This document shows, piece after piece, positions 1 to 64,000 of a stretch of DNA of 64,000 bases; positions within the stretch are counted from its first letter, which is position 1; the number at the start of each line of letters is the position of its first letter. This stretch comes from Escherichia phage OSYSP, in the sequence record MF402939; one strand, 5' to 3'. The position numbers and the translations under genes are program-made. Under the pieces are notes generated by a model. That model did no database searches and was not told the origin of the DNA. It was given only the letters and a program-made list of their open reading frames with translations.

Positions 1-1
1 T

Positions 2-865
2 ATTGATCCACCAATTGTAGTCAGTAATATTCAAACAGTGAATAAACACGCGAATAATCTTTCTAAAGTATTCGGTACTGTTATAGTTGATGAAGTTCAC
101 CATTGTGTGGCTACAACTTTCACTAACTTCCTAGAAATATCATGTGCTCGCTATAAAATTGGACTATCCGGTACACTAAAACGAAAAGATGGTTTACAAG
201 TTATGTTCAAAGATTTCTTTGGATATAAGATATTTAGCCCGCCGGTTAATAATACTGTTGCACCTACAATCCATAGGTACTCCGTGCCTGTTGAGCTATC
301 AGGAAACCAAAACGTGCCGTGGGCATTACGTGCTAACGATGTGTATAATCATCCTGAATATCGAGAGACTATTATAAACCTAGCACATTTATATGTGAAT
401 ATGGGACATAAAGTACTCATTGTAAGTGATAGAACAGAGTTAATCCAAACAGTACTAGAAGCACTATCTCAGAGAGGAGTCACAACCTATGAGATTATTG
501 GCGCAACTCACTTAGATGACCGATTAAAAATTCAGGAAGATATAGCAAAAGGTGGGCCTTGTGTGCTTGCAGCAGCTCAAAGTATCTTCTCTGAGGGTAT
601 TTCCCTTAATGAGCTATCTTGTTTAATAATGGGAAGCCTTATTAATAATGAATCTCTCATTGAACAGCTTGCAGGCCGTGTTCAACGTATTGTCGATGGT
701 AAACTCGACCCTATTGTTGTAGATCTAATTATGAAAGGTGGCACTGGACTAAGACAGGCTTCTGGACGTATGGCAGTATATCGTAACAACGGGTGGAAAA
801 CTATTACTATGACTCCGGAGAAAGCAGTTCAATTAGCTAAAATTGCATTTGGCAACAGCTCATAA
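2..865 (+). CDS. SF2 DExH-box DNA helicase, C-terminal portion (5' end outside window)
   Basis: Frame is open from base 2 with no upstream stop; motif II VIVDEVHH, motif III SGT and motif VI QLAGRVQR; sits upstream of SbcCD-like genes as in the T5 replication module. Confidence 0.8.
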   Translation: MDPPIVVSNIQTVNKHANNLSKVFGTVIVDEVHHCVATTFTNFLEISCARYKIGLSGTLKRKDGLQVMFKDFFGYKIFSPPVNNTVAPTIHRYSVPVELSGNQNVPWALRANDVYNHPEYRETIINLAHLYVNMGHKVLIVSDRTELIQTVLEALSQRGVTTYEIIGATHLDDRLKIQEDIAKGGPCVLAAAQSIFSEGISLNELSCLIMGSLINNESLIEQLAGRVQRIVDGKLDPIVVDLIMKGGTGLRQASGRMAVYRNNGWKTITMTPEKAVQLAKIAFGNSS

Positions 866-877
866 ATGATGTATAAT
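849..877 (+). promoter_or_regulatory. Sigma70-type early promoter (TTGGCA, 17 bp spacer, TATAAT) with CATAAATTTGAGAGAG start region
   Basis: -35/-10 hexamers read directly; downstream sequence closely resembles the start region of the T5 PN25 promoter as remembered. Confidence 0.6.
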
Positions 878-950
878 ATATACATAAATTTGAGAGAGAG
901 AAAGTTTCGGATTGATAAGAAAGTCCGAAGCAGAAAAATAAAAATTTTAG

Positions 951-980
951 TTGCTAAATTCTCTCGAAATCTAGTATAAT
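951..980 (+). promoter_or_regulatory. Second copy of early promoter (TTGCTA, 18 bp spacer, TATAAT) with A-rich upstream element
   Basis: Near-duplicate of the 849-877 promoter about 100 bp downstream; GTATAATATATACATAAATT shared by both. Confidence 0.6.
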
Positions 981-1087
981 ATATACATAAATTCGAGGAG
1001 AAAACAAAAATTAAATTCTTCGATTATGAAAAGCTATACTTACTAGCTAGAGGAAATTCCGACCTAATTATTAAGCTATTCAAAAGA

Positions 1088-1372
1088 ATGCTTACGGAGC
1101 CTGATGCTCACCAATTATTGGTCGGTTCCTCATTCATTTTGAATGAATCAACAATAGTTGATAATCCAAATAAATTGTCTAATAGACAACTGGCAGAATA
1201 TCTAGGAATTTTAAGTCTACGAAATTATGCCGAATACAAGTTTACAAACGATCCTAGTTTGGACATACAATATGTTCCAGTATGGATACCACGTTTAGTA
1301 ATCGACACTAACCCACTAATCGCAATTAACAAATCGAAATTAATCTTTAAAGAGGAAATAAAATATGGCTAA
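1088..1372 (+). CDS. Hypothetical small protein (94 aa)
   Basis: ORF between the tandem promoters and the next gene; no clear Shine-Dalgarno; no recognisable motif. Confidence 0.3.
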   Translation: MLTEPDAHQLLVGSSFILNESTIVDNPNKLSNRQLAEYLGILSLRNYAEYKFTNDPSLDIQYVPVWIPRLVIDTNPLIAINKSKLIFKEEIKYG

Positions 1373-2138
1373 GTCTTGGGGCGAAACTACTGGCGGTTCT
1401 AACGATAAAATCGAATTCCTGAAGTTCAACAACGGTATCACTCGTGTTCGTATCGTTTCTGGTGTTCTTCCACGTTATGTCTATTGGCTGACTAATAAAG
1501 AGGGTAGCGTAGCTCCTTTCGAATGTCTCCGTTTTAACCGTGACAAAGAGAGTTTTGTTCGTGGTAAAGCTGATCCGGTTCATGAGATGGGCTTCTTTGA
1601 GAAAGAGCTGGATAAAGATGGTAATCGCGTTCCGCTGAAACCGAAGAAAAACTATATCGCTTTTGTTATCGACCGTTCTGATAACAAACTGAAAGTAATG
1701 GAAGTCAAAGCTACTATTCTGAAAGGCATCCAGTCTATCATGAAGCAGTTGAATCTGGCAACTCCGTTTGATATTGATATTTCTATCGAGAAAAAAGGTA
1801 AAGGTTTCGATACTGAGTATGATGTACAGCAGATTGCTGCTATGCAGTTCCAGATTAAGCTGCAAGATCCTAACAGTGCAGAATCTAAGCAATATGCTGC
1901 GGATGTAGATCTGATTGGTGAAGCTATGTGTGACGAAGATGGCGACATCATTAAGTTCGAAAAAGTTCCTTCTCTGGAACAAACTTATCCGGTTCCTACC
2001 TATGAAGAGCAGAAAGAAGCAATTCAAGCCTTCATGGAAGGTCGTGAGAATAAAGATGATGATGCCAAGTCTGGTAACAGCACTGCTGGTTCCCAGAAAG
2101 GTATTGATCACGAAGCTGCAAGCGATCTGGATGACTAA
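1365..2138 (+). CDS. Replication-module protein of uncertain function with acidic C-terminal tail (possibly DNA-binding)
   Basis: Strong RBS AAAGAGGAAAT; driven by tandem strong promoters and followed by an intrinsic terminator; ends in DLDD; position corresponds to T5 D11 region. Confidence 0.6.
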   Translation: MAKSWGETTGGSNDKIEFLKFNNGITRVRIVSGVLPRYVYWLTNKEGSVAPFECLRFNRDKESFVRGKADPVHEMGFFEKELDKDGNRVPLKPKKNYIAFVIDRSDNKLKVMEVKATILKGIQSIMKQLNLATPFDIDISIEKKGKGFDTEYDVQQIAAMQFQIKLQDPNSAESKQYAADVDLIGEAMCDEDGDIIKFEKVPSLEQTYPVPTYEEQKEAIQAFMEGRENKDDDAKSGNSTAGSQKGIDHEAASDLDD

Positions 2139-2143
2139 TAAAT

Positions 2144-2169
2144 AGAGGGGCTTCGGCCCCTTTCTTTTT
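2144..2169 (+). terminator. Rho-independent terminator
   Basis: GC hairpin GAGGGGC-TTCG-GCCCCT followed by TTTCTTTTT. Confidence 0.7.
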
Positions 2170-2174
2170 AACCA

Positions 2175-3152
2175 ATGAGAATATTATTTAGTGCTGATCA
2201 TCATATCAAACTAGGACAGGATAAAGTTCCAAAGGAATGGCAGAAGCGTCGCTTCCTGATGCTAGGAGAACGGTTAAATGATATATTCCATAATCATAAC
2301 TGTGATCTTCATATTGCTGGTGGTGATATACTTGATGTTGCCGACCCGTCGTCAGAAGAAATAGAACTGCTTGAACAGTTCATGTCAAGACTTGACCATC
2401 CAGGCAAAATCTTTACTGGAAATCATGAAATGTTAACTAAAACCATTTCGTGTCTATATCATTATGCGGGGGTTATTAATAAAGTAACTAGTGGGAAGTG
2501 GGAAGTAATTACCAAACCATATCGTTCCCCTGAATTTGATATTGTTCCGTATGATGAAATCCATAAGTCTAAGTGGAAACCATCTGAATCAAAACTATGT
2601 TTCACGCATGTTCGTGGTGAAATCCCTCCACATGTAAAACCAGAAATTGATCTAACTAAGTACAACTGTTATGATACTGTAATTGCTGGCGATTTACATT
2701 CTTATACTAATAGCCAGACTATCGGATCTACTAGACTCCTCTACCCAGGGTCTCCATTAACTACATCGTTCCATAGAGAACGCACAAAAGGTACAAATGG
2801 TTGCTTTATCATTGATACCGACACATTAAAAGTAGAATGGATTGAACTAGGTGATTTACCACAACTGATCCGTAAAACAATCGGAGCAGGTGAAGAGATG
2901 GAACCTAGTGATTATGATCGTGTAGTCTACGAAGTTACTGGTGACGTTGTTCAATTAAAGTCTATCAAAGACTCTGATTTATTAGATAAGAAGATTAACC
3001 ATCGAGTTACTAAAGATGCTAAGTTAAATCTTGTTGATCTTGATATGTTGGGCGAACTTGAACTTTACTTCCGTGAAGTCGAGAAGCTATCTCAAGGCGA
3101 CATTGATAGAATCTTGGCTAGAGCTGCGAAATATGTCAAAGATTACAATTAA
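2175..3152 (+). CDS. SbcD/Mre11-like metallophosphoesterase nuclease
   Basis: Calcineurin-like motifs ADHH, GGDILD, GNHE, GDLHS; overlaps and precedes a Rad50-like ATPase. Confidence 0.85.
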   Translation: MRILFSADHHIKLGQDKVPKEWQKRRFLMLGERLNDIFHNHNCDLHIAGGDILDVADPSSEEIELLEQFMSRLDHPGKIFTGNHEMLTKTISCLYHYAGVINKVTSGKWEVITKPYRSPEFDIVPYDEIHKSKWKPSESKLCFTHVRGEIPPHVKPEIDLTKYNCYDTVIAGDLHSYTNSQTIGSTRLLYPGSPLTTSFHRERTKGTNGCFIIDTDTLKVEWIELGDLPQLIRKTIGAGEEMEPSDYDRVVYEVTGDVVQLKSIKDSDLLDKKINHRVTKDAKLNLVDLDMLGELELYFREVEKLSQGDIDRILARAAKYVKDYN

Positions 3153-4971
3153 GACACTAAAATTTAGTAACGTTATGTCTTACGGTAAGGACATCGTAAT
3201 TCATTTCGATAAGAATCCAGTTACTCAACTAATCGGTGGCAATGGGCTAGGGAAATCTACTATCGCCACGGTTATAGAAGAGCTGTTCTATAATAAGAAC
3301 TCACGTGGTATTAAGAAAGATGCTCTGTTCTCTTGGTCTTCTCCGAAAAAAGAGTATGATATGCACGCTTACTTCTCAAAAGATGAAGATGAGTATGAAT
3401 TGCATAAAGTAGTTAAATCAACTGCTAAGGTTACACTCATTAAGAATGGAGAAGATATTAGTGGGCATACGGCAACCCAAACATATAAGATGATTGAAGA
3501 AATTATGGGGGGTGACTTTCAAACATTCACCAAACTGATTTATCAATCAGTGGGTTCTAATCTAGACTTCCTAAAAGCAACAGATGCAACACGTAAGGCT
3601 TTTCTTGTTAACTTGTTCAATCAAGAGCAATACAAAGAAATGTCAGAAACTATTAAGGCTGACCGTAAAGAAATAGCAAATACCTTAAATAATTTGCAGG
3701 GCCAGATGGCTGTAATTACGAAAATCCTTAATGGAAAAAATAATCTAGGAACTTTGCAGGAACCTGTAGAGGTGCCGGAGTTTGATGAAGAGCCATTAGC
3801 ACAAGAACTTACTGAATCGAAAATTAAGGCGGCATTAGCCAAGTCTCAAGAGGCTAATATTACTAAGTTGCGTAATTTGGACAAAGCTGTACAAGTTGCC
3901 GAACAATCTTTCGAACCTTTCAAAAATTTGCCCGCGCCCACCGACCAAAGTGAAGAGATCTCGAGTGTTACGCGTGACCTAACGATTGTGACCTCACGTG
4001 CGAGCGAAGTTAAGAAACGTTATCAGAAGTTCAAGCAAGAGGCTTCAAATACTGAATGCCCTACTTGCGGTACTCATCTGGATACAACTGCTGCCCAAAA
4101 AGCAATGGATATGGCTAGAACAGAATATGATCCTCTGTTCAAAGAGAAGCAATCTCTTGAAGCTAAGCTAGAACAGTTGAAGAAAGAACAACTTGAGTAC
4201 GTTGCGTATACTAGAGCAAAGGATGCTTTGGATAAAGCGGTGGTAGCTAGAGACGAGTTCAAAAATTCAATGAGTGATGCTTCTTTTGAAGAACTCAATG
4301 TGCAAATCCTACAGGTGCAAATCCGACAATTAGAACAGGAAATCGCTGATGGCCGCTCTAAGGTTGCAATTGCCAAAGAGCATAATGCAAATGTCGAATT
4401 AGCCAACGCAAAATATAAAGCGAAACTAGAACAGATTGAGAAAGCTGAAGCAGAAATGTCTGAGATTACTTCCAAACTTGATGGAGTAGCCGAAGCTGTA
4501 GCTGATCTTGATATTCTAATTGCTGCTTTGAAAAATCTGGTGGGATATAAACTAGAGCATAGTGTGAAAGTATTCGAAGAATTAATTAATAAATACCTTT
4601 CTATTATGACTGGAGGTAAATTCGCACTTGGATTTGAACTTGATGAAACGAAGTTACAAGTAGTAATCTTCAATGATGGAAATCGTACCAGTATGGAGAA
4701 CTGCTCTACTGGTCAGCAAAGTAGAATTAATCTAGCAACCCTGTTAGCTATTCGTATGCTGTTAACATCTATTAGTAAAGTTAATATTAATCTTCTATTC
4801 CTTGATGAAGTAATTAGCTTTATTGATACGAAAGGACTTGATACTCTCGTTGAACTATTAAATGAGGAAGAAAGTCTAAATTCTATCATTGTTTCTCATG
4901 GGCATACGCATCCATTAGCTCATAAGATTACTGTCAAAAAAGATGCAGAAGGATTTTCCTACTTAGAATAA
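3133..4971 (+). CDS. SbcC/Rad50-like ATPase with coiled coil and zinc hook
   Basis: Start taken at MSKITIK (ATG 3133) rather than the track ATG at 3031; Walker A GGNGLGKST, CPTC hook motif in a long coiled-coil region, signature-like STGQQS, Walker B LLFLDEV. Confidence 0.85.
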   Translation: MSKITIKTLKFSNVMSYGKDIVIHFDKNPVTQLIGGNGLGKSTIATVIEELFYNKNSRGIKKDALFSWSSPKKEYDMHAYFSKDEDEYELHKVVKSTAKVTLIKNGEDISGHTATQTYKMIEEIMGGDFQTFTKLIYQSVGSNLDFLKATDATRKAFLVNLFNQEQYKEMSETIKADRKEIANTLNNLQGQMAVITKILNGKNNLGTLQEPVEVPEFDEEPLAQELTESKIKAALAKSQEANITKLRNLDKAVQVAEQSFEPFKNLPAPTDQSEEISSVTRDLTIVTSRASEVKKRYQKFKQEASNTECPTCGTHLDTTAAQKAMDMARTEYDPLFKEKQSLEAKLEQLKKEQLEYVAYTRAKDALDKAVVARDEFKNSMSDASFEELNVQILQVQIRQLEQEIADGRSKVAIAKEHNANVELANAKYKAKLEQIEKAEAEMSEITSKLDGVAEAVADLDILIAALKNLVGYKLEHSVKVFEELINKYLSIMTGGKFALGFELDETKLQVVIFNDGNRTSMENCSTGQQSRINLATLLAIRMLLTSISKVNINLLFLDEVISFIDTKGLDTLVELLNEEESLNSIIVSHGHTHPLAHKITVKKDAEGFSYLE

Positions 4972-4974
4972 AAC

Positions 4975-5457
4975 ATGGCTGTAGATAGTAGAGAGAAAGG
5001 TAAACGTGGTGAATATCAGGTAAGGGATATTCTACGTGAGCGTACAGGTCTTGAGTGGGAACGTGTTCCTGGCTCTGGTGCTTTTGGCCAGAGCCACGGA
5101 CTGAAGGGTGACATCTACCTTCCACCACAAAGCGGACACATTAGTAAATACTGCTTCGAAGTTAAGTGGTATAAAGATGATAATATATCAAGTAATTTAT
5201 TTAATGTTGGTGAATCCACTCTAGAGAAGTGGTGGCAGCAGTGCTCACGTGAAGGTGAGCAGATGAACTCCAAACCTGCATTAATATTCAAAAAAGACAG
5301 AGGACAGTGGTTAATAGCTTTGGATAGCTCAGACCCGATGGTTGACAACTTAATGAGTCGTACCCATATGGTGTTAAATAAGAAAGGCATGGAAATCGTA
5401 ATCGGTTTATTTGAGCCGTGGCTACATAATGCATCTGTTGAGGACTTAATTAAATAA
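4975..5457 (+). CDS. Putative PD-(D/E)XK nuclease (possible junction resolvase)
   Basis: GD...FEVK arrangement typical of PD-(D/E)XK cores; location between SbcC-like and flap endonuclease genes. Confidence 0.55.
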   Translation: MAVDSREKGKRGEYQVRDILRERTGLEWERVPGSGAFGQSHGLKGDIYLPPQSGHISKYCFEVKWYKDDNISSNLFNVGESTLEKWWQQCSREGEQMNSKPALIFKKDRGQWLIALDSSDPMVDNLMSRTHMVLNKKGMEIVIGLFEPWLHNASVEDLIK

Positions 5458-6332
5458 TGAGTAAATCCTGGGGAAAATTTATTGAAGAAGAGGAAGCTGA
5501 AATGGCTTCCCGTCGTAACCTAATGATTGTCGATGGAACTAACTTAGGCTTTCGCTTCAAACATAACAACAGTAAAAAACCATTTGCCTCAAGTTATGTT
5601 TCCACTATTCAATCTTTAGCAAAATCCTACTCCGCAAGAACTACGATTGTTCTAGGTGATAAGGGGAAATCTGTATTTCGTCTAGAACATCTACCAGAGT
5701 ATAAAGGTAATCGTGATGAAAAGTATGCACAACGTACAGAAGAAGAGAAAGCACTGGATGAACAGTTCTTTGAGTATTTGAAAGATGCTTTCGAGTTGTG
5801 TGAAACTACATTCCCAACTTTTACCATTCGTGGTGTAGAAGCAGATGATATGGCAGCTTATATTGTTAAACTCATCGGGCATCTTTATGATCACGTTTGG
5901 TTGATTTCTACCGATGGTGACTGGGATACGTTATTAACGGATAAAGTTTCTCGATTTTCTTTTACTACACGTCGTGAGTATCATCTTCGTGATATGTATG
6001 AACATCATAATGTTGATGATGTTGAGCAGTTTATCTCCCTGAAAGCAATTATGGGTGATCTAGGGGATAATATTCGCGGCGTTGAAGGTATTGGGGCAAA
6101 ACGCGGATATAATATTATTCGTGAGTTTGGTAACGTACTAGATATTATTGATCAGCTTCCACTGCCTGGAAAACAGAAATATATACAGAATCTGAATGCA
6201 TCGGAAGAACTGCTTTTCCGAAACTTGATTCTGGTTGATTTACCGACGTATTGTGTAGATGCTATTGCTGCCGCAGGGCAAGATGTATTAGATAAATTTA
6301 CAAAAGATATTTTGGAGATTGCAGGACAATGA
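5457..6332 (+). CDS. Flap endonuclease / 5'-3' exonuclease
   Basis: 291 aa as for T5 5'-exonuclease; N-terminal MIVDGTNLGFR; H3TH-like GDLGDNIRGVEGIGAKRG. Confidence 0.9.
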   Translation: MSKSWGKFIEEEEAEMASRRNLMIVDGTNLGFRFKHNNSKKPFASSYVSTIQSLAKSYSARTTIVLGDKGKSVFRLEHLPEYKGNRDEKYAQRTEEEKALDEQFFEYLKDAFELCETTFPTFTIRGVEADDMAAYIVKLIGHLYDHVWLISTDGDWDTLLTDKVSRFSFTTRREYHLRDMYEHHNVDDVEQFISLKAIMGDLGDNIRGVEGIGAKRGYNIIREFGNVLDIIDQLPLPGKQKYIQNLNASEELLFRNLILVDLPTYCVDAIAAAGQDVLDKFTKDILEIAGQ

Positions 6333-6775
6333 TTAAAATTAAATTAACTCACCCAGATTGTATGCCTAAGATTGGTTCCGAAGATGCCGCAGGTATGGAT
6401 CTGCGAGCATTCTTTGGTACTAACCCTGCCGCAGATTTACGTGCTATTGCACCAGGCAAATCCTTAATGATTGACACCGGTGTCGCGGTGTCAATTCCGC
6501 GAGGCTGGTTCGGTTTGGTGGTTCCTCGTAGCTCTTTAGGTAAGCGCCATTTGATGATTGCAAACACCGCAGGGGTGATCGACTCAGACTATCGTGGTAC
6601 TATTAAGATGAACCTCTATAATTACGGTTCTGAAATGCAAACTCTGGAGAATTTCGAGAGACTTTGTCAGCTAGTAGTGCTACCACACTATTCAACTCGT
6701 AATTTTGAAATAGTTGACGAACTAGAGGAGACTATTCGTGGAGAAGGTGGATTTGGAAGCTCAGGAAGCAAATAA
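6329..6775 (+). CDS. dut: dUTP diphosphatase
   Basis: dUTPase motifs AAGMDLRA, PRSSLGKRH, GVIDSDYRGTI and C-terminal RGEGGFGSSG. Confidence 0.9.
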   Translation: MIKIKLTHPDCMPKIGSEDAAGMDLRAFFGTNPAADLRAIAPGKSLMIDTGVAVSIPRGWFGLVVPRSSLGKRHLMIANTAGVIDSDYRGTIKMNLYNYGSEMQTLENFERLCQLVVLPHYSTRNFEIVDELEETIRGEGGFGSSGSK

Positions 6776-6995
6776 TTTTACTGATCCTAATATGGTAGGT
6801 ATTGATACTAATATGTCGGCTTATCAGATTAAAACTGAACCAGAAAAGTATGTACTGAAAACAGACAAAGAAGGTAATGTTACTTTCTGGGATCCTGAAG
6901 GTTTTGTGGAGCTTTGTACTAATAGTGACAACGAGCATTTAAAAATACTATTAACCATTTATAATCTTGGTATTATAGAAGGTTGTAGAAGCTAG
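6738..6995 (+). CDS. Hypothetical small protein (GTG start, overlaps dut 3' end)
   Basis: ORF with GAGGAG 8 nt upstream of GTG; no motif recognised. Confidence 0.3.
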   Translation: MEKVDLEAQEANNFTDPNMVGIDTNMSAYQIKTEPEKYVLKTDKEGNVTFWDPEGFVELCTNSDNEHLKILLTIYNLGIIEGCRS

Positions 6996-7001
6996 TTATA
7001 G

Positions 7002-7040
7002 AAAAACCCCAGCGGATTTTGTCCGCTGGGGTTTCTTTTT
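7002..7040. terminator. Bidirectional rho-independent terminator between convergent dut region and tail-fibre gene
   Basis: AAAAACCCCAGCGG-loop-CCGCTGGGGTTTCTTTTT, A-run and T-run on either side. Confidence 0.8.
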
Positions 7041-7052
7041 ACTATGTATACA

Positions 7053-9962
7053 TTATGAGTTATCTGGCTTAATGAGCTCACTCACAAGTTTTTTCAGTTC
7101 GGTTAATTCTTGCTCAAGTTTGTTAACTTTATCAGCTTGATAACGAAATGCACAAGCTAAATCCGCCATAATTACGTTATTATCAAGAGCTAATGTATCG
7201 TCCGCTTTATCAACAACAATTTGACGGTCTACATATTCTTCACCTTCTTCATTAACACCTATAACATCTGCAAAAATATCCCCGCCAGGAATTAATTTTA
7301 CATATTCCGGGTCTATTTTTAGTAGGTCTTGGGCTATTAAACCAAATCGCTGGATGTTGCTTCCATTGTATTTAAACATTGTAGGCAGCCACTGCATAAC
7401 GCGATCATAGCTTTCTTTTCCATCTGTATAAATTATATCATGCTTTAAATCTCTGTCAGAGTTGGCGGCCTTTTGAAAAATGAAATTTCCACTTGATGAC
7501 CATGTAGTTATATCGTTTGATGCTGGCTGAAACTGGAAGTTACAGAAAAAATTGCCATCACCACGAAGCCTTAACGAGCAAAAAGGCCAAGCATTATTTC
7601 CCTGTGGGATAAGACCCCAAGTTGCACGAATTGGATAACCACCAGTTGATTGTGTACCCCATGAAAGTCCAGGCGCCCATCCACCATCATTGTTAGGAAT
7701 AATCTCGCCCCAAACAAGAGCATTACCCCAATAGTTAGGATCATCCCAGCCCATTTGTTGGGTTTTGCCAGTGTATTGGGCGGAATGAGTTCTGCCGTCA
7801 GGGTAAAACTTGTGCATATAGGCCTGTATCCCTGCTTGATACAATTCTATTCCAAAAGATTCAATGTGTGTGTCGCCTCTTCTGATTAAACCAGCGATAG
7901 CGTAATCGTCATACCAATTGTAACGACTTACACCAGTCCATGTGTTTATGGGTGGATTCATGGTTGAAAATAGTTGTGACGCATTGCGTTCATTCCCGTC
8001 TGCATAAATACCAGCCCCCGGAGCTAATGAGATTGATTTTGCTCCTGAAAAAGTACCATTTTCATTAAATTGATAATAGTGAAACAAGTTATTATGAAAC
8101 ACACCTATTGTATGTTTTCCTACGCCTACTTGAGTTTCGAAATAAGACTGAGAAGAACCAATATCCTCGCCTTGTGTGTTCTTTAATTTTGAATGGTATA
8201 TACCTGCGTTTGCAGTATTTGCATTTTCCGTTTCATTTTCAACATTAAGGCTTAGAAATTTTGGTGCATGTTTTTCGCCAAGTCCTATATTGTTTCTAAT
8301 ACCATTCGCATCCTTAGCACCCGTACCACCAAATTGAATACCTAGTGGTAGCCATTGATTGGTTGTAGCATCATAAACGCCCCAATGATCCCCACCATCT
8401 GGAATGGTTAGATACTTGTTTTTATTTGGGGAATATAAAACTGTTTCACCAGAAGTCTGAAACAGCCTATCAACTCCTAAATTATATCTAGCACCTTCAA
8501 GTGTATCCGCTCCAGTACCACCAGCAATAATTGATAATGGAAGAGATTCCCATGAGATACCATCACCATTTATGTTTTTCTGGAGTACAATAAGCCCATC
8601 ATCTCGCATAACAAATCTATATAATCTATTATGCGAGTATAAAAAAGTATGAACCCCATCCTGCACAAGTGAGTCTATAAGGAGCGTCTGACGAGAAGCA
8701 TTAATATCCGACAGATCTGAAAGATTATTTTCTTTTAGTAACGATTTACCAATAATACCTTCAGCTTTTCCAGCAGCCACTTCTGCACGTCCAGCGTCGG
8801 TAGATGCGCTTTGTGCGCTACTAGCAGCATTACTAGCTTGTTGCCCGGCCTCAACAGCACTGTTACCCGCTTGTGTAGCGGAAATAGCAGCGGCGTCTTT
8901 TAGCACGGTAGTTTCGGACACAGCGGCATCCTTAATTGCTTGCGTCTCGCTTACTGCACTATCCTTAATAGTCTGTGTGTCAGACTTTAATTTTTCAACA
9001 TCTGCTTTTAAAGCTGTTGTTTCACCTACAGCGGCATCCTTAATTGCTTGCGTCTCGCTTACTGCACTATCCTTAATAGTCTGTGTGTCAGACTTTAATT
9101 TTTCAACATCTGCTTTTAAAGCTGTTGTTTCACCTACAGCGCTATCTTTAATTAGTTGAGTATCTGATTTTAGTTGCTCAACATCTGATTTTAAGCCTTG
9201 AATAGTGGTTACTGACTGACTAGCTGAGGTTGCAGAACTAGCTGCGTTAGTCTCACTATCTTTGGCTTTAGTCTCACTAGTTTTAGCATTTGTTTCACTA
9301 GTTTTAGCATTTGTTTCAGAGGTTTTTGCAGCAGACGCTGATGTAGCAGCTTGTGTAGAGAATGTTTCCGCCTCATTCCTAAAACCACTGGAATCCGCAG
9401 CGGAAGCGGCAGCATTAGTCTCACTGATTTTTGCTTTATCTTCACTAATTTTTGCAACAGCAGCAGATGCAGCAGCATTAGTCTCACTGATTTTTGCTTT
9501 ATCTTCACTAGCCTTTGCATTAATTTCGCTAGTTTTAGCTTTATCTTCACTAGCCTTTGCATTAATTTCGCTAGTTTTAGCTTTATCTTCACTAGTCTTT
9601 GCATTAGTTTCGGATATTTTAGCTGCTGCAGCGGATTCTGCAGACTTATTGGCTGACGTTGCGGACTGAGTAGCAGAAGTAGCTGATTGGGTAGCCGATG
9701 CTTCAGAAGCTTCCGCGGAAATCGCAGCTTCCTGTTCAGAATTCTTAGCATTAAGCTCTGAAGTCTTAGCAGCTATTTCAGAATCTTTTGCAGCCGCAGC
9801 AGATTTAGCAGTGGCCTCTATAGAAGATACTAACTCATTAGCAGTAATAGAGCTAATAGAATTTCCAAGAGTTACTGTGTATCTAGGAAATTTACTAGCA
9901 GTAGCTTTAGTATCATCAATATTTAATATTTGTTGTACAATAATCTTAGTAGTTATTGCCAT
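7053..9962 (-). CDS. L-shaped tail fibre protein (pb1-like) with C-terminal intramolecular chaperone domain
   Basis: 969 aa; Ala/Ser/Thr/Lys-rich repeat region encoded by tandem DNA repeats; C-terminal segment resembles autocleaving chaperone domains of fibre proteins; first gene of late module as in T5. Confidence 0.75.
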   Translation of the reverse strand: MAITTKIIVQQILNIDDTKATASKFPRYTVTLGNSISSITANELVSSIEATAKSAAAAKDSEIAAKTSELNAKNSEQEAAISAEASEASATQSATSATQSATSANKSAESAAAAKISETNAKTSEDKAKTSEINAKASEDKAKTSEINAKASEDKAKISETNAAASAAVAKISEDKAKISETNAAASAADSSGFRNEAETFSTQAATSASAAKTSETNAKTSETNAKTSETKAKDSETNAASSATSASQSVTTIQGLKSDVEQLKSDTQLIKDSAVGETTALKADVEKLKSDTQTIKDSAVSETQAIKDAAVGETTALKADVEKLKSDTQTIKDSAVSETQAIKDAAVSETTVLKDAAAISATQAGNSAVEAGQQASNAASSAQSASTDAGRAEVAAGKAEGIIGKSLLKENNLSDLSDINASRQTLLIDSLVQDGVHTFLYSHNRLYRFVMRDDGLIVLQKNINGDGISWESLPLSIIAGGTGADTLEGARYNLGVDRLFQTSGETVLYSPNKNKYLTIPDGGDHWGVYDATTNQWLPLGIQFGGTGAKDANGIRNNIGLGEKHAPKFLSLNVENETENANTANAGIYHSKLKNTQGEDIGSSQSYFETQVGVGKHTIGVFHNNLFHYYQFNENGTFSGAKSISLAPGAGIYADGNERNASQLFSTMNPPINTWTGVSRYNWYDDYAIAGLIRRGDTHIESFGIELYQAGIQAYMHKFYPDGRTHSAQYTGKTQQMGWDDPNYWGNALVWGEIIPNNDGGWAPGLSWGTQSTGGYPIRATWGLIPQGNNAWPFCSLRLRGDGNFFCNFQFQPASNDITTWSSSGNFIFQKAANSDRDLKHDIIYTDGKESYDRVMQWLPTMFKYNGSNIQRFGLIAQDLLKIDPEYVKLIPGGDIFADVIGVNEEGEEYVDRQIVVDKADDTLALDNNVIMADLACAFRYQADKVNKLEQELTELKKLVSELIKPDNS

Positions 9963-10384
9963 TATCTAGTTACCCCATCACTGATAAATACTTTACCCTC
10001 CATTATACGAAAAGAACTAATAGCTGATCCTATGACGTCTCGTGTCATAATTATATCATAGTATCCTGCAAAACGTTGGCGAGGGTTATACTTATCTCTC
10101 TCTTTGGTAGCTTTTTCGCCAATATTATCTACTGCCTCTACAGGTAAACTTATAGCTATAGCACCTTGAGCAGCATCAGTAATTTTAGTAGTAAAAGATG
10201 CCAAAGTTTCCGCATTCTCATCAAGCCCGGCCTTTATAGTACCCCTTAGGGAATACCCTGTTAAGTTAACAGGGGTATTTGTAGGTGGATAAGTACTATC
10301 ATCAACATCTAAGAATTGCATCATTAGACCATAAGGTACTTTCTCATCTATCACTAAGTCTATAACTCTATTTTCAGTACTCAT
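9962..10384 (-). CDS. Tail collar-like protein (T5 p132-like)
   Basis: 140 aa, same length and position as T5 p132. Confidence 0.55.
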
Positions 10385-10390
10385 TATTTA

Positions 10391-12463
10391 TTACCTTATA
10401 TGGATATACCCACTATTTAGGTCTATCTTCATCTTGTAGTATGCCTCAGGATTTCCTGATAACGCAGCGTTCCTATCATAAATGATGTTAACACCGATCT
10501 GAGATAAGAAAGCATTTCCTGCTACAATTTTATCTGCCGTCACCGTCCCGTTAACAATCATGTTTCCGTGGAGAACCATTGCAGGGTTAACCCAACCAGA
10601 CCCGTTCCATTGCCTTGTAAATGCTGATTGTGGGGCATTACTGTTAAATTCAGTTAATACATCATATTTAACTGGAGGAGAACCGAAGTTACTTTGAAAG
10701 AAGGAATTAGCTTGTCCATCATCCCAACCACCTAAACCTGCTATACCTACAGAGTACATCCCAGGACCACGTTGTCCATCATGCCCTATAGTACCTTCAG
10801 TACCACTCCACTGAACCACATCTGACCAGCTAGTACCCTCTAATAACCTATTAGTAACTGGATCAAGTGTACCCGTAGTCGCATAGATATTTTGTGTCAT
10901 ATCTGTACGGTTAGGTGGAGTTTTTGACCAACCAGGAGGTGGATAATCTTGTTCTAGTGGTTTAGCAGGTAGAGATGTTGCTAACTTATAAACAAATACT
11001 GTCTGTTTACCTTGTAAACCAGTTTCAATATCTACGTCACCATTTGGTGTCCCAATTACTACACCACTAGAGATACGCAAGGTAGTACCATCATAACGTA
11101 TCCATTGTGTAGCGTTACCAATGTCTAATTTAGCTTTGGCAGAGGTATTATCCATACCCATCCAAATACCGGAGTTATTATCCCCCCAAGATTTACCTTG
11201 AGTGTAAATTGCTGGGTTATCCTTACCAGATAAGTTAGTCATAATAAAGTTCGCAGCATTAATATCTCTAGTAATTACTTTACCATCAACGTTAACAACA
11301 CGGTTTATAGGGTCGAAAGAAATAGGTGCTTTTCCTTCTTCATCCAGTAGACCAATGTTAATAGCACCAGTAGCTGCGTCGATTAAGAATGTCTGTCTCC
11401 AGATTTCTCCATCTTTCATGCTACCCTTAATAAAGGCATAATTAACGTCAATACCTGTCTCATTGACAAAGCTATTGTCTAGAGGAGTATCTTCATTCAA
11501 TATAAATGTTACAGGAGCTGATTCTGTTATATCTTGCTTATTTGGTCCCCAGGCAATTGATGATACCTTAAAAGTATGCTCAACTTTCCATGGGAATGAT
11601 ATAATCGTTGCAGCTCTAGCAGCCCCAACGTTTATCTTTTGAGCTTTATCCCAGCCAGTCTTAGCGTATTCTTCAGAGTTTATATAAGTAACCAGAAATT
11701 CACGGACATTAGCACCCGCACCACGTTCCCAGTCCCACTCTATTCTGACATCATATCGTTCCTTACCATCTGCAATTCGTGCAGCTTTAAAGGCAATGTT
11801 AGTAGGTGCAGTAGGTGGTACAAAATTATAAGCTACAGTGAAAACGCTAGGATATTCATAATAACCAGATGAGTCAACTGTAACACCATCTGGCATCGTA
11901 ACTTGACCAGATATTCTGATCTTATAGTCGCCAACGGGAACACCACCAAATTTGATAGTAGGTCCCAGCGCGCCTATATAGTATTTAACCCATTCACTAT
12001 CTTCTGATGCAGTACTTTTTAATTCAATAGTGCAGTAACTAGCTTCACCAGTAGTCTCTACAACAACTATTGGAGCACCAACACCAACGTCAACGGGTTC
12101 TGATTCAGATCTTGCTGCAGTAATTATTGGCTTTTCCTTTGTTCTAAAGTTAGTTTCATTAGAGAGGTTTATACCAATTTTTGCATTTAAAAGTTCTGAG
12201 TCGATAATTGAATCATAGAAAGCCCCCTGAACCTGGTAGGTGGTTGAGGGGGTTAAATTATTAATCATTACGAAGAAAGTATCTATACCGGTATAATCAC
12301 GTCTATCTATACTTTCTCCTATTTTTAACCAAAAAGATCTACCAATAACATCATAATCAGTATAAATGGAGTGCTGGACATAAGCCAAAGTATATCCAGT
12401 CATTATACTATTTAAGACCATTTTGGCTGGTGCATTATTTGAAATCATTAAATGGATGCCCAC
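10391..12463 (-). CDS. Baseplate/tail tip protein (T5 pb4-like)
   Basis: 690 aa; position and size match T5 pb4; overlaps upstream gene by 16 nt. Confidence 0.65.
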   Translation of the reverse strand: MGIHLMISNNAPAKMVLNSIMTGYTLAYVQHSIYTDYDVIGRSFWLKIGESIDRRDYTGIDTFFVMINNLTPSTTYQVQGAFYDSIIDSELLNAKIGINLSNETNFRTKEKPIITAARSESEPVDVGVGAPIVVVETTGEASYCTIELKSTASEDSEWVKYYIGALGPTIKFGGVPVGDYKIRISGQVTMPDGVTVDSSGYYEYPSVFTVAYNFVPPTAPTNIAFKAARIADGKERYDVRIEWDWERGAGANVREFLVTYINSEEYAKTGWDKAQKINVGAARAATIISFPWKVEHTFKVSSIAWGPNKQDITESAPVTFILNEDTPLDNSFVNETGIDVNYAFIKGSMKDGEIWRQTFLIDAATGAINIGLLDEEGKAPISFDPINRVVNVDGKVITRDINAANFIMTNLSGKDNPAIYTQGKSWGDNNSGIWMGMDNTSAKAKLDIGNATQWIRYDGTTLRISSGVVIGTPNGDVDIETGLQGKQTVFVYKLATSLPAKPLEQDYPPPGWSKTPPNRTDMTQNIYATTGTLDPVTNRLLEGTSWSDVVQWSGTEGTIGHDGQRGPGMYSVGIAGLGGWDDGQANSFFQSNFGSPPVKYDVLTEFNSNAPQSAFTRQWNGSGWVNPAMVLHGNMIVNGTVTADKIVAGNAFLSQIGVNIIYDRNAALSGNPEAYYKMKIDLNSGYIHIR

Positions 12464-15297
12464 TCCACAGACTGTTCTCCATCATCCCCTTCTGCCCTAA
12501 TACGAAAATACAATTTTCTATTTATACCTAGAGCACCGCTGTTCTGGAGAGCAAAGTCTGCCTTATTATATGTTAATAAATAGTCATAAGTATACTGATT
12601 TTCAATACGTACACTTCTTAACATCCTATTTTGTGAATCGTGTATTTCAAGGGTATAAAATATACTCTCTATTATATCTTCTTCAGGTATTCTATCCCAG
12701 GCTAGTTTCACATCTGGGCCAACAAACTCAGTTACATCTCCAGAAGCAGTATTAGTTACCCTAAAATTAGATACTACACTAAGGTTTTTAGCAGAGTTAA
12801 GTTCTATAGACAGAGTCACCGGGGAACTTCTTCTACCATTAATATCTACTGCCCTTATCTCAAATATAGCCAGACCTGCTGGTTCCCCAATTATTTCTTG
12901 GACCATACGTTCGTTAGGATTGGTCTCTAACTGTTGTATTATGTAAGGTTCGGCATGGCCTGAGTGCACAATAGAGTAGTAAACTACATTATTGGTTAGA
13001 CTCGGAAGCCAGGATAACTCACCATTTTTACCTATAGAGCCTACTAAACCGCCAGGAGTAGGAGTATATTTAAAGTCTCTAGGAGGAAGGACATTGTTAC
13101 TAATATCAGGAATATCATTACCGCTATTATCAACCTGCTCAGAGTTGATGAATACATCCTCTCCATACTCCTGTAAGGTAACATTTATCTTACCCTCTCT
13201 AGAGTTTTCAACCTCATCAACTAGGAAATACTTTTTGTTCCACCCGTAACGGTCATACGTGAATGCAATAGCATCATTGGGTTCAATCCCTATGAACTGG
13301 TATGGTAATGAGAAAGAAAGTGTTCTTGAGTATCTGGATTTCTTAAGTTCTCTATCCGCAAAACTTCTTGCAGTATAGTAGTTAGTAATATTAGCAAAAG
13401 ATAGTTGTAATTTTTTATCTAGGTTCTTGTCCTGTTCCTTATACTTGGAATTATAGAATGTAATAGAATTAGTTTTCCAGCTAAGGGCGGGATCTACGAT
13501 AGATGCTTGAACTGAGTTGAATTTATTTCTACCAGTAGTATCTGATAGCTCCAAATCACCGTAAGTATCTAGAAAATTAATCTCTAAGGGAGTATTAGAG
13601 TATTTTTCTACAGTAACCCTATACTGACCAGATAAATTGTTAATAGCCCCACCATAGGACTCTAACAAACCTTGCACATTTTTAAATACTGATTCAGATG
13701 TATCCAAAATAGTATTCATTTGTACTATTTGTCTATTTTCTGCTAGTGGATCAGTCCACCCAACGTATCTCCAATATGGCTGCCAAGATACCTGATAGGA
13801 TTCATCTATAATATCTAAAATAGCTGCCTCCTGTATTAATTGCTGAAGAGGGAACTGATCAATGGTAATATTAGCGCCATATCTATCAGAGGTTAAGTAA
13901 TCAAGTGTTTGCCAAATACCATTTAAACTAGTACTATTAGCAGTTACTCTACCATCAGAATGATAGACTTTTACTTTTTTACCTTGAATTTCAGCACTAA
14001 CTTCTGGAATCTCAGTCCTATTTTCATTAATAGTGAAGCGCACCACTGCGTATGCAGTATCTAGTAGCTTATATCTAGCATCCCAGTACTCCGGCCCATT
14101 GCCATTCATATTCTGAAGGTAGAATCCACGTTCTTTAGCTATATCTACTAGTACTTCAGAGGCTGTTTGATCAGATTTTCCGTGATAAGTCCAAATCCTT
14201 ATGTCACCATTTCCATCATTATACTTATACTCTTGACCATGGACGGATGGACTACTAGAAGAGGTTCCAGATGCTATCCTCTGCATTGTATCTCCTGCTA
14301 TTTTTTTAGTACCAAAGCAGGTTCTAGCGGAGCTATCATTAGCATCTACGCAGATCATAGGATTATCACCGAAGGAGAAATCAAGAAAACCATCAATCTC
14401 CCCCTCAGCAAAGGCGTATACGACATAAACTATGTTGGGATTGTGTAGTTCTGTATCAGCAAAAATAGGTATTCCAGGAATTTTTTGAACCCCATAAACC
14501 ACCGGTATGTATTTAGCAGCAAGGTTAAAATCTATATCCACTTCCTTAGTGACAGTTTCATAGTATTTTTTAAGGCTGTAGCTTCTAGATAAACCAAATA
14601 ATTTTTTCTTTGATTTTAGCTTGTATCTTTCTTCTTGAACCTGATATTTTGCTAGGATAGAGATACTTTTATTAGAGTGGAAGAAGCCGTAGTCTTCTTG
14701 ATACTCTGGTCTTTTAGCACCATTAGATGGTACTAACTGTCCAGCTACAACTTCAAGCCCCCTATGGGAAGCGTCATCAGTATATCTACCATTAACTCTA
14801 TCAAAGTCATAGAATTGGTTAGAACAATTCCAGGTAATTGTAGAGGTTCCTACTCCAGAGGTACTAATGTTATCTTTAATACCCCCTCCAGTAATCCTCC
14901 CCCTAAAATATAGTAAAGGACCATTTGTATCTGGGTCTACTGGCAGAATAGAACCATCTTCAGTAATAATTGCTTGATGAATTGATACGGTTCTATCTAA
15001 GAAGGATACACCATTTTGTACTAGTTTTAGTACTTCATCCTGAGCTGTACCAGTAATAGTAAAAGATAGACTACCAATAGATAAATCTCTATTTTGTTTA
15101 TGTGAGCTAATAGACTTAACTTTACCCGCCTGGTATAAGATGCCATTATATAGTACATCCCTAAAATAATCAGTTAAATAAATAAAAGCAGTACTAGTAC
15201 CAGTAGAGCCAGGTAACTCTAGAGAAATTAGACTAGCAGTTTTTATTCTGCTATTATTTTTTAAGTAGTTTCTAGCACTATCTAGTATTTTTTTCAT
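12448..15297 (-). CDS. Baseplate hub protein (T5 pb3-like)
   Basis: 949 aa, matching T5 pb3 length and position. Confidence 0.7.
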   Translation of the reverse strand: MKKILDSARNYLKNNSRIKTASLISLELPGSTGTSTAFIYLTDYFRDVLYNGILYQAGKVKSISSHKQNRDLSIGSLSFTITGTAQDEVLKLVQNGVSFLDRTVSIHQAIITEDGSILPVDPDTNGPLLYFRGRITGGGIKDNISTSGVGTSTITWNCSNQFYDFDRVNGRYTDDASHRGLEVVAGQLVPSNGAKRPEYQEDYGFFHSNKSISILAKYQVQEERYKLKSKKKLFGLSRSYSLKKYYETVTKEVDIDFNLAAKYIPVVYGVQKIPGIPIFADTELHNPNIVYVVYAFAEGEIDGFLDFSFGDNPMICVDANDSSARTCFGTKKIAGDTMQRIASGTSSSSPSVHGQEYKYNDGNGDIRIWTYHGKSDQTASEVLVDIAKERGFYLQNMNGNGPEYWDARYKLLDTAYAVVRFTINENRTEIPEVSAEIQGKKVKVYHSDGRVTANSTSLNGIWQTLDYLTSDRYGANITIDQFPLQQLIQEAAILDIIDESYQVSWQPYWRYVGWTDPLAENRQIVQMNTILDTSESVFKNVQGLLESYGGAINNLSGQYRVTVEKYSNTPLEINFLDTYGDLELSDTTGRNKFNSVQASIVDPALSWKTNSITFYNSKYKEQDKNLDKKLQLSFANITNYYTARSFADRELKKSRYSRTLSFSLPYQFIGIEPNDAIAFTYDRYGWNKKYFLVDEVENSREGKINVTLQEYGEDVFINSEQVDNSGNDIPDISNNVLPPRDFKYTPTPGGLVGSIGKNGELSWLPSLTNNVVYYSIVHSGHAEPYIIQQLETNPNERMVQEIIGEPAGLAIFEIRAVDINGRRSSPVTLSIELNSAKNLSVVSNFRVTNTASGDVTEFVGPDVKLAWDRIPEEDIIESIFYTLEIHDSQNRMLRSVRIENQYTYDYLLTYNKADFALQNSGALGINRKLYFRIRAEGDDGEQSVEWASI

Positions 15298-15908
15298 AAA
15301 CTTTCCCGTAAATTTAATGAGATGCCGGAATATGTTCCGTTATTATTTAATGTAGATCCGAAAGCATCACCATTCATGAGTTTTGTTCTAAACAGTATCC
15401 CATTAAATACTGGTTTTTCAGCTCCAGTAGTCGTTACAAATAAATCAGGGTATACGTTAATAGACCATGAATTACCAGATCTATTAAATGATGTTATTTT
15501 ATAAACTTTTGGGTGATTGGATAATTTAAATAAATCACCTGGTTTAGGGATGCCGGTAAGAACACCTTTTGTATCCATAGTAATATTGGAACCTTTTTGT
15601 CCTGCTGGTATATTTACTAAGTTAGTATTGCCCCTAACCCTAAAAGCCTCATACTGAGGTAATATAACATCAATGTAGCCTCCTGTCCTCTTATACTCTA
15701 GAATAAAGGAATCTAGAACACTATATTCATCAGGAAACAATTCTGGGTAAGAAATATTTATACCCCAGTACTGAGCAGATACCTTAACTTCGTTAACTTT
15801 ACCATTAGGTAACTCATCACGAATTACTGGGTCATTATCAATCAGGTTAACACTTTCGAATCCTAATCCTGAAAGTTCTGGATTCGTGTATGGGTCTGGT
15901 AATCTCAT
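15294..15908 (-). CDS. Distal tail protein (T5 pb9-like)
   Basis: 204 aa, matching T5 pb9 length and position. Confidence 0.7.
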   Translation of the reverse strand: MRLPDPYTNPELSGLGFESVNLIDNDPVIRDELPNGKVNEVKVSAQYWGINISYPELFPDEYSVLDSFILEYKRTGGYIDVILPQYEAFRVRGNTNLVNIPAGQKGSNITMDTKGVLTGIPKPGDLFKLSNHPKVYKITSFNRSGNSWSINVYPDLFVTTTGAEKPVFNGILFRTKLMNGDAFGSTLNNNGTYSGISLNLRESL

Positions 15909-16017
15909 AGTTAATTTCTCCTCTTAGATACAATTATTATAATAGTATTAGAAAATTTTATCAAGAAATTTTTATTTTTCCATATAGAAAAGGAGGACTC
16001 AAAGTCCTCCTCCAGTT

Positions 16018-19000
16018 TTAAGAATTTCCTAGTGTTTTTAGGCTAGCACCATTCTCATTCAGAGCTAGTTCTACTGCATCCCTCAGAGCACCGCTATTAC
16101 TAGAGGCGAACTCTCTAAAACTAGCAGCATCCATAGCACTAATATTCAGGATGATAGGTCTTCCTGAGATTGAATTAGAGGAATTTTTTAACTCATCATT
16201 AGGTGTAGCTTTCATAGGAATCATAGGTGTAATTACTTCTGTACCATGTTCTCCCATCTGGTAGCTAACCCCTGGGTACATATTACCACCTTCGGCACGA
16301 GGCACAAATGAATTAGCATTACCAATACCTTGATCACCACGTATATAGGATAGTTCCCCAGCGTTAGCAGACATAGATACATCAATGTTCTTCTGACGCT
16401 CTCCAAGAGTTAAATAACTAGTAGTATCCGCTCCAGAATCTGCAATACTTGACATACTAGAGGCAGAGGATGCCTGCGCTAATGCCAGAGCACCTGCTAA
16501 TCCTGCCGCTACCATCAGAGGGATAGAGAACGGGTATGGTACAGCTGTTGCTGCCTGCATAACTGCTACTGCAGTTTGGATGATAATCTGCTTCTTAGCT
16601 GCATCTTGTTGAATCTTCAGCTTTTCAGCTTCTAGCTTCTTCAATTTAGCTTTAGATGCTTCTGATTTACCATCACGTTTCTGCTCCGCTGCGATAGCTG
16701 CATCAATAGCACTAACCTGCTGACTAGTACTGTATTGAATCATAGAAGCCACAGTTTGCATACCAGAAGCAATCAAGGAAGTAGTATCTAGAGATCCCTG
16801 AGAGAACTGAATCATAGCATTAGTTAAGTTACCCATACTTTGTGCTACTGCAGTTGCTTCAGAATTTAGCTCAGATAGCTTAGAGATTGCTTGGTCATAA
16901 GAAGCCATTCTATTTTGCATATCAGCAAAATCTTTATCTTCTCCAGATAATCCCGTTGTAGGAGTGTACACAGCACCTACAGAGGATCCTACCTGTTGTT
17001 GCATTTGAGCATTACGTTGCGCCGTTAAAGCAGACATTTGAGCCCTTGTCTTAGCTATTTCAGCATTCCAGCGCATTTGCTCGTTAGCATTACCTTTGGT
17101 AAGTTCTTTCATCTGAGTATAAAAATCTAACTGCATTTCCATTTTTTGCATTTCCCCTGCCAGAGGGAACATGGAAGTTAGAGTATTTTCAAAGGCTTCT
17201 TGCCTTTTACTGGTCATTTCAGCTTGCTGATCCTGACGGAATTTCCATATTTCACGTTCAATTTGAGCTTGAGAACGTCTAGACTGTTCAGCCTCTTTCT
17301 GTTTATCAGCCTGTTTTGTATACCATTCGTACTTCTCTTTTTCAATGGTCAATTCAAGATTTAACTGTGCTAGACGATACTGAGTATCTGTCATAGTACG
17401 GTTATTTAAGAGAGCTATCTCACGATCTACACCAAGAATTTTATCTGTGTAATCCTTGACCTTCTTCTGAGCTTCCATACCCTGATTAGTAAGTTTAAGT
17501 TTCTCCAGCTGAATTTTTTCAATTTCTTTCTCAACAGCTTTATTTCCCTGGTTTGTTTGAAGAACACGGCGTAAAGCAGCTTCTTGCTCTTCTAACTGTT
17601 GGAGTTCTAAACGTCTACCAGCTTCCTGAGCCTTTTCCTTATCCTTAGTTTGATTATACACATCAGCTATTTTCTGTTGAACTGCTAACTGATTTTTAGT
17701 TTCATTACCAGTTAGTTTAACATACTCAGATAGAGCCTGAGATGCAGTTTTCATTTCAGACAGGGTGTTATAACCCAGGTTAAGGTTTTTAACATATTCA
17801 TCGGCACTCTTACCGGTACCTAAGGATAGAGATTCTATATTTTTTATAGCATCTGCCAAAGTAGCACTAGTTTTAGCAGCAGTATCTGTATTATGAGCAA
17901 CGTTCTGTATATCATTAGCTAAGTCACTAGCCGTTTTCTTAGTCTGATTGTACGCTTTCTGCTGCTCAGTTAGTCCTTTTAATACAGTAGAGTTAAAATC
18001 GTATACAGCATCAGGATCAGTAGTATCTCTCTGTAGATTAATTTGCTTCTGAAACTCTGGACTAGCCTTTGCAGCAGCGGCACCAGCAGCTTGATACGCT
18101 GATTTCCAAGCATTGAGATTCTCTGTAGAATCCTCTACTTCCTTACCAAGTCTAGTTACTTGTAGACCCATAGCTGCAGTTTCTGCTACAAATTGCTTAT
18201 TGGCCTCCGAAGCACCTGCTGCTGCAAGACCAACAGGAATACCTTCACCAACTTGACGTATAGCTAATTTTGTATAGAAATCTGCTTGTTCCATTCGTTT
18301 ATCAAACTCAGATTTTAGCTTATTACGCTTATCAAGAGATTCCTTATACATATCTAGAGCTTTATTATAGCCTTCTTCAGAAGCAGCTAAACTTAAAGCA
18401 ACAGCACCAACGTTGGTAGGGTCTATCTGTCTATTAGTTTTTTCTTGGGCCCTAGCTGCTTCAGCAGATATAGAAGCCTGAGATGTATAAAATACTGTGT
18501 TGATAGCATCAATTACTGGCCCTAAATACTTAGCAGCAGCTTGTTGTATTTTTCTTAGTGCAGCATCTGCATTAGCAGCAAATTGCTCCCACGGAGTTGC
18601 ACGTAGTACTTCATCTAGGTAGCCAAAACGCTTAGTAGATTCAGCAATTACCGCGTTAGCGTATGCTTGTTGCTTCTGGAAAGTGGTAAGACTATTAACA
18701 TTATATGTTATACCTGTGTTTGCAGCATTTAACTGTTTAACATAATCAGCGTATGCATCATTAAGACGGATGGTGACACCCAGCTCATCCAGAAGTTCGA
18801 TTTCTTGTTTAGATACGCCCTTAATTACACGGTTAAGTGCATCAGTCATATCAACGCCAAGAACAGCAGCCGCACGACGAGCTACTAAACCAAATTTATT
18901 AAGTTGTTCGGCATCAAATCCATAAGCAGATGCTGAAGATGCCTGTCTCATTGCTTCCTCAAAAGAAATAGCATATCCAGCAGCTTCTTGTAGTGATCTA

Positions 19001-19701
19001 GCAAGGGTCTGAACAGGAGTACCTGTCTGAGTACCTACTATAACACCAAATTTTTCTAGACGATTTAGCTGATCACCTAGTTTAAGTTGTTCAAATGCTG
19101 ATTGCAAAACGAAGATGTTGGAAGCAAGAGCTGCGTACATAATAGGTAGACTACCACCGATCTTAGCCATTGCCGCAAAATCACGAGTTGCACCACGTGC
19201 TGAACCAGAAGTATTACCAATAGCTCTAGAAGCTCTACCAGCGGCACCAGCAGTATCATTAAAACCCCTAGCTGTGCCACCTAATGCTCTATTAGTATCA
19301 TATAATCTATCCTGGACTTTTTCTGTTGCAGCTGCAACATCATTACCCATTGTTTTAACAGATCTAGAAACTCCATCGAATCCAATTTCTAGTTTATCTG
19401 TTACTTCAATAAGCTGGATAGCTAGGTAATCTAGTTTATCACCAATATCATTAATAGATTTGGTGATACCAGCCATACCCCTACTAGCTTGCATTTTAGT
19501 AAGACTTTTTGCTGCTCTGTCTGCTGCCCTCTCAATGGAATAAAGAGTTTTGGGCATTTTACCTAACTGCTCATTTGTTAGTTCGGAAGCAGCAGCAGCA
19601 TTTTCCAACGCATCAGATACGTTTTCAATAGACTTTGCAGTACGAGTTGCCCCCTTCTGTTTAACGTCTATTAGTAATTCTCGTATTAGCTTATCAGTCA
19701 T
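16018..19701 (-). CDS. Tail tape measure protein (T5 pb2-like)
   Basis: 1227 aa, long coiled-coil and Ala/Gln-rich regions, largest gene in the tail block. Confidence 0.85.
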   Translation of the reverse strand: MTDKLIRELLIDVKQKGATRTAKSIENVSDALENAAAASELTNEQLGKMPKTLYSIERAADRAAKSLTKMQASRGMAGITKSINDIGDKLDYLAIQLIEVTDKLEIGFDGVSRSVKTMGNDVAAATEKVQDRLYDTNRALGGTARGFNDTAGAAGRASRAIGNTSGSARGATRDFAAMAKIGGSLPIMYAALASNIFVLQSAFEQLKLGDQLNRLEKFGVIVGTQTGTPVQTLARSLQEAAGYAISFEEAMRQASSASAYGFDAEQLNKFGLVARRAAAVLGVDMTDALNRVIKGVSKQEIELLDELGVTIRLNDAYADYVKQLNAANTGITYNVNSLTTFQKQQAYANAVIAESTKRFGYLDEVLRATPWEQFAANADAALRKIQQAAAKYLGPVIDAINTVFYTSQASISAEAARAQEKTNRQIDPTNVGAVALSLAASEEGYNKALDMYKESLDKRNKLKSEFDKRMEQADFYTKLAIRQVGEGIPVGLAAAGASEANKQFVAETAAMGLQVTRLGKEVEDSTENLNAWKSAYQAAGAAAAKASPEFQKQINLQRDTTDPDAVYDFNSTVLKGLTEQQKAYNQTKKTASDLANDIQNVAHNTDTAAKTSATLADAIKNIESLSLGTGKSADEYVKNLNLGYNTLSEMKTASQALSEYVKLTGNETKNQLAVQQKIADVYNQTKDKEKAQEAGRRLELQQLEEQEAALRRVLQTNQGNKAVEKEIEKIQLEKLKLTNQGMEAQKKVKDYTDKILGVDREIALLNNRTMTDTQYRLAQLNLELTIEKEKYEWYTKQADKQKEAEQSRRSQAQIEREIWKFRQDQQAEMTSKRQEAFENTLTSMFPLAGEMQKMEMQLDFYTQMKELTKGNANEQMRWNAEIAKTRAQMSALTAQRNAQMQQQVGSSVGAVYTPTTGLSGEDKDFADMQNRMASYDQAISKLSELNSEATAVAQSMGNLTNAMIQFSQGSLDTTSLIASGMQTVASMIQYSTSQQVSAIDAAIAAEQKRDGKSEASKAKLKKLEAEKLKIQQDAAKKQIIIQTAVAVMQAATAVPYPFSIPLMVAAGLAGALALAQASSASSMSSIADSGADTTSYLTLGERQKNIDVSMSANAGELSYIRGDQGIGNANSFVPRAEGGNMYPGVSYQMGEHGTEVITPMIPMKATPNDELKNSSNSISGRPIILNISAMDAASFREFASSNSGALRDAVELALNENGASLKTLGNS

Positions 19702-19711
19702 GTTTTATTTT

Positions 19712-19749
19712 TCCCAATAAAAAAGGCTCTGGGCAAATCACCCAGAGCC
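19712..19749 (-). terminator. Rho-independent terminator immediately upstream of tape-measure start
   Basis: Hairpin GGCTCTGGG-loop-CCCAGAGCC followed on the - strand by TTTTTTATTGGG. Confidence 0.6.
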
Positions 19750-19784
19750 AAGCCTCATCGTGGAACGCCCATTGGAGGAAACTT

Positions 19785-20153
19785 TTACCGTGCACGAGAT
19801 CTAGCATGTGGCTTAACGTTAGGAATCCTTCCGTTTTGCGGTTTATGCTTCTCAGCACGCTTACGTGCAGCATCTACAGCTTTAGCATCAAATATATTGA
19901 TAATGTGTAGAACAAATTCTTTTTCTATAGGATCAGTAATCCCATAAATATCAAATAAAACACCTAATGCAGCCTTATCCTTACCTATAAAAATAGGAAA
20001 GTCACCCGGTATGAAACAGTCAATCAGACTGTTATAAATATTCATACTAATAGATACAATAGGTGGAAAATCTTCGAGTTCAACAGGCATAGCCTTTGGA
20101 TCAGGTTCTATACCCATTGACTCGCAAAGTATTAAATATTGTTGTTTAGTCAT
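19785..20153 (-). CDS. Putative tail assembly chaperone
   Basis: 122 aa ORF between tail tube-associated genes and tape measure. Confidence 0.5.
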   Translation of the reverse strand: MTKQQYLILCESMGIEPDPKAMPVELEDFPPIVSISMNIYNSLIDCFIPGDFPIFIGKDKAALGVLFDIYGITDPIEKEFVLHIINIFDAKAVDAARKRAEKHKPQNGRIPNVKPHARSRAR

Positions 20154-20214
20154 TTTAGATGCTGAGCTTTTAATACATTTGTCTGCAAAATCAGCAACAG
20201 CATCTAGGAGTTCT

Positions 20215-20619
20215 TTACGCTTTTGGGCTACGAAAAGTGTCTAAGTGGAACACTGTCTGGTTGATCCAAGAATCAAACGCAGCAGAGTTCTGCATGAGCA
20301 TTACAGCGTTATCGCGGCTAAAAGGAACTTCAGTAGCAGGATCAGCATCTGTTTCAATCAGCATCAGTTTTTCAACGTCACCAACAGTTAAGCCAGTCCA
20401 GCCTTTAATAGCTGCGTCAACAAAGGCTTCAATGAACTTATCGTCATCCTGTACCTGAATCAAAGTACCGTTAACCCATTCATCGCGTTTAGCAGAGGAA
20501 ATAACACGTTTAGAAGTAGCACGAGACATGTAGTTAAGTTCTAATTTAAAGTTCGGCATACCTGGGTAGGAAAGAGTAATAGTACGAGTATCAAGAGTAA
20601 TATCTTTTAAATTAATCAT
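20215..20619 (-). CDS. Putative tail assembly protein
   Basis: 134 aa; start overlaps stop of upstream gene. Confidence 0.5.
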   Translation of the reverse strand: MINLKDITLDTRTITLSYPGMPNFKLELNYMSRATSKRVISSAKRDEWVNGTLIQVQDDDKFIEAFVDAAIKGWTGLTVGDVEKLMLIETDADPATEVPFSRDNAVMLMQNSAAFDSWINQTVFHLDTFRSPKA

Positions 20620-21515
20620 TTTTTAATTTCTCCAAAGAAATCTATTCTCACTGGGTCTGAAGAAGCAGTAGGTATAATATCCCACTCAACTCTATACACA
20701 TCTGAGAACTCTAGGCGTTTTGTAATACGTGCTGAAGGAAAATCTATAGAAATATTATTATTTCTTATCGTTAAAGGTACATCTATCTCCGGTTCTATAT
20801 TATAAACCATATCTCCTGCAAAACGTTTTAAGTAGTACAGAGAAATGGTTGCCGAAGCATTCATTTCAGTTACATAGGCTCTTTTATTATTATAAATTTT
20901 ATTTATATCAAAAACACTCTTATCCTCTCTCCAGGAGCACTGCTGCTGGAAAGATAAAGAGGCAGAAATAAGACCGGGTAAGATGCTGCCATTAGTAGAA
21001 GCTATTACTGGGCTGTAAGACATTACTTCACCCTGTATAATAGAAGCTGCTTCTCTATACGTAGATACTTCTGAGAATTTCCCAGACTCAATACCAACAT
21101 TAAGAATTGGTATGTTCTTATCTAAAGAAAAATCTACCGTAGATACATAACAGTTTTCAAAATATACACAGTTATTATCTTTGTTTACTATATAGATATT
21201 GAACATAATAGGTTCAATATTACTACTATATAGTGGGAGTAAGAAAGTATTACCTTTTCTATCAAAACCTAACCATTCAAAGAAGTTAGCTTCAGTAAGA
21301 GTATTACTAAAATTTACTGCTAGAGAGATAGAAGAGGGGGTTTGAGCATTTATAATAGAGTCTGCATAGTTAGTTCTACGATGAACAGTCCTACGAAGAG
21401 TCTTGAATTCCTCGTAGGAAGTCTGTATATCATAGTTTGATAGGGCATCAAAATGAAATGCCCTACCATCATACTCAACTATAACTTTTGACTCTCTCAT
21501 TAGAGAGTAGTACAT
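20616..21515 (-). CDS. Tail protein (T5 p140-like)
   Basis: 299 aa immediately downstream of tail tube gene. Confidence 0.55.
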   Translation of the reverse strand: MYYSLMRESKVIVEYDGRAFHFDALSNYDIQTSYEEFKTLRRTVHRRTNYADSIINAQTPSSISLAVNFSNTLTEANFFEWLGFDRKGNTFLLPLYSSNIEPIMFNIYIVNKDNNCVYFENCYVSTVDFSLDKNIPILNVGIESGKFSEVSTYREAASIIQGEVMSYSPVIASTNGSILPGLISASLSFQQQCSWREDKSVFDINKIYNNKRAYVTEMNASATISLYYLKRFAGDMVYNIEPEIDVPLTIRNNNISIDFPSARITKRLEFSDVYRVEWDIIPTASSDPVRIDFFGEIKK

Positions 21516-21519
21516 TTAA

Positions 21520-22917
21520 TTAGCCACCTGCTGTTACAGTAATCTGTTTAGTACCTTTAACTCCAGAACCATCTTTAGCAGTAGCTTCTACAGTTACTTC
21601 ACCAGTTTTAGTGGTGTCCGCAGTTAATAGGCCAGATTCTGGATCAATTGTAGCTGCATCACCGGCAGTGATAGCCCAAGTAACTTCCTTATTCTTTGCG
21701 GAAGAAGGAGTAACTTCAACACTCATTTGAAGAGTAGCCGAGTTATTTACTGTAGTAGCATCACCAGCAGATTTAACAGTAATTGCGGTTACAGCATTAG
21801 TAGCACCATCACCATTAACAATCAAGTTATTAATAGTTGTTTTGGTATATTTACTAGAGAAGCCTAAGTAACCTTCGTCACCAGCATCCAGATCAGATGG
21901 AATAGCTTTAAACTCTACTGAAGTACCAAGTACATCATCAGTTTCAATAGTAGGAATATTAACGTGTGCTTGTTTAGCTACCAGAATAGCCGCAGGACGT
22001 TCTTCATCGTATTCACCACCAAGTACTAGAGCAATTTCGAAGCGGTTAACTACCTTCAGAGTTTTGATAAGATCTTTATACAGCTCCATAGAACCAAGAG
22101 ACTTATCATTCAGATAAGCAGTTAATGAACCAGTTAATTCAAAAGCACCAGTAAATGAACCAATTGGAATATTAACACGAGACATAATATTCGGGGTTAG
22201 GTACGTGATGTTGTTATTAATAGTGAAAGTACCACCAGTAATAGGAATATCATAAGACTTATTGGTATCCATGTCTTTGATCTTCAAGATCGTTAGTTTG
22301 TTCTTAATATAAGAACCCTGGATAGTCATATAAGTTTCATCATCAATACCTAACTCATCTGGGTCAAATGGTTGCGCATCCAGAGGAATGAGCTGATTAC
22401 CATTACCAGACCAAGTTACACGGCCAATATCTTCGATATCAACGTTAACTTCTGCCTGATTAATCTGACAGGAATCGATATAACTCCATGCTTTATCAGT
22501 CAGAATATAAATATGTAACATTGCTAACTCATGGTAGGAGTTATCTTTGAAGTTAACCATGAAGTTAGCTTCGTTATTGTGTGCCCCTGTATTACCTTCT
22601 AAGTTAATAGCTTTACCACTAGAAAGTGCATGCCATAACATATAGTCAGGAACGATTTGCTTCTGATCATCTTTATTGATATAGGGCAGGATGTAAGTAG
22701 AGAAACTCCACTCAGCCGCGTTTAAAGAGTCATTAAAACGTTTAGAACCACGAGTTGGACGCGGACCAGCTTCATTAACAGTAATATCTGTTGAGTTACT
22801 GTCCTGACCCCAAGAAATATCATCCTGAACTAGAATCTCTTGCGTGTTGGTCTTATTATGACCAGTCTTAACCGTAGACACGAAGATTCGAGTATTACGT
22901 AATAGTTGTAAAGACAT
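21520..22917 (-). CDS. Major tail tube protein (T5 pb6-like) with C-terminal Ig-like domain
   Basis: 465 aa (T5 pb6 about 464); C-terminal Thr/Ala/Gly-rich beta-type segment typical of Ig-like decorations. Confidence 0.8.
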   Translation of the reverse strand: MSLQLLRNTRIFVSTVKTGHNKTNTQEILVQDDISWGQDSNSTDITVNEAGPRPTRGSKRFNDSLNAAEWSFSTYILPYINKDDQKQIVPDYMLWHALSSGKAINLEGNTGAHNNEANFMVNFKDNSYHELAMLHIYILTDKAWSYIDSCQINQAEVNVDIEDIGRVTWSGNGNQLIPLDAQPFDPDELGIDDETYMTIQGSYIKNKLTILKIKDMDTNKSYDIPITGGTFTINNNITYLTPNIMSRVNIPIGSFTGAFELTGSLTAYLNDKSLGSMELYKDLIKTLKVVNRFEIALVLGGEYDEERPAAILVAKQAHVNIPTIETDDVLGTSVEFKAIPSDLDAGDEGYLGFSSKYTKTTINNLIVNGDGATNAVTAITVKSAGDATTVNNSATLQMSVEVTPSSAKNKEVTWAITAGDAATIDPESGLLTADTTKTGEVTVEATAKDGSGVKGTKQITVTAGG

Positions 22918-22943
22918 TTAATTATTTTCTCCTAATCTGTAAC

Positions 22944-23429
22944 TTATCTGCGAAGTGACCTACGTGGAGGCTGATACCTCACTGTTACATTTATTTCTGC
23001 TAAACCATATGGGGCCAGTAGACCCTCATCTGTACTAACTGATGTAATGCTCATATCAGTCGCCTCACATGGGAAGGTCGATCCATTAGGTTTACTAACA
23101 GTATATTCTAAATTTCCACCTGTGTCAATAACGGTTTTTATATCCGCTACGAGTTTTTCAAGTTGCTCTTGAATGTCTGTTTTCTCTTTATCATACACCA
23201 GGATAGGAAGTTCTAAAAACATCCATTGTTGACCTGAGGGAAGATACTGCCCAGTTTCAGTTCCGATATGAACTGCAACATAAGGAAACTCTCGTATCTC
23301 CTCAAACTTATAAGTTTGACGTGAGACGTTTCCATACAAGTTATTAAAATATTCATCTGGTTGAGAGCCATCCATTTGTTTGGCTATTCGGTCAACCAGA
23401 GCTTGTGCTATACTTGTTCTGTGATCCAT
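22944..23429 (-). CDS. Tail completion protein (T5 p142-like)
   Basis: 161 aa; position between connector genes and tail tube. Confidence 0.55.
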   Translation of the reverse strand: MDHRTSIAQALVDRIAKQMDGSQPDEYFNNLYGNVSRQTYKFEEIREFPYVAVHIGTETGQYLPSGQQWMFLELPILVYDKEKTDIQEQLEKLVADIKTVIDTGGNLEYTVSKPNGSTFPCEATDMSITSVSTDEGLLAPYGLAEINVTVRYQPPRRSLRR

Positions 23430-23432
23430 TTA

Positions 23433-24200
23433 TTAGGTTCCTTGATTAACCTTAATTTTGTACCTGGAGTGAATTAAGTCTCTTGCAGCTTTAGCTATCG
23501 CCTCTCCAATTAGTCTTTGGGGGTTTCTAGCACCTGGGTAGGGTCGTAATGACAATCTTCGATATGTAGATACTGCAGGATTAAATACTGAATATGGACG
23601 TACCATATAATTATATGTAACATTTAATTCAGGAGAACCTTTGCTAGTTCCAGCATCTCTAAGCATAACATCTTTAACTTTTAGAGAATTTGCAAAACGA
23701 CCTGTTCTAAATTTAAGTGGAGCTCCTGCTTTTTTCATATCCTTTATTAAGTATTCTTTAGCAACCAACTCCAGAATAACCTTCATATTACTATTTGATA
23801 CAAAACGACCAGAGGCACCTGTTACTGCACCAGAATATCCATCTTCTACGTCTCTAGGATCCCCAAAGTTTACTTGAACTCTACCAGTAGAACGTTTTTT
23901 ACCTACAGAGGATTTTTTACCAGCGGTTGCTTGAATAAGACTTTCTAAAGCACCTAAGTCTCCTGTTAGATCTAAGCTAGAAGAAACTGCTTTTAGAATA
24001 GAAGCGGTCCTAACATTAAGGAGATCTTGGGATACAGGTTTTGAGAACTTAAAAGATACCTGAGCAACAGTACCATCCCTAGTAGGATCTTTTAGTCCTG
24101 TTTCAACAGAGTATACAACAGTATTCTTATTGTTCTCGGAACGCCCAACATTATCTAGCTGCTCCTTAATAATTTGTGTAGCTAAATCAGAAAGAGACAT
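23433..24200 (-). CDS. Head-tail connector protein
   Basis: 255 aa; synteny. Confidence 0.5.
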   Translation of the reverse strand: MSLSDLATQIIKEQLDNVGRSENNKNTVVYSVETGLKDPTRDGTVAQVSFKFSKPVSQDLLNVRTASILKAVSSSLDLTGDLGALESLIQATAGKKSSVGKKRSTGRVQVNFGDPRDVEDGYSGAVTGASGRFVSNSNMKVILELVAKEYLIKDMKKAGAPLKFRTGRFANSLKVKDVMLRDAGTSKGSPELNVTYNYMVRPYSVFNPAVSTYRRLSLRPYPGARNPQRLIGEAIAKAARDLIHSRYKIKVNQGT

Positions 24201-24712
24201 TATACTCTCCTGTAAACTTCAATAATAGTACGAATATGCTCTGGAATACCAGATTTAGTATTATTAAATGTAACCGTTTCCCCACCAATTGTTTTAGCTT
24301 GACGGTAATCCTGTTTATGCCAATGATCTACTAGCATACATGCTGCAAGTTTGAGATCCTCAGGAATTGGGTTAAATCCACCTTGTGTGTACTCTACATC
24401 CATATAACCTTCTGGAGGACTAAATTTAAGAAGTATAACCCCATCAGAGTACAGCCTATATTGCTCAGGGTCTATCTCCTTATCATTAATAGTCATTTTG
24501 GTCACTGAAGTAGCCGAGGGAGAGCTTAAAAAGTATTTTTTACGAGTAGGTTTTGTATTGATTAACTGGTCTACCGCATCAGCATCATCCATACCTAAAA
24601 GGCTAGTAATCAGCGCATTGGCAGCAGTAATCATCATTTCTACTCCAGACTCTAGTTCAGGTCGTTTTAACCCGCCGTATAATCTATAGTCTTCAGCTGT
24701 GATTATTTGCAT
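24200..24712 (-). CDS. Head completion / adaptor protein
   Basis: 170 aa directly downstream of major capsid gene. Confidence 0.5.
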   Translation of the reverse strand: MQIITAEDYRLYGGLKRPELESGVEMMITAANALITSLLGMDDADAVDQLINTKPTRKKYFLSSPSATSVTKMTINDKEIDPEQYRLYSDGVILLKFSPPEGYMDVEYTQGGFNPIPEDLKLAACMLVDHWHKQDYRQAKTIGGETVTFNNTKSGIPEHIRTIIEVYRRV

Positions 24713-24770
24713 TTATTTTTCCCAATAAAAAAGAGAGCCGAAGCTCTCCTTATCGGCTGAAAAGCCTGTA

Positions 24771-26147
24771 TTAAGATGCAGCGTAAGCACCAGATACAAC
24801 GCCATTTGCAAAGTAACGTTGCAGGTTAACACGCTGAGTAACGTAGTATGCGTCACGCTGTTTACCAGCTTGGCGCTCACGTTCAACAGTAACAGCACGC
24901 TGGCGTGGCATTACGAAGTTATCTTTATAAACAATAACTGCGAACTCTGCGGAAGTAGCTTTAGCTGGGAAGTATTCTGAAACTACAACCGGCAGACCAT
25001 AAATACGACCAACCTGACCCTGCAGTTTAACAGCATCATTACCAACTTGGGCAACATCCTGCCATTCTTCATCTTCCAGCAGATCGTAGTAAGCATCCAT
25101 AGATACAATCAGTACCAGTTTGGACAGTTTCAGACCATGGCGGCCCAGTTTACGACGCAGTTTAGAGATAGTTTTAGCAGTTACCAGTACGGAACCATCA
25201 GCTTTAGCTTCAGTAATAACTTTAGCACTATCTTCACTAGCAAGAGTCAGCAGACCTTTCGGCTTACCGGAACCATCACCAGTCATGAAGGCTTCTTCAA
25301 TAGAAACAGCGTGTGCTTCAATCAGACGCTTACGAAGCAGTGGCAGCAGGGAGAAGATTGCATCTTCTTCAGTTTCATCAGTAATGAAGGATTTAGCAGC
25401 CAGTTTGTAAGTACTGAAGTGGATCTCTTTAAGAGCTCCTTTAACTTCCTCACCAGTAGTTGTATCGGTACCATAAGTAGAAGCAGCAACCCAAGTAGCT
25501 TTACCAGCATCCGGTTCAACCAGCATAGTAAGAATCTTACTGGACATCGGCAGTTCTTCGAACAGTGCGCCAACTACCAGCTCTTTCTGCAGGTCACGGA
25601 TAATACGCTGAGAGAAAATAGTTTCATAGCTTTCACTAGAAACTTCTACAGAAGAAGACTGATTCACTGCTTTCAGGTGTCTCTGACCATGCTCGGTCTC
25701 GAATACGCCTTTTTCCATTACATAAGATAACAGAACCAGTTTTTCAACTTCATCTTCAAAGTTTTCCTGAGTACCGTACAGTGCTTTAGCAACACTATCA
25801 CCAACGAAGGAACGACCTTCACGAGCTGTTAGCAGAGATTTGATTTCGTCTTGAAGACCGACAATAGTTTCCTGTTGTTTTTCTACAGTTTGTGCAAACA
25901 GTTCTGCGCTCTTCTTAGATTTCTCATCCAGAGACTTAACCAGATCCAGAGCCTCTTCCAGACGCTTACGGTCTTCACCAACAGCTTTAGAAACCAGGTC
26001 ATTCATACGAGCCAGTTCTTTTTCTTCCTGCTCTTTACGCATACGTTCAGCTTCCTGAGCTTTCTGAGCAGCGGTCAGACCTTCCAGAGATTTAGCCAGA
26101 TCACCCAGACCAAGTTCTTCTTTCAGCTTATTAATATCAATAGTCAT
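24771..26147 (-). CDS. Major capsid protein precursor (T5 pb8-like) with N-terminal scaffolding delta domain
   Basis: 458 aa as in T5 pb8; N-terminal 150 aa is a charged coiled coil; followed by HK97-fold-like body. Confidence 0.85.
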   Translation of the reverse strand: MTIDINKLKEELGLGDLAKSLEGLTAAQKAQEAERMRKEQEEKELARMNDLVSKAVGEDRKRLEEALDLVKSLDEKSKKSAELFAQTVEKQQETIVGLQDEIKSLLTAREGRSFVGDSVAKALYGTQENFEDEVEKLVLLSYVMEKGVFETEHGQRHLKAVNQSSSVEVSSESYETIFSQRIIRDLQKELVVGALFEELPMSSKILTMLVEPDAGKATWVAASTYGTDTTTGEEVKGALKEIHFSTYKLAAKSFITDETEEDAIFSLLPLLRKRLIEAHAVSIEEAFMTGDGSGKPKGLLTLASEDSAKVITEAKADGSVLVTAKTISKLRRKLGRHGLKLSKLVLIVSMDAYYDLLEDEEWQDVAQVGNDAVKLQGQVGRIYGLPVVVSEYFPAKATSAEFAVIVYKDNFVMPRQRAVTVERERQAGKQRDAYYVTQRVNLQRYFANGVVSGAYAAS

Positions 26148-26164
26148 TTTTAAATAATTCTCCG

Positions 26165-26797
26165 TTATTCTTTAACGTAGCCTAAAGCTATCGCAAGTTT
26201 TTCTAGTTCAGAAAGATTACGTTCTTGAGCTGGGACAGCTTTAGAACTTATTGCAGTAAAAGATTTACGCCATTCAGTATAATCATGACCATTCATGCTC
26301 TTAGCGAGATTGAATGTTGAGTCCTGATTACAAGGTACAGAAACTACCGAAACTTCGTATAGTTCTAAATCTTTAATAATAAATATATCAGTAGCTTCAT
26401 CCCACTCTGCATCTAGGCAGCGGAATCCGATACTAAAAGTTTTCAGTACACCGTTTTTAATTAGTGAAAAGATAGCCGGGTCAGAACTTTCATAGATCTC
26501 GCATTCGATTTCGAGACCCATTTCAGTAGGGTTAAGATCAATACACTTACCGATTGGACGACGATGATCGTGTCCGAAAAGAATAATCGGGTTTTTCATA
26601 TAGTTAGTAAGTGCATTAGATGTTTTCCACGCAGAAGCAGGAATTACATCACCAGCGCGATCTTTACTAATTGTATTAGCGAATCCACGGATTTTTACAA
26701 CGCCCTCTTTGGATTCGCTATCAATAGATTTAATATAAGCATCTAAATGAACGGGTGCTGATTTTAACTTGTTATAGTCAATAGCAGCTTGTGTCAT
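26165..26797 (-). CDS. Prohead protease (T5 pb11-like)
   Basis: 210 aa, located between decoration protein and capsid genes. Confidence 0.75.
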   Translation of the reverse strand: MTQAAIDYNKLKSAPVHLDAYIKSIDSESKEGVVKIRGFANTISKDRAGDVIPASAWKTSNALTNYMKNPIILFGHDHRRPIGKCIDLNPTEMGLEIECEIYESSDPAIFSLIKNGVLKTFSIGFRCLDAEWDEATDIFIIKDLELYEVSVVSVPCNQDSTFNLAKSMNGHDYTEWRKSFTAISSKAVPAQERNLSELEKLAIALGYVKE

Positions 26798-26800
26798 TTA

Positions 26801-27295
26801 TTAGCCTCCAGGAACAGTAGGATTAACTGTCACAGCACATGCAGTAGAATCCTTACTTACTTGCTTACTATCTGTTACAGTTACTTTATAAGAACCGGCA
26901 TCCCCAGCTGCTGCTGTAGGCTTAGTATAGGTAGCTCCTGAAGCATCCGGAATAGGAGAACCATCTTTAGTCCATGCATAAGTATATGGACCAGTACCAC
27001 CAGTTGCAGTAACAGAAAGTGTTAATGCTGCTCCCTCTTCAACTGACATGCTAGCAGTTAAATCTTTAGAAAGAGTTAACGGTGGGGCCGGTGGAGTAGG
27101 AGGAACTGCTTTACCATAAGCCTCTACAAATTTCTTCCATACTTTACGGTTAGTATGCGCAGATGAAAGCCCTAGTTCTCTACGCAGAAAAGCATAGCTA
27201 GGAACATATTTATGCGCAGCAACCGTAGCAAAGAAGATATGAGATTCTGGCAGTTTTTCACCAAAAATGGTCTTTAGACCATTATAATCAATCAT
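26801..27295 (-). CDS. Capsid decoration protein (T5 pb10-like) with Ig-like domain
   Basis: 164 aa; Pro-rich linker PPTPPAPP followed by Thr-rich beta domain. Confidence 0.7.
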   Translation of the reverse strand: MIDYNGLKTIFGEKLPESHIFFATVAAHKYVPSYAFLRRELGLSSAHTNRKVWKKFVEAYGKAVPPTPPAPPLTLSKDLTASMSVEEGAALTLSVTATGGTGPYTYAWTKDGSPIPDASGATYTKPTAAAGDAGSYKVTVTDSKQVSKDSTACAVTVNPTVPGG

Positions 27296-28509
27296 TCTTT
27301 ATCTCCCTCGGTGGAACCTTGAGGTCTACCACCTTCTTGACCAGATACACCTGTTGCAGAACCAGCAACGTTAGCAGGAATACGAATCCTATCCATCTGC
27401 TCATCATCTAAAGGTTCCAGGTTCAGCTCTAAACGAGCTTCGTTACCAGTCATAATACCATTATTAACCAATGAGGTTAAATGTTTAGCCTCAGCTTCTT
27501 TATCTGGTGTTAATGCAGCTACCTCCTTAGTATTAGGGGTAATCTTATAACCAAAAAAGAAAGTAAGAGAACTAGTCAGTTTGTTCAGCATAGGAATGAT
27601 AGTCATATAATAGAACAATTCGATGTTTGGTCGAATATTCGCATTATTACCACCATCAAGCAGTACTTGCGGAACTCCAAAGGCTAGACAAATAGATTTA
27701 TTAAATCCTTCGATGTCTTCCTTAAAGTCTAGATCTTTAAAAGAGGATATTTGGGAGTACGGTTTAGCTTTCATACCACCATCTAGAATCAGGACAGAAG
27801 ACTGACCAGTACTAGGATTATAATCGAGTTGTAATTCTTCTTGTTTACGCTCACGCAATTTCTTGTTCAGGATTTCATCCGTCTCAAGAATAAGACCAAT
27901 CACGGTTCCATTATCTAGGAATTTCTCTTTAAAGTTAAGCATCTTGGAACGCTTCTCAAGAGAATCAATAACAGTAGCAACACGAGATTGTCCAGAAATT
28001 TGAGAATTTGTGCCGCACACGTAACTGTTATCCTTTATAAAGATAATCTCATCTACGCGATAGTCTATCTGATTATTAAATATAAATTTTTTGATAAACT
28101 TATTGGCATCTGCCTCGACCTGCATAAGAGCAGCCGGGACATGGTAAAGCGATGTGCCATCCCAATAGATGTATGCACAACCTTCAAAAAGTAGGTCAGT
28201 GACTACAAGTCTACGGAATGTGCTTATATCCATGAATGGATTAGGTCGTACATTTAAGAGAGTGTCTAGAGTCTTTGTTTTGACGCCATTAGCGTACGTA
28301 ACAATATTATATTTATCTCCGACAGTATAAGAACACTCCGCCGCACTATCTATAACCATATTGGCAGTTCGATTGAGAATCTCAATCTTGCTATAGGCTT
28401 GTCCAGTGGTAAAAGGCTTACGGTTAGTGCGATGACTAACTGGTTCCATGTCTCTTATAATACGTTGACCCGGATTTAACTTTTCAGTAATCCAGCTTTT
28501 TAAACCCAT
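27292..28509 (-). CDS. Portal protein (T5 pb7-like)
   Basis: 405 aa; position between terminase and protease. Confidence 0.8.
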   Translation of the reverse strand: MGLKSWITEKLNPGQRIIRDMEPVSHRTNRKPFTTGQAYSKIEILNRTANMVIDSAAECSYTVGDKYNIVTYANGVKTKTLDTLLNVRPNPFMDISTFRRLVVTDLLFEGCAYIYWDGTSLYHVPAALMQVEADANKFIKKFIFNNQIDYRVDEIIFIKDNSYVCGTNSQISGQSRVATVIDSLEKRSKMLNFKEKFLDNGTVIGLILETDEILNKKLRERKQEELQLDYNPSTGQSSVLILDGGMKAKPYSQISSFKDLDFKEDIEGFNKSICLAFGVPQVLLDGGNNANIRPNIELFYYMTIIPMLNKLTSSLTFFFGYKITPNTKEVAALTPDKEAEAKHLTSLVNNGIMTGNEARLELNLEPLDDEQMDRIRIPANVAGSATGVSGQEGGRPQGSTEGDKE

Positions 28510-29033
28510 TATAAGAACCTTGCGAATCCTGATTTTATTTCAGTCTTGACTTGTGTCTTTTCTTGAGGATTCTGTAATTTGTCTTTCTGCTTTTGAACCC
28601 ATGCTTTCTGTTTATTAGCAGAAAATAATGGAGGTTCTTTCGTGTAAACCTTATGTAATAGTTGGTGATGGTGTACACAAAGGGTAACAGTGTCTTCTAC
28701 TAGCTCATGCCTATATCGATCATAGAATGCCGTCCTATTTGAAAGGACTGTTTCTTCGTCAGTGAAATCCAATTGGAGTTCTTTAGCAAATTTTTTAACT
28801 AGTAGAGACACCGTATGGTAATGATGAAGCTCTAATTCTTCAGCACAACCGCAGATAGCACATTGAGAGTCTTTTTTATATTGACTTTTTATTCCGTCTC
28901 TCATAAGGGATATAGCATCGCGTTTATATTTTATATTGCTTGCCATAGTGTTCTCCTCAACTGTATGAATATAGTATACATAATCGTATCGAATTTGTAA
29001 AGGGGATTTTAAAATACAGGAATGGGATACCAA
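28509..29033 (-). CDS. HNH-type endonuclease (true start probably MASNIKY near 28946)
   Basis: CAICGC...ELHHYH...LCVHHHQLLH His/Cys motifs typical of HNH; lies between portal and large terminase. Confidence 0.55.
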   Translation of the reverse strand: MVSHSCILKSPLQIRYDYVYYIHTVEENTMASNIKYKRDAISLMRDGIKSQYKKDSQCAICGCAEELELHHYHTVSLLVKKFAKELQLDFTDEETVLSNRTAFYDRYRHELVEDTVTLCVHHHQLLHKVYTKEPPLFSANKQKAWVQKQKDKLQNPQEKTQVKTEIKSGFARFL

Positions 29034-29060
29034 CTGAGTAGTATCCCATCCTATACTTAT

Positions 29061-30377
29061 TTATTTACCACGGGAAATAGAGTAAATTCCATAGCGGAGC
29101 GCATCACAAAGGTGAGAGTTAGCATCATGACGTGGTTTTTCACGTGATAATTTCTCTTCACCTTCTTGGAAGTCCCACTTATAGTTCTGCAATGCATGAA
29201 TTAGGGAGGAACATGAGGCATCTACAATAATCTTGCCCTGCTGAAATAACGCTTGCAAACATGCTAGGCCATCTAGAACAGATTTTTTAGCTGGAGCTGA
29301 TGCAATTTCATGCTCATAAGCTAAGTCCTGGCGGAACTGAGCAGCGGCAGAGTCAACAAAAATACGATCAACTTTATAACGATCTATACAGTGCTGAATA
29401 TAAGCAGCATGCTGAGCTGTAGTTTTCTCCACCTGCTGGTACTCTTCTAATACATAGTAAGTATCCGTATCGTAATGATATTTAATAGTAAGAACTGCTG
29501 TAGGATCACGATAACCAACGTCAATACCAAGCAACGTTTCGAATGCTTCATCATCTTTAAAGAAGTGGCGCATACCTTTGAGGTCTTTAACATGATCGAT
29601 AGCATTAAAAGTATCAAAGATCTGGCCTTCAAATACAGAGAAGTCAGCCTCGTATTCCTGGCGGAAGTAGTTTTTACTAACTGTACGACGTGCTTCCTCA
29701 ATGTCATTCAAATCAGCACGTGGGTTATCACGATATGTACCATGAATAGATACCCAGTTAGGCAACGTATCATCAAATCCGTAGGCGTAAAACTCTTTAA
29801 ACCAGTTACCCCCACGAGGGGTGGAAATAAATAGAGCCTTAGAATTAGGTTTATCTAGAGTAGGACGCAGCTGAACCCTGAAGGCATCACCACCCACATC
29901 GGAAATTGCCGCCTCGTCAAAGATGATAAAATCATATGAACGTCCAACTGCGGAGTCAGCCTGAGCCGCGGAAGCTAGTTTAAATAGGGAACCATTTGCC
30001 AGTTCAATCTCTTTATCTTTAGCGTTTTCACGTTCGGTTTGTAGGCCGTACTTCTTAATAAGACCACGAATCTGAGACCACCCGATATTGGCCAGTGAGT
30101 AGTTAGGGGCAACTACTAGTACCTTCACATTAGGTTCCAGCAATTTTAGGAACCCAAGAGTATATGCGATGAAGGATTTACCTACACGGCGTGATACACA
30201 CGCCGTTACAAAACGATGTCTAGGGTCCTCTAGAGCATTAATAATCGCTATTTGAGGGCCATTAGGTGTAATACCCTCTTGTGCTAGTATTCCCGAAACA
30301 GGTAGACGGAAGAAACGTTTGTCTATTCCGAAATCAATAACATCTACTGTGTTAACGTAGGGTCTTGATACTTCCAT
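29061..30377 (-). CDS. Terminase large subunit
   Basis: 438 aa; Walker A-like RRVGKSF, Walker B-like DFIIFDEAA, C-terminal nuclease-like region. Confidence 0.85.
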   Translation of the reverse strand: MEVSRPYVNTVDVIDFGIDKRFFRLPVSGILAQEGITPNGPQIAIINALEDPRHRFVTACVSRRVGKSFIAYTLGFLKLLEPNVKVLVVAPNYSLANIGWSQIRGLIKKYGLQTERENAKDKEIELANGSLFKLASAAQADSAVGRSYDFIIFDEAAISDVGGDAFRVQLRPTLDKPNSKALFISTPRGGNWFKEFYAYGFDDTLPNWVSIHGTYRDNPRADLNDIEEARRTVSKNYFRQEYEADFSVFEGQIFDTFNAIDHVKDLKGMRHFFKDDEAFETLLGIDVGYRDPTAVLTIKYHYDTDTYYVLEEYQQVEKTTAQHAAYIQHCIDRYKVDRIFVDSAAAQFRQDLAYEHEIASAPAKKSVLDGLACLQALFQQGKIIVDASCSSLIHALQNYKWDFQEGEEKLSREKPRHDANSHLCDALRYGIYSISRGK

Positions 30378-30859
30378 TACTTCTTACCTCCAGTAGCTAG
30401 GGAAGTAATTAAGTCCATGTAGTTTTGATCCCCAGCTCCAGCAATAATATTATTCTGGATGTTGGTCTGATTGGCTGGAGTACGGGCTGCTGCCTTCACT
30501 TTCTCCAGTTCTACCATCATTTTCATTTCTTCCATCTTCATCTTGTGTGCCTTCCAGAGAATGTTCATAATATCCTGGTCAGAACCCATGCCGGTTTCTT
30601 CTAGTTCCTCCAGCTTACGCTTGATAACTTCATCCAGAACACCAAATAAACGATCCCTATTACGGAAACCACTCTCCATAAAAATATCATTTAAGTAGTT
30701 CTTAACTTCACTACGATTCATAATATCTCGGAAAGCAATTTCTGACATTCCAAGACTACGTGCGGCAGAAGGCACATCGCTGCCACACTGTAAATAAGCT
30801 TCAATCACATCCATCCCCTCAGGGGACATAAGATCTGGTACTAATACATCATTTGCCAT
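30377..30859 (-). CDS. Terminase small subunit (putative)
   Basis: 160 aa directly upstream of TerL; N-terminal HTH-like [15 protein letters not shown]; Met/Glu-rich coiled coil. Confidence 0.6.
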
Positions 30860-30869
30860 ATTTCCTCCT

Positions 30870-32657
30870 TTAGGTAAGGCGTTGAACTGTTACTCTTAAT
30901 CTCGGTAGGAAAATAGCTGCAGCCTCATCAGCGTGAATAATTACGCCCAATTCAGCATTACCATTTCCTAGATTTTTAATAGTATAAATATATCCGTTTC
31001 TTCTAAATGTTAACTCATCAGGTCTACTTGCCCAAGTTTGAGTATAGCTGTATGCAGTAGTGGAGTGATAAGGGACTAAGTATCCAGGAGGTAAGGTTAA
31101 TATTTGATGGAATATTCCATCACCTTCCGTGTAACTATGCTGTCTTCTTCCTTGTACTTGCCAAGCAACACCACCATATGTGCGTATAGCTCCTCCTGCG
31201 GTATTAATATTCCCCATGATAACTTCAGTAGTTAATATTACTGTTGCGTTAGCGTTAGGCAATCCTAATCCTATGGTGGCCAAAGCTCTATAGTAGTTAC
31301 CTGCTCCAGGATATGTTGGAGTTATATCATCGCCAACGTAAGTGCTAGCAACATTATTAGGAAATAGTCTTAAGGGTACAGTACTAGGACTCCACACAGC
31401 TCCATGCTCATTACCTATAGTGTTATTACTTGAGTTTACGTACCATTGCTTACCCGCTCCGAATTTGTAAATACTAATTTGAGACTTAGCCCCTCCATAA
31501 TCTACGGGAGACCATAAAGATCCATTACTAGATCCTACAATTTCACAGCGCGCAGTAGTATCCCCGAAGGCTCCAGTGTACGCTGCGTTATTTCCAATGT
31601 ACTCCATATCTGGCCTATAGCCTAAGTTACCAAAAGCATTTTGGTTGATAAACTTATATCCAGTATTTGGTAAACTAACCCCTTTTATAGTAAAATTAGA
31701 TGGAGTTATAAGTATATCTGACCCAGTAAATGGATTACCGGATACGCCCATATTACCATTAGAGTACCTTAGATTAAGTACATACCAAATAACTTTGGTA
31801 GGTGTAATATTATAACCATCCTGCACATATACTTTCTTAGCGGCCTGTGCTGCTAGATTAGATGTTGAACCTTTACATATATAAACCTTATCAGGGTAAG
31901 TAGGAGATTGGTACAATAAGTTAACATTATCGGGTACTGTGCCTTTTTTACCTACGTAACTTCGTATATTAGAGTTACAAACGTAAAAACAATTATGCCC
32001 TCTATGGGCGGCCCCTATAGGAGCTTGCCAGTTAGGATGCCAGTAGTCAGCATTACCACCGTCTATAGGTACTGTAGACGCTCCCGCTGGAAATCCTGCT
32101 AAAGTCCATGCCCTACCTATAGCCTCACCAGCATATGCTCCTCCCGGCCTATATAAATTAAACCCGGAGGCTTGAGATATAGTACCTCCTGTACCTTGCC
32201 TAGCAATTGATTCTTCATGGCCTAAACCAGAGTTATAAATATAGGTGCCATGTGCTAAACTATTACCTGATGCAAAAGCTGACGTAAGACCTACTTCTGC
32301 ACCTGCCCTACCAATAGGCGGATCTTCAAAAAATGTAGTAAATTGACCAACTTGAGATTGAGTACCATTAAGAAAAGCCCTATGAGTACCATTAATCTCA
32401 ATAGCAGTTAGTATAACTCTACCTGGGTCATTGGATTTAATATTTATTATGTCAGAAGGCATCTGACATACAAAAAACCCATTTCCGGCATTACCTAGCC
32501 CAGCCTCGTAAGTACCATCAACTAGGACAAATGGCATATCACTATGAAAAATACTATTGGCATTTGGACTATAGTGACGATTAATGTCACCCCCAGATTC
32601 AGTATTTAAAGATAGTACGGTCTTACCATCGCTATACTTTCCAGCGAAAAAACCCAT
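30870..32657 (-). CDS. Receptor-binding tail protein (T5 pb5-like)
   Basis: 595 aa; Gly/Asn/Tyr-rich; divergent from and adjacent to a lipoprotein gene exactly as the T5 oad-llp pair. Confidence 0.7.
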
Positions 32658-32682
32658 ATAATCTCCTATTATAAAAATGTAT

Positions 32683-32711
32683 TTGCTTTTATCCCTCTAT
32701 TTTGCTATAAT
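32683..32711 (+). promoter_or_regulatory. Strong early promoter for llp (TTGCTT, 17 bp spacer, TATAAT, then AGACTCATAAATTAGA)
   Basis: Hexamers and start region read directly; strong resemblance to T5 PN25 architecture as remembered. Confidence 0.65.
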
Positions 32712-32742
32712 AGACTCATAAATTAGAAATGGAGAGATAAAT

Positions 32743-33009
32743 ATGAAAAAGTTTGTGATTGCACTAGTTGCCGCAGTTATGTTGTCTGGTTGTGCACCTG
32801 CCCCCAAACCATTTTGTACGGGATTTGTAAAATCTTTTGGCGGTGCGGGAGAGGAGCATTACGGCCTCAAGGTTCAAAAAGTTCGTATTAAGGGAGATCG
32901 CTTTCCAGTAGTACAGCTCCGTACTAAGTTTGGGTGGTGGGATCTCAGTCAGTTTGACCTTAAATACGGTGATTGTAAATTTAAACTAGAGCAATCTAAC
33001 TACCTGTAA
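32743..33009 (+). CDS. llp: Lytic-conversion lipoprotein Llp-like (receptor-blocking, superinfection exclusion)
   Basis: Signal peptide plus lipobox LSGC; 88 aa; divergent neighbour of the receptor-binding protein gene. Confidence 0.75.
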   Translation: MKKFVIALVAAVMLSGCAPAPKPFCTGFVKSFGGAGEEHYGLKVQKVRIKGDRFPVVQLRTKFGWWDLSQFDLKYGDCKFKLEQSNYL

Positions 33010-33122
33010 TTAGTATAAAGCAAAAAGACATCCAAGTAAACTAAATTTTTTATTTCTTGGACGGTATACTGGCAGAAACCACTATATAAGAAAAGTAGAA
33101 GTCCTTCTAGGAAGTCGCAAGC

Positions 33123-33314
33123 ATGGTTGGTTATGCACAAACTATAAAATATTTTAAATACCACACTTATAGGAGCATGAAAGATATGTCAAACAAAAGA
33201 AAGAGTAGGCGCGGAGAAGTGTACGATAGTTGGATTAATAGTTTTGGATTCGGAACTATCCTATTCTTTATTTTCGTAGGTTTTTGGTTAGCAGCTATGG
33301 CGGGGTGGATTTAA
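33123..33314 (+). CDS. Small membrane protein (63 aa)
   Basis: C-terminal hydrophobic helix ILFFIFVGFWLAAMAGWI; AGGAAG RBS; first gene of a four-gene overlapping operon. Confidence 0.5.
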   Translation: MVGYAQTIKYFKYHTYRSMKDMSNKRKSRRGEVYDSWINSFGFGTILFFIFVGFWLAAMAGWI

Positions 33315-33421
33315 TGGAATGGGTAATTATTGCGTTGCTAGGGATTGTGATTATTGGGCAATGTATTTTAGATAATCACTTAGCTAGAATTGAAACTTTA
33401 CTAACGGAGAAACGTAAATGA
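33314..33421 (+). CDS. Small membrane protein (35 aa)
   Basis: ATG overlaps previous stop (TAATG); hydrophobic N-terminus WVIIALLGIVIIG; not in the ORF track because under 60 aa. Confidence 0.4.
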   Translation: MEWVIIALLGIVIIGQCILDNHLARIETLLTEKRK

Positions 33422-33612
33422 TGGAAGTAGTAGCTACACTAATAGTAATACTAGTCTGGGCAACTTTCATTGTTTCTTATAACGCGTATGTTCGCCTAAA
33501 AACTCTAGAGGCCCAGGTAAAGCAGCAACAATTTGCACTAGAAAAATTAGTAGAGCTTCAACGCTGTGATAGTACCCGTATTCTGCAAATTGAGAGGGAA
33601 TTAGATGTTTAG
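33418..33612 (+). CDS. Small membrane protein (64 aa)
   Basis: ATG overlaps previous stop (ATGA); N-terminal TM helix followed by coiled-coil segment. Confidence 0.5.
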   Translation: MMEVVATLIVILVWATFIVSYNAYVRLKTLEAQVKQQQFALEKLVELQRCDSTRILQIERELDV

Positions 33613-33850
33613 TATTATAATTGCTTTTATTATCGGGATACTCACGGGAGTTTTCGGAATGACTGCGGCAATCAACAAGCATCGTAAATATATTGCGGAA
33701 GTATCGCGGGAGATTGCGGAAAGGGAGCGGAAGTTTGATGAGAAACGTGCGGAGTTCGAACGAGAGTGGTCGGACGGTTCTCGGGCGTCGCGGAAGAGAT
33801 TCCGTGAGTTCAGACCAGAATACAGGTTTGATGACCCTTCTATGCGCTAA
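33605..33850 (+). CDS. Small membrane protein with charged C-terminal tail (81 aa)
   Basis: GAGAGGG RBS; N-terminal TM helix IIIAFIIGILTGVFGM; Arg/Glu-rich C-terminus. Confidence 0.5.
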   Translation: MFSIIIAFIIGILTGVFGMTAAINKHRKYIAEVSREIAERERKFDEKRAEFEREWSDGSRASRKRFREFRPEYRFDDPSMR

Positions 33851-34002
33851 TTTGACTTTTGCCAATTTCTTTGGATTACGTACGCGTGGGTGTGTCCAGT
33901 GGCCCCCCAGATGAGAATGAGTCTCATTACCGCCTGGTACTTAGCAGGCTAATAGTCCCGGCATGTTATCATTACACACCGGGACTATTTCAACTTTAAT
34001 TA

Positions 34003-34737
34003 CTACGCAACTTTTAATTTCTCAATATATTGTTGCGGGCTGCAACTATATTCTGCGCGTTCTTCTTCGGTCATACCTTCCCAACATAATTGCAGGCGGT
34101 CGGCTAGGAACTGATAATCATTATCATCCTCAAGAGATTCATCGATAAAGGTTTCACCTATCAATGTAACCCCAATCGATAGAATATCGTTAACGGCTTG
34201 TGCGTCCAGCGTTTTAAATCCGTATGATGCCGCCGCTGATAGCACGCCTTTATGATCATCAATCATCGTGAAATCAGCGTTCGGATATAATTGTTTAAAT
34301 AACTCAAAGTAATGGCTTTTATAAATAGCGTCTTTGCTGTGGTATATTTCGCTAACTTTATCAGCCTCAAAATATTTGTGTAGTGTATCGCGGGAAAATA
34401 CACGGATATTACTATCCCCACGCCCTCGCAATCCTTGTTTACGCAAATAATAATAATCCGACTTGCTCATCAGTCGAGCGGTGCAAATAATGTTTAATGT
34501 ATTTGCGTCATTCATGCACTGGCGCATATATGTAACAAGGGGCAATAAAGTATCTTGCATTATTAAATCATGTTTGCAGGCTTCATTTTTATACTTATTT
34601 AAATCTAAATTGCCCTCGCTATCAAAGCAAGGCGCTACACGATGGAAAGAATTAATGATAGTGCCGTCCAGATCCCAAATCATGACGCGGGAAATATGCG
34701 GGAAATTACGGGTAATATTCATTTTAACTTGATTCAT
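34003..34737 (-). CDS. dmp: HAD-family 5'-deoxynucleotidase (T5 Dmp-like)
   Basis: HAD motif I IWDLDGTI near N-terminus; start chosen at MNQVK (GGAGAA RBS 9 nt upstream) giving 244 aa; the track ORF extends to 34779. Confidence 0.65.
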   Translation of the reverse strand: MNQVKMNITRNFPHISRVMIWDLDGTIINSFHRVAPCFDSEGNLDLNKYKNEACKHDLIMQDTLLPLVTYMRQCMNDANTLNIICTARLMSKSDYYYLRKQGLRGRGDSNIRVFSRDTLHKYFEADKVSEIYHSKDAIYKSHYFELFKQLYPNADFTMIDDHKGVLSAAASYGFKTLDAQAVNDILSIGVTLIGETFIDESLEDDNDYQFLADRLQLCWEGMTEEERAEYSCSPQQYIEKLKVA

Positions 34738-34817
34738 TTTGTTACGTTCTCCATTAAAGGGATTTAGTTTATCCAGCATTGCCCGCTATTTATCAGCGGG
34801 CAATAATAAATCAACTA

Positions 34818-35210
34818 TTAAAGACCATAAGCCAACGCATCAGCGATAAAACTAATATCTTCACCTGATACGCTGGAACGAATCCCCGCACAAGTATATA
34901 CTTTTGCGCTGATCAATTGATCATCGAGGCAAGCGGGGCAAGGCGCGACAACTGCAAAGGCTAGGCCGGATTTTACGGCGTCGATGATAATCGTTTCTTG
35001 TTTCACAGTATCAACATAAACACCTTTTGCTTTAATATGGCTGGTTAGTTTACCTTGCATATATGCAAAGGTAGTAACCTGCAAAGCGTCATTAAAATCT
35101 AATAGGTCATCAATAACGTGCCCCGCCTCGACGTGGTAACGTTCACCATTAGAATAAACCAGAACAATTGAGGACTGAGCGCGATCGAATGGAATATTTT
35201 GCTTTTTCAT
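34818..35210 (-). CDS. Hypothetical pre-early protein (130 aa)
   Basis: GGAG RBS; CPAC motif; no family recognised. Confidence 0.5.
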   Translation of the reverse strand: MKKQNIPFDRAQSSIVLVYSNGERYHVEAGHVIDDLLDFNDALQVTTFAYMQGKLTSHIKAKGVYVDTVKQETIIIDAVKSGLAFAVVAPCPACLDDQLISAKVYTCAGIRSSVSGEDISFIADALAYGL

Positions 35211-35248
35211 ATTTATAAAACTCCAATTAGTTTAATAATGGATTTAAT

Positions 35249-35506
35249 TTATTTGATAATAATCTGCATCTGGTACGGCGTTAATTCACCGTTTACGGGT
35301 AAATTATTATCGCTCAGCCACTCATAAAAAGCGTCATCGTCATCAAAAGGAACAATATCGTTATCACGGGAATCGACGGAAATAATACCATCCGTATTAG
35401 TTTTGGCGGCTAGGATAGGCCCGAAGCTGTAAACTTTATCAGATTCCATTTCATCCGGTGAAATGAATACTTTTTCGTCTAATGTTTTGGGAAGAGTAAC
35501 TTTCAT
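35249..35506 (-). CDS. Small acidic protein (85 aa), candidate DNA mimic
   Basis: AGGAG RBS; about 19 Asp/Glu versus 8 Lys/Arg including a DDDD run. Confidence 0.5.
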   Translation of the reverse strand: MKVTLPKTLDEKVFISPDEMESDKVYSFGPILAAKTNTDGIISVDSRDNDIVPFDDDDAFYEWLSDNNLPVNGELTPYQMQIIIK

Positions 35507-35561
35507 TTAATTTAGCTCCTATAATAGCGGCTATATTTCAAGCCGCTAGGGTATTAATTAT

Positions 35562-37226
35562 TTACGCGAAAAATTTACCGTTTTTAAAGTCGATCAAAGT
35601 GCGCTGACCGTTTGCATAGGTAATAACATGCGTTTGCGTCCAGCTTGACGCGCCAACGTTGTAACCCATGTCCAGACTACCAGCTACGCCAGCGGTATAT
35701 ACCCCGCCGTAAATGCTTGCCGTATGAGTATGCCCCGTGTTTAATTTGCCCAATTTCTTAAACTGTTTAGGATTGCCACGGCTGCCGTTAATGCCATTGT
35801 GACCGTGTACGCCGCACTCGATGCCTGCAATTTTAAATGATTGGTCAGTTGTTAGGAAAATGGCGTTAAATTCACAACCTGCAACCTTACGCAGCGCATA
35901 ATCAAGCACGTTGAAAGTATCGTCATGATCACCGATTGCCGCGTAAATTGCAGCATTTAGGCGGTGATATAGTTCCGCGTTTGCGGGATCGTCTTTAATG
36001 TTAGCATTACGATCATCAAGCCAACGGGATAGCGCTAAATCGTGGTTTGATTCCACGATGATTGTTTGAGAAAAATCGCGCTCCATTGACTCCAGCACGC
36101 GCCCCGTATCGATGAGATCATCCAGAACCTTATCACGTCCGGCGGCGTATTGTTTTGCTAGGAATACACCCGAAGCGCGGTTGTGATGGTTGCGGGATGT
36201 AAAATCATGCACGTCATGAATAAACTGATATTTAGGCTTGAGAATATCAAGCAAGCTATTTTCGCCAGCCCATGACGCAACGGCGCAATCGTCATCTAAT
36301 TTTTCGGCGTGAATATCGCCATATTGCAAGCCTAAAACATGCCCCGATGTTTCATAACATCCGGCGGGAGTGGCGCAAATATTCAAATCGTAAAACACGC
36401 CGCTTTCGTCCATCGTTTCAAGCTGGCGAACAAAAAATTCTCCGTCTTCGTCAAACTCAACAACAAGCGCACCGAAATTATGCAGCGCCTCGGCCTTTTG
36501 TCCTGCTTTCTGCTGGATGTAATTTTTTAGGGTTGCCGTTCCAGTTGAATACATACGACGCACTACTTCACCTTTTAAAGCTGGCACGCTTTCGGCGGTA
36601 ATTTTAGCGTGACCAATTGCCAGACCTTCCAGATTAAGCGCCGTTGCAGTTTCAGCGAATCCAGAAAGCGGATAATCTGCGGTTGGCAAAACGTTAATTT
36701 CAGCCATGAAAGCAAAACGGCGGTTATTTAAAAACACGTTTTTATTGCAGATATATTTGTCAAATGCGGAATCATATTTTATTCCTTCTGCACCCTCGCC
36801 ATTTTGAAAACCGTTTTTGTTATAAATAAACTTGCTAACCAGCAAATCAGCGCCGATATATTTAGCAAATTGCTCCAGTGAGGCTAAAAAGTTTTTATGC
36901 GGGAAAGTATTATTCTGAATCGACGTAATAATAAAGCGTTTACCCTGCTTTACTTCCCATTGCTCAACCGTGCTAGAAACAATCCCCGCCGCTTCTGGAC
37001 GCTCATCGTTTTTAATGGCTTTTGCTACTTTCGCCGCTTTCGGTTTAGCTGGTTTATTTGCTTCCAACCAGTCGCAGATAGCGGTCGAGTGTTTTGTTGT
37101 ATCGTAGACCGCTTTTGATATATCGTCGCAGACCTCCAGTTTAGTAGCGCGCAGACGTTTACCATAGAAATTAAAGTCAGCGGCCATTTTCAGGATAACG
37201 GTTTGTTTTTCTGCGGAAATAATCAT
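35562..37226 (-). CDS. A1: A1-like pre-early protein with metallophosphoesterase motifs
   Basis: 554 aa (T5 A1 about 556); calcineurin-like motifs GDIH, HDVHD, ESNHD, GHTH; sits beside an A2-like gene. Confidence 0.75.
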   Translation of the reverse strand: MIISAEKQTVILKMAADFNFYGKRLRATKLEVCDDISKAVYDTTKHSTAICDWLEANKPAKPKAAKVAKAIKNDERPEAAGIVSSTVEQWEVKQGKRFIITSIQNNTFPHKNFLASLEQFAKYIGADLLVSKFIYNKNGFQNGEGAEGIKYDSAFDKYICNKNVFLNNRRFAFMAEINVLPTADYPLSGFAETATALNLEGLAIGHAKITAESVPALKGEVVRRMYSTGTATLKNYIQQKAGQKAEALHNFGALVVEFDEDGEFFVRQLETMDESGVFYDLNICATPAGCYETSGHVLGLQYGDIHAEKLDDDCAVASWAGENSLLDILKPKYQFIHDVHDFTSRNHHNRASGVFLAKQYAAGRDKVLDDLIDTGRVLESMERDFSQTIIVESNHDLALSRWLDDRNANIKDDPANAELYHRLNAAIYAAIGDHDDTFNVLDYALRKVAGCEFNAIFLTTDQSFKIAGIECGVHGHNGINGSRGNPKQFKKLGKLNTGHTHTASIYGGVYTAGVAGSLDMGYNVGASSWTQTHVITYANGQRTLIDFKNGKFFA

Positions 37227-37322
37227 ATTAATAAAACTCCATTAAAGGGATTAAAAACGTTTGTTATTGGCAAATATTGCCAAATATAACGCCTTGAATA
37301 ATAGGCGTTATAATTTGCAACA

Positions 37323-37520
37323 TTAATTTAAAGGCATAAGGCTAGAACTAACACCACAAGCAACGGCGGCAATAAAACAAATCAGACCTAAACGCTTTGC
37401 CAATTTAGACTTACGTTTAAAATAATATGAGTCTAAATCATTTTGAAAATAAGCGAATAATAACGAGGCCGCCATAATAAATAAGCCTAGAATGAGGGAT
37501 TCAGTAGGGTAAAAGATCAT
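37323..37520 (-). CDS. Small membrane protein (65 aa)
   Basis: GGAG RBS; two hydrophobic helices. Confidence 0.45.
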   Translation of the reverse strand: MIFYPTESLILGLFIMAASLLFAYFQNDLDSYYFKRKSKLAKRLGLICFIAAVACGVSSSLMPLN

Positions 37521-37576
37521 TTTAAAACTCCAGTCAAAGGGAAATTATAGTGGGGAATATTCCCCACTAATTAAAT

Positions 37577-37984
37577 TTATTCGCCTGCGGCTTGTTTTAC
37601 TTCATCGGCAACGCCTAACAGTTGCGCCACGGCGTCCAGTGTTTCAAGTTTTGCACTTTCCAGACTTGCCAGATCATCGGCGTCTTTGATAATGCCGGAA
37701 TCAATAGCATGTTTAGCGATAACGCGTACATAGTGAGCTTTGCGGATTGAGCTACCGCCGCCAACTTTGCGCGGCTTATCGCTTTTCTGATACGCTTTCG
37801 CGCTGGTCAATTTTGACCGAACGGATACGGGAGAAGCCGCGCCCACTGCTTTTGCAATCTCTTTTAAACCGTAGCTATTTGCGAAATCTAAACCGTTTTC
37901 ATTGATTAACTGCTGATACATGGAAACGGCTTTTTGGGTGTTTTCTTCATTCCAAGCAAATTTTGCGGTTTTAACGTTAGTCAT
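37577..37984 (-). CDS. A2: A2-like pre-early DNA-binding protein
   Basis: 135 aa; GGAG RBS; basic central region; immediately upstream of the A1-like gene. Confidence 0.6.
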   Translation of the reverse strand: MTNVKTAKFAWNEENTQKAVSMYQQLINENGLDFANSYGLKEIAKAVGAASPVSVRSKLTSAKAYQKSDKPRKVGGGSSIRKAHYVRVIAKHAIDSGIIKDADDLASLESAKLETLDAVAQLLGVADEVKQAAGE

Positions 37985-38082
37985 GGTAAAAACTCCTATT
38001 AGTTTAATTTAAGGGATAAGATTAACATAGTGTTAATCATTATATTCCCCATATTTCAGAGGAATATAAAGTTAACACTAAA

Positions 38083-38334
38083 TTATAACACAGCTTCCCA
38101 TTTTTCGTTACGCTGTACAACCTTTACAACGTCGCCGGATTTAACGCGAACGCTAAAAACGGTTTTGCCGTTGTTACTACGTTCATTTTCAGCGTATACC
38201 GCGTCGATTGTATCAAACGGCATAAGCGCCGCACCTTTAATACGTTCGGCTTTTCCGGTTAGTTCATCCGTTTTAGTAACGAAAGGAATAAAAACGGATT
38301 GACCAATTTTAGGCGCGGTAATAACGTTTTTCAT
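38083..38334 (-). CDS. Hypothetical pre-early protein (83 aa)
   Basis: AGGAG RBS 10 nt upstream; first gene downstream of the divergent control region. Confidence 0.5.
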   Translation of the reverse strand: MKNVITAPKIGQSVFIPFVTKTDELTGKAERIKGAALMPFDTIDAVYAENERSNNGKTVFSVRVKSGDVVKVVQRNEKWEAVL

Positions 38335-38370
38335 AATATAAACTCCTAGTTATTTGGGGATTGTTCCGCA

Positions 38371-38395
38371 TTACCTGCTAGAAAGTAGCAGGTAA
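38371..38395. repeat. Perfect 10-bp-stem inverted repeat TTACCTGCTA-GAAAG-TAGCAGGTAA
   Basis: Read directly; lies 37 bp upstream of the 38083..38334 gene start; no flanking T-run. Confidence 0.6.
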
Positions 38396-39223
38396 TAAGC
38401 AACAATCCGCTCACCGCTATAATCAATTTAAAGAACTCCATGCAGGCCGCTATATCCCAGTTAGGGGGCGGGACACATTATGGTAAGTGCCGACCGTCAG
38501 ATTTTATCAAGTTATCGCTCTTATCGAACTGAGTACATCTTAAAGCCTATCGGCTAGGTTGTCAAACAATTTTTTGCAGTTTTTTATAATTCTCTTTCAA
38601 GTCAATCATAATATTTCGCCAGATCATTTCTAAACCTTGCTGGCGGCCTTTCTTGTACTGCGTGAATCGGTATTTTACCGATCTTTGCGCTACTGTCAAC
38701 AAATTTTTTGTTTTGCTGTCCAGTGCCTTGCTAGGTTTACCAGTGATCAATAAAGTTTGTTTCATATCTGCGATTCCTTATAATGTATAAGTTTACCGCC
38801 GATAGACTTTAAGATGTACCCAATTTTTAAAGAGCGCGGCGGTAAACTTCCCGCCGTGTAGTTCGTCATTGCCGCCCTACGAGATAAATAATAAGGGATT
38901 CACAAAAATGGCGCAACCTTATTTTTGTAAAGAAACGTAAAGACAAATGCCACCGGACACCGTGCGGCGACCTGGGCGCGACGCACTAAAATTAAAAGAA
39001 ACGGGCGCGCGAATACCACAAAACATAGCAGATAGGCAAGTAATTTTTTCATTTATATTTGCTTTGCCCTACTTGACAAAATCTAAAAAACTCGTGGTAG
39101 CGATAAACGAGGGTAGGCAATGCAATGGCATGGCTAAAAACTTCATCGCGTTCTAGGGCGTTTTAGGCGCATTCTAGCCTTGTTGATAACTTATCCCCAG
39201 AAGCAAAAATGAAATTTTCCTAG

Positions 39224-39633
39224 TTATCCACTTGACTTTTATTTTCCAGTGGATAACTACTTATTTTATAAAATAAATTAATTGACTTTTATTTGTTAGT
39301 ATGCGTCGGAAAGATAGCAGACTAATAATTGCTAGGATGATAATCATGCTGGTGGATTGTAACGGCTTAAATTATTAGCAGACTATTAATCACGGAAAAT
39401 CTCATTAGCCAACTAACTATTTCATGATATATAATATACTTATAAATTAAGGAGAAATAATAATTATAAGAAATAATAGCTACAGTAAATATTAACTATA
39501 AGAAACTATCGGCCTAAGTGAGAACCACTATCATTTAAGTTATCCACAACGTTATCCACAGCACAAAATGATTTGACATAATAGGCGGTGATATAAGGAC
39601 TTTTACACAGACTTATCCACAGCTTATCCTACT
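39224..39633. promoter_or_regulatory. Divergent control region with DnaA boxes: inverted pair TTATCCACT/AGTGGATAA (39224-39256), palindrome TTATTTTATAAAATAA, perfect TTATCCACA boxes at 39540, 39552 and 39613
   Basis: Exact matches to the E. coli DnaA box consensus TTATCCACA read directly; duplicated TTGACTTTTATTT on both sides of the palindrome. Confidence 0.6.
39405..39435 (+). promoter_or_regulatory. Candidate promoter for the rightward pre-early operon
   Basis: TATAAT at 39430-39435 followed by ACTTATAAATTAAGGAGA, resembling the other early promoters; -35 is weak. Confidence 0.35.
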
Positions 39634-39914
39634 GTATAAATATACAAGGTAAAAAGGTAGTGTTAACAACTGCAATCAATTTTAAGCGGCCTAAAACGCT
39701 TTCTAACGAGCTAAATGCGGTGGGGTAATATTAAAGTAAAGTCTTCACCCGTCGCCCTGGTGGCTTCACTGTGTTTTGCTCTTTATTGCACCGCTGCGCG
39801 GTTAGCATAAAACTAGGCGCTAGGCAAGGAAAATAAAAAGGTAAAATAATATTTGCCCCTAGAAAGAAAATACCTTTATCATTCACTCACCGATTAACGA
39901 GGGAGGCCGAACAA

Positions 39915-40907
39915 ATGAGGCTTTATAAACCAGATAACGCAACCGTCTTAAAAGGTGCATTGCGCAACCTGCTGGATGGTAGCAGAACAACCAGCATTAA
40001 ACATTTTGTTTTCAATATTGAAACACTTCATCGTAATTTTCTTGATGATTACGATGCTTATAATATGAATAGTTTTCTACCGTTATATAATCAAGGGGCA
40101 ACGCTTGTTTTATATAATCAGGAATCTCACTTGCTTACTAGTCGAGGGCCAGATACTGATTTTATTATAGTGAAAGGCAGTACAGTAAAAGCCTATGATG
40201 CGGGGGCGGGCTTAGAAGTTTTCACGATAGAAAATTATGAGCCTTATGATAAGGATCTTTATGACGTAGAAAATTTTCTCGATTCATTTTGGCGTTATTT
40301 ATCAATTGGGTGGAATCGATCAGATTATCACGGGTATCGTTTTGCGGCTATAATGGCTTTTGATGATAACGGTAATTTTTTGCTACCGTCGGAATTATAC
40401 CCGTATGTATATAATGATTTAATAGAGGAGGCTGGTTTTACTTTCTGGAAAGATGAAGATCAGCCTATTGACAACACGGAAAAACATGCTGTAAATTCTA
40501 ACACTCAAAGCGTTAACACTCAAACTACTGAAAATAAAGGGAAAAATACTATGACCAAGATCGCTAACATCGTTGCCGCTAATAAATCCGCTGTTGTAAA
40601 CGCTGCAAAACTGGAAGCGGGTAAAATTGCACTGACTCAAATCACGAAAGTAGCGGCTAAAAAACCGCCGTTTATTATCAAGGGTTATATTGATACGCCG
40701 ATTGGTCGGGTAGTGATTGCCAACCTGCTGAGTGTAGCGGTTGACCAGTACGCCCCGAGTAACCAGAAAGCGAAAGCGGTAGCAGGAGCGGCTATGGAAG
40801 CGGCAATGCTAGAAATGGTGCAAAGTTTTAACATCGCTGAAATGATCGATGAAATGGTAAAAGGTATCGATATTTCTACTTTCACCGTTAACAACGAAAG
40901 CGAGTAA
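39915..40907 (+). CDS. Hypothetical pre-early protein (330 aa), two-domain
   Basis: Strong RBS GAGGGAGG; N-terminal domain, Asn/Thr/Gln-rich linker, Ala/Lys-rich C-terminal domain; no family recognised. Confidence 0.6.
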   Translation: MRLYKPDNATVLKGALRNLLDGSRTTSIKHFVFNIETLHRNFLDDYDAYNMNSFLPLYNQGATLVLYNQESHLLTSRGPDTDFIIVKGSTVKAYDAGAGLEVFTIENYEPYDKDLYDVENFLDSFWRYLSIGWNRSDYHGYRFAAIMAFDDNGNFLLPSELYPYVYNDLIEEAGFTFWKDEDQPIDNTEKHAVNSNTQSVNTQTTENKGKNTMTKIANIVAANKSAVVNAAKLEAGKIALTQITKVAAKKPPFIIKGYIDTPIGRVVIANLLSVAVDQYAPSNQKAKAVAGAAMEAAMLEMVQSFNIAEMIDEMVKGIDISTFTVNNESE

Positions 40908-40971
40908 TAATATTAAGCGGGGATTGTTACCCCGCTTTAATGTTCCCTTGTTAATTAATAGGAGGCTAATT

Positions 40972-41466
40972 ATGTCAGAAGAAAAATATGGCTTCTCACT
41001 GGGAGAAGTGAGCACGGCTAAACACGATATGATCATTTTGGTCGATTGTCATACTGGCTATTGCGGAGAAGGCTGGACGGAGGAACATTTTGTTCCAGCT
41101 GGCTGTAATCTGGACGCTTTCGCTCAGGAAATGGCTGTTGATAATGCTTCTCGTTTCGGTAGCGATGGCTATGAAGACGAGGAAACTGGCGAATGGTATG
41201 AAAATGAAAACGTATACGCTAGTCTTTATCATTATCAATTAAGTAAATCCGGCGCATATGTAAACGGCGGCGATCCTATTAATTCCATCATGAGATTAAT
41301 TATTAAACATGGTGGCGTCGAGATAATTGATAACAAAGCGGTAATATACGCAAACCGATTAAAACAGCTTGTTTATATTCCTGATAATACCCGATGGGAT
41401 GAATATGCTGTTTTGCATGACGAATTGAAACGATGTTTCAATATTGAATCCTTACAAGTAGTCTAA
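40972..41466 (+). CDS. Hypothetical pre-early protein (164 aa)
   Basis: Start at MSEEKYG with RBS AGGAGG (the track ORF begins at 40924); acidic, Cys-containing. Confidence 0.55.
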   Translation: MSEEKYGFSLGEVSTAKHDMIILVDCHTGYCGEGWTEEHFVPAGCNLDAFAQEMAVDNASRFGSDGYEDEETGEWYENENVYASLYHYQLSKSGAYVNGGDPINSIMRLIIKHGGVEIIDNKAVIYANRLKQLVYIPDNTRWDEYAVLHDELKRCFNIESLQVV

Positions 41467-41571
41467 TGTAAAGTTTTGTAAAGGTCGCCTTTTATGGTGG
41501 CCTTTTTTGTTATAATGCTTTTACACCAAAACGGTGGATTGAAAATTTTCCCAAAAATTTGGAGGCTTAAA

Positions 41572-41802
41572 ATGGTTGCATACTCTTCTGCTAGTCATCT
41601 GTTTACCGCGCAAGGCTGGGTATCTAATCGCGTCATCATTCATGAAATGGTGCAGGAGTTCGGCATTGCTAAAACTTACACTACCATTCAGGAACTATAC
41701 AACGCCGATAAAATCGATCAGCAAACGGCTGGCTTTTTGCTGGATACCCTGAAGGCGGAACATTGCACCAAAAAACAAGCCGCTAAAATTGTTTTAATGT
41801 AA
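41572..41802 (+). CDS. Hypothetical pre-early protein (76 aa)
   Basis: Start at MVAYSSA with GGAGG RBS (the track ORF begins at 41494). Confidence 0.5.
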   Translation: MVAYSSASHLFTAQGWVSNRVIIHEMVQEFGIAKTYTTIQELYNADKIDQQTAGFLLDTLKAEHCTKKQAAKIVLM

Positions 41803-41848
41803 TTAATAACGGGGCGTTATTTTCGCCCCGCTAACTAGGAGAATGAAA

Positions 41849-41998
41849 ATGGTTATTTTTCGAGCTATTCTGGCAGGTATCTTGGGCGCTATTTTATCGT
41901 TGTTTGCAATAGCTTTCGGTGTTCACGCCGTTATTGTCGGCGCGGGTATCGCCGTTTTTTCTTATCTGCTGGGCTGCATGATTAGTAAAGGAGAATAA
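41849..41998 (+). CDS. Small membrane protein (49 aa)
   Basis: AGGAG RBS; two hydrophobic stretches; below the ORF-track length cutoff. Confidence 0.45.
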   Translation: MVIFRAILAGILGAILSLFAIAFGVHAVIVGAGIAVFSYLLGCMISKGE

Positions 41999-42000
41999 AA

Positions 42001-42213
42001 ATGATCCGCAACGTTTCTCTTGCTCGTTCGAAAGGCTTTAAGCTGGTGGACGTTAACACGTTCGAGCGTGAAGATTGTAAAATCGAATATGTAGCGCGGA
42101 ATAAAAACGCCTTTCGTGTTACCGAGAAAAAATTCGATAAGCGCGGCAACGTGGTCGCTGAAACGGTTAAACATTTTGCCACCTTTTACGCTGCGTTTCG
42201 TGGGGTACTATGA
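42001..42213 (+). CDS. Hypothetical pre-early protein (70 aa)
   Basis: AGGAG RBS; basic; ATG 3 nt after the previous stop. Confidence 0.5.
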   Translation: MIRNVSLARSKGFKLVDVNTFEREDCKIEYVARNKNAFRVTEKKFDKRGNVVAETVKHFATFYAAFRGVL

Positions 42214-42335
42214 AAAGCGTTATCATTATTAGCCTTGCAATGGTTGGCGGTTTTACCGCCACCTTATTTAAAAATGATCCCCTTTTACTGGGGATTTTTA
42301 TGCTTTTATCTGGCTATCTGATTGGGAGGTTATAA
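42210..42335 (+). CDS. Small membrane protein (41 aa)
   Basis: ATG overlaps previous stop (ATGA); hydrophobic throughout. Confidence 0.4.
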   Translation: MKSVIIISLAMVGGFTATLFKNDPLLLGIFMLLSGYLIGRL

Positions 42336-42336
42336 A

Positions 42337-42681
42337 ATGGTAATTTATGAAGGCAATCGTTTTGTTGCTAATTGCCGTCCTGCATTGCTAGCAAATTACT
42401 TAAATCAGCTTTCACCAGCTTATAAGGGCGTTATTAATATTTATGAGGGCAAAGTGCATTATAAGGTTAATGCGGTCGTTGCCCGTGAACTAGCGTTTCA
42501 ATTTTTGACCTTTGCATCTTGTGACGTTCAGGTTATGGGTGAGGCGTTAATTGCAGAAAATGAAGATGATTTTATTAACATTTTTCGCAAGATATGCACC
42601 GAGCGCCTGATCATGAAAGGCGCTTATATTCAATCCACTGCGGATAGTATTGAAACAGCGTTTCGAAAGGTGGCGCAATGA
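42337..42681 (+). CDS. Hypothetical pre-early protein (114 aa)
   Basis: Start at MVIYEGN with GGGAGG RBS (the track ORF begins at 42322). Confidence 0.5.
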   Translation: MVIYEGNRFVANCRPALLANYLNQLSPAYKGVINIYEGKVHYKVNAVVARELAFQFLTFASCDVQVMGEALIAENEDDFINIFRKICTERLIMKGAYIQSTADSIETAFRKVAQ

Positions 42682-42836
42682 AAAAGTTTTTAATAGCTGG
42701 CATGTTTCCGTTGTTGCCTTATGTAATTTGCTGGGCTTTATATGCTCATGGTGCTAGTGTTCCCGGTGTGGCTTCATTTGGTGTATCGGCGGGCTTTCTA
42801 GCTGGACTATTGGCAAGCGTATATTTACGCAAATAA
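42678..42836 (+). CDS. Small membrane protein (52 aa)
   Basis: ATG overlaps previous stop (ATGA); two hydrophobic helices. Confidence 0.4.
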   Translation: MKKFLIAGMFPLLPYVICWALYAHGASVPGVASFGVSAGFLAGLLASVYLRK

Positions 42837-42855
42837 TTAATAACGGAGCGTTATT

Positions 42856-43050
42856 ATGAGCAATAAAATTGTTGTAACCAAAATCAGTACAATGGTTGAT
42901 GTTTTTTACGTGCCCGATACGCCGGAGAATCGGCGAGCGGTCGAGCGTGGCGAGTATGATAAAGTGATTTATGATCACGATGGTTACTATCAACATTTGG
43001 TGGATTCCTACGGGGAGGAGGAAAAAATCACGCATCGACTACCAGACTAA
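42856..43050 (+). CDS. Hypothetical pre-early protein (64 aa)
   Basis: Last gene of the rightward operon; preceded by palindrome AATAACGGAGCGTTATT; acidic. Confidence 0.5.
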   Translation: MSNKIVVTKISTMVDVFYVPDTPENRRAVERGEYDKVIYDHDGYYQHLVDSYGEEEKITHRLPD

Positions 43051-43090
43051 TAATCACGGGGCGCAACTACCAGGGAGTGCCCCCAATTCT

Positions 43091-43113
43091 CAAATGAGAA
43101 TCATTCTCATTTG
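43091..43113. repeat. Perfect 23-bp palindrome CAAATGAGAATCATTCTCATTTG
   Basis: Read directly; same core as the 43447-43608 repeat family. Confidence 0.7.
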
Positions 43114-43128
43114 ACTGCGCCCGCGATG

Positions 43129-43187
43129 GTTAGCCTGCTAATGATTAGGGTGTTACGTGTCGCCTTGTGTGATCGTTAGCAGGCTAA
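43129..43187. repeat. 13-bp inverted repeat GTTAGCCTGCTAA / TTAGCAGGCTAAC with 33-bp spacer
   Basis: Read directly; could form a large hairpin. Confidence 0.6.
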
Positions 43188-43334
43188 CTAATTTTTAAGC
43201 CTCCTCCAATTTTGCCCTTGTTTTAGTACCCCCACCAAAATTAAACGCGTTAGAATGCGATCTAGGACGTTTTAGCGGTATACTAGAATTATTCACTACA
43301 TAGGAATACTGTATATTTATACAGTAGGATATCC

Positions 43335-43416
43335 TGTGGATAAGTCTGTTAATAACGCCTCAAAATGGCTAGGATTCTGTCAAATCAAATCGTGCTGTTA
43401 ATAAGTCTGTGGATAA
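43335..43416. promoter_or_regulatory. Two consensus DnaA boxes (TGTGGATAA) in repeated context CTGTTAATAAGTCTG
   Basis: Exact reverse-complement matches to TTATCCACA at 43335-43343 and 43408-43416. Confidence 0.55.
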
Positions 43417-43446
43417 CTTAAATAACAGTGTTTCTCACTTCCATTC

Positions 43447-43608
43447 TTAAATGAGAATCATTATCATTCGCAGTCCACTGTCTAACCGATAATCATTTCC
43501 TTTCTTAAATGAGAATCATTTCACTTTTTGAATAGTTCTCATTTCCTTTCTTAAATGAGAATAATTATCATTCGCATTCCACTTCTTAAATGATAATGAT
43601 TCTCATTC
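43447..43608. repeat. Five copies of 24-bp motif CTTAAATGAGAATCATTATCATTCG (one inverted), Fur-box-like
   Basis: Copies at 43447, 43504, 43550 and inverted at 43584, plus palindrome at 43091; core matches 15 of 19 positions of the E. coli Fur box GATAATGATAATCATTATC. Confidence 0.6.
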
Positions 43609-43637
43609 AAAGTCGCAGGGCAATTGCCCTGCGCTTT

Positions 43638-44239
43638 TGTGCAAATCCGACATTGCTCCACGGGTGTTACGTGCGGGCATGTATGTGCGAATCCGACAAT
43701 TTTTGGTAGTGTGCGAATCCGACCCTAAAAACTTTTGTGATGTGCGAATCCAACAATGAATTTTCCCAAAAACTCCAGCAATCACGAACTGCGTTCGAAT
43801 CCTGTGGGATATGTGCAAATCCGACACGGTTTTTCTAGGATTAAGATGTGCAAATCCGACAAGATTTTTGTGACTTCGATGAGAGGGTGTGTGATTGTAT
43901 AGGTTTGAGGAGAAGATGAGAGAGCGAGAAAAGTTTGGGAGGCTAGAAGGATGCGGGCGCAGGATTGGTGCGGAGCACCTGATTTGCGGGGATTTTGGGG
44001 AAGAGTTGAGATAATTTGGGAAGATTTGAGATAGGTGCAGAAAAAGTAAAATTTTATTAGCAAAATGGGGCAAAATAGCTTGACAAGTGAAAATTTCTGT
44101 GGCTCTAAAAACTCAGGCAATCATGGGCCTTCGGCCCGAAATAATGCTGCCATTTTCAAGAGATTATATGTTCCTAAAAACTTAGGCGTTTGTGCAAATC
44201 CGACCATAAATTTCTAGGAACACAATGTACAAATCCGAC
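43638..44239. repeat. Nine direct copies of 15-bp motif TGTGCRAATCCGACA
   Basis: Copies starting near 43638, 43684, 43711, 43741, 43812, 43847, 44190, 44225 and a degenerate one at 43785; motif has partial dyad symmetry. Confidence 0.65.
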
Positions 44240-44280
44240 AGTAATTTCTGGAAATGTGTTTTCAAAAAATGTCTCCTAGA

Positions 44281-44340
44281 AATAACCGCCCTCCCTATAA
44301 CCGCCCTGTATTAACCGCCCTGTATTAACCGCCTATTGCT
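44281..44340. repeat. Four tandem copies of about 14 bp AACCGCCCTNTATT
   Basis: ATAACCGCCCTCCCTATAACCGCCCTGTATTAACCGCCCTGTATTAACCGCCTATT read directly. Confidence 0.6.
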
Positions 44341-44761
44341 AGAGTTTCTAGGAATATGAAAACCGCCTGAGTTGACTAGAGAAACAGATTTAAAGTTTAA
44401 TGTAAACTCTAGAGTTAGTGCTCAACTATTCCTAGAAACTTAGGAGTCTAGAAGAAAGTGTTGTGCCATCCTAGCAGATGAGCGGCAACAGGTGTATCAT
44501 CTTGAACACAAATATTGCCTTTAAATATTTTTAGTTATTTAAAAGTAAATATACCCCCATTTCATGAGAGCTTACTCGTGGGGCGCGTGAGTATTACGGA
44601 AGACTTAGTAATTAGATCTATACTCGTGCTGTCGCAACGTATAGACGTAATACTAAGTGTAATAATCATCGCCCCTAGAGTTCAAAACAAGAGTTGTTTT
44701 TAATCTATGAGATTATTATAACATGTGCCGCAATGAGTTGTCAAGAAGATTTTGTTAATGT

Positions 44762-45118
44762 TTATACATCTCCTTCGAAATTGGTATTGGGATCGTAAAT
44801 CTTTTTGGCTCCTGTATTTAATAGGAATCGTTCTGCAAGTTGTGGGTGAATATCAAAGAACTCTGTACATCCTTCGAATCCCTTTAAATTACAGCGGTAT
44901 TTCTTAAAGTAGATATGAGCAGCGGCTTCTAGATCTCTAGGGTTATGGGTTTCATAGATTCCATACACATATAAATCGTCAAAACCTCGATAGACTATCT
45001 TATCTAAGTTTAGAGTTTGAATCCTATTATGTGGATTCATGCTAATACCGATCTTTGTTCTCTTAGGGATCTTTGTCAGATCCCTGTTCGCAAGAATATA
45101 TACTTTATATAGTGACAT
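44762..45118 (-). CDS. Possible GIY-YIG-like (T5orf172-type) domain protein
   Basis: 118 aa; N-terminal YKVYIL...KIGIS pattern reminiscent of GIY-YIG-like folds; weak assignment. Confidence 0.4.
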   Translation of the reverse strand: MSLYKVYILANRDLTKIPKRTKIGISMNPHNRIQTLNLDKIVYRGFDDLYVYGIYETHNPRDLEAAAHIYFKKYRCNLKGFEGCTEFFDIHPQLAERFLLNTGAKKIYDPNTNFEGDV

Positions 45119-45836
45119 TCTTTCTAGCCTTTAGATAGATTCCTTTAGATGCTAAATAAATATATGTAGCAAGGAATGAAGATGTAGATCCTGTTTCTTC
45201 AAGAGTAATAGATCCCTTTGCATAACGCTTGGTTCTAGGAGCCTGGTTAAGCACAAGCGCAGTGAGACTACCTAATCCTAGAGCATCCATTAGACGTTTG
45301 AAGGAGTCCTTTTCATCATGGATAGCGTATAGGATATAATCTTCCGCTGTAGTAAGTTCTATGTCACGATGATGTGCCACTGCAATCCGTGCTACTACAG
45401 CTCCAATCGTTCTATAAATATCTTCAAACGTGATACTAGTTTCAAATGCTAACGCTGGAAGATGATCGAACTTACATTTCTTAGGCGGAATGTATAATTG
45501 TTCTGGATATGCTTCTAATGCTTCTCTAGCGGATGTTTCTCTATAAGCCGGGAGAGGTTCATCAATGATAACATGGATATAGTTTCCCATGTGACCTTTA
45601 GCAGTGGGGTCTAAAGACTTGAGGAGTTTATTCATATCAACGTAAGAATAAGCAAGGTCGGCTTTTGCTGCTTTGTTATCATACTTAATCTTACCACCCT
45701 CCCATCTAGCTGGGAACATTTCGCAAACAAACATTACTGCATGTTTCTCTTCAGTGGTTAAATCAGAGAAACAGCGATGATCAGCCCCCTTAGCGAGGGC
45801 TAGAATATTCTTAAACTTTACAGCCAAATCTTTCAT
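45105..45836 (-). CDS. Hypothetical early protein (243 aa)
   Basis: Co-directional, overlapping early gene array; no motif recognised. Confidence 0.5.
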   Translation of the reverse strand: MKDLAVKFKNILALAKGADHRCFSDLTTEEKHAVMFVCEMFPARWEGGKIKYDNKAAKADLAYSYVDMNKLLKSLDPTAKGHMGNYIHVIIDEPLPAYRETSAREALEAYPEQLYIPPKKCKFDHLPALAFETSITFEDIYRTIGAVVARIAVAHHRDIELTTAEDYILYAIHDEKDSFKRLMDALGLGSLTALVLNQAPRTKRYAKGSITLEETGSTSSFLATYIYLASKGIYLKARKNVTI

Positions 45837-46456
45837 TAATTACCTCTCTTATCTTCATTAATGACAGCTCCCAACGCTTCCATAATTGCATCTTCTAAAC
45901 TTCCATGTTTACTAGGATTATTAAAATGAATAGTACAAACAGAACCCCTAGAAACTCCAGCATCCGCAGGTGCTACGCTTCGCATATCAGATTCAAAAGC
46001 TTCTTGGGTATGTTGCAACTGTACAGAAGGGCCGTAATCTTCACCAAACTTATATGACTTCGTACTACTTACCACACCCCCACAAGGAACATTGTGCATA
46101 TCCGACATTAATCTTTTATCGGAGTTATTCAGCATTGAGATTGTCCCTGACTGCCATGGATCTCTAATAGTCACTGGAGTACTAGGGCGGTTCACCTCAG
46201 TCTTCACAAGTTTGTACCCTGCATCGATTAGTGCATTAATCAGGTTATCCGCCGGGATGCGAGCCGTACCAAAAATCTTACGAGCGTTGTTGAGCCTACC
46301 TTCAAAATCTTTACATGCTTTAATATTAGTGTGTGCAAAGGTTAGCTTCATAGATTTGAACTGTACAGTGGCAGTTAAATCTTTAAAGCTATAATCCCAC
46401 GTATTCAGTTCATGATCTGGTACTACTTGAATAGATTGTTGTGCATATAAAGTCAT
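45836..46456 (-). CDS. Hypothetical early protein (206 aa)
   Basis: Co-directional early gene array; no motif recognised. Confidence 0.5.
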   Translation of the reverse strand: MTLYAQQSIQVVPDHELNTWDYSFKDLTATVQFKSMKLTFAHTNIKACKDFEGRLNNARKIFGTARIPADNLINALIDAGYKLVKTEVNRPSTPVTIRDPWQSGTISMLNNSDKRLMSDMHNVPCGGVVSSTKSYKFGEDYGPSVQLQHTQEAFESDMRSVAPADAGVSRGSVCTIHFNNPSKHGSLEDAIMEALGAVINEDKRGN

Positions 46457-46641
46457 TATTTATTCCCCAGTTTGTCTAACAGCTTATGAGCTGCTAGATT
46501 ATATTGTTTAAGTTCACGATTAAGAATTTGGTTCTCACACTTTAACTCTAAATTCTTATTATTAAGAATATTGCAGATTAGTAGAAGTGCTAGTATAACT
46601 AGCAGAGAACCTACGAGCATTAAAAGAAAAAGAGTTTCCAT
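46456..46641 (-). CDS. Small membrane protein (61 aa)
   Basis: N-terminal TM helix then coiled coil. Confidence 0.45.
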   Translation of the reverse strand: METLFLLMLVGSLLVILALLLICNILNNKNLELKCENQILNRELKQYNLAAHKLLDKLGNK

Positions 46642-46874
46642 TATTTAACTCCCATGTAACGTTTGAGATATATGATGAAGTCTTCTGCTGTATGCTCTAC
46701 GCTACCTTGAGCTACAAATAGCTTGAGGGCTTCACGTTGTAGTTTAAGAGCAGCCAACTCACCACGTAATTTTATTAGATCTTCTGCTAGTTCTCTAGCT
46801 CTACGCATAATAGCAAAAGATACAAGTACTACGATGAATAACATAACTACTAAAATAATTGCTATGATTTCCAT
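46641..46874 (-). CDS. Small membrane protein (77 aa)
   Basis: N-terminal TM helix IIAIILVVMLFIVVLVSFAI then coiled coil. Confidence 0.45.
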   Translation of the reverse strand: MEIIAIILVVMLFIVVLVSFAIMRRARELAEDLIKLRGELAALKLQREALKLFVAQGSVEHTAEDFIIYLKRYMGVK

Positions 46875-47152
46875 ATTAACATCCAGCTTTTATCACACAT
46901 TTGGGCATGATCTATCAGTTCATTCATTGATGTATTGTTATCATAAATGCACTCTAGTATATACCTTCTGTCAAATTCGTCAACCAAATATTCTACATTA
47001 TTTATTACTACTTTATACAGATCTGGGACTAGAGAGCATGTATTTGGTATGGGGCGACTGCTTAAGTCTATTTCATTATAGCCCCATGTTGTTTTAAATA
47101 GTTTGTTACTAAGTGCTGCTAATGGATTTGACCATATAATATAGCTACTCAC
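46862..47152 (-). CDS. Hypothetical early protein (96 aa)
   Basis: Overlapping gene array. Confidence 0.45.
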   Translation of the reverse strand: MSSYIIWSNPLAALSNKLFKTTWGYNEIDLSSRPIPNTCSLVPDLYKVVINNVEYLVDEFDRRYILECIYDNNTSMNELIDHAQMCDKSWMLIWKS

Positions 47153-47591
47153 TATTTATCTCCATTCTTAACTTTGAAAACTTATTATACCAAACTATAT
47201 GATTATCGTCAATTACAAATTTATGATAACATGCTGGTACGGTATAAGTTCCATAATCCGTGACACGCTGCACAACCTTGTGTACACACAGTCGACAACC
47301 ATGCCCTTCTAAATGAGATCTAGCAGTCTGCCAGTAATAACCATCATGATCTGGACAATAAATCTCGACTTGTTGCTGCATTGTTTTATAATTTACACGC
47401 TCATACCCAAAGAAAGCTCCATGAGCTGCAACGGCTTTCTTGATAAATATAAGGTTTAGTGCTTCTTGTTGAAAGTCGGGGTGTAGCTGCTTAATCTTAG
47501 TTCTATTAATAGACCCATCCGATTTTACGAATCTATTTATAGGGAAGTTGTTAGCTTCCTCGATTAATAATTCATTTACTTTTTCTCTCAT
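47145..47591 (-). CDS. Cys/His-rich hypothetical protein, possible zinc-binding nuclease
   Basis: Start moved to MREKVNE (1 nt after upstream stop); CPDHDGYY...HLEGHGCRLCVH. Confidence 0.45.
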   Translation of the reverse strand: MREKVNELLIEEANNFPINRFVKSDGSINRTKIKQLHPDFQQEALNLIFIKKAVAAHGAFFGYERVNYKTMQQQVEIYCPDHDGYYWQTARSHLEGHGCRLCVHKVVQRVTDYGTYTVPACYHKFVIDDNHIVWYNKFSKLRMEINSE

Positions 47592-47592
47592 A

Positions 47593-47796
47593 CTAAATAG
47601 TCTCACAGCTAAGGTGGAAACATTCGTAAGCATCTCCAGTAAACTCTTTATCTTGTAGTATACACTTAGCCTGGTCTTCCGGTACTCCAACATCTAATAA
47701 TTGTTGTTTACTTGGCTTTTCAGCGAATACTTTTACAAAATACTCACCATCCTGATTATACTCATTTATATCTCTAGTAAGGACATACACTTGCAT
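47593..47796 (-). CDS. Hypothetical early protein (67 aa)
   Basis: ORF followed by downstream gene start 1 nt after its stop. Confidence 0.45.
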   Translation of the reverse strand: MQVYVLTRDINEYNQDGEYFVKVFAEKPSKQQLLDVGVPEDQAKCILQDKEFTGDAYECFHLSCETI

Positions 47797-47812
47797 TTGA
47801 AGTTCCTTGAAA

Positions 47813-47844
47813 ACACAAAAGGCCAGAACAATTAAGTCCTGGCC
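47813..47844 (-). terminator. Rho-independent terminator
   Basis: Hairpin GGCCAG-loop-CTGGCC followed on the - strand by TTTTGTGTTTT. Confidence 0.6.
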
Positions 47845-47852
47845 TCCTAAAA

Positions 47853-48224
47853 TTAATGAAGTTGTTTACCACTTCTTAACATAGTGGCCGTTTCCATAAG
47901 ACCTAGCGTAGCATCACGCTTATTGATCTGTTTACCAAGTTCATCAGTACGTTTACTGATGTAAGCATTAATAGCCATATTCATAGCTGTAGCGAGATCT
48001 TCTTTGGTTATCTCTTCATCGTCTAAAGCTAATTTAGCCAAAGAATCAAATGTGCTAGAGAGTCCTATAAGATCTGAGGTTTCTCCCGCCAAAATAGGAT
48101 TAATATTATCTACTGTTACTTCTAGCATGGAGTTGACAATATCTTCACCGTCTATTAGACCAGTTTCAATATTACTCTCCCACTCCTTCATCTGCTCCAA
48201 TAATGGATTTTTCTTTTCTGTCAT
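47853..48224 (-). CDS. Hypothetical early protein (about 123 aa)
   Basis: Start placed at MTEKKNP with AGGAAA RBS; the track ORF extends to 48290. Confidence 0.45.
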   Translation of the reverse strand: MTEKKNPLLEQMKEWESNIETGLIDGEDIVNSMLEVTVDNINPILAGETSDLIGLSSTFDSLAKLALDDEEITKEDLATAMNMAINAYISKRTDELGKQINKRDATLGLMETATMLRSGKQLH

Positions 48225-48633
48225 GGTAGAGGTTTCCTGTGTCAGTCGGTAAGAAGGATGATTGCGTTTTAGGTGGATGTTGCTTAGCAATCCAGTTAAG
48301 AATCAGCACGCGACTAGGAACAATATCGGTGTTATACCAAAAATCGTGAACCCATTGACGAGCATCTTCAAACTTACCAAATTTATATGCTTTCTTAAAC
48401 AATTCAAATCCAAAACAATCTGGTGTAAAGTCTACTTCGCGATATTGAATTACTTTAGAACCAGTTAGGTCTTGGATCGCTGCATTAATTTCTGTATGCG
48501 AGAATTTTGTTTCATGAAACTTATTAAAGAATCGGTAGTTGAAGCGTCCGTTCGTTTCGACAAACAACTGGATGAAGAGATCGTTAAATTGGTTATCAAA
48601 CCAGTAATTCTGTAGTTGTTGTAGTGCTGTCAT
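48172..48633 (-). CDS. Hypothetical early protein (153 aa)
   Basis: ORF in early array; 3' end overlaps next gene. Confidence 0.45.
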   Translation of the reverse strand: MTALQQLQNYWFDNQFNDLFIQLFVETNGRFNYRFFNKFHETKFSHTEINAAIQDLTGSKVIQYREVDFTPDCFGFELFKKAYKFGKFEDARQWVHDFWYNTDIVPSRVLILNWIAKQHPPKTQSSFLPTDTGNLYHDRKEKSIIGADEGVGE

Positions 48634-48830
48634 TTACGAACTCCGTTAATTTCCACGATGATGCCTTCGTACATAAAAGGAAGTAGTTCAGAAGTGTAGA
48701 AGATATTTTCCGTTATTCCTAGATGTCGAAAAAGTATATTAAATAATGCTGTTAGAAATACAATCTGAGGCAGTAATACAAAATACTCAGTTATAATCTT
48801 TGGTGCCTGATAAACAAGACGTTTTACCAT
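48630..48830 (-). CDS. Small membrane protein (66 aa)
   Basis: Hydrophobic helix; ATGA overlap with downstream gene. Confidence 0.4.
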   Translation of the reverse strand: MVKRLVYQAPKIITEYFVLLPQIVFLTALFNILFRHLGITENIFYTSELLPFMYEGIIVEINGVRK

Positions 48831-48929
48831 TGTTTTTAAGTCTCCTTATTACTTTGGCCTGCTCCACAATAATGAAAACTGCGAGCACTAATAGTGCTAT
48901 TAGTCCCGCAGTAATTGGTACTAAATCAA

Positions 48930-49256
48930 TCATGGTAGACGCCATACGTAATTAGCTGTCTGTAGGATCTTAGGTGTGTCATTATGATACATTACTACAG
49001 ACTTTGGTGAGTAGCTATCAGCTAGTTCTTTACGAATCATTTCACACTCTTCACCAGTATCAATATTTTTAACTATCACTTTCATATTAAGTGGTGTTAA
49101 TACAGAAAGTGGTTTCCAGGAATCCTCAATTTCAATCCCTACCTTTTTCTCGATTAACATGAGAACTTCTAATGTATCATCCGGAATACTTATATTATTA
49201 TTCACAAACTGTAATATCTCATGTAAGGTATTTAATTCATTAAAATTAAGCTTCAT
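48930..49256 (-). CDS. Hypothetical early protein (108 aa)
   Basis: ORF in early array. Confidence 0.45.
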   Translation of the reverse strand: MKLNFNELNTLHEILQFVNNNISIPDDTLEVLMLIEKKVGIEIEDSWKPLSVLTPLNMKVIVKNIDTGEECEMIRKELADSYSPKSVVMYHNDTPKILQTANYVWRLP

Positions 49257-49491
49257 CTTTAAGAATGTCCTCTACCATTTCACAAGACTGTTGCAATTCA
49301 TCAGCAATACGTTTAATATCGGTTTTTGTTACTTTACCAACTAACATCACCAGTAGCATAGAAAAGATAATAAGTGGAACTGGAATAACAAATAAAGCTA
49401 CCTTAACAACATTCTTTGGTGCCCATGTGTGGTACTTGGTAACCAGTACACCAACCACAATCAAATAAAACGCTAGAATAAACATCATCAT
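49246..49491 (-). CDS. Small membrane protein (81 aa)
   Basis: Two TM helices. Confidence 0.45.
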   Translation of the reverse strand: MMMFILAFYLIVVGVLVTKYHTWAPKNVVKVALFVIPVPLIIFSMLLVMLVGKVTKTDIKRIADELQQSCEMVEDILKDEA

Positions 49492-49769
49492 TTTTTAATC
49501 TCCGTAATTATCTGAGCACGCATCACTTTATTAGGTAATTTTGTATTCCCAGCTATTGCTTCAATATTGTTTAGTTTTTCTTTTAGAATATCTGAGCGTC
49601 TCTGTGCTAGTTCAATATCTTGTTCTTGTTCTATTAAGCGGCAGTGAAGTCCACTATTAGTAGTAAGCATACTCTCTATATTTTTTCGCATGCTTACAAT
49701 ACCAATAACCCCACCAATCGCTACTAGTGTCATAAGCACTAGCAATCCAATGAGAATTTCAGTTAACAT
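49488..49769 (-). CDS. Small membrane protein (93 aa)
   Basis: N-terminal TM helix LIGLLVLMTLVAIGGVIGIV then coiled coil. Confidence 0.45.
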   Translation of the reverse strand: MLTEILIGLLVLMTLVAIGGVIGIVSMRKNIESMLTTNSGLHCRLIEQEQDIELAQRRSDILKEKLNNIEAIAGNTKLPNKVMRAQIITEIKK

Positions 49770-49932
49770 TAAATGCCCCTACATTTTTCGTTATTTGGCG
49801 TTACTTTGCAAATCTCTACGTTTAGCTCATGAAGAGACTTGTCTACTTCAGTTAAGCGTATGTTAAGAGAAACCATATTATATATTAGTATTCCTATAAG
49901 GAATGACAGTATTGAAATTGATACTCTTTCCA

Positions 49933-50202
49933 TTATTTCTTACCTTTCAGTTGCTTAACTTCACGCTCAAAAGATGCTGCACGACGTTCGGCAGTCGCTT
50001 GATGCTCTTTAGCAAAACGTGCTTCCTGTTTTGCAAGGTTGAATGTCATAGCATTCTTATTCAGAGAATCATACATCTTTTTCATTGCCGGAATAGACAT
50101 CTTCATGAGCTGACCCTCAAAACCCTGCATGTCGAGGAGAATTGCCAGAACGTTAGCCATTTCGTTTTTAGTCATGTTTTCCATTAGAATTTCCTCTCTC
50201 AT
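49933..50202 (-). CDS. Hypothetical early protein (89 aa)
   Basis: ORF in early array; helical. Confidence 0.45.
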   Translation of the reverse strand: MREEILMENMTKNEMANVLAILLDMQGFEGQLMKMSIPAMKKMYDSLNKNAMTFNLAKQEARFAKEHQATAERRAASFEREVKQLKGKK

Positions 50203-50262
50203 TAATTTATGAACTTATTATACGGAATTTTAAGGCTTAAAGCAACTGAATTTTTTAATTAC

Positions 50263-50694
50263 TTACCAATCGTTAACAACGCCGGAGAACTCAGAAGCAA
50301 AAACTTTTTCAAATTTCTCTGCAATTTCAGGATGATCTTTGCAGATCAGCTCAATACAGGCTTCTGGAGCCATTCCTTCATCTTCAGGATCACCATAGTA
50401 TTTATCCCAAAGATCATCAGGAATGATATGCTCCGCCAAATCTTGGAAAGATATTAACTGATAACGTTCTGCTTCCTCGGGGATAAGGATTTCACAAAGA
50501 TCTTTATCTATATCGCTACGATAATCCGCAATTAATAAGGCATTGCAAGCATGACATTCCCAGACCATCAAACGTTCAGAGATAGGATTAGACTTATCCT
50601 GAACGTAAGACTGGAACAAGGTTCGGAAAGTTGCCTTAACTTGTTCAAACTTATCTGCTGCTGCGAAAACTAGAGCTTTATCAACTTTGTTCAT
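50263..50694 (-). CDS. Hypothetical early protein (143 aa), acidic
   Basis: ORF in early array. Confidence 0.45.
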   Translation of the reverse strand: MNKVDKALVFAAADKFEQVKATFRTLFQSYVQDKSNPISERLMVWECHACNALLIADYRSDIDKDLCEILIPEEAERYQLISFQDLAEHIIPDDLWDKYYGDPEDEGMAPEACIELICKDHPEIAEKFEKVFASEFSGVVNDW

Positions 50695-50861
50695 TTTGAT
50701 TCCTTCTCATCAATTTATAAAGTAATTATACAGAAACTTAAGCATTTTAGCAAATAAAACTTTCAATTAAAATGCCTAATCCTGTGCCAATAGCAATACA
50801 AATGATTATAAGTATTGCTATCGCCTGTATGATTCGTTTAATAATAACCTCAGCTATATAC

Positions 50862-51455
50862 TTAGACATTTATATCGCCACGCAATACAGCAGCTACGTC
50901 TTCTCCTATTTGTAATACCTCGCCGGTAGTACAATTAACCACTCTATCGTAACTAGTAAACTTACCAGACACAATATCCTCTAGTGGAATTGGAGTTCTA
51001 CTCATTTCAAATGAGACATTAATATAACGTGGATCACGTAAAGAAGTAGTATGTACATGTCCGTGAATATTTAGTTTGCCACGAAGTTCATTAGGGTGCA
51101 AAGGGCAGTGAGATAGCCAAAACTTTTTGCCACCTCCAGTCTGTTTGCCTAGAGCTTGAATATCGTCATAAACTTCCGCTAAGTCCCTAATACTCAGTCC
51201 TTGACGCTCCGCATCATGATTACCCATAATGAGTTGATTAGGGACATTGTGGATAACCGACTTTAATTTGGCCAGACCTTCACGACCTACTGCAATATCT
51301 CCTAGCAAAATAAGTTTTGTTCGTTTACCAATATGCTTGGATAAAGTATTTAGAATATACTCATCGTGCTCTTTCATGTTCTTAAACCACGGACGGAAAC
51401 GTAGTGCTCCAGGGTGGTCTAAGTGCAAGTCTGACCAGAATTTAACCTTCATCAC
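50862..51455 (-). CDS. Calcineurin-like metallophosphoesterase
   Basis: Motifs SDLHLD, GDIAVGREG, GNHD, GHVH. Confidence 0.65.
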   Translation of the reverse strand: MMKVKFWSDLHLDHPGALRFRPWFKNMKEHDEYILNTLSKHIGKRTKLILLGDIAVGREGLAKLKSVIHNVPNQLIMGNHDAERQGLSIRDLAEVYDDIQALGKQTGGGKKFWLSHCPLHPNELRGKLNIHGHVHTTSLRDPRYINVSFEMSRTPIPLEDIVSGKFTSYDRVVNCTTGEVLQIGEDVAAVLRGDINV

Positions 51456-51739
51456 TTACTCCTTTTTTGTATTAAATTATCAATCCAGGTAGTTAATACT
51501 CTAGTTTTAAACTCCTCGGGAGTCTCTCCTTCCTTAAGGTCTACCTCATTAAGGTAGGTAGTAAGCCTTGTTTCTATCTCTATTTCAGCAGGAGAATTAA
51601 AACAAAAATTGACTGCTATTCCAGAATATATTACTCCGGTATCTCCTTTGACGAAAGCATTAACTAATGCTCTCCAACGAAGGGCATCAATACGCATTGC
51701 TCGTAATTCTTCTTGTACTTCTTTCATTCTATCATTCAT
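51452..51739 (-). CDS. Hypothetical early protein (95 aa)
   Basis: ATGA overlap with the downstream gene. Confidence 0.45.
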   Translation of the reverse strand: MNDRMKEVQEELRAMRIDALRWRALVNAFVKGDTGVIYSGIAVNFCFNSPAEIEIETRLTTYLNEVDLKEGETPEEFKTRVLTTWIDNLIQKRSK

Positions 51740-52614
51740 TAAAGAATCCTCTGTACACCACAGCTATCTTCTCGAAGCGTGGTAAATGTTGTGATTTTCC
51801 CAGTTTCATCATTAACTTGCGCAACCGTCAACTGCCCGTTGAAAACACCGCCAGTATCAAGATAAACACGGTTCTGGTATAAAATCGGGTAAGGAACCCC
51901 AGTGTGTCCGTGGAACACAAAGTCTATCCCTTTAACTTCGGGCACTTCTACCATGTATTTTTCTTTAAATCCTGCATAACGCTGGAAATACGGATGTTCC
52001 TCACCGTTTTTGGACAAGTATAAACCTATTTCTTGGATTACATCTCGATCCCATAAGTATGGCTCAACATGGTATCCAGGATGGTCATGTGGGTCTTCCT
52101 TAGCTGCTTCTACTTGTGCAATAAGGCTATCCCATACTGGGGTTTCTACTTCGTTACCGCAGTCTTTGTATGTAAAAGGTACACCACCATGAACAACACC
52201 AAACTTCTTACCACGATGTCTAACAGTTAGGAATACTGGCATTTTTTCAGCCATATCTTCGGCAATATTTTTAATGGTGTCTGCATCTAGTTCATTCATG
52301 GCCCACATACCACCATTATACATCCAATTAGCCCAATCTCCAACAATCATAAATTGATCATGATTACCACGGACACTGATAAAACGTGGATTATATAGGA
52401 ATTTGGCTAAAACTTGTAAATTTTGTGTGCCTCGGTCAATTAAGTCACCAACACATACTACACAATCTTTTTTGCTATTATATCCAGCTAATTTCAGCGC
52501 ATCTTCTAGCAAATCGTTGCATCCATGAATATCCCCAACGAAAAACAAGTTGGCCTCATCCGGCACTACTATTGTTTTATGCACATTAAATTCTTTTTTC
52601 ATAATTATTCCCAA
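51739..52614 (-). CDS. Ser/Thr protein phosphatase-like metallophosphoesterase
   Basis: Motifs GDIHGC, GDLIDRG, GNHD, HGG, GH arranged as in PPP-family phosphatases. Confidence 0.7.
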   Translation of the reverse strand: MGIIMKKEFNVHKTIVVPDEANLFFVGDIHGCNDLLEDALKLAGYNSKKDCVVCVGDLIDRGTQNLQVLAKFLYNPRFISVRGNHDQFMIVGDWANWMYNGGMWAMNELDADTIKNIAEDMAEKMPVFLTVRHRGKKFGVVHGGVPFTYKDCGNEVETPVWDSLIAQVEAAKEDPHDHPGYHVEPYLWDRDVIQEIGLYLSKNGEEHPYFQRYAGFKEKYMVEVPEVKGIDFVFHGHTGVPYPILYQNRVYLDTGGVFNGQLTVAQVNDETGKITTFTTLREDSCGVQRIL

Positions 52615-52850
52615 ATAACAGTTAAAATAGTTGTGCCATACTCATTAGATAATTGGAGAGTATAACCCTCTTTATTGAGGGCTTTTATAGCTTCATAACT
52701 AATTTCGTCACGATTAAGCTGTACAAAAGAACCTCCAATCTCTACAGAAGATACTATCCTCCGCTTAACCCATCTATACGTTTTCTTTCGGCTCTTAAGG
52801 GACGCGGCTCTATTTATCCTAGCTAAACGTTTTGCTTGCTCTGCTAACAT
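52605..52850 (-). CDS. Hypothetical early protein (81 aa)
   Basis: ORF in early array. Confidence 0.4.
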   Translation of the reverse strand: MLAEQAKRLARINRAASLKSRKKTYRWVKRRIVSSVEIGGSFVQLNRDEISYEAIKALNKEGYTLQLSNEYGTTILTVIWE

Positions 52851-52908
52851 TTAATCCTCCTATCAATCTATACAAATATTATACCAAAATTTTTAGCAAA
52901 AAGCAAGT

Positions 52909-52946
52909 AAAATAAAAGCCTGATCAGCTAAGATCAGGCTTTGTTT
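52909..52946. terminator. Bidirectional rho-independent terminator
   Basis: AGCCTGATC-loop-GATCAGGCT with A-run upstream and T-run downstream. Confidence 0.6.
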
Positions 52947-52947
52947 A

Positions 52948-53238
52948 TTAGTCTTCTGGATTATCATCCAGGAAATTTTTAATAGCTTCGTGCATAGTTT
53001 CTTTACGAAGCTGACGTCCAATCAAAATATGGTTAGCTTCTACTCGACCATTAGGTAAGCGATCTGCCAGAACTACTACAGGAACTTGGCGCACACCAAA
53101 TTTCTGCATTAATTCTGTATTATCAGTCTCTTTGTGGACTTCCAAATTATAGTCATTGACTACTTTATCAAATACTGGCTCAAACATTTTGCAAGGATTG
53201 CAAGTGGAACCTTTCAATAGATATACTAACTTACTCAT
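52948..53238 (-). CDS. Thioredoxin/glutaredoxin-fold protein
   Basis: 96 aa with CNPC (CxxC) motif near N-terminus and cis-Pro-like VPVV downstream. Confidence 0.6.
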   Translation of the reverse strand: MSKLVYLLKGSTCNPCKMFEPVFDKVVNDYNLEVHKETDNTELMQKFGVRQVPVVVLADRLPNGRVEANHILIGRQLRKETMHEAIKNFLDDNPED

Positions 53239-53662
53239 AGTTATTAATGGCCTCTAAGAAGTTTTTCATAGTTTTTACGGTTGCGGTGCTCAGATCAAGA
53301 TTTACACCCAAACACTCGGTTAATGCTTCCTGATAAGGAGCCTTTAATCTGCCTTCTGGGACTTCTACCTTCTTATATTCTTTATTTTTGACCTTTTTAA
53401 TCATAGTCTCTAGTACAAGAAGCGGTAATTTAACACCTTCAATATCAGTACCCAAAAGTTCAGTTAAAATTTTATTAAGATCAAGACGAGTTAACTTTTT
53501 GCCCTTAGACATAGATGCACCTACCTTTGTATCAATAGATTTTTCCGCTTTCTTTTCGAGCTTTTTGTACTCAGGAGAGTCATGATCACGGAGTGCAATG
53601 TTTAGCTCGTAATGTGGTATACGAAAATGTTCCGCCATTTGAGTATAGAAACGATCAGACAT
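53231..53662 (-). CDS. Hypothetical early protein (143 aa)
   Basis: ORF in early array. Confidence 0.45.
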   Translation of the reverse strand: MSDRFYTQMAEHFRIPHYELNIALRDHDSPEYKKLEKKAEKSIDTKVGASMSKGKKLTRLDLNKILTELLGTDIEGVKLPLLVLETMIKKVKNKEYKKVEVPEGRLKAPYQEALTECLGVNLDLSTATVKTMKNFLEAINNYE

Positions 53663-53737
53663 AATATATACCTCTCTTAACTAATTTATGTATATATTAT
53701 ATAATAACTAGGGCTAAAAGTCAACTACTTTTTTATC

Positions 53738-54154
53738 TTAATCTACTGCATGGATAAATCTTTTCCTAACTAGATACATAGTTATTGGGTAAATTGAGTA
53801 CATAAGTATCGGGGAGAAAAGGGTGAAATATGCTGTAACTCCCCCAGCTAACATCAAAGGTATTAATGCTAGAGTAAGGGCCATAAGAATCATGCCGAAT
53901 GAAACAGCCAAAGCTATGGATATAGGATTCTCTAGTTCCATCCATAACCAACAATATTTCGTATCTCTATGGCAATTGCATTTACAAACGCCGAATGAAC
54001 CCATAATTATATACTCTAGTCCGTGAATAACCTTTATTAATAAGCTATTTCGGGTAGTTAATGCAAGGATAGTAAAGACTATCATTAAAACGAATACTAC
54101 TAGACTTATTTTCCAGATACCTAGCAGCATCATAGTGAATAGTTCTGCAAACAT
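53738..54154 (-). CDS. Integral membrane protein (138 aa)
   Basis: Four hydrophobic helices. Confidence 0.5.
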   Translation of the reverse strand: MFAELFTMMLLGIWKISLVVFVLMIVFTILALTTRNSLLIKVIHGLEYIIMGSFGVCKCNCHRDTKYCWLWMELENPISIALAVSFGMILMALTLALIPLMLAGGVTAYFTLFSPILMYSIYPITMYLVRKRFIHAVD

Positions 54155-54195
54155 GGCTTTCTCCTATCTTCAAAAATTATTAAAGCCCCCTTTGC

Positions 54196-54220
54196 CTAAA
54201 AAGGCGGGAATATTCCCGCC
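54196..54220 (-). terminator. Rho-independent terminator after endolysin gene
   Basis: GGCGGGAAT-ATTCCCGCC hairpin followed on the - strand by TTTTTT. Confidence 0.6.
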
Positions 54221-54231
54221 TCAGTTATTAA

Positions 54232-54645
54232 TTAAACTAGTTCGACATGACCGCCATCATAGGTACCACGTTTTATTTCATCGTGATAATCTCCCGAAGC
54301 ATTCCAATCAGCACCAAAGCGAAGTTTAATGCCTAGTTCTTTACCCGCTTGTTCAAAAGCCTTTTTAACTGCCCAAAATGCTTCTAAATCATTCCAATCA
54401 ATTTTGCCATTAATGTATGGAGCAAAATCAAGGGCATCCCCAGTAATATGCTTGCTTTTACTAGGATCTTTTAAAAATGAAGTACCATTAGCAATATTCT
54501 GGGCACTTTGTGCTACTGTACGAATACCCTGTACGATCGTGAAATCATAAGGAGATAGTTCTAAAGCCCTACGAGCTACTTTTTGTAGTTCGGGCTTAAC
54601 GGTAGCTAATTGTTTTTCACTATTTTTACCAAATTTAAAACTCAT
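54232..54645 (-). CDS. Endolysin, L-alanyl-D-glutamate peptidase type
   Basis: 137 aa as for T5 endolysin; zinc-peptidase-like H...D...H residues (HITGDALDF, HVE); directly downstream of holin. Confidence 0.75.
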   Translation of the reverse strand: MSFKFGKNSEKQLATVKPELQKVARRALELSPYDFTIVQGIRTVAQSAQNIANGTSFLKDPSKSKHITGDALDFAPYINGKIDWNDLEAFWAVKKAFEQAGKELGIKLRFGADWNASGDYHDEIKRGTYDGGHVELV

Positions 54646-55325
54646 ATTGATCTACCTAAAGATCTCTGTTGTGGAGAACAGAGCTTTGCTAAATATTCCT
54701 TGAACTGTTCAGAATCAGCTGTATCTACCGGATTATCTTTCCAAGCAATACCAATGTACCCAGCATAGATATTTTTTAGATTGAAGTATGGACAAGTGTA
54801 TATGTAATTAAAAGTAACGTTTTTAAACGCAGGTATATTTAACCCCATATATTTATTTACTCTTACACTTAAATCCGATGCGTAGTTAAAGCCCTCTAAA
54901 TGACGTCTGTATAATTCAGACGTTTTATTTACCGCTTTATCGGCCAAGTCAGCCCTATCTAATTGCGCATTACTTTCCCATGCAATAATATTGGAATAAT
55001 CATTGATAGCATCTGGTTTATACTTGACTACAAAAACAGCATCTGCACCCGTCTGAGAGAAGAGAACCATGCTCTTTTCCCCCGCCACATTAGGGAAGTT
55101 ATCTATCCTCTGGGTTTGTAAATCCTGTAAAACTGCAGACGTGGAAAAGGTTTTTAAGAATGACATCACTTCACTAGTATTACTAACAAATAAGAAAATA
55201 ATGACAGCAACTAAGATAGTTAGCAGACGTTTAAGAAGCGATGCTGGGTCTTTCGCTTCTTGGAGCAGTACTGTTAATAATTGTAAGAACTTTTCCAATT
55301 TGTAACCTCCTCTAACCAGTACCAT
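54642..55325 (-). CDS. Holin (putative)
   Basis: 227 aa with one strong TM helix LLTILVAVIIFLFV; ATGA overlap with the endolysin gene. Confidence 0.6.
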   Translation of the reverse strand: MVLVRGGYKLEKFLQLLTVLLQEAKDPASLLKRLLTILVAVIIFLFVSNTSEVMSFLKTFSTSAVLQDLQTQRIDNFPNVAGEKSMVLFSQTGADAVFVVKYKPDAINDYSNIIAWESNAQLDRADLADKAVNKTSELYRRHLEGFNYASDLSVRVNKYMGLNIPAFKNVTFNYIYTCPYFNLKNIYAGYIGIAWKDNPVDTADSEQFKEYLAKLCSPQQRSLGRSI

Positions 55326-55555
55326 TATACTAATTTTGGAGGAAAATTACAATGTGTTTTTAAAGATCACTTCTGGAGCATAAAATTTTGTCGTTGTCAA
55401 GAAGAATTTTAGATAAAAGAAAAGCCAGGGTCGTTAAACCCTGGCTTAAAATTACTTACTCTTCGTTGTGCTCCTCGGATTGAGGTAACTGGGCTTTATT
55501 ATATTGCTCAGATCGATATTTTGCCAAGATTTCAATACGCTTATGGATTTCTTTG

Positions 55556-56056
55556 CTATCTAGATAGATATTTTTTGTTGTCTTTTACCATTTCGTCGAT
55601 TTCGTCTATAGAGAAGAACGGATAGTAGACATCTAGCATCATATCTTCTACGAACTTGTTGTAAGATTCATAGGCTTTCTTGATTTCTTGACCCTTCTCA
55701 CAGAATCCGCCAGAGAACGTGTGTCCCATTAGCGTAGCATGTGGATGTACTACCCATCCATGACAGGATAGGAAAATTGTGCAGTAAGCAGAAGCACTAG
55801 GACCGAGCAGGTGTCCAATAACCGTTCCACGACAGTTAGCGATTAAGTTAGATAGTTGTGCAGCAGTATCAACGTAACCACCAGGCCCATTAATCATCAG
55901 ATTAATTTCATCATCTTCACCAGCCTGCATCAGTATCATGGATAGGTCACGATACTCATCCGGTGAGCCTAATTCTTCATCAAAGAAAAAGGTATATTCG
56001 TTAGATTGGCGAACAGTGTGAAACAGGTTAGTCTTTTCTTCTTTCTTATTAGTCAT
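55556..56056 (-). CDS. ClpP-like serine protease (S14 family-like)
   Basis: INGPGG (cf. ClpP INSPGG), GPSASAY (catalytic Ser context), VVHPH (His context). Confidence 0.6.
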   Translation of the reverse strand: MTNKKEEKTNLFHTVRQSNEYTFFFDEELGSPDEYRDLSMILMQAGEDDEINLMINGPGGYVDTAAQLSNLIANCRGTVIGHLLGPSASAYCTIFLSCHGWVVHPHATLMGHTFSGGFCEKGQEIKKAYESYNKFVEDMMLDVYYPFFSIDEIDEMVKDNKKYLSR

Positions 56057-56068
56057 AGTGATCCTTAA

Positions 56069-56821
56069 TTATCCAACTAGTGGTTCTAGCTCTAAGTCAC
56101 AGAAGTGGTACACATCGGTACGAAGTGCATCAAGTCCGTTGAAGGTATTCTCAAATTTATGAGAAATGTATTTTTCAGGAATACCGCTTTCAGACGGATG
56201 ATCTGTCTCGATGCGATACTTATTAGTAATACCAGATTCAACCTTAATAAGCATGGAATCCATATCTAGAGTATTGGTTTCCATGATTAGCTCTCCCTCA
56301 TTGGGGAAACGCACATCGGTAACGATTGCGACGTCTGGGTCGTCTTTATCGATGGATTGCTCCAGAATTATGAGCCAAATGCGTTCATGCACCAGCTGCC
56401 TTCCTAACTCAGTACCTACAAGCTGTAGCATTTTTCTTGGGGAGATAAACACGCTATACAGCGCATCATCAGCTTGCCCAATTAACTGCTGAGGATCAAG
56501 GTATTTTCCTTCAAAAATCGGCCAAACGTACGAGAAGTCCTCAAACTTATCGATACCATACTTAAACCATACGTCTCTAGCTCGCTCCAATTGAGATTGT
56601 GTGACCGTAAACCATTGGTCAATCTCTTTTCCCCTGCGCTCTCCCAGAAACTCTGGAGTTACCCCGAGGATTACGGATGCAAGTTCGTAAACGGGTTTAG
56701 CAAAACTGTAACGACGGGATAAACACGTTGGGAACGTGTCATTACACCAGTCAATCATTAATTCTGCAACGGTATCTTTTCCCGCACCAGCCTCACCATG
56801 TAAACCGACTAATACTGACAT
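56069..56821 (-). CDS. Deoxynucleoside monophosphate kinase
   Basis: 250 aa; P-loop GLHGEAGAGKDT at N-terminus; same size as T5 dNMP kinase. Confidence 0.7.
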   Translation of the reverse strand: MSVLVGLHGEAGAGKDTVAELMIDWCNDTFPTCLSRRYSFAKPVYELASVILGVTPEFLGERRGKEIDQWFTVTQSQLERARDVWFKYGIDKFEDFSYVWPIFEGKYLDPQQLIGQADDALYSVFISPRKMLQLVGTELGRQLVHERIWLIILEQSIDKDDPDVAIVTDVRFPNEGELIMETNTLDMDSMLIKVESGITNKYRIETDHPSESGIPEKYISHKFENTFNGLDALRTDVYHFCDLELEPLVG

Positions 56822-57174
56822 TAATCTTTCCTATTTGTAATGGGTGGATAGTAAACTAAGCAACGTTTTTCTTGTAAATCTTGACGATAGAAGCAAACCA
56901 TACCAGTCAGTCGTGAAATGTAAGAGTAAACTGCTTCCTCGCATTTTGCTTTTGCATTCCAATCTTTGTAAGGTACAACAACTACTACGCCATCTTCGCC
57001 ATTTGTAGCTAATTTCTTTTCGAATTTGAAATCAAAGCTACACGGCTGAAGTCCTTTAGGCCAGTCAACATGGGCTTGCTTTAACTCATGTGAAGGCTCT
57101 GGTTTTATTTCTTCTGCACAGCCTGTGATTGTGATTGCGGCTGCGAGCAGTACTCCAAGTTTCCAGTTAAACAT
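56821..57174 (-). CDS. Outer-membrane lipoprotein, candidate o-spanin
   Basis: Signal peptide with lipobox ITGC; 117 aa; 5' end overlaps a TM/coiled-coil protein gene. Confidence 0.5.
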   Translation of the reverse strand: MFNWKLGVLLAAAITITGCAEEIKPEPSHELKQAHVDWPKGLQPCSFDFKFEKKLATNGEDGVVVVVPYKDWNAKAKCEEAVYSYISRLTGMVCFYRQDLQEKRCLVYYPPITNRKD

Positions 57175-57548
57175 GCTAATCTTTCCTCGAACTCCTTACT
57201 CTGCTTTTTAGCAATTAATGTAACCAATCCAGGCTTTGCAGCTATAATGTCTTGACGACTAAGTGCTTTATCAAGCTGACTAATTTTCTTGTCTAGATCT
57301 GCTTGGGAAACATTATTCATTGTGAAATACTGATTCATACGAGTTTCACGAAGTTCACTCTCAGCTTTCACATTATTAAGGGAAGTCTCTAGGGACGTAA
57401 TCTTTTTAGTAGCTACTGCAAGATCACCTGCTAGAGTCTCAACCTTATTTACTAAGTGATAAGCACCGAATCCGATACCTATCGCAAGACCAGCTCCCAG
57501 GATATACATCTTATTATCCCAAACTAAGTCTACAAACCATTTCCACAT
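57105..57548 (-). CDS. TM plus coiled-coil protein, candidate i-spanin
   Basis: N-terminal TM helix YILGAGLAIGIGFGAY then long coiled coil. Confidence 0.5.
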   Translation of the reverse strand: MWKWFVDLVWDNKMYILGAGLAIGIGFGAYHLVNKVETLAGDLAVATKKITSLETSLNNVKAESELRETRMNQYFTMNNVSQADLDKKISQLDKALSRQDIIAAKPGLVTLIAKKQSKEFEERLACLTGNLEYCSQPQSQSQAVQKK

Positions 57549-58045
57549 CAGCCTGTACTCGCAAACTCACCGTGGAGTTCTTTGAGTTTGGTATCTCGCC
57601 ATTCTATGGCCTCTTCCAAACTCTTAAGTGTTTTCGAAACTTGCTTACCATGTTTAGTGATTCTTACTTGGTAAGTCCCATTTGTTTTTCTATGAATATT
57701 TTTAACGCCTAAATGGTTATCGCTTCTTACTTTTTGATTACAAGCGTTATCAGATCTTGTAGCAGGTCTTAGATTCTCAAACCTATCATTAGTTGAGTCT
57801 TTATCCTTATGATCAACTATTTCTGGCCATTCTCCAGTATGCCATGCATAGATTAATCTATGTGTACCTATAGCTAGAGAACCATTATATAGCTCAACTA
57901 CTCTATGTCCTGTACTTTGTCTAGATCCTGCTACTGTTCCGGCGAATATCTTATTAAAGTGTTCGTCCCCTTCCCTGGGTTTCCAGATAAGATTACCATC
58001 ATCTCGGTAATCGAACATTCTTCTTAGCTCTTCCTTACTGATCAT
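57548..58045 (-). CDS. HNH homing endonuclease with AP2-like DNA-binding domain
   Basis: HRLIYAWHTGEWPEIVDHKD...NLRPATRSDN (HNH core) followed by NGTYQVRITKHGKQV (AP2-like). Confidence 0.65.
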   Translation of the reverse strand: MISKEELRRMFDYRDDGNLIWKPREGDEHFNKIFAGTVAGSRQSTGHRVVELYNGSLAIGTHRLIYAWHTGEWPEIVDHKDKDSTNDRFENLRPATRSDNACNQKVRSDNHLGVKNIHRKTNGTYQVRITKHGKQVSKTLKSLEEAIEWRDTKLKELHGEFASTG

Positions 58046-58740
58046 CTTTTCATATTCCTAAAAGAAGTAACAGTATCAAATCCATGTGCGGCTAAGCGAT
58101 CCTTATCGGAAGTGGTAATAGTATCTGGTTCACCAGTTCCTAATACGCCCCAGATATATTGCTCGATCATCTGGTGTAAACGGTATAAGTTACTTTCAAT
58201 TTCCTGCCACGGAATACCTGACTGATGGAAACGAATGTTAGTCTGAATCACGAAGTTACGAACATCATCGTTATCGTTCTTTTTAATACCTTTCACATAT
58301 GCAATCGGTACACGCAGTTCGGATAAGATACGTTCTGCTTTAGGTTTTGCTTCAGCGAGCAAATCACGCATTGTTTCACGAACATCTCCGCGACTCTTAT
58401 CCATTAAGTAAGAGCGAGCATGCAATCCCATCTCTTCCATTTTATCGAACATAGTGTCGAGGTTGAACGTTTTGAAGCTAAATGCTGGATGCCAGCAGTA
58501 CAGCTCGTGTAACCAGTAAACTTCACCTGCAACAAATAGTGGGTTTACAAAATATTCGAAATCACCACGGAAAGATAGCGAACCATCACGAAATACCTGA
58601 CGACTATGCACGATGTTCTTTTCTGCATCATCAGTTACTTTAACCAGTAGCTCTTCAGTTTTACGCTCCCAAACACGATCTGCATCAAATAAACTGTTCT
58701 GCAAATCATATACATCGGCGAATTTAGAAATGATCCTCAT
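58042..58740 (-). CDS. Hypothetical early protein (232 aa)
   Basis: ORF in early array. Confidence 0.5.
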   Translation of the reverse strand: MRIISKFADVYDLQNSLFDADRVWERKTEELLVKVTDDAEKNIVHSRQVFRDGSLSFRGDFEYFVNPLFVAGEVYWLHELYCWHPAFSFKTFNLDTMFDKMEEMGLHARSYLMDKSRGDVRETMRDLLAEAKPKAERILSELRVPIAYVKGIKKNDNDDVRNFVIQTNIRFHQSGIPWQEIESNLYRLHQMIEQYIWGVLGTGEPDTITTSDKDRLAAHGFDTVTSFRNMKR

Positions 58741-58894
58741 ATTTAATCCTCTTGCCTCAATCTATAAACATATTATACAAAAGTTTGGGCATCTAAGCAA
58801 CTAAAATTTTATTATAAAAATAGCCCAGTCGCAAAAGTGCAGGCTGGGCTTTGTCATTATTTGCTTTTGCTAGTAAGCTGACTTAGTGTCAATC

Positions 58895-59275
58895 TTATGT
58901 AATATTAGTTTCTCTAGCTTTGCGTAGTACCCCTGCATTTCTCCACAATTTGATGTCAGCAACTGTTTCTTTATACGGAGCAATGGTAGAACCAATTGGG
59001 CCAGCAACTAATAGTCCAAAGAACCCTACAATACGCATGTAGAACAAGCATTCTTTGGCTGTCATATTATTTACTGCTTTTTTCTGCTTTTCATCTTTAA
59101 ACTTCTGTTCTTGATCATCAATACGTAGATATTTAACAAACCATTCAGCAGAATGTTCGTCCAAATGTCTAATAATAGCTATCGCATATCCAGCACCGAT
59201 TAAAAACCAAGTTGCAACAAGAATTAGTAATATAGTCATATTATCTCCAGTTAGGGCTAGCAGCCACCTCACCAC
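58895..59275 (-). CDS. Membrane protein (126 aa)
   Basis: Two TM helices. Confidence 0.5.
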   Translation of the reverse strand: MVRWLLALTGDNMTILLILVATWFLIGAGYAIAIIRHLDEHSAEWFVKYLRIDDQEQKFKDEKQKKAVNNMTAKECLFYMRIVGFFGLLVAGPIGSTIAPYKETVADIKLWRNAGVLRKARETNIT

Positions 59276-59349
59276 TTACCGCACTAAGGGGCACGACTCC
59301 CTTATCCGTAACAGTTGCAGGTGACGCAACTCGGTCCTACGCGAGTTCT

Positions 59350-59634
59350 TTAAGTATTCTGCATTTCAGCTTTAAATTTTTTCATATTACGAGTTTTTCT
59401 ATAAAAGAAAAACACAGATGTTGGGCCTAGAAGAATATCCACAATAAATATCACAGATCTAGCACATCTGAGTAATGTTTTATCATCAAGAGGTGGCAGA
59501 TCTAACGGTCGAGTTTTATGTATAACGTATAATATTACATCTTTATTCTTAGAAATATAAAGATCATCAACCAAGCTGTAAATAGCAACCACAGATCCAA
59601 TGACAAACCAAAGAGCAAATGGAGAGATAATCAT
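59350..59634 (-). CDS. Small membrane protein (94 aa)
   Basis: N-terminal TM helix. Confidence 0.45.
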   Translation of the reverse strand: MIISPFALWFVIGSVVAIYSLVDDLYISKNKDVILYVIHKTRPLDLPPLDDKTLLRCARSVIFIVDILLGPTSVFFFYRKTRNMKKFKAEMQNT

Positions 59635-59927
59635 TTCAGATCCTTTTCATTAATTAGAATATTAGTAAACAGTGGAGTAACTCCTAGACTCATAGTAGGT
59701 CCAAACGTATTCATGGCTACCCATAGCTGCATAGTGATCATCCCATCTTTAATCTCTGGATCTTTATATTCTTCGATACGTTTCTTGGCAAAAGCAACTA
59801 TATCTGGATTATTTTTATTTTCCTGAATATAGTCATGCCAAAACTGAGTATTCTCACTACGTAGGAATGTTAAAACATCCTTAGTTGCTGGAATCTGCAC
59901 TGTGCTGTTGATGTTTAGTCTTTTCAC
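59631..59927 (-). CDS. Hypothetical early protein (98 aa)
   Basis: ATGA overlap with the downstream gene. Confidence 0.45.
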   Translation of the reverse strand: MKRLNINSTVQIPATKDVLTFLRSENTQFWHDYIQENKNNPDIVAFAKKRIEEYKDPEIKDGMITMQLWVAMNTFGPTMSLGVTPLFTNILINEKDLK

Positions 59928-60300
59928 GTTCTTCTCTCCGACGTTTGCGTTCTTTTATCATATGAGCTGCTACAACTTCATGGTAGTAGTCATTAATGTT
60001 ATCTTCTGGCAAGAAATGCTTAATAGTCTCTAGCTGACAAATAACTCGATGAAGATGGTTATTTGGTAGACACAATTTTATACCTGCAACAAATCCAGAG
60101 AAGCCTGGAACACTGAACATGGGTTGGGCTTCTACTCTACCTTCAGAGTTGATATTAAGCTCAATTGAGATACCCATTTTCACGCTATAAAGCTGGCAAT
60201 ATTCTCCGTTACCAGACCTTGACCAAACAGTGAAGTCCTCATCAATTTGATCTTGAATTTCTGTAATAGCAAATTTAATTCTAGGATCTAAATTATTCAT
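59881..60300 (-). CDS. Hypothetical early protein (about 139 aa)
   Basis: Start placed at MNNLDPR to remove overlap; basic C-terminus. Confidence 0.45.
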   Translation of the reverse strand: MNNLDPRIKFAITEIQDQIDEDFTVWSRSGNGEYCQLYSVKMGISIELNINSEGRVEAQPMFSVPGFSGFVAGIKLCLPNNHLHRVICQLETIKHFLPEDNINDYYHEVVAAHMIKERKRRREEREKTKHQQHSADSSN

Positions 60301-60592
60301 CTTCACCTTCAAAGTCGCAATCATAACGACAAGTAAAAGAATCAGAACTATTAGTACGTTGAGTGGTTATTTCACCGCGTTTGCTAATAGTAACGGCTGG
60401 AGTAGAGAAGTTTTTATTAGTATATATTTCTACTTTACCATTACGTTCCTTAACATCACGCACTTTACCATATTCAGTAATGATGCCGTTCTGTTGTACC
60501 CTAACATTCCCATTTTTCATAGAAACTTTGGTAGATGCCAGAGAACCGAAACTAACTGCGGAGATCATCAGTGCAATAATAAACTTATTCAT
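60293..60592 (-). CDS. Secreted small protein with C-terminal Cys pair and acidic tail
   Basis: Start at MNKFIIALMISAVSFGSLA (signal peptide); ends CRYDCDFEGEDE. Confidence 0.45.
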   Translation of the reverse strand: MNKFIIALMISAVSFGSLASTKVSMKNGNVRVQQNGIITEYGKVRDVKERNGKVEIYTNKNFSTPAVTISKRGEITTQRTNSSDSFTCRYDCDFEGEDE

Positions 60593-60866
60593 CTTCGTCC
60601 TCCCCACTACAATCACGACATACATCATAATCGTTGAGAGAACGTTCGTGAGCTTCACACCACCAAGAACAAGAATCGCAGAGGAACATTTCGGTTTTCT
60701 CCAGTGCTTGACCTAAAAGATCATCAGATTCCTCAGCAGTAATCTTCAATCCGCACACATCTGCCACACGTTCTTTAATTAAACGACCTGCTTCGTGGTA
60801 AGACATACAGGTTCCCGTAACATCATGTTCAAGAACATGAACAGCACAGTCTAGACGAGTTTTCAT
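60585..60866 (-). CDS. Cys-rich small protein with acidic tail
   Basis: CDSCSWWC ... CRDCSGEDEDE. Confidence 0.45.
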   Translation of the reverse strand: MKTRLDCAVHVLEHDVTGTCMSYHEAGRLIKERVADVCGLKITAEESDDLLGQALEKTEMFLCDSCSWWCEAHERSLNDYDVCRDCSGEDEDE

Positions 60867-60942
60867 TTCAAACCTCTCTCATCAATTTATAGATATATTA
60901 TAGCAAGAAAAGAGAGGTTTAGCAAATGAATTATTTCAGAAT

Positions 60943-61290
60943 TTAGTCATAGCACCACCATAATCCACGCTTACGCATGTCATGATCGCGATTATAGTCG
61001 TAATTTTCTGGATCTTTCATCACGCGGTGGAGTTCTTGACGATTCCCTTGACGAACCATTTTATTAGAATGCCACTTAACATTCTTACTAATAGAATTCC
61101 AGTTATAACCATCCTTTTTCTCATTACGAATGGTTGCTTCCTTCATTTCTTTTTTGATGTCGTCCCAAGATTTGGCATAAATAACACGAATCCAGTAGCC
61201 ATTTTCTTTGATGAAAGAATATTCTTGAGAGAATTGTTCTTTAGACTTCCACCACTGATCACCAGATTGTTTACGATAAGTACGGCTCAT
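60943..61290 (-). CDS. Hypothetical early protein (115 aa)
   Basis: Trp/Lys-rich ORF. Confidence 0.45.
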   Translation of the reverse strand: MSRTYRKQSGDQWWKSKEQFSQEYSFIKENGYWIRVIYAKSWDDIKKEMKEATIRNEKKDGYNWNSISKNVKWHSNKMVRQGNRQELHRVMKDPENYDYNRDHDMRKRGLWWCYD

Positions 61291-61367
61291 ATTACCTCCA
61301 TTAAGTCTTTTGAATTAACCTAATGTGGGTGAATTTTATTATACATAAATTATTTACCTGTATATAG

Positions 61368-61404
61368 AAAAACCCCAGACTACTTATTCAATAGCTGGGG
61401 TTTG
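61368..61404. terminator. Bidirectional rho-independent terminator
   Basis: AAAAACCCCAG-loop-CTGGGGTTTGTT. Confidence 0.6.
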
Positions 61405-61411
61405 TTATTAA

Positions 61412-61726
61412 TCACAGATCGGGGCGTTCATCTTCGAAACAGCCTGAGCTAATTCCTTCTCCGAATCCTACAAAGCCATCAAATTCATCATTTGAAATAT
61501 CCGTAATCATTGCTTCCATTTTCCTAATTTCCGAGGTTTTCATACCTGCTTTACTATTCTTAAAGTGTTTGCGAGGGTTCCCACACATCCAACAAGAACA
61601 GATGCAAGGAGTAGTAGTGATAATACCTAACCGTTTAGGGCTTTCTTCATGTGGGAAGACTGTCCAATACTTCTTGCGGTTGTTCTTCACACGTTGCCGA
61701 TGGTGACGTCTTAATGCTCGATCCAC
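61412..61726 (-). CDS. Cys-rich hypothetical protein (104 aa)
   Basis: PCICSCWMCGNPRKH motif; basic N-terminus. Confidence 0.45.
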   Translation of the reverse strand: MDRALRRHHRQRVKNNRKKYWTVFPHEESPKRLGIITTTPCICSCWMCGNPRKHFKNSKAGMKTSEIRKMEAMITDISNDEFDGFVGFGEGISSGCFEDERPDL

Positions 61727-61807
61727 ACATTTCTCCTAAAACTTGAGAGATAAATGGAGTTTGCTCGACTACCTTACGTAGTTCGTAGAAACCGTACCCA
61801 AACCCCA

Positions 61808-62176
61808 TTACATCGCCTGAGTAAATGTACGACTAATAACATCGTTCTGCTGTTCACGCGTCAGTGCGTTAAAACGTACAGCATACCCTGAAACACGGAT
61901 AGTTAATTGAGGGTATTTTTCAGGATGTTTCTGTGCATCCAAAAGCTGATCACGACTTAACACATTGACATTTAGGTGTTGACCCCCTTCAATTTGAGGG
62001 GCGACTTCCATCTTGACTTCACGGAAGGATTCGGGGTCAAAATGGGGTGTGATACCTTCTAGATCCTCAACCAGAACTTTCTGTTTAAGTTCGCCATTTT
62101 TAGAGTACAGTTGAATAATCTGATTATCATGAACAAGATTAATTACGCCAGACTTAAGATTTTGATATGCTTTCAT
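61808..62176 (-). CDS. Autonomous glycyl radical cofactor (GrcA/YfiD-like)
   Basis: C-terminal [11 protein letters not shown]...[24 protein letters not shown] closely matches the glycyl-radical motif region of E. coli GrcA (RVSGYAVRF). Confidence 0.8.
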
Positions 62177-62225
62177 TAGCTCTCCCCGATGTTAGAAATT
62201 GGCTCAGCTCTTTATTCTTTATAGT

Positions 62226-62420
62226 TTATAGTTTACCACGATATACAGAAACTGTCTTACCAGTTTGGTTCATAACGTATGCTACTTCATCTTCTTTTAA
62301 GAAGATTGCTTGATCTATTCCAGAAATAGCTATGCTTTTATTTCTGGGATTAAACCCTACGCTTTTACCAACATGAATCTGCTCACCACCATCAGTGGAT
62401 ATTATTTTAACGGTTAACAT
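62226..62420 (-). CDS. Hypothetical small protein (64 aa)
   Basis: ORF in early array. Confidence 0.4.
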   Translation of the reverse strand: MLTVKIISTDGGEQIHVGKSVGFNPRNKSIAISGIDQAIFLKEDEVAYVMNQTGKTVSVYRGKL

Positions 62421-62457
62421 AATTGCTCCTATATTTAGCTATCTCTAGCTCTTTTAA

Positions 62458-62534
62458 TGGTAGTTAGTAGTGGATTTGAACCACTGTAGTCGCTCCGTAT
62501 GAAGGAGGTGCATAACCACTCTGCCAACTAACTA
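62458..62534 (-). tRNA. tRNA, anticodon CAU (Met or Ile2)
   Basis: 7-bp acceptor stem TAGTTAG/CTAACTA, T-loop GGTTCAAATCC, anticodon loop TTCATAC, encoded CCA. Confidence 0.75.
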
Positions 62535-62629
62535 TTATGTTTTACTAAGCTAAGTAAGTATTCTTTATACTCTTTAGACCAATTAGCTTTTTTAAACTTT
62601 CCTGGACGCATAGTCTTAATTCCTAGATT

Positions 62630-62707
62630 TGGTACTCCGGGAGGGATTTAAACCCCCGATCTCTCGGTTATCAGCCGAGTGCTTTAGATCGCTAAGCTAC
62701 CGAAGCA
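62630..62707 (-). tRNA. tRNA-Ile (anticodon GAU)
   Basis: Anticodon stem-loop CTCGG-CTGATAA-CCGAG, T-loop GGGTTTAAATCCC, 3' CCA. Confidence 0.7.
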
Positions 62708-62914
62708 TTAACATTTTACAGCAGAACGTTTGCCATTTCTAGGTGCACCTGGAAGTCGTGCACGTTCTGCCATTCTTCGCTTAATCTTTGAAATATTTTC
62801 TAGTGTTTGTTCTTCAGGCTTAATACCTGAAACACTACACCACTGATTACCATCCCATGCGGTAATGATCATAACACCATTACTCATGATCTTTTCTGTG
62901 AAAGTAATCCTCAT
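62708..62914 (-). CDS. Hypothetical small protein between tRNA genes
   Basis: Start moved to MRITFTE to abut the upstream stop; the track ORF extends to 62935. Confidence 0.35.
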   Translation of the reverse strand: MRITFTEKIMSNGVMIITAWDGNQWCSVSGIKPEEQTLENISKIKRRMAERARLPGAPRNGKRSAVKC

Positions 62915-63207
62915 TATAGCAACTCGTCTAAGCAAGAGGTATATTTAAGTTTACCATCTTTATCTACTTTAATTTCAACTTCCGCTCGTGGTACTTGACG
63001 AACTACACCATGAATCATCTTATAGTTAATAGACTTAGACGGTTCATAATCTTTTGGGAAGACTTGCTTAACCGTTACTACCTTGTACCCATCACGCGGT
63101 GTTAACACAACAACTTGATCACCTTCTTTGATTTTCCAAGAGTTAGGAAATTCATAGGTATAGCGTTGACCACCCGTTTGGAATATAACAGAAAGATAAC
63201 GTTTCAT
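62914..63207 (-). CDS. Hypothetical small protein between tRNA genes (97 aa)
   Basis: ORF in tRNA cluster. Confidence 0.4.
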   Translation of the reverse strand: MKRYLSVIFQTGGQRYTYEFPNSWKIKEGDQVVVLTPRDGYKVVTVKQVFPKDYEPSKSINYKMIHGVVRQVPRAEVEIKVDKDGKLKYTSCLDELL

Positions 63208-63280
63208 TTGGTTTCCCTCTCATTAATTTATATAAATATTATAGCAATAAATAAGAGAGAAAGCAAATGAATTTTTAAAT

Positions 63281-63355
63281 TTGGTGCTCCCACCAGGAAT
63301 CGAACCCGGTTCAGATGCTTACAAGGCAACTGCATCGCCAGCAATGCTTTAGGAG
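63281..63355 (-). tRNA. tRNA, probably Thr (anticodon UGU, tentative)
   Basis: Acceptor stem GCTCCTA/TGGGAGC, T-arm CCGGG-TTCGATT-CCTGG, anticodon loop CTTGTAA, 3' CCA. Confidence 0.65.
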
Positions 63356-63523
63356 CGATAATCCCGTTATTTCAACGGGATTTCTTTTTCAAATACAGGG
63401 GATTTATCTGACATTACTGTCATTGCCAACTGCTGAAGAAACTCGAAAGTAAAGGCAACACGTTCTTCACCAATCTCTACTTCTACACGTTTCTTTTGTT
63501 TATCAATCTTTACTTTTAGGTTG

Positions 63524-63775
63524 TCAGCCATTAGAGGGTACAGTACTGGTAGTTGGCAATACTACAGATGGAGCAACAGTGTTTAAATGCTTTCTCCAGT
63601 CTAGGTTAAATTGTTTTCGAAACTCTTCATAAGGTTCTTCTGGATAAAAGCTAAAACCTCCTTTCTCATCATTCAAGATAACAGAGCCGTCAGTTTGTTC
63701 ATATGCTCGATATGTTTCTCCAATAATGATAACTCGCTTATCAGTACTTTTATTACGAAACTCAAAAACGTGCAT
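63524..63775 (-). CDS. Hypothetical small protein between tRNA genes (83 aa)
   Basis: ORF in tRNA cluster. Confidence 0.4.
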   Translation of the reverse strand: MHVFEFRNKSTDKRVIIIGETYRAYEQTDGSVILNDEKGGFSFYPEEPYEEFRKQFNLDWRKHLNTVAPSVVLPTTSTVPSNG

Positions 63776-63791
63776 AGTGTTTCCTTAAAGT

Positions 63792-63867
63792 TGGAGCGGC
63801 TAGAGGGAATCGAACCCTACTCAGCGAGGCTTGGAAGGCCTGCGACACAACCCGTGTGCTTAACCGC
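63792..63867 (-). tRNA. tRNA, probably Gly (anticodon UCC, tentative)
   Basis: Acceptor stem GCGGTTA/TAGCCGC, T-loop GGTTCGATTCC, anticodon loop CTTCCAA. Confidence 0.6.
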
Positions 63868-63874
63868 GATTATT

Positions 63875-63950
63875 TGGCTGGAGAAGGAGGAATCGAACCT
63901 ACCATTAACGGAGTCAAAGGCCGTTGTGCTAACCATTACACTACTCTCCA
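63875..63950 (-). tRNA. tRNA, probably Gln (anticodon UUG, tentative)
   Basis: Acceptor stem TGGAGAG/TTCTCCA, T-loop GGTTCGATTCC, anticodon loop CTTTGAC, 3' CCA. Confidence 0.6.
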
Positions 63951-63956
63951 AGTATT

Positions 63957-64000
63957 TGGCTGGGATGCCACGGATCGAACGTGGGACCTTCGGAGTCAGA
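63957..64000 (-). tRNA. tRNA, 3' portion only (truncated by window end)
   Basis: TGG (CCA complement) followed by acceptor and T-arm complement CGGATCGAACGTGGGACC. Confidence 0.5.

What the first reader, a model, noticed from the sequence alone, without database searches (positions are those of the whole stretch)
7053..9962. L-shaped tail fibre gene with internal tandem DNA repeats
Around 8890-9620 on the + strand there are long near-perfect tandem duplications (for example the roughly 50-bp unit TTTAGCTTTATCTTCACTAGCCTTTGCATTAATTTCGCTAGT), which encode an Ala/Lys/Thr/Ser/Glu-rich repeat region. Such repeats are recombination hot spots that can change fibre length and host range. They also create spurious antisense ORFs.
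Basis: seen in the sequence. Interest (0 to 1): 0.4.

Follow-up and report, generated by a model that had tools for sequence, protein, structure and literature searches.

The report
Repeat-built shaft of T5-like tail fibre
This is the side (L-shaped) tail-fibre gene of the published T5-like coliphage OSYSP; its tandem DNA repeats encode the 7- and 11-residue units of a coiled-coil shaft whose unit count differs between related phages, which is ordinary biology for phage fibres.

Summary
ORF 7053-9962 (-), 969 aa, is the L-shaped tail fibre (pb1/LtfA homologue) of a Tequintavirus. Its protein is 100% identical to the annotated tail fibre of Escherichia phage OSYSP.

The repeats are a perfect 108-nt x2 array (8920-9141), 21-nt units (9247-9330) and 63/42/21-nt units (9397-9624). 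They are the strongest tandem repeats in the 64-kb window.

They encode 29 in-register heptads, xA(K/A)xS(E/A)x, with Ser invariant in all 27 scored. These are followed by 11-residue units (TQxIKDxAVxE) and 14-residue units. Together they form an all-helical, proline-free shaft of about 54 nm, inferred to be a three-stranded coiled coil from the DT57C LtfA structure.

Relatives differ from this gene only by whole units in these arrays (7, 11, 36 and 49 residues). OSYSP alone carries the extra 36-residue unit, about 5 nm of shaft.

Length variation is therefore supported. An effect of copy number on host range is not shown. Specificity most likely lies in the distal module (aa ~412-834), which is shared with Seuratvirus and Drexlerviridae phages and is followed by a Peptidase_S74 chaperone.

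The antisense and alternate-frame ORFs are compositional by-products. The case is ordinary and essentially already known.

The parts
7053..9962 (-). L-shaped (lateral) tail-fibre gene, 969 aa; identical to the Escherichia phage OSYSP tail fibre protein (ASM62939.1 / YP_009791002.1)
   Evidence: ORF. PHROG tail-fibre families, E 1e-273. Pfam Peptidase_S74. PDB 8hqz_d LtfA, E 7.6e-34. Exact-sequence look-up.
9843..9962 (-). N-terminal anchor, aa 1-40. In DT57C this part inserts beta-strands into the LtfC collar ring.
   Evidence: Nearly identical to DT57C LtfA residues 1-40. AF2 gives no helix before residue 41. Role of the DT57C homologue from PMC10713586.
9399..9842 (-). Shaft helix 1, aa 41-188: heptad repeats xA(K/A)xS(E/A)x
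   Evidence: AF2 helix 41-188. Heptad table. Ala/Ser periodicity of exactly 3.50 residues, power 29. Ser 27/27 at heptad position 5.
9397..9624 (-). 63-, 42- and 21-nt tandem DNA repeats encoding KAKTSEINAKASED-type double heptads (aa ~113-189)
   Evidence: TRF. 100 nt perfect at period 42, 9496-9595.
9372..9398 (-). Helix break, aa 189-197 (ADSSGFRNE); candidate hinge
   Evidence: AF2 non-helical with pLDDT below 50 at 188-199. The heptad pattern is interrupted here.
8730..9371 (-). Shaft helix 2, aa 198-411: heptads (to about aa 252), then a zone of 11- and 14-residue units (aa 253-360), then an Ala/Ser-rich tail
   Evidence: AF2 helix 198-411, pLDDT 85-95 over about 250-380. Ala/Ser periodicity 3.6-3.65, about 11/3. 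Unit table.
9247..9330 (-). 21-nt tandem repeats encoding the AKTSETN heptads (aa ~211-238); VEc33 has one more unit
   Evidence: TRF. +21 nt in VEc33 at window 9319.
8920..9141 (-). Perfect 108-nt tandem duplication (aa 274-348; 36 aa = 11+14+11). The junction sits at a CGCTGT microhomology inside the IKDxAV motif. It is absent from all relatives examined.
   Evidence: 108/108 identity and a 114-nt perfect run at period 108. Junction sequence. -108 nt in VEc33, MET_P1_179_112, T5_ev212, Elw, EC148 and SA001. Junction 29-mer absent from three public collections.
7461..8729 (-). Distal, presumed receptor-binding module, aa 412-834. It starts at the NNLSDL marker and contains two GGTGAxxxxxxRxNxG motifs (aa 481 and 545).
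   Evidence: Beta-rich AF2 model, pLDDT 72. Best Foldseek hit is T5 pb1 C-terminal domain 4uw8_G, E 5.5e-4. Shared with Seuratvirus and Hanrivervirus fibres.
7056..7460 (-). Peptidase_S74 intramolecular chaperone, aa 835-969. Predicted self-cleavage before Ser835, with Lys840 at S+5.
   Evidence: Pfam PF13884, aa 835-889, model positions 1-58, 33.6 bits against a cut-off of 22. Ser/Lys align with DT57C LtfA. T5 Ser1264/Lys1269 mechanism from PMC4690869.
9962..10384 (-). LtfC/p132 collar protein gene (140 aa), the attachment partner of the fibre; its stop overlaps the fibre's start codon
   Evidence: Pfam LtfC, E 1.3e-14. PHROG 'collar tail protein for L-shaped tail fibre attachment'.
9262..9669 (+). 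Spurious antisense ORF (135 aa). The same applies to 9351-9656 (+), 8977-9159 (+) and the alternate-frame ORF 9209-9751 (-).
   Evidence: Substitutions against relatives fall on codon position 3 of the fibre frame, e.g. 33/28/121. Synonymous-codon shuffles reproduce open runs of similar length.
7004..7034 (.). 14-bp-stem hairpin with T runs on both sides, between the convergent fibre gene and ORF 6738-6995; a likely bidirectional terminator
   Evidence: Terminator scan.

Best explanation
The region is the L-shaped tail-fibre gene (pb1/LtfA homologue) of the T5-like phage OSYSP.

The protein has four parts:
- An N-terminal anchor (aa 1-40) that plugs into the LtfC collar.
- A proline-free alpha-helical shaft of about 370 residues, most likely a parallel three-stranded coiled coil, with one break at aa 189-197.
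- A beta-rich distal receptor-binding module (aa ~412-834).
- A C-terminal S74 chaperone that cuts itself off at Ser835.

The tandem DNA repeats are the coding image of the shaft's structural periodicity. The 21-nt units are heptads with Ala at 'a' and Ser at 'd'. The 42- and 63-nt units are double and triple heptads. The 33-nt units are hendecads. The 108-nt unit is 11+14+11 residues.

Because neighbouring units are near-identical at the DNA level, slipped-strand mispairing or unequal recombination adds or removes whole units. Such changes keep the reading frame and the coiled-coil register, so they are tolerated. The result is fibres of different shaft length in otherwise near-identical phages.

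OSYSP carries one recent extra 36-residue unit, about 5.3 nm or roughly 10% of the shaft. It formed at a 6-nt microhomology between two IKDxAV motifs.

Host specificity is set mainly by the distal module. That module is swapped as a block, with junctions in the conserved end of the shaft and at GGTGA...NLG motifs.

Shown: gene identity, repeat anatomy, unit-wise variation, helical prediction, frame selection and mosaicism.
Inferred: trimeric coiled-coil packing beyond the resolved DT57C segment, the slippage mechanism, self-cleavage, and any phenotypic effect.
For: Gene identity:
- Synteny with LtfC, pb4 and pb3.
- Residues 1-212 match DT57C LtfA (8hqz_d) at E 7.6e-34, with near identity over 1-100.
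- Exact identity to the OSYSP tail fibre.
- S74 domain at 835-889.

Shaft structure:
- DT57C LtfA forms a three-helix coiled coil starting at T40 (PMC10713586).
- AF2 predicts helices 41-188 and 198-411.
- The heptad register is unbroken from aa 50 to about 252. Ser is at position 5 in 27/27 heptads and Ala at position 2 in 22/27.
- Ala/Ser periodicity is 3.50 in the heptad zone, then 3.6-3.65.

Unit-wise variation:
- Within the repeat arrays, indels against relatives are +21, -108 and -33 nt.
- The shaft-end marker sits at 316, 327, 352, 365, 376, 383 and 412 in T5-like fibres.
- It sits at 258, 269, 280 and 291 (steps of 11) in Seuratvirus-type fibres, corresponding to 0 to 3 hendecads.
- Different genomes carry different perfect tandem runs.
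- The duplication junction is at CGCTGT.

Selection on the fibre frame: 121 of 182 shaft substitutions against T5_ev212 fall at codon position 3.

Mosaic modules.
Against: - No trimer model or experimental structure covers the repeat zone. The DT57C model resolves only about the first 50-60 residues.
- An Ala/Ser core is unusual for a stable coiled coil.
- AF2 monomer confidence in the heptad zone is only 64-84.
- The extra 108-nt unit is seen in one assembly only, and its junction is absent from all other collections searched.
- In the 'DVWIPF' class of T5-like fibres, some length differences (1, 3, 6, 8 residues) are not multiples of 7 or 11, because a non-helical linker also varies.
- No phenotype data exist for copy number.
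Confidence: 0.85

Rival explanations
1. Copy-number change in the repeats is an adaptive contingency mechanism. On this view, fibre length is tuned to O-antigen or capsule thickness and thereby alters host range or adsorption.
For: Unit number varies widely and repeatedly in three phage groups. Each lineage has its own freshly homogenised runs. Lateral fibres bind O-antigen as primary receptor in T5-like phages (PMC8594841).
Against: The repeats are proximal and far from the distal binding module. Phages with 922, 940 and 969 aa alleles of the same distal module were all isolated on E. coli, several on O157:H7. No experiment links length to host range. The variation is equally well explained as near-neutral slippage tolerated by a periodic structure.
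Confidence: 0.15
2. The perfect 108-nt duplication is an assembly or sequencing artefact, and the true OSYSP gene encodes 933 aa like MET_P1_179_112.
For: Only one public contig encodes the 969-aa protein. The diagnostic junction 29-mer is absent from IMG/VR, JGI metagenomes and GTDB genomes, whereas the ancestral junction is found. The two copies are 100% identical.
Against: The longest exact repeat is 114 nt. That is shorter than the 2x250-nt MiSeq reads, and the genome arrangement was additionally checked with Ion Torrent reads (PMC5646388, PMC11664485). It is also shorter than SPAdes's usual largest k of 127 for such reads (my own knowledge, not stated in the papers), so the copy number should be resolvable. 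Assemblers usually collapse tandem repeats rather than expand them. The insertion is in frame and exactly one structural unit, with a clean microhomology junction. Analogous unit gains occur in independent genomes.
Confidence: 0.07
3. The long ORFs inside the repeat zone are real overlapping genes. These are 9262-9669 (+), 9351-9656 (+) and 9209-9751 (- alternate frame).
For: They are 101-180 codons long. The alternate-frame ORF is annotated as 'hypothetical protein' in Salmonella phage SA001.
Against: Substitutions concentrate on codon position 3 of the fibre frame. Shuffling synonymous codons of the shaft gives open runs of similar length: means of 119, 150 and 81 codons against 187, 149 and 104 observed. 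The products are low-complexity Leu/Lys/Gln strings. The SA001 and window versions are only 99/181 identical, while the fibre frame is well conserved.
Confidence: 0.02
4. The Ala/Ser-rich repeat zone is not a coiled coil but a flexible, disordered or beta-structured linker.
For: The core positions are small and polar (Ala and Ser). AF2 was run on a monomer, and pLDDT in the heptad zone is moderate.
Against: The periodicity is strict at 3.50 residues, Ser and Ala are invariant at fixed heptad positions, and there is no proline in 366 residues. The homologous DT57C segment is a resolved three-helix bundle from T40. The hendecad zone is predicted helical at pLDDT 85-95.
Confidence: 0.05

Closest known systems
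Bacteriophage T5 L-shaped tail fibre pb1 (1396 aa; PDB 4UW7/4UW8 for the C-terminal domain)
   Same: Same genomic slot next to p132/LtfC, pb4 and pb3. Homologous N-terminal part (PHROG 24369, profile length 1396, matches aa 3-194 at E 4e-56). C-terminal S74 chaperone with a Ser...Lys(+5) dyad. The best fold match of the distal half is 4uw8_G.
   Different: 427 residues shorter. The distal domain shows no detectable sequence similarity to T5 pb1, and the fold match is weak (TM 0.16-0.21). The receptor is unknown, whereas T5 binds oligomannose O-antigen.
DT57C LtfA (PDB 8HQZ chain d), the proximal subunit of a branched lateral fibre
   Same: N-terminal anchor and first heptads nearly identical. 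The helix starts at the conserved T40 and forms a three-helix coiled coil. Both have the LLKxNNLSDL marker and an S74 domain.
   Different: The DT57C fibre is branched, with a second protein LtfB. No second fibre gene follows here: the fibre gene is bounded by a terminator hairpin and a convergent gene. The DT57C shaft is longer (marker at about 535 against 412) and its middle heptads differ in sequence.
T5-like 'LtfA + second fibre' alleles (ESCO40, IrisVonRoten, FFH1 class)
   Same: aa 1-401 (anchor plus whole shaft) is 70-79% identical. The same heptad and 14+11 units are present and also vary in number.
   Different: A different distal domain (DVWIPF type), no S74 chaperone, and a further tail-fibre gene downstream.
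Lateral fibres of Seuratvirus (Aeromonas phage SD04 type) and Hanrivervirus (Salmonella phage slyngel type)
   Same: The distal module, S74 domain and, for SD04, the hendecad zone are 72-90% identical. Hendecad number varies from 0 to 3 or more.
   Different: Unrelated N-terminal attachment domains (PF08400 in the Seuratvirus type) and unrelated phage backbones of 50-60 kb.
T4 fibritin (gpwac) and other segmented or repeat-encoded coiled-coil fibres; also streptococcal M proteins and trimeric autotransporter stalks. These comparisons are from my own knowledge, apart from the Letarov 2005 fibritin paper, which appears in the reference list seen.
   Same: They work alike. A periodic coiled coil is encoded by tandem DNA repeats, so unit gain and loss changes length without breaking the fold.
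   Different: No sequence homology. Membership is not claimed.

Membership tests
T5-type L-shaped/lateral tail fibre (pb1 / LtfA) | Gene lies in the tail-tip cluster immediately downstream of the collar gene ltfC/p132, beside pb4 and pb3 | tested here: met
   LtfC domain protein at 9962-10384, pb4 at 10391-12463 and a 949-aa pb3-sized ORF at 12448-15297, all on the minus strand. The same order is annotated in VEc33.
T5-type L-shaped/lateral tail fibre (pb1 / LtfA) | Conserved N-terminal anchor of about 40 residues that docks into the LtfC ring | tested here: met
   Residues 1-100 are almost identical to DT57C LtfA (8hqz_d, E 7.6e-34). They also match the T5 pb1 PHROG. The docking itself is inferred from PMC10713586.
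T5-type L-shaped/lateral tail fibre (pb1 / LtfA) | Homotrimer with a three-helix coiled coil starting at T40 | tested here: inconclusive
   T40 is conserved. AF2 monomer gives a helix from residue 41, and heptad periodicity is 3.50. Oligomeric state could not be modelled with the tools available.
T5-type L-shaped/lateral tail fibre (pb1 / LtfA) | Distal domain binds O-antigen and speeds adsorption; L-shaped morphology | not testable with these tools
   Only a weak fold match to the T5 pb1 distal domain. A helix break at aa 189-197 could be a hinge. No binding or electron-microscopy data.
Peptidase_S74 intramolecular chaperone (PF13884) | Domain match above the curated threshold at the C-terminus | tested here: met
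   33.6 bits against a cut-off of 22, aa 835-889, full-length model match.
Peptidase_S74 intramolecular chaperone (PF13884) | Catalytic Ser at the cleavage site with Lys five residues downstream (T5: Ser1264/Lys1269) | tested here: met
   Ser835 sits at model position 1 and Lys840 at +5 (SDRDLK). Both align with the Ser and Lys of DT57C LtfA. The T5 residues are from PMC4690869.
Peptidase_S74 intramolecular chaperone (PF13884) | Autoproteolytic release after trimer folding | not testable with these tools
   Needs protein chemistry.
Hypervariable contingency locus (repeat-driven phase or host-range variation) | Copy-number change produces a selectable switch in phenotype | not tested
   Only in-frame, unit-wise length changes between isolates are seen. 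There is no frameshifting repeat and no phenotype data.

The most novel reading that the evidence does not exclude
The heptad and hendecad arrays of lateral-fibre shafts might act as a genuine length-tuning device. Unit gain and loss would occur at high frequency within phage populations. Selection would then match fibre reach to the depth of the host's O-antigen or capsule layer. This would make shaft copy number a second axis of host adaptation, independent of the receptor-binding domain, and one shared by Demerecviridae, Queuovirinae and Drexlerviridae.
Probability: 0.12. Interest if true: 0.5.

Novelty: already known. Interest (0 to 1): 0.18.

Why it matters
The finding has little novelty. 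The gene is annotated in a published phage, and repeat-encoded fibre shafts are familiar.

It has three practical uses:
- It flags a place where annotation pipelines call false ORFs. One relative, SA001, carries such a call.
- It flags a place where short-read assemblies could mis-count units.
- For engineers of T5-like biocontrol phages such as OSYSP, it marks natural in-register splice points for changing fibre length or swapping distal modules. These are heptad or hendecad boundaries, the conserved end of the shaft, and the GGTGA...NLG motifs.

The observation that indels respect 7- and 11-residue quanta across three phage families is a small detail. I did not find it described in the papers I read.

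Tried and rejected
1. I suspected that the split annotation of the fibre gene in Salmonella phage SA001 came from errors in the repeat zone. It does not. The frame is broken by a 44-nt perfect tandem duplication at about codon 18, in the anchor.

2. I looked for independent contigs encoding the exact 969-aa protein and found none. I also searched for the duplication junction 29-mer in IMG/VR, JGI metagenomes and GTDB genomes and found none. A control pattern was found.

3. A sequence search of PDB did not detect T5 pb1 970-1396. Only Foldseek on the AF2 model found it, and weakly.

4. I tested whether all shaft-length differences are sums of 7 and 11. This holds for the S74-type and Seuratvirus-type fibres. 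It does not hold strictly for the DVWIPF class, where a non-helical linker also varies.

5. I considered real overlapping or antisense genes and rejected them.

6. Literature searches for earlier descriptions of heptad/hendecad copy-number variation in phage fibres returned nothing specific. One search failed on a term that was too short.

7. The promoter-like motif count in the gene does not exceed the shuffled expectation.
Full report
**What is there**

The ORF at 7053-9962 on the minus strand encodes 969 aa. Upstream on the same strand lie three tail genes. The first is a 140-aa protein with the LtfC beta-sandwich domain, which also matches the PHROG 'collar tail protein for L-shaped tail fibre attachment'. 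The second is a 690-aa protein with all four pb4 domains. The third is a 949-aa ORF of pb3 size.

The 969-aa protein matches tail-fibre PHROGs, with a best E-value of 1e-273. It carries a Peptidase_S74 domain at aa 835-889. Its first 212 residues match chain d of PDB 8HQZ, the DT57C LtfA protein, at E 7.6e-34 and are almost identical over residues 1-100.

An exact-sequence look-up shows the protein is identical to the annotated tail fibre protein of Escherichia phage OSYSP (ASM62939.1 / YP_009791002.1). OSYSP is a published T5-like phage active against E. coli O157:H7 (PMC5646388 and PMC11664485). [quoted passage not shown] The closest genomes in the phage collection are Tequintavirus VEc33 (95% nt) and Salmonella phage MET_P1_179_112.

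**The observation**

Tandem Repeats Finder reports these arrays:
- 108 nt x2.2 at 8920-9153
- 21-nt arrays at 9247-9330
- 63 nt x2 at 9397-9519
- 42 nt x3.2 at 9491-9624
- 21 nt x5.4 at 9493-9606

The two 108-nt copies are 108/108 identical, and the period-108 match is perfect over 222 nt (8920-9141). A 100-nt stretch is perfect at period 42. These are the strongest tandem repeats in the 64-kb window, scoring 447, 224 and 204 against 92 or less elsewhere.

**What the repeats encode**

When aa 50-252 are written in sevens, they fall into one unbroken register, xA(K/A)xS(E/A)x. Position 5 is Ser in 27 of 27 scored heptads, and position 2 is Ala in 22 of 27. The Ala/Ser signal has a sharp periodicity of 3.50 residues with power 29.

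From aa 253 the pattern changes to 11-residue units ([DE]TQxIKDxAVx) interleaved with 14-residue units (ETTALKADVEKLKS). The Ala/Ser periodicity there is 3.6-3.65, close to 11/3. The 366 residues from 40 to 405 contain no proline.

AlphaFold2, run on the monomer with a 38-sequence alignment, predicts no structure for residues 1-40. It then predicts helices at 41-188 and 198-411, separated by a low-confidence break at ADSSGFRNE. pLDDT is 85-95 across the hendecad zone.

In the DT57C cryo-EM structure, the homologous LtfA helix starts at T40 and forms a three-helix coiled coil projecting from the LtfC collar (PMC10713586). T40 and its surroundings are conserved here. I therefore read the repeat zone as the trimeric coiled-coil shaft. 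At 0.148 nm per residue, the two helices are about 22 nm and 32 nm long. The trimeric packing beyond the resolved DT57C segment is an inference.

**Copy number among isolates**

A protein alignment with VEc33 (940 aa), MET_P1_179_112 (933 aa) and T5_ev212 (922 aa) shows 92-99% identity outside the indels. The window has one extra 36-residue unit. VEc33 has one extra AKTSETN heptad. T5_ev212 lacks one further 11-residue unit. At the DNA level these are -108, +21 and -33 nt, and the same holds for Elw, EC148 and SA001 within the repeat arrays.

In a panel of 120 homologues, I used the conserved shaft-end marker N[NH]LSD[LV], at aa 412 here, to measure shaft length. It lies at 316, 327, 352, 365 (x4), 376 (x3), 383 and 412 in T5-type fibres. 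It lies at 258, 269, 280 and 291 in the ~60-kb phage fibres.

Reading the sequences shows that the steps of 11 correspond to 0, 1, 2 or 3 copies of the hendecad. The 49-residue differences are seven heptads. A second class of T5-like fibres (ESCO40 type) varies in 25-residue (14+11) and 7-residue KTEADRS units. There a non-helical linker also varies, so not every difference is a sum of 7 and 11.

Each genome has its own set of perfect tandem runs. This points to ongoing lineage-specific duplication or homogenisation.

The OSYSP duplication junction lies at a CGCTGT microhomology inside two paralogous IKDxAV motifs. That is the expected signature of slippage or unequal exchange.

**Is the 108-nt duplication real?**

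It appears in one assembly only. Its diagnostic 29-mer is absent from IMG/VR, JGI metagenomes and GTDB genomes. A control 26-mer for the ancestral junction is found once, in the VEc33 contig.

Against an artefact, the longest exact repeat is 114 nt. OSYSP was assembled by SPAdes 3.10.1 from 2x250-nt MiSeq reads, and the genome arrangement was checked with Ion Torrent data. A 114-nt repeat is shorter than those reads and shorter than the usual top k-mer of 127 (the k value is from my own knowledge). The event is also in frame, exactly one structural unit, and has a clean junction. I put the artefact at about 7%.

**Host range and mosaicism**

The repeats are proximal. The distal half (aa 412-834) is beta-rich in the AF2 model, with mean pLDDT 72. 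Its only significant Foldseek hit is the T5 pb1 C-terminal domain with chaperone (4uw8_G, E 5.5e-4), and the TM-score is low, as expected for a monomer model of an intertwined trimer.

The fibre is mosaic:
- aa 1-401 is 70-79% identical to many T5-like fibres that have another distal domain and no S74.
- aa ~240-968 is 72-84% identical to fibres of ~60-kb phages such as the Seuratvirus SD04. These have a PF08400 N-terminus.
- At the DNA level, aa 544-938 is 86-90% identical to Drexlerviridae such as Hanrivervirus slyngel.

The Drexlerviridae boundary coincides with the second of two GGTGAxxxxxxRxNxG motifs, at aa 481 and 545. The DNA-level matches to the ESCO40 class and to SD04 overlap at about aa 343-385, the conserved end of the shaft.

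Host range is therefore most plausibly changed by swapping distal modules, with conserved shaft DNA offering homology for the exchange. Nothing here shows that repeat number itself changes host range. T5-like lateral fibres are known to bind O-antigen, and their locus is known to be highly variable (PMC8594841; PMC4728585).

**C-terminal chaperone**

The S74 match starts at model position 1 on Ser835, with Lys840 five residues later. Both align with the Ser and Lys of DT57C LtfA. They mirror T5 Ser1264 and Lys1269, where cleavage releases the chaperone (PMC4690869). I predict a mature fibre of aa 1-834. This is not tested.

**Embedded ORFs**

Substitutions against six relatives fall mostly on codon position 3 of the fibre frame within the shaft. 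For T5_ev212 the counts are 33, 28 and 121.

The long open runs are 187 codons in sense +1, and 149 and 104 codons in the antisense frames. Permuting synonymous codons while keeping the protein gives means of 119, 150 and 81, with maxima of 212, 264 and 153. The open runs therefore follow from the amino-acid composition.

SA001's record annotates the alternate-frame ORF as a hypothetical protein. That gene is actually broken by a 44-nt tandem duplication at about codon 18.

**Verdict**

This is an ordinary, already annotated lateral tail-fibre gene. Its tandem repeats are the DNA image of a heptad/hendecad coiled-coil shaft that varies by whole units among isolates. The host-range claim for copy number is unsupported. 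Interest is low.

Noticed in passing
window 7004-7034: A perfect 14-bp-stem hairpin (AAACCCCAGCGGA...TCCGCTGGGGTTT) with T/A runs on both sides. It sits between the convergent fibre gene and ORF 6738-6995 and looks like a bidirectional intrinsic terminator.
   Followed up: no
window 7150-8331 (aa ~544-938 of the fibre); loci L026, L027: The distal fibre module is shared at 86-90% nt identity with phages of other groups: Seuratvirus SD04 and Hanrivervirus slyngel, G29-2 and atuna. The DNA-level boundary falls at the second of two GGTGAxxxxxxRxNxG motifs (aa 481 and 545), which suggests these motifs are module junctions.
   Followed up: partly
phage records MG065643, MG065649, MG065657, MG065680, MG065681: Five unannotated ~49.9-kb records labelled 'Campylobacter phage' carry this E. 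coli/Salmonella-type distal fibre module at 86% nt identity. The host label looks doubtful.
   Followed up: no
L004 (Salmonella phage SA001) 1000-3812: The orthologous fibre gene is broken by a perfect 44-nt tandem duplication at about codon 18, in the collar anchor, and is annotated as three CDS. One of those is the alternate-frame low-complexity ORF. This is either an assembly error or a fibre-less laboratory variant.
   Followed up: partly
homologues P0035-P0088 (ESCO40 / IrisVonRoten / L6jm class): A second class of T5-like fibres shares the whole shaft but ends in a different distal domain (DVWIPF motif, no S74), and ESCO40 has a further fibre gene downstream. Their shafts also vary by 25-residue (14+11) and 7-residue KTEADRS units.
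   Followed up: partly
window 39453-39505, 43491-43566, 44298-44333: Three short tandem repeats elsewhere in the window: 16 nt x3.3, 23 nt x3.3 and a perfect 14 nt x2.6. They were not examined.
   Followed up: no
window 62458-63950: Start of a tRNA cluster on the minus strand (Met, Ile, Thr, Gln), as expected for a T5-like genome. OSYSP is reported to have 27 tRNAs.
   Followed up: no
PDB 7lzj_A residues 124-181 vs fibre aa 105-162: A phage 'depolymerase' chain carries the same SExxAKx heptads (E 0.0057). This heptad type may therefore be a widespread N-terminal stalk element of phage fibres and spikes.
   Followed up: no

Follow-up and report, generated by a model that had tools for sequence, protein, structure and literature searches.

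A 22-nucleotide repeat at three late-gene junctions of a T5-like phage: probable terminator tails joined to downstream initiation signals

Introduction

In phage T7, an intrinsic terminator, T-phi, directly follows the major capsid gene 10, the most abundantly expressed structural gene, and partial read-through feeds the lower-copy structural genes downstream; T-phi acts as a class I signal for the RNA polymerase that T7 itself encodes. In phage T5 (NC_005859), rho-independent terminators orthologous to the hairpins described here lie at 92087-92113, 96553-96587, and 101563-101586, and promoter P-G 25 lies at 92013-92087. Late transcripts from PG25 were detected in vivo in T5 by primer extension, and PJ5 is likewise active late in vivo (PMC7472727); an AAAAATT block around −43 has been reported as part of the consensus of T5-type promoters (PMC3326045). 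Here, we report an analysis of a 22-nt sequence that recurs beside hairpins at three late-gene junctions in a 64,000-nt stretch (the window) of Escherichia phage OSYSP (MF402939). The feature is an ordinary one, essentially already annotated in T5; the shared 22-mer is not mentioned in the T5 record NC_005859.

Results

The window derives from a T5-like phage (Tequintavirus; 92 to 95% identity to many T5-like phages in a window-wide comparison). The late genes lie on the minus strand, as does every feature below unless marked otherwise. Gene labels given in an earlier note held for the tape measure (16018-19701; 1,227-amino-acid [aa] open reading frame [ORF], pb2 orthologue; ATG at 19701, TAA at 16020-16018), the capsid (458-aa ORF, major head protein; TAA at 24773-24771), and head completion (24200-24712; 170-aa ORF, Pfam "Head completion protein" [HCP], E = 1e-79). 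The junctions also involve the distal tail protein gene (204 aa, ATG at 15908) and the second tail-chaperone ORF (TAA at 19787-19785), and a promoter scan placed an orthologue of the late promoter PJ5 at 23128-23100. The T5 features occupy orthologous positions, differ little in sequence, and have flanking genes that match those of the window (pb2, distal tail protein, chaperone, major head protein pb8, and head completion).

The 22-mer CTTTTTTATTGGGAAAAATAAA occurs exactly at 19704-19725 (site 2) and 24712-24733 (site 3), and with three mismatches, as CTTTTCTATATGGAAAAATAAA, at 15971-15992 (site 1). A search of the window (both strands, ≤3 mismatches) returned these three matches, all on the minus strand, and no further full copy; dinucleotide shuffles (n = 100) gave an expectation of 0.01, and none of the 100 contained three matches. 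Each copy lies directly 3' of a GC-rich hairpin and begins at the hairpin's last base. Search and folding together bear out the earlier description of nearly the same sequence beside a GC hairpin at three junctions, and the start codons that it placed 0 to 4 nt away at two sites are there: at site 3 the 22-mer ends on the A of the head completion ATG (24712), and at site 2 the tape measure ATG (19701) lies 2 nt past the motif. A fourth, partial copy (GAAAAATAAA within AGAAAAATAAAAATTTTAG; four hits of GAAAAATAAA versus 0.65 expected) is found on the plus strand at 933-942, directly upstream of TTGCTA (951-956), an 18-nt spacer, and TATAAT (975-980); its setting matches that of the site 1 promoter, with no terminator ahead of it. 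Rfam covariance models gave no match up to E = 1 (15000-26500, both strands), and covariation and hidden-coding tests were negative.

All three hairpins are codirectional with the genes and stand 5 to 35 nt past the stops of the tape measure, chaperone, and major head genes, each with a U-rich tract directly 3' of its stem (UUUUCUAUAU at site 1, UUUUUUAUU at sites 2 and 3). At site 3 (24730-24751, AAGGAGAGC-UUCG-GCUCUCUUU; terminator scan, fold, and T5 annotation), the stem has 9 pairs and a UUCG loop and follows the major head stop by 20 nt. At site 2 (19725-19749, GGCUCUGGGUG-AUU-UGCCCAGAGCC; same three lines of evidence), it has 11 pairs, 7 of them G-C, and lies 35 nt past the stop of the second tail-chaperone ORF. 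At site 1 (15990-16012, GAGGAGGACU-UUG-AGUCCUCCUU; fold and T5 annotation), 5 nt past the tape measure stop, a GC core stem at 15992-16010 has 10 pairs (−16.1 kcal/mol, z = −3.0). In an RNAalifold comparison of 12 lineages, the terminator stem was the sole structure recovered at site 2, where 4 of the 11 pairs have changed on both sides yet still pair; the site 3 stem does not vary among enterobacterial genera, and other GC hairpins substitute for it in more distant lineages. Stable folds, U-tracts, and the T5 record, which lists rho-independent terminators at all three positions, agree with the intrinsic terminators proposed earlier, and the hairpins probably divide the late structural operon of this T5-like phage as rho-independent terminators.

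Downstream of its T half, which is the terminator tail, the 22-mer has an A-rich half. At site 3 (24712-24733), the U-tract CUUUUUUAUU (24733-24724) is followed by GGGA (24723-24720) and an A-rich spacer; at site 2 (19704-19725), the order is U-tract, GGGA (19715-19712), A-rich spacer, AC, and ATG, and the linker from motif to ATG ranges from 0 to 4 nt among close relatives. A promoter scan found no −35/−10 pair that fits between hairpin and ATG at either site and no promoter just downstream, so the A half there is not a promoter. It reads instead as a weak Shine-Dalgarno (SD) translation-initiation region, because other lineages have GGAG, GAGG, or AGGAGG in place of GGGA and its spacer, equally far from the ATG. 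The SD core sits 7 to 11 nt before the ATG, with the A-rich spacer next. The weakness of GGGA counts against this reading: its match to the 16S anti-SD covers only about 3 nt, and at site 2 it lies 11 nt from the ATG, which makes it a poor SD alone.

Site 1 is built differently after the U-tract. Its A half, GGAAAAATAAA, continues as AATTTC to form an A+T-rich block abutting the −35 hexamer of a P-G25 orthologue (15936-15964): TTGATA (15964-15959), 17 nt, and TATAAT (15941-15936), which match the consensus at 11 of 12 positions (promoter scan). Downstream of this promoter come a strong SD, AAGAGGAG (15925-15918), and the ATG at 15908, so that the next gene starts 62 nt past the motif with its own SD. 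In the T5 record, the T half of site 1 lies inside a terminator feature and the A half inside the 75-nt "promoter P-G 25". The A+T-rich sequence upstream of the P-G25 −35 hexamer, GGAAAAATAAAAATTTC, agrees with the AAAAATT consensus and recurs at a second, strong promoter in the window, which GAAAAATAAAAATTT precedes. In 7 genera, the layout of terminator, A+T block, −35, 17 nt, and TATAAT persists, and the A+T sequences differ. Judged from its sequence, the site 1 A half is the −43/UP-like A+T block of the sigma-70 late promoter P-G25.

Conservation was compared in about 25 lineages of Demerecviridae, with capsid identity as low as about 45%. At site 3, the order of stop, hairpin, T-run, SD, 5 to 9 nt, and ATG persists in these roughly 25 lineages, and the SD varies by lineage (GGGA, GGGT, GGAG, GAGG, GGAGG, AGGAGG, or GGGG); site 2 follows the same pattern of kept layout and variable SD, and AGGTG is also among the cores seen in other lineages at sites 2 and 3. 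In a six-genus alignment (about 700 nt), the longest invariant run is GGAGAGCTTCGGCTCT (16 nt) in the hairpin; TTTTTATT (8 nt) is also invariant, the A-rich half is variable, and conservation in the capsid junction peaks over the hairpin and TTTTTATT. In 27 close relatives, near-invariance extends beyond the 22-mer to the entire intergenic junctions, in contrast to third codon positions on either side, which vary.

Between the chaperone stop and the site 2 hairpin lies a conserved noncoding block, AAGUUUCCUCCAAUGGGCGUUCCACGAUGAGGCUU (19750-19784), invariant in 26 close relatives. It contains an anti-SD-like sequence, UUUCCUCCA (19781-19773), present as a single copy in the window and kept as an UUUCCUCCA/CCUCC motif in about 17 of 18 lineages. 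No conserved ORF crosses 19750-19784, and no consensus structure was recovered for the block. This UUUCCUCCA block adjoining the site 2 terminator is conserved and has no explanation in the reading preferred below.

Discussion

Direct observation covers the anatomy of the junctions, their conservation, their identity with annotated T5 features, and covariation in the site 2 stem. On these grounds, we consider it likely that the 22-mer is a terminator U-tract joined without a spacer to the following gene's initiation signal. The interpretation offered in the earlier note is partly supported. Conservation of the junctions in relatives exceeds that of neighboring synonymous sites. As a unit, the motif is not conserved in related genera, where the T half alone is kept and the A half is swapped by lineage; nor does it behave as a single, reusable late regulatory element, being composite and without further copies in T5-like genomes. 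A search of the T5-like genomes in IMG/VR found exactly three copies in each. The note's terminator/re-initiation cassette describes site 1, where a terminator is followed by P-G25, and fails as one reusable element.

Generic expectation for a U-tract plus an SD is exceeded by the exact 22-nt identity of two nonhomologous junctions beside unrelated hairpins. The identity of the two exact 22-mers is specific to the Tequintavirus/Epseptimavirus lineage. Its most likely cause is strong purifying selection at each of the two junctions, with common descent or gene conversion possibly contributing, and not a distinct function of the motif. The similarity of junctions 2 and 3 is 0.39 within genomes versus 0.32 between genomes (permutation p = 0.012), a comparison confounded by phylogeny.

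The alternative that takes this identity most directly makes the 22-mer a dedicated cis operator, bound by a phage late regulator (repressor or activator) that coregulates head completion and tape measure, either as an RNA hairpin (UUUAUU-GGGAAA-AAUAAA, with a GGGAAA loop) or as a DNA inverted repeat (TTTATT-N6-AATAAA). An exact 22 nt shared by two unrelated junctions and invariant in nearly all close relatives would suit it, as would the perfect 6-bp inverted repeat, predicted to fold in one context (a 106-nt fold), and the slightly greater likeness of the junctions within than between genomes. An identical 21-mer, moreover, follows a different hairpin upstream of a tape-measure-like gene on an unrelated 42.6-kb contig, which also counts against our preferred reading. 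We nonetheless regard an operator as very unlikely: the A-U hairpin is marginal and missing from centroid structures, the junction as a whole is equally conserved beyond the motif, and neither further copies nor an Rfam match were found. In Sugarlandvirus, Myunavirus, Novosibvirus, and distant lineages, SD variants replace the A half, so that the repeat is lost and the terminators stay, and T5 tolerates an HNH endonuclease gene (T5.141) midway through its site 2 copy, right after TTTTTTATT, whereas the window phage, like most relatives, has an uninterrupted copy. It is highly improbable that the A half is UP-like at all three sites and that sites 2 and 3 act as late promoters, weak or dependent on a factor, with their core in the opening codons of the downstream gene. 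GAAAAATAAA does occur four times in the window, and two of the copies fall near −50 to −41 relative to strong sigma-70 promoters; the same spacing at site 2 leads to CTGATA, one base off the PG25 TTGATA, and PJ5, a late promoter of T5, is itself located within coding sequence. Neither site, however, has an acceptable −10 hexamer or was listed by the scan, transcripts from them would miss the start codon of their own gene, and other genera have a canonical SD in the A half, not an A+T block.

A masking attenuator, acting on transcription and translation together, in which upstream sequence (UUUCCUCCAAU at site 2, GCCGAUAA at site 3) covers the ribosome-binding site (RBS) in read-through RNA, draws on complementarity at both sites: UUUCC(UC)CAAU at site 2 is complementary to AUUGGGAAA, and the minimum free energy (MFE) fold at site 3 pairs UUGGGAAAA with upstream UUUUC..CCGAUAA. 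The CCUCC region, kept in about 17 of 18 lineages, pairs with the downstream SD in MFE folds of 7 of 12 lineages. We hold masking to be decidedly unlikely, given that cognate upstream/RBS duplexes do not exceed noncognate ones in stability (−6.24 versus −6.34 kcal/mol, permutation p = 0.58), that native flanks compared with shuffled ones do not consistently lower SD accessibility at site 3 or at site 2 (mean z = −0.45 at site 2), and that RNAalifold returns the terminator stem alone. It is also unlikely that the site 2 terminator is the 3' module of a Demerecviridae-conserved small regulatory RNA or cis attenuator, combined with a 22-mer operator. The chaperone 3' untranslated region would then start with purine-purine-UUU(U)CCUCCA, which is like both an anti-SD seed and an RNase E site, and end with the hairpin and U-tail; an RNA of about 65 nt, produced by termination and processing, could pair with GGAGG-type ribosome sites (candidate targets in the window are the small and large terminase and prohead protease genes). 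On read-through transcripts, its partner could be the ribosome site of the tape measure gene, and the 22-mer of sites 2 and 3 could serve in parallel as an operator for a late translational regulator.

If the 22-mer is, as we prefer, a terminator tail joined to an initiation signal, head completion and tape measure would be expressed only from read-through, because no promoter fits at sites 2 and 3. Read-through transcripts would thus supply both genes. The low-copy products (head completion and tape measure protein) would stay scarce because part of the transcription ends behind the genes for abundant ones (major head; tail tube and chaperones) and because the RBS is weak. PG25 would restart transcription of the distal tail genes downstream of site 1, and PJ5 and PG25 would restore transcript levels downstream. 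We infer termination efficiency, dependence on read-through, and a stoichiometric role; read-through with a weak RBS would fit the low virion copy number of head completion and tape measure.

Little of this is new, and the outcome chiefly confirms and explains the existing T5 annotation; possible novelty lies only in the conservation of the capsid terminator and in the UUUCCUCCA block. The T5 late operon would have terminators after the major head, chaperone, and tape measure genes and restarts only at PJ5 and PG25; the predicted expression from read-through is relevant to the engineering of T5-like phages and to the borrowing of T5 regulatory parts.

Set beside known systems, sites 2 and 3 share the usual layout of an SD region with an A/U-rich spacer, here with a weak GGGA core and almost no untranslated leader. 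Site 1, with its A-rich run abutting the −35 hexamer, is like an UP element or −43 block (rrnB P1; T5 promoters of the Bujard laboratory); it differs from these in that its A+T block abuts the terminator U-tract directly. Unlike T7, this phage relies on host sigma-70 RNA polymerase, and its terminator tail is fused straight to the ribosome site.

Results

The window was 92 to 95% identical to hundreds of T5-like phages, with late structural genes on the minus strand in the T5 order: terminase, portal, protease, major head (24771-26147), site 3, head completion (24200-24712; Pfam HCP, E 1e-79), neck and tail terminator, tail tube, chaperones, site 2, tape measure pb2 (16018-19701), site 1, distal tail protein (15294-15908), and pb3. 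A search allowing up to 3 mismatches found the 22-mer CTTTTTTATTGGGAAAAATAAA three times in the window, on the minus strand only (chance expectation from dinucleotide shuffles, 0.01 matches). The copies at site 2 (19704-19725, before the tape measure gene) and site 3 (24712-24733, between the major head and head completion genes) were exact, and that at site 1 (15971-15992, after the tape measure gene) had 3 mismatches. At all three sites, the 22-mer overlapped a GC-rich hairpin by one base, the hairpin's last and the motif's first. Mismatch search, shuffles, and folds confirmed in all details the earlier note's description of three near-identical copies adjoining GC hairpins. The note had also placed a start codon 0 to 4 nt from the motif at two sites; the final A of the motif was the A of the ATG at site 3 (24712; 0 nt), and 2 nt separated motif and ATG at site 2 (19701). 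At site 1, the next ATG (15908), with a strong Shine-Dalgarno (SD) sequence upstream, lay 62 nt away.

The T5 reference record lists all three orthologous hairpins as putative rho-independent terminators and gives the name "promoter P-G 25" (PG25) to the 75 nt that follow the terminator at site 1. When the T5 sequence was mapped, the T-rich first part of the site-1 motif (T half) fell inside the terminator feature and the A-rich second part (A half) inside the promoter feature. The terminators and PG25 are thus already annotated in T5. A literature search turned up neither a T5 transcript map nor an account of the 22-mer.

A promoter scan placed orthologues of PG25 (TTGATA-17-TATAAT) at 15964-15936 and of a further T5 late promoter, PJ5 (TTGACA-17-TATACT), at 23128-23100, both on the minus strand. 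In T5, both are sigma-70 promoters, and primer extension shows their transcripts late in infection only (PMC7472727); an AAAAATT block at about −43 has been reported for T5-type promoters (PMC3326045). Site 1 reads GGAAAAATAAAAATTTC-TTGATA, and the window has another strong promoter, at 951-980 on the plus strand (early type, TTGCTA-18-TATAAT then ATATACATAAATT), preceded by AGAAAAATAAAAATTTTAG-TTGCTA. From the T5 annotation, the AAAAATT consensus, and the same arrangement at 951-980, the A half of site 1 corresponds to the A+T block that lies upstream in PG25. The A-rich core GAAAAATAAA also occurs ahead of the early-type promoter (933-942, plus strand), with no terminator in front.

Sites 2 and 3 were compared at two depths. 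Among 27 Tequintavirus/Epseptimavirus sequences, near-invariance spanned the entire intergenic junctions, beyond the 22-mer alone, with flanking third codon positions varying; the sole variable stretch was the 0- to 4-nt linker between motif and ATG at site 2. Across a distant set of ∼25 Demerecviridae lineages (capsid identity down to ∼45%), site 3 always ran stop, GC hairpin, T-run, purine-rich core, 5 to 9 nt, and ATG, the core differing by lineage (GGGA, GGGT, GGAG, GAGG, GGAGG, AGGAGG, or GGGG), and site 2 followed the same lineage-by-lineage pattern. The longest invariant runs near site 3 in a six-genus alignment of ∼700 nt were the hairpin GGAGAGCTTCGGCTCT (16 nt) and TTTTTATT (8 nt), and the A-rich half differed in each genus. 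RNAalifold on 12 site-2 junctions recovered the terminator stem and nothing else, with compensatory changes at 4 pairs. Since hairpin and T-run are kept while core and A half change, the motif splits cleanly in two: the T half is a conserved terminator tail and the A half at sites 2 and 3 a lineage-specific SD and spacer. Two ordinary signals lying side by side, strongly constrained by purifying selection within one lineage, yield the shared 22-mer as a by-product. The expected conservation in relatives was thus found in the close sequences, but beyond them only the T half persisted, with the A half replaced.

The capsid terminator GGAGAGC-UUCG-GCUCUCC (24733-24749) was nucleotide identical across genera whose capsid proteins were only 52 to 70% identical (compared with sequences L143, L145, L146, L158, and L170), and the whole 40-nt hairpin plus 22-mer was common to T5 and L170/L187; this stem conservation is unusually strict for a terminator. 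In the closest IMG/VR relative (L118, 2974619798; capsid protein 100% identical), the site-3 U-tract orthologous to 24724-24732 had a 13-T run versus 6, which reflects a homopolymer that varies in length or else an artifact of sequencing.

Further copies were sought in IMG/VR with a degenerate pattern spanning all three variants. Each T5-like genome held exactly three, and ∼16 singletons occurred in unrelated contigs, mostly behind other hairpins, a number roughly estimated to be that expected by chance for an A/T-rich pattern opening with a T-run. One of these singletons stood out: in L044 (3300032255_000005, at 9511-9531) and L093 (3300032254_000181), a different hairpin, GCCGCTTTTAAGCGGC, stands directly ahead of the identical 21-mer, TTTTTTATTGGGAAAAATAAA, and an ATG. 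The gene behind encodes a 639-aa tape-measure-like protein unrelated to pb2, and the gene upstream is divergent. Horizontal transfer was considered for this copy; the protein has no relationship to pb2, and the chance count expected in the collection is ∼0.4 by rough estimate. The 21-mer may reflect chance, convergence, or a transferred cassette.

The gap separating the chaperone stop from the terminator of site 2 holds a noncoding block, AAGUUUCCUCCAAUGGGCGUUCCACGAUGAGGCUU (19750-19784, minus strand), containing an anti-SD-like motif, TTTCCTCCA (19773-19781, minus strand). It did not vary among close relatives, and its core RR-UUU(U)CCUCCA was kept in ∼17/18 Demerecviridae lineages, with a differing reading frame relative to the core. 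The block was single copy and gave no Rfam match, consensus structure, or covariation with the downstream ribosome site. The two tail-chaperone open reading frames (ORFs) (19785-20153 and 20215-20619, minus strand; 134 and 122 aa) had no Pfam match, and the second had no recognizable SD, which would fit expression by frameshifting from the first, as in lambda G/GT.

Genes have entered these junctions. In T5 (NC_005859; sequence L033, 7778-8530), the HNH endonuclease gene T5.141 interrupts the site-2 22-mer precisely at the point orthologous to ∼19715/19716, with TTTTTTATT left on one side and the pb2 ribosome site on the other, and the Vibrio relatives (Thalassa gp31, VCPH, and D13) have an extra gene of ∼250 aa at the site-2 junction. 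In both cases, the terminator is kept and the newcomer carries its own ribosome site, and the site-2 terminator/ribosome site junction appears to be a gene-insertion hot spot. Some T5-like genomes (L122 at 8935-9534; also L133, L005, L016, and L031) have an extra gene of ∼650 nt, with its own hairpin, from the major head stop to the site-3 terminator (orthologous to 24752-24770). The L122 product matched the Pfam CapR homology domain and a treble-clef zinc finger, and the gene is probably a mobile element.

Discussion

The earlier note had proposed a terminator/reinitiation cassette or a late regulatory element. The cassette stands as to terminators at all three sites and a PG25 restart at site 1; at sites 2 and 3, a scan for a late promoter found no −35/−10. 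The late regulatory element gives way to the split of the motif into terminator tail and lineage-specific SD/spacer, with no extra copies in T5-like genomes. A T4-type TATAAATA box was absent from the sequence, and an Rfam E-value scan of 15000-26500 returned no known RNA family. A small A-U hairpin (UUUAUU-GGGAAA-AAUAAA) is possible but marginal and is lost in other genera.

Masking of the site-2 ribosome site by the CCUCC block drew on UUUCC(UC)CAAU upstream of site 2, which is complementary to AUUGGGAAA and pairs with it in many minimum free energy folds, and on a pattern that resembled covariation by eye; yet cognate upstream/ribosome site duplexes were no better than noncognate ones (P = 0.58), and predicted SD accessibility was not lowered by the native flank versus shuffled flanks (mean z, −0.45). 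For a local hairpin pairing CCUCC with GGAGG ahead of site 2, RNAalifold found no consensus pairs, and for masking at site 3, native versus shuffled flanks had no consistent effect in 19 lineages. Hidden coding, as a chaperone frameshift extension or a junction-spanning ORF, was rejected because several lineages have stops interrupting every frame; T5 and KpGranit also differ in frame relative to the conserved CCUCC block, and no ORF conserved through the site-2 junction was found. Concerted evolution would account for sites 2 and 3 being slightly more alike within than between genomes (P = 0.012; 0.03 minus one close lineage), a weak signal confounded by phylogeny and composition. A lineage-specific operator that would explain why the two copies match exactly, or a riboregulator formed from the site-2 terminator and the conserved UUUCCUCCA block ahead of it, is improbable.

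What is known about intrinsic terminators and sigma-70 promoters suggests how two ordinary adjacent signals might serve the late operon. Late transcripts from upstream promoters would partly stop behind the major head gene, at site 3, with head completion and neck genes supplied by read-through, and PJ5 would boost the tail tube and chaperone genes. Most transcripts would stop again at site 2, so that the tape measure gene, lying between two terminators without its own promoter, would depend on read-through and a weak ribosome site. Site 1 would close the tape measure unit, and the distal tail genes would be transcribed afresh from PG25. This model fits the widely differing virion copy numbers of these proteins. 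Phage T7 has the T-phi terminator after gene 10, and the T5-like late-operon layout resembles that arrangement.

Follow-up and report, generated by a model that had tools for sequence, protein, structure and literature searches.

The region studied here occupies positions 30870-33009 of a 64,000-nucleotide stretch of Escherichia phage OSYSP DNA (sequence record MF402939), which we call the window, and it consists of two divergent genes with a short regulatory spacer between them. On the minus strand, the gene for a receptor-binding tail-tip protein (RBP) of 595 aa extends over 30870-32657; the ORF list, a match to phrog_4815 and matches to pb5 chains assign it to the pb5/Hrs family, with the SPC35/BF23 BtuB-type allele as its probable class. 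On the plus strand, the gene llp (32743-33009) encodes an 88-aa precursor of a putative receptor-blocking (superinfection-exclusion) lipoprotein, as indicated by the ORF list, a match to phrog_1119 and 100% identity with the corresponding BF23 protein. The divergent spacer between the two start codons comprises 85 bp (32658-32742) and is 98.8% identical with that of BF23 and 97.6% with that of SPC35. Within this spacer, a Shine-Dalgarno sequence GGAG (32731-32734, plus strand) lies 8 nt 5' of the llp ATG, and an AGGAG (32663-32667, minus strand) is found 5 nt upstream of the RBP ATG.

The RBP gene is the leading gene of a leftward late unit, RBP-terS-terL. Downstream of it on the minus strand are terS at 30377-30859 (phrog_3802) and, beyond that, terL at 29061-30377, which carries the Pfam domains Terminase_6N and 6C, while 3' of llp there are four small conserved membrane ORFs followed by a pre-early dmp-like gene. 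The annotated BF23 and T5 records have the identical order of terL, terS, oad, divergent llp, four small ORFs and the start of the terminal repeat, and each of them also annotates divergent promoters in the RBP/llp spacer. An earlier note on this DNA had described a 595-aa tail protein and an 88-aa lipoprotein with the lipobox LSGC, arranged like the T5 oad/llp pair. Its coordinates, sizes and lipobox were all correct, and the proposed arrangement agrees with T5 and BF23, where terL, terS and the RBP gene likewise stand on one side and llp, the four small membrane ORFs and the terminal repeat on the other. At the DNA level, megablast showed that the window is about 90-92% identical over 24 kb to Tequintavirus-like phages of Salmonella and E. 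coli. Near-identical versions of the 2.1-kb region occur in dozens of deposited phages, and 107 records cover 80% of it or more.

The RBP matched phrog_4815, annotated as “receptor binding tail protein”, over residues 1-595 with an E value of 8e-280, and the solved T5 pb5 chains 8b14_B and 8a8c_B were matched with an E value of 6e-47. Both this full-length homology and the terS/terL neighbours place the protein in the pb5/Hrs tail-tip family (phrog_4815). Relatives were found by tblastn in 536 of 50,697 phage records, and RBPs at least 99% identical to that of the window are carried by five records. RBPs of phages with a reported receptor were then extracted and aligned, including the H8 protein, which we located in the unannotated H8 record and which is 99.5% identical to the Shivani protein. 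Compared with phages reported to use BtuB, the window RBP showed identities of 59-99%, namely 98.8% with SPC35 (7 of 595 residues differ), 83% with BF23 Hrs, 81% with S132, 67% with DT571/2 and 59% with phiR2-01. The identity was 31% (range 30-31%) with T5 pb5, whose reported receptor is FhuA, and 33% with the RBP of H8, whose reported receptor is FepA (28-33% for H8 and Shivani). The likeness to the T5 and H8 proteins lies mostly in the N-terminal ~60 residues, a region common to the three receptor types. In a neighbour-joining tree with 500 bootstraps, the window and SPC35 RBPs were grouped at 100%, and all BtuB-type RBPs were split from T5, H8 and Shivani, also at 100%. A length of 595 aa is normal for this protein in BF23 and SPC35, compared with 640 aa for T5 pb5 and 637 aa for H8 and Shivani.

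These comparisons bear directly on which receptor is recognised. The RBP could be regarded as a shortened T5-type FhuA binder whose partner lipoprotein blocks FhuA, given that it is homologous to pb5 and that phrog_1119, which takes its name from the FhuA-blocking Cor, includes both Llp proteins. Against this stand the low identity to pb5, concentrated at the N-terminus, and the fully supported split from T5; moreover, the window Llp equals that of BF23, and a one-residue variant of the latter gives no protection against T5 (PMC4728585). We regard an FhuA-directed pair as extremely improbable. The FepA-specific type of phages H8 and S124 has two points in its favour, since the initial ~60 residues of the RBP are 72-85% identical to the H8 protein and a close DNA relative bears the name vB_SenS_S124, which is confusable with that of the FepA phage S124. 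The overall identity to H8 and Shivani is nevertheless low, their RBPs are 637 aa long and form a separate clade at 100% support, vB_SenS_S124 (OK108607) and Salmonella phage S124 (NC_048013, named in PMC12980165) are distinct records, and the gene adjoining the Shivani RBP gene has an unrelated product of 108 aa (phrog_16810). A FepA-specific pair has, in our estimate, hardly any chance of being correct, and both the FhuA and the FepA types were rejected for the window RBP on identity and tree position.

According to the literature, RBPs of this kind fall into three clusters from which the receptor, BtuB, FepA or FhuA, can be predicted, and most Markadamsvirinae target BtuB (PMC8594841). BtuB users include EPS7, SPC35, DT57C, DT571/2, BF23 and phiR2-01 (PMC8624392, with the SPC35 result known via later citing papers), and BF23 Hrs is a BtuB binder (PMC10644984). 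Judged by its sequence relationships, the window RBP almost certainly binds the vitamin B12 transporter BtuB. The suggestion of the earlier note that the receptor may not be FhuA is borne out by the 31% identity to pb5 and the bootstrap split, and the alignment of RBPs that it had proposed as a check gave no tight clustering with the T5 FhuA-binding type. Its description of the RBP as divergent holds relative to T5 and fails relative to SPC35 (98.8%) and BF23 Hrs (83%). Its view that the identity of the receptor was unresolved has to be revised, as homology points to BtuB and the Llp sequence is that of the BtuB-blocking Llp of BF23.

The 88-aa Llp begins with MKKFVIALVAAVMLSGC, a lipoprotein signal peptide (residues 1-16) with the lipobox L-S-G-C at residues 14-17, and it matched the Pfam family LPAM_1 with 23.9 bits against a cut-off of 20. 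The codon of Cys17, the residue predicted to be lipidated, is at 32791-32793. The mature protein would comprise 72 aa, with Ala at position +2 and two further cysteines, Cys25 and Cys78; C17, C25 and C78 are invariant across 12 Llp homologues. Under the established +2 rule, Ala at this position predicts sorting to the outer membrane. The protein matched phrog_1119 with an E value of 1.8e-26, and tblastn and alignment showed that it shares all 88 residues with the “receptor blocking protein” of BF23 and is one residue away from the proteins of SPC35 and DT571/2. Epseptimavirus phages such as EPS7 and S132 carry a second Llp allele group, at about 68% identity.

What this protein does can be read from its close relatives. 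Without induction, the llp of DT57C, one substitution away from that of BF23, cut plating by more than 100-fold for BF23 and DT57C and had no effect on T5, and resistant mutants had an inactivated btuB (PMC4728585). Protection by the BF23 Llp itself, directed at BtuB-dependent phages and not at T5, is credited to Mondigler 2006 in the citation given by PMC4728585. To the extent that sequence identity can tell, the window Llp is a BtuB-blocking Llp. The earlier note had predicted a self-contained recognition-plus-exclusion pair in which Llp blocks the same receptor, and such a matched module is what the literature describes (PMC4728585, PMC8624392).

The spacer contains a motif that would serve as the llp promoter (32683-32711, plus strand), identified by motif counts and alignment. 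It consists of a -35 element TTGCTT (32683-32688), a 17-nt spacer, an extended -10 TG (32703-32704) and a -10 hexamer TATAAT (32706-32711), flanked by an A-rich AAAAAT upstream and ATAAATT downstream, with a putative transcription start near 32718. A generic sigma-70 scan did not list this promoter, since TTGCTT shares just 3 of 6 bases with TTGACA, and a phage-specific motif search and cross-phage alignment were used in its place. The pattern TTGCT-N17-19-TATAAT occurs in 8 copies in the window against 0.4 expected, and the -10 element with its downstream box, TATAATAGACTCATAAATT, recurs 7 times in the window at no more than 3 mismatches, against 0.06 expected. When the spacers of seven phages (the window, BF23, SPC35, DT571/2, S132, phiR2-01 and T5) were aligned, AAAAAT, TTGCTT and ATAAATT were invariant, as were most positions of the -10 hexamer. 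These blocks are kept even in T5, whose flanking genes are not alignable at the DNA level. The -35 element, 17-bp spacer, -10 element, flanking boxes and recurrence all conform to the T5-type early-promoter pattern, which presumably resembles that of strong T5 early promoters such as PN25. Thus llp has its own T5-type early-promoter motif, which would be active and fire early. Early expression of T5 llp is attributed to Decker 1994 in the citation given by PMC8624392. The promoter had been called near-canonical, which fits the -10 and extended -10 elements and does not fit the -35 element, with its three matches to TTGACA.

To see how the two genes have evolved, we counted codon differences from the nearest relatives. 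The RBP gene differs from that of SPC35 by 64 synonymous and 7 non-synonymous codons, and llp differs from that of BF23 by 7 synonymous and 0 non-synonymous codons; by these counts, both genes are under purifying selection. The seven RBP substitutions, from the window to SPC35, are T108A, C223W, S233G, D243A, T448A, R457T and V497T. The DNA identity to BF23 varies along the region, being 75-81% in the RBP gene, 92% in terS, 98.8% in the spacer, 97.4% in llp and 93-96% in the downstream ORFs. Since the RBP gene is 75-81% identical to BF23 and its flanks 92-99%, RBP alleles have been exchanged with breakpoints at the gene ends, and the same RBP allele exchange has been described for DT57C (PMC4728585).

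Such mosaicism raises the question of whether the 7 substitutions relative to SPC35, or the 17% divergence from BF23, might shift specificity while BtuB is still bound; such a shift might take the form of favouring BtuB loops from certain Salmonella or E. coli lineages, of an escape from btuB point mutants, or of the use of a second receptor. The RBP alleles of this clade diverge much faster than their flanks, and a difference in BtuB loop EL-7 has been linked to phiR2-01 sensitivity (PMC8624392). On the other hand, the ratio of 64 synonymous to 7 non-synonymous differences indicates conservation and not adaptive change, RBPs at least 99% identical recur in the five records mentioned above, and BtuB remains the receptor of much more divergent alleles such as that of DT571/2 (67%), which the same Llp continues to exclude (PMC4728585). 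A shift in specificity is very improbable in our judgement. There is also a slight chance that a few RBP substitutions alter the range of usable BtuB variants or add another outer-membrane protein while the invariant Llp still blocks BtuB; if true, this would uncouple recognition from exclusion within the module.

How Llp would block BtuB can be approached through the T5 protein. In T5, lipidated Llp sits on the periplasmic face and binds a non-native conformation of the FhuA plug, and it causes loops EL7 and EL8 to fold in across the pb5 site (PMC9586334). The T5 Llp contains a Cys11-Cys58 disulphide, and its mechanism has been argued to extend to TonB-dependent transporters generally (PMC9586334). 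The window Llp and the T5 Llp each matched phrog_1119 over the full length (71.6 and 93.3 bits, respectively) and have a common topology of a lipobox, one cysteine soon after it and another near the C-terminus; in the mature window protein, Cys9 and Cys62 are the counterparts of T5 Llp Cys11 and Cys58. A pairwise BLASTP comparison of the two proteins gave 30% identity over 67 residues with an E value of 1e-4. When the Llp alignment was compared with T5 Llp by hhalign, residues 1-29 only were covered, that is, the signal peptide, lipobox and mature start.

For structural comparison, an AlphaFold (AF2) model of the window Llp was obtained with a pLDDT of 83, from a shallow alignment in which the homologue search gave 11 close clusters. 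Searching this model against the PDB with Foldseek returned no match at E <= 0.001, T5 Llp included, and phmmer of Llp against PDB sequences retrieved no T5 Llp chain at E values up to 10, the hits being chance matches only, such as an ovomucoid and a cellulase module. A search of BFVD with the model found the phiR2-01 Llp and, weakly, the CEC_Kaz_2018 exclusion protein, from a T1-like phage (E 2e-3, TM 0.48). The Foldseek negative is weak evidence, because free Llp, as modelled by AlphaFold, is reported to depart from its bound form (PMC9586334).

Given the common phrog_1119 matches, the cysteine topology and the Ala at +2, we infer that the window Llp would follow the logic of T5 Llp on FhuA and act from the periplasmic side, jamming the BtuB plug and folding the extracellular loops inward. 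Llp might instead block BtuB without periplasmic plug-jamming, for example through surface occlusion or hindered insertion of BtuB. The missing fold-level match to the solved T5 Llp and the restriction of the hhalign alignment to the N-terminal 29 residues are points in favour of this, and BF23-type and T5 Llp have been called non-homologous (PMC4728585, PMC10644984). The full-length matches of both proteins to one family and their shared lipobox and cysteine topology speak for the T5-like route, as does the fact that both targets are TonB-dependent transporters, for which the mechanism has been argued to be general; the difference between free and bound Llp further weakens the negative fold result (PMC9586334). 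We consider another route unlikely, though worth keeping in mind.

Taken together, we propose that this region serves a T5-like (Markadamsvirinae) phage as its module for host recognition and lytic conversion, in the BtuB-specific allele, a reading to which we give a probability of roughly 93%. The RBP, a homologue of T5 pb5, BF23 Hrs and the SPC35 RBP, would be made late, take its place at the tip of the straight central fibre, and bind BtuB irreversibly, which would trigger DNA ejection. Llp would be transcribed early from its own T5-type promoter, exported and lipidated, with signal peptidase II cleaving it before Cys17. Its Ala at +2 would send it to the outer membrane's inner leaflet, where its binding to BtuB would make the transporter unusable for the RBP. 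This action would exclude superinfecting BtuB-dependent phages and guard the progeny against inactivation on debris. What this analysis itself established is the gene structure, the homology to characterised proteins (near-identity for the RBP, identity for Llp), a conserved promoter motif and purifying selection on both genes, and the BtuB dependence of SPC35, BF23, EPS7, DT57C, DT571/2, S132 and phiR2-01 is from the literature.

In practical terms, BtuB can be entered in the annotation as the receptor of this phage, and loss of btuB is the expected route to resistance. Cross-exclusion is expected with BF23, SPC35, EPS7 and DT57C-type phages and not with T5 or H8, and both assignments are useful in the design of phage cocktails. 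The BF23-type Llp family could also serve to test whether periplasmic plug-jamming extends from FhuA to BtuB; the structural route by which a BF23-type Llp inactivates BtuB is a question for the whole family and not for the window alone.

The module itself is already known, being an ordinary BF23/SPC35-type pair for BtuB recognition and exclusion. Descriptions of it, of its modular exchange and of its role in exclusion reportedly go back to 1996-2006, with repeated confirmation since. Among known systems, the Cor-type exclusion lipoproteins of T1-like and lambdoid phages are alike in being small lipoproteins whose genes adjoin RBP genes. The characterised Cor proteins block FhuA. They are only distantly related to the window Llp, for which the matches among T1-like phage proteins carrying a Cor or superinfection exclusion annotation were weak (28-36% identity, E values of 3e-4 and above), and the RefSeq label “Cor superinfection exclusion protein” for the llp gene family is a PHROG-derived name and no evidence of FhuA specificity. 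T5 oad (pb5)/llp is a closer counterpart, sharing the genome position, the divergent layout, the promoter core and homologous RBPs, and it is the module with solved structures (8b14, 8a8c) and an FhuA-Llp crystal structure (PMC9586334). It differs in the low RBP identity, in the RBP length (640 aa in T5 against 595 aa here), in the receptor (FhuA against BtuB) and in its Llp, which is about 26-30% identical and has a precursor of 77 aa, compared with 88 aa here.

The closest likeness is to BF23 and SPC35. In BF23 hrs (oad)/llp (OR083247), the Llp protein is identical, the spacer with its promoter is 98.8% identical, the RBPs are equal in length, and synteny continues up to the terminal repeat; the difference lies in the RBP allele, which comes from another sub-lineage (83% protein identity). 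This BF23 pair is said to be the founding BtuB-type module, from the work of Mondigler et al. in 1996 and 2006. The Salmonella/Escherichia phage SPC35, with the RBP SPC35_0143 and the receptor-blocking protein SPC35_0144 (HQ406778), has the same protein lengths (595 and 88 aa), the same divergent layout and the same 85-bp spacer. Over the module it is about 96% identical at the DNA level, with RBPs that are 98.8% identical, and it differs by the 7 RBP substitutions and by one in Llp (V44I). Since the flanks of the SPC35 module are about 92% identical, the window phage is a different isolate from SPC35.

When the receptor-binding region was aligned with BF23 (OR083247), the phage with the founding BtuB-type module, DNA identity was only 75-81% in the gene for the receptor-binding tail-tip protein (RBP), versus 92-99% in terS, the spacer (32658-32742), the divergent lipoprotein gene llp (32743-33009) and the ORFs downstream of it, which indicates an allele replacement limited to the RBP gene (30870-32657). 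Sequence comparison further showed that Llp is near-invariant among phages whose RBP alleles are as little as 67% identical.

The RefSeq name for a lipoprotein of the window's type is "Cor superinfection exclusion protein", taken from PHROGs, and this name on a BtuB-type lipoprotein could mislead toward FhuA specificity. Several records with the BtuB-type module are filed as Klebsiella, Campylobacter or Listeria phages. vB_SenS_S124 (OK108607) was considered as the FepA phage S124 and rejected: the latter has a separate record (NC_048013), and OK108607 carries the BtuB-type module found here.

For the FepA-type module, the loci of Shivani (sequence L004, 752-1078) and H8 (sequence L010, 44702-46612) were considered. 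The Shivani gene divergent from the RBP gene encodes a 108-aa protein belonging to phrog_16810 and not to phrog_1119, the profile matched by the Llp of both T5 and BF23; judged by profile membership, the putative exclusion protein of the FepA module is thus unrelated to that of T5 and BF23. An HNH endonuclease gene comes next after the 108-aa gene.

Alignment with BF23 placed the terminal-repeat boundary near 33.9 kb, about 880 bp past llp, and the remainder of the window (33890-64000) holds the pre-early dmp and A1 region, followed by early genes and tRNA genes, those for Met, Ile, Thr and Gln lying at 62458-63950. No long direct repeat that could be a second copy of it was present anywhere in the 64-kb window; therefore, the source sequence seems to be a circularly joined assembly in which the ~10-kb terminal repeat is collapsed into one copy. 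The sole long direct repeat found in the window was at 8897-9112, where a unit of 108 nt is duplicated in tandem and the copies share 92% identity. A motif search for TTGCT-N17-19-TATAAT returned eight copies in the window, noted at 951-980 and within 50217-63266; six of them are minus-strand copies located at 50-63 kb and, on the motif evidence, mark the putative early transcription region.

Between the portal-like gene and terL, a minus-strand ORF (28509-29033) encodes a 174-aa protein with CxxC and HHH motifs, which matched phrog_3497 (function unknown, E = 4e-69), weakly an HNH endonuclease PHROG (E = 9.5e-6) and no Pfam family. This ORF could represent an insert of the homing-endonuclease-like kind. 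In T5 the position is occupied by another gene, T5.154 (277 aa). Four small overlapping plus-strand ORFs 3' of llp (33123-33850) matched PHROGs 8596, 6369, 5851 and 6447, all conserved, the last labeled "membrane protein". Their positional counterparts in T5 are the single-transmembrane proteins T5.159-T5.162. The BF23 record annotates an extra promoter ahead of these small ORFs, marked "absent in T5 phage".

Follow-up and report, generated by a model that had tools for sequence, protein, structure and literature searches.

Introduction

The phages closest to the one analysed here carry long direct terminal repeats, 10,219 bp long in T5 (NC_005859) and 9,743 bp in BF23 (OR083247, repeat ends assigned with PhageTerm), and in each of T5, BF23, MM-2 and NBEco002 one repeat copy matches the other at 100% identity. 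By the criterion stated in Davison (2020, preprint), the repeat carries dmp, A1 and A2, in this order, at its left end, and the same preprint reports that assembly software fails on such large terminal repeats, leaving one copy between the late and early genes. The PhageTerm paper likewise describes how assemblers start such genomes at a randomly chosen base, with twofold coverage across the repeat. Its T7 and T3 examples share the merged repeat, the arbitrary first base and the doubled coverage between termini, but their repeats span 160-231 bp rather than ~10 kb, and they lack the gene content and two-step injection of T5-like phages. Here, we compare with these systems a 64,000-nt stretch of the record of Escherichia phage OSYSP (MF402939; hereafter the window), which probably belongs to a Tequintavirus-like phage whose nearest public relatives show ~92% nucleotide identity.

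A T5-type pre-early block between late and early genes

The initial annotation had placed a dmp/A1/A2 block between llp, at the end of the late genes, and the early lysis/tRNA arm, an order confirmed by the T5 orthologues recovered there (tblastn identities of 98%, 95% and 98%, with PHROGs in agreement). The block comprises the following features.

34003-34737, minus strand: dmp, deoxynucleoside-5'-monophosphatase (98.4% identical to T5 Dmp by tblastn; PHROG 415)
34818-35210, minus strand: T5.002 homologue, a small pre-early gene (tblastn, PHROGs)
35249-35506, minus strand: 85-aa gene also present in chee24, between the T5.002 homologue and A1
35562-37226, minus strand: A1, protein of DNA transfer and of host-DNA breakdown, putative metallophosphatase (94.6% identical to T5 A1)
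37323-37520, minus strand: T5.005 homologue, a small membrane protein (65/65 residues identical; PHROG 4820)
37577-37984, minus strand: A2, DNA-binding protein needed for second-step transfer (98.5% identical to T5 A2; PHROG 1725)
38083-38869, minus strand: homologues of T5.007 (DUF7177), T5.008 (DUF7416) and T5.009 (Pfam, PHROGs, tblastn)
38870-39914, no strand: non-coding region with divergent promoters and repeats, equivalent to repeat regions 1 and 2 of Davison (inverted/direct repeat search)
39915-43050, plus strand: rightward pre-early operon, with homologues of T5.011 (DUF7566), T5.012-T5.015 and T5.017 and two further genes
43051-44105, no strand: injection-stop-signal (iss) region, repeat region 3 (T5 iss annotated at 9140-10149)

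In their translations, Dmp shows the HAD motif DxDxT as WDLDGT, and A1, matched to PHROG 1745 with E = 4e-244 and termed a "putative metallo-phosphatase" in a 2026 preprint (10.64898/2026.04.02.716235), carries the metallophosphoesterase-type motifs GDIH, SNHD and GHTH. Searches of Dmp, A1 and A2 against a local copy of Pfam gave no match even at E = 10, and phmmer against PDB sequences returned nothing meaningful; the probable folds of Dmp and A1 are thus assigned from these visible motifs, PHROG names, the literature and newer Pfam names on identical-size neighbours in metagenome contigs. We also considered reading the DL and DLDR mutants of the 2026 preprint as unequal left and right repeats, a reading rejected once L and R were seen to denote halves of the pre-early region.

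Gene order follows T5 throughout: dmp, T5.002, A1, T5.005, A2, T5.007-009, the divergent control region, T5.011-T5.017 and iss succeed one another as in that phage, with dmp, A1 and A2 leftmost in the repeat, in T5 order and on the T5 strand. Several differences from T5 are nevertheless apparent: the repeat lacks the hegG HNH gene and homologues of T5.003 and T5.016, the T5.011 homologue is only 77% identical, a gene of 164-180 aa (40924-41466, common to BF23 and chee24) and one of 52 aa are additional members of the rightward operon, and the adjoining adsorption module is of the BF23 type, not the FhuA type. The repeat likewise resembles that of BF23, with 91% nucleotide identity over most of its length and a 495-nt gene, missing from T5, present in both, although BF23 has no counterpart of the 85-aa gene and its record has both repeat copies at the ends.

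The flanks match opposite ends of the T5 map

Three features outside the repeat define its surroundings.

32743-33009, plus strand: llp-type receptor-blocking lipoprotein of the BF23 type, in the right arm
33186-33850, plus strand: four small membrane-protein genes, homologues of T5.159-T5.162 (tblastn, 84-98% identity)
44106-44761, no strand: unique left-arm non-coding DNA before the first early gene, in colinear correspondence to T5 10220-10608 and to BF23 past 9743

The lipoprotein, identical to the BF23 receptor-blocking protein at 88/88 residues, has a lipobox signal and matches PHROG 1119 (Cor superinfection exclusion) and Pfam LPAM_1. The block had been described as lying directly against llp, and here the order stood but the adjacency did not: 33010-33892 intervenes as unique right-arm DNA with the four small genes, whose counterparts lie outside the repeat in T5, BF23, chee24 and MM-2.

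In full-length T5, BF23 and chee24, the DNA matching the left flank of the block lies immediately upstream of the right repeat, and the DNA matching its right flank lies immediately downstream of the left repeat. The early arm extends this correspondence, window positions 43886-63884 being colinear with T5 10000-29269 and including lys/holin and the tRNA cluster, so that the window as a whole is colinear with the T5 map circularised via a single terminal repeat. Self-comparison showed the second copy of the pre-early block to be absent within the 64-kb window, which contains no ambiguous bases. Since a late-repeat-early adjacency is impossible in a linear genome with two repeats, either both copies were written once and the record was opened elsewhere, or the sequence represents a concatemer.

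The first of these options, in which 33893-44105 would be a T5-type long direct terminal repeat written in one copy, is the reading that we favour, with a probability of about 0.92. Quite unlikely, in our estimate, is that the layout was physically real in the template, whether as concatemers, as circularised intracellular DNA or as a record longer than one unit. Concatemer junctions of terminal-repeat phages do carry one repeat copy (PhageTerm paper), some public relatives do exceed one unit (KPP2018, 137,988 bp; GE_vB_N5, 148,669 bp), and metagenome scaffolds have the same junctions. Such a template would, however, give the same sequence as a collapsed assembly, and nothing in the window favours it; short-read assembly of virion DNA alone suffices to give this layout and is its documented common cause, and even a concatemeric or circular template would leave the virion genome with a repeat at both ends.

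Homology predicts both repeat boundaries

The following limits were predicted by comparison with the ends of four full-length records (T5, BF23, MM-2 and NBEco002), whose repeat ends agree within 2 nt and whose two junction sequences are both present in the window by junction alignment.

33893-44105, plus strand: predicted long direct terminal repeat (first-step-transfer DNA), 10,213 bp
33874-33912, plus strand: predicted left terminus site, ...GATTACGTACGCGTGGGTG / TGTCCAGTGGCCCC..., cut before 33893, aligned to the right-repeat junctions of the four records
44082-44125, plus strand: predicted right terminus site, ...GTGAAAATTTCTGTGGCTC / TAAAAACTCAGGCAATCATGG..., cut after 44105

The right junction equals the T5 sequence exactly over a span that starts 33 nt ahead of the cut and extends at least 45 nt beyond it, and alignment places the cut at a position common to BF23, MM-2 and NBEco002. 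At the left junction, the repeat side is conserved and identical to that of NBEco002, and the upstream side is partly diverged, the 17 nt before the predicted cut showing a 2-nt insertion and several substitutions relative to the consensus of T5, MM-2 and NBEco002. Of the two boundaries, the left is the less secure on account of this divergence and because a description of the T5 terminase recognition sequence was not found in the literature examined. Both boundary sequences nevertheless correspond to those of T5, and the repeat ends are homologous to those of BF23 within 1 nt. The coverage-defined repeat of chee24, which maps to window 33987-43897, was rejected as a boundary reference: its limits derive from a coarse threshold (>130% of average coverage) and disagree with the four mutually agreeing records.

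These predictions revise the earlier limits of 33010-44760, which extended ~880 bp too far to the left and ~655 bp too far to the right of the repeat proper. The accompanying suggestion that the true ends would be invisible in such a sequence held in that they are unprovable from sequence alone, but they can be predicted by homology to ~2 nt.

A further alternative is a genuinely linear genome whose pre-early block is internal and whose ends lie at other positions, as a result of headful packaging or an altered packaging site. Nothing positive speaks for it beyond the divergence upstream of the predicted left cut and the indirect assignment of the ends. The terminase is 99% identical to that of T5 (437/438 residues in the large subunit, 159/160 in the small subunit), the right junction is that of T5, and the left one is that of NBEco002 on its repeat side. 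Two-step injection, moreover, depends on having the pre-early genes and iss at the end that enters first; dmp, A1, A2 and iss are all intact here. We therefore give termini elsewhere next to no credence; were packaging termini indeed moved, infection would start without T5-style two-step transfer despite the retention of these elements. The broader statement that the sequenced DNA was truly single-repeat, in circular or concatemeric form, or that the lineage moved its packaging termini off the pre-early block, is very improbable.

Single-copy internal repeats are common among public records

Matches to A1 occur in 455 public records at 533 places, so that at least 377 of these records (~83%) hold one copy, and at least 53 public records show late genes, repeat and early genes in one contiguous piece. 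Among sampled records, those with a single copy are mostly 105-116 kb long and those with two copies mostly 118-125 kb. The records of vB_Eco_mar004NP2 (LR027384), phC11 (OQ680480) and vB_Sen-E22 (MT311645) are permuted in the same way, with a single repeat and a contiguous late-repeat-early order; records of this type, at ~105-112 kb, are one repeat short and come from different isolates that are ~90-93% identical. A single-copy internal repeat is a routine and already documented outcome of assembly, involving no new biology. The opposite-end flanks, conserved boundaries, T5-like terminase and common public layout together support the original proposal of a merged or circularly permuted terminal repeat.

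The exact A1 protein was matched in three metagenome contigs of close relatives; exact matches to the receptor-binding protein and the T5.011 homologue were absent, as were matches to a 41-mer from 39.3 kb in collections of viral, genome and metagenome contigs. An independent metagenome scaffold, 99.88% identical over 25562-39190, also supports the favoured reading, since it too extends from the late genes across the repeat and beyond the predicted right terminus. A chimera, in which contigs of two different T5-like phages in a mixed sample were wrongly joined, is a further alternative. In its favour, this relative lacks 39191-41326 and is only 90-95% identical beyond, so that the repeat is mosaic among close relatives. 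Against it, many independent isolates are colinear with the window at both junctions and in the interior, and ambiguous bases are absent; we regard a misjoin as exceedingly unlikely.

Predicted virion genome and its consequences

Under the favoured reading of a terminal repeat written once, virion DNA would be linear, starting at ~33893, passing through the repeat and the early arm and around to the late arm, llp and the four small genes, and ending with a second copy of 33893-44105. In replicative concatemers, adjacent genome units would have one repeat in common; terminase would cut at both boundaries, and extension synthesis would duplicate the repeat. Shotgun assembly would then merge the two identical 10-kb copies, the assembly graph would close to a circle and the circle would be opened arbitrarily, which yields the late-repeat-early order.

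If so, the virion genome would be longer than the deposited sequence by ~10.2 kb, with roughly 17-18 genes present in duplicate, and the coordinate origin of the record would be arbitrary. Analyses of first-entering DNA, such as the restriction-site counts in first-step-transfer DNA of the BF23 study, need the repeat limits; the predicted boundaries at 33893 and 44105 (each to within ~2 nt) would permit the record to be re-oriented and completed ahead of reads.

Control and injection-stop elements within the repeat

By analogy with T5, the left repeat copy would enter the cell first, and transfer would pause at the injection-stop region, at ~43.05-44.1 kb. From the control region at 38.9-39.9 kb, host RNA polymerase would read the pre-early genes as two divergent operons, one running leftward through A2 and A1 to dmp and the other rightward from the homologue of T5.011 to that of T5.017, after which A1 and A2 would let the remaining genome enter, again as in T5.

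The iss architecture is complete. Repeat regions 1 and 2 form an undivided stretch here owing to the absence of the T5 hegG HNH gene, for which tblastn gave no match, and contain IRC-spacer-IRD at 39516-39646 with four consensus DnaA boxes (39540, 39552, 39601 and 39613). Repeat region 3 holds IRD'-spacer-IRC' at 43310-43440 with paired DnaA/DnaA* boxes, bringing the consensus DnaA boxes across the two elements to six, followed by DRE repeats at 43432-43608. Eight DRD copies (TGTGCRAATCCGAC) are present, six at 43637-43863 and two just outside the repeat at 44190-44242. The same iss architecture, with IRC-spacer-IRD, IRD'-spacer-IRC', DRE, DRD and paired DnaA boxes, has been published for 25 T5-like phages. 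Between the DRE and DRD repeats lies one further candidate feature, assigned by alignment to its T5 counterpart.

43633-43634, minus strand: putative homologous position of the T5 "major single-chain interruption" (nick, T5 9748/9749), at the conserved CCCTGCGC/TTTTG

Pre-early genes lie between the late and early arms

A tblastn search with T5 (NC_005859) reference proteins placed dmp, A1 and A2 in the window as follows.

34003-34737, minus strand: dmp, 98.4% identity to the T5 protein
35562-37226, minus strand: A1, 94.6% identity to the T5 protein
37577-37984, minus strand: A2, 98.5% identity to the T5 protein

Homologues of T5.002, 005, 007, 008, 009, 011-015 and 017 (T5 gene numbers), also located by tblastn, surround these genes with T5 order kept, and PHROGs families agree with the assignments. 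Together with colinearity, these matches confirmed the initial annotation's placement of the pre-early genes between the llp (receptor-blocking lipoprotein gene) side of the right arm and the left arm with its early genes. The folds it had proposed (HAD for Dmp, metallophosphoesterase for A1) are reasonable: Dmp shows a HAD motif (DLDGT), and the C-terminal half of A1 shows GDIH, SNHD and GHTH motifs; searches of a local Pfam copy and of PDB sequences gave no match for Dmp, A1 or A2 and so did not confirm them. A1 has been described as a putative metallo-phosphatase that is both required for the degradation of host DNA and sufficient for it (2026 preprint, 10.64898/2026.04.02.716235). Sources conflict over the gene for the Ung-dependent nickase, the candidates being 42001-42213 (+) and 42337-42681 (+): the NC_005859 annotation and PHROG 4227 point to the 70-aa T5.014 family, whereas gene 015 is credited with it in the same 2026 preprint, and in related contigs Pfam PF26847 (Phage_T5_AP_Endonuclease) matches the T5.015-type protein of 114 aa.

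When 33010-44760 was compared by megablast with 50,697 phage records, 496 T5-like records matched, the best at ~92% identity and 94-96% query cover; no near-identical record across the wider 26000-50900 was found in the same collection. Judged by these matches, the window's phage is T5-like (Tequintavirus-like). Base composition is uniform over the region.

A single block, probably in place of two terminal repeat copies

The right ends of BF23 (OR083247), T5 and chee24 (MF431730) align unbroken with the window from the late genes across the left boundary into the repeat, and their left ends do so, also unbroken, from the repeat over its right-hand boundary to the early arm. Over 43886-63884 the window is colinear with T5 10000-29269, the early arm with its lys/holin genes and tRNA cluster; only four tRNA genes were found, every one within 62.4-64.0 kb. 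Because a linear repeat-early-late-repeat genome never contains the order late-repeat-early, this order requires either merged repeat copies in a circle opened elsewhere or a concatemer. Neither a second repeat copy nor an ambiguous base occurs in the 64-kb window. The large and small terminase subunits are identical to those of T5 at 437/438 and 159/160 residues, an identity by which the packaging machinery is that of T5. A truly internal pre-early block with termini elsewhere is very unlikely in view of this near-identical terminase and the conserved junctions, and colinearity with many isolates makes a chimeric join unlikely. Flank colinearity, a T5 terminase, conserved junctions and complete cis elements support, to the extent that sequence by itself can, the initial reading of a merged or permuted terminal repeat, in which the single internal block represents two terminal copies. 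The template DNA may itself have been concatemeric or circular, giving the same sequence; if so, the conclusion on the virion genome would be unchanged.

Base-level prediction of the physical ends

To this reading our analysis adds a base-level prediction of both physical ends, for which both ends of five full-length records were compared. The repeats of T5 (10,219 bp), BF23 (9,743 bp; ends set with PhageTerm), MM-2 (10,299 bp) and NBEco002 (10,111 bp) are each present as two 100% identical copies, with boundaries homologous to within 2 nt. In these four records the left junction reads ...GATTACACATGRAGGTG / TGTCCA... and the right junction ...GTGAAAATTYYTGTGGMTC / TAAAAACTCAGGCAATCA..., the stroke marking the cut. 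Alignment to these relatives placed the corresponding junctions in the window.

33893, repeat start: left junction ...GCGTGGGTG / TGTCCAGTGGCC...
44105, repeat end: right junction ...TTTCTGTGGCTC / TAAAAACTCAGG...

The predicted repeat therefore spans 33893-44105 (10,213 bp). Its left boundary is less secure than the right, since a 2-nt insertion and several substitutions set the 17 nt upstream of this cut apart from the relatives. The initial annotation had held that the true ends would be invisible in such a sequence; by homology, both can be predicted, each within ~2 nt. The limits it gave to the block (33010-44760) likewise did not stand, as both flanks are unique DNA: 33010-33892 carries counterparts of T5.159-T5.162, which encode small membrane proteins and which T5, BF23 and MM-2 all have outside their right repeat, and 44106-44760 is non-coding left-arm DNA.

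The annotated repeat of the chee24 family maps to 33987-43897. The family's annotated 9,968-bp repeats fall short of the T5/BF23/MM-2/NBEco002 boundaries by 94 bp on the left and 208 bp on the right. We took these limits as approximate rather than as exact ends, since they were drawn from a coverage threshold (>130% of average) and both T5-type junction motifs are retained in chee24 beyond them; owing to that threshold, the family's repeats may be under-called.

Four copies of a short direct repeat (AACCGCCCTGTATT and variants) lie at 44283-44335, ~180-230 bp outside the predicted right boundary. The first ORF past this boundary, 44762-45118 (-), encodes 118 aa matching positions 1-102 of 236 of a homing-endonuclease PHROG, with T5orf172/MUG113 domains, and may be a truncated homing endonuclease. 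The segment 44766-45831 is without homology to the corresponding chee24 or T5 genes.

Cis elements in the predicted first-step-transfer region

The full set of cis elements expected of a functional first-step-transfer region (the repeat that enters the cell first) is present, including two inverted-repeat elements.

39516-39646: IRC-spacer-IRD
43310-43440: IRD'-spacer-IRC'

Six consensus DnaA boxes lie inside these two elements. In and beside the injection-stop signal region (iss, 43051-44105) are two DRE and eight DRD direct repeats, two of the latter running on past the end of the repeat, which is also the case in T5. The same architecture has been described for 25 T5-like phages (Davison 2020 preprint). 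The site that corresponds to the T5 major nick (9748/9749) is conserved at 43633/43634. Unlike in T5, hegG, the HNH endonuclease gene splitting repeat regions 1 and 2, is absent, so that the divergent pre-early control region (38870-39914) forms one continuous non-coding stretch; the hegG-less state is usual among T5-like phages (Davison).

Single-copy records are common

The A1 gene was found at 533 places in 455 records, so at least 377 records (83%) are single-copy. Among 60 evenly spaced records, 44 carried one A1 copy, often far from either record end; in this sample single-copy records were mostly 105-116 kb and two-copy records mostly 118-125 kb. Late genes, repeat and early genes occupied one contiguous place in at least 53 records. 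A metagenome scaffold, L012 (ENA ERZ16268254 scaffold_2573; 99.88% identity over 25562-39190), also spans late genes and repeat, and continues beyond the predicted right terminus for >200 nt. Such layouts are routine and have been documented before: in many GenBank T5-like sequences the late region contains dmp, A1 and A2, as assembly software struggles with large terminal repeats (Davison 2020 preprint), and the first base that assemblers give to such genomes is random, with the region between termini at twice the average coverage (PhageTerm paper).

In L012 the segment 39191-41326, with IRC-spacer-IRD, the T5.011 homologue and a 180-aa ORF, is missing, and beyond 41326 identity to the window is only 90-95% (compared range 25562-44319), a pattern indicative of recent recombination with a break within the terminal repeat.

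Fur-box-like sites and other features

Fur-box-like sequences (E. coli box GATAATGATAATCATTATC, at most 5 mismatches) are concentrated in the predicted terminal repeat, which holds 23 of the 26 matches in the 64-kb window (whole-window shuffle mean, 5.7).

33913, 34107-34131, 38026, 41218, 43090, 43447-43471, 43551-43575, 43586-43610: Fur-box-like sites

Sites with up to 4 mismatches recur at corresponding positions in all, or at least most, of T5, BF23, chee24, MM-2 and NBEco002: those at the dmp 3' end (within coding sequence) and in the iss DRE repeats in 5/5, and the one just upstream of A2 in 4/5, MM-2 being the exception. In T5, 21 kb of early arm contained none at this threshold. The Davison preprint makes no mention of Fur, and a literature search returned nothing linking 'Fur box' to phage T5.

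A ~70-nt element with a TATAAT-like box and purine-rich leader occurs in five copies (50191, 50699, 58746, 60871 and 63212, minus strand; 63-73% alike) upstream of early genes; the copies resemble early promoter/leader units present in repeated form.

The adsorption module (30870-33009) is BF23-type. Its lipoprotein (32743-33009) is identical to the BF23 receptor-blocking protein at 88/88 residues, and the receptor-binding protein shares 85% identity with that of BF23 across the first 355 residues but only 30% with T5 pb5, which suggests that the receptor is BtuB, not FhuA, and that this module and a T5-like terminase have been joined in mosaic fashion. Within a 969-aa tail-fibre gene (ORF 7053-9962, minus strand), ~12 tandem 21-nt repeats and a 108-nt tandem duplication at 8897-9800 probably encode a repetitive coiled or collagen-like shaft segment.
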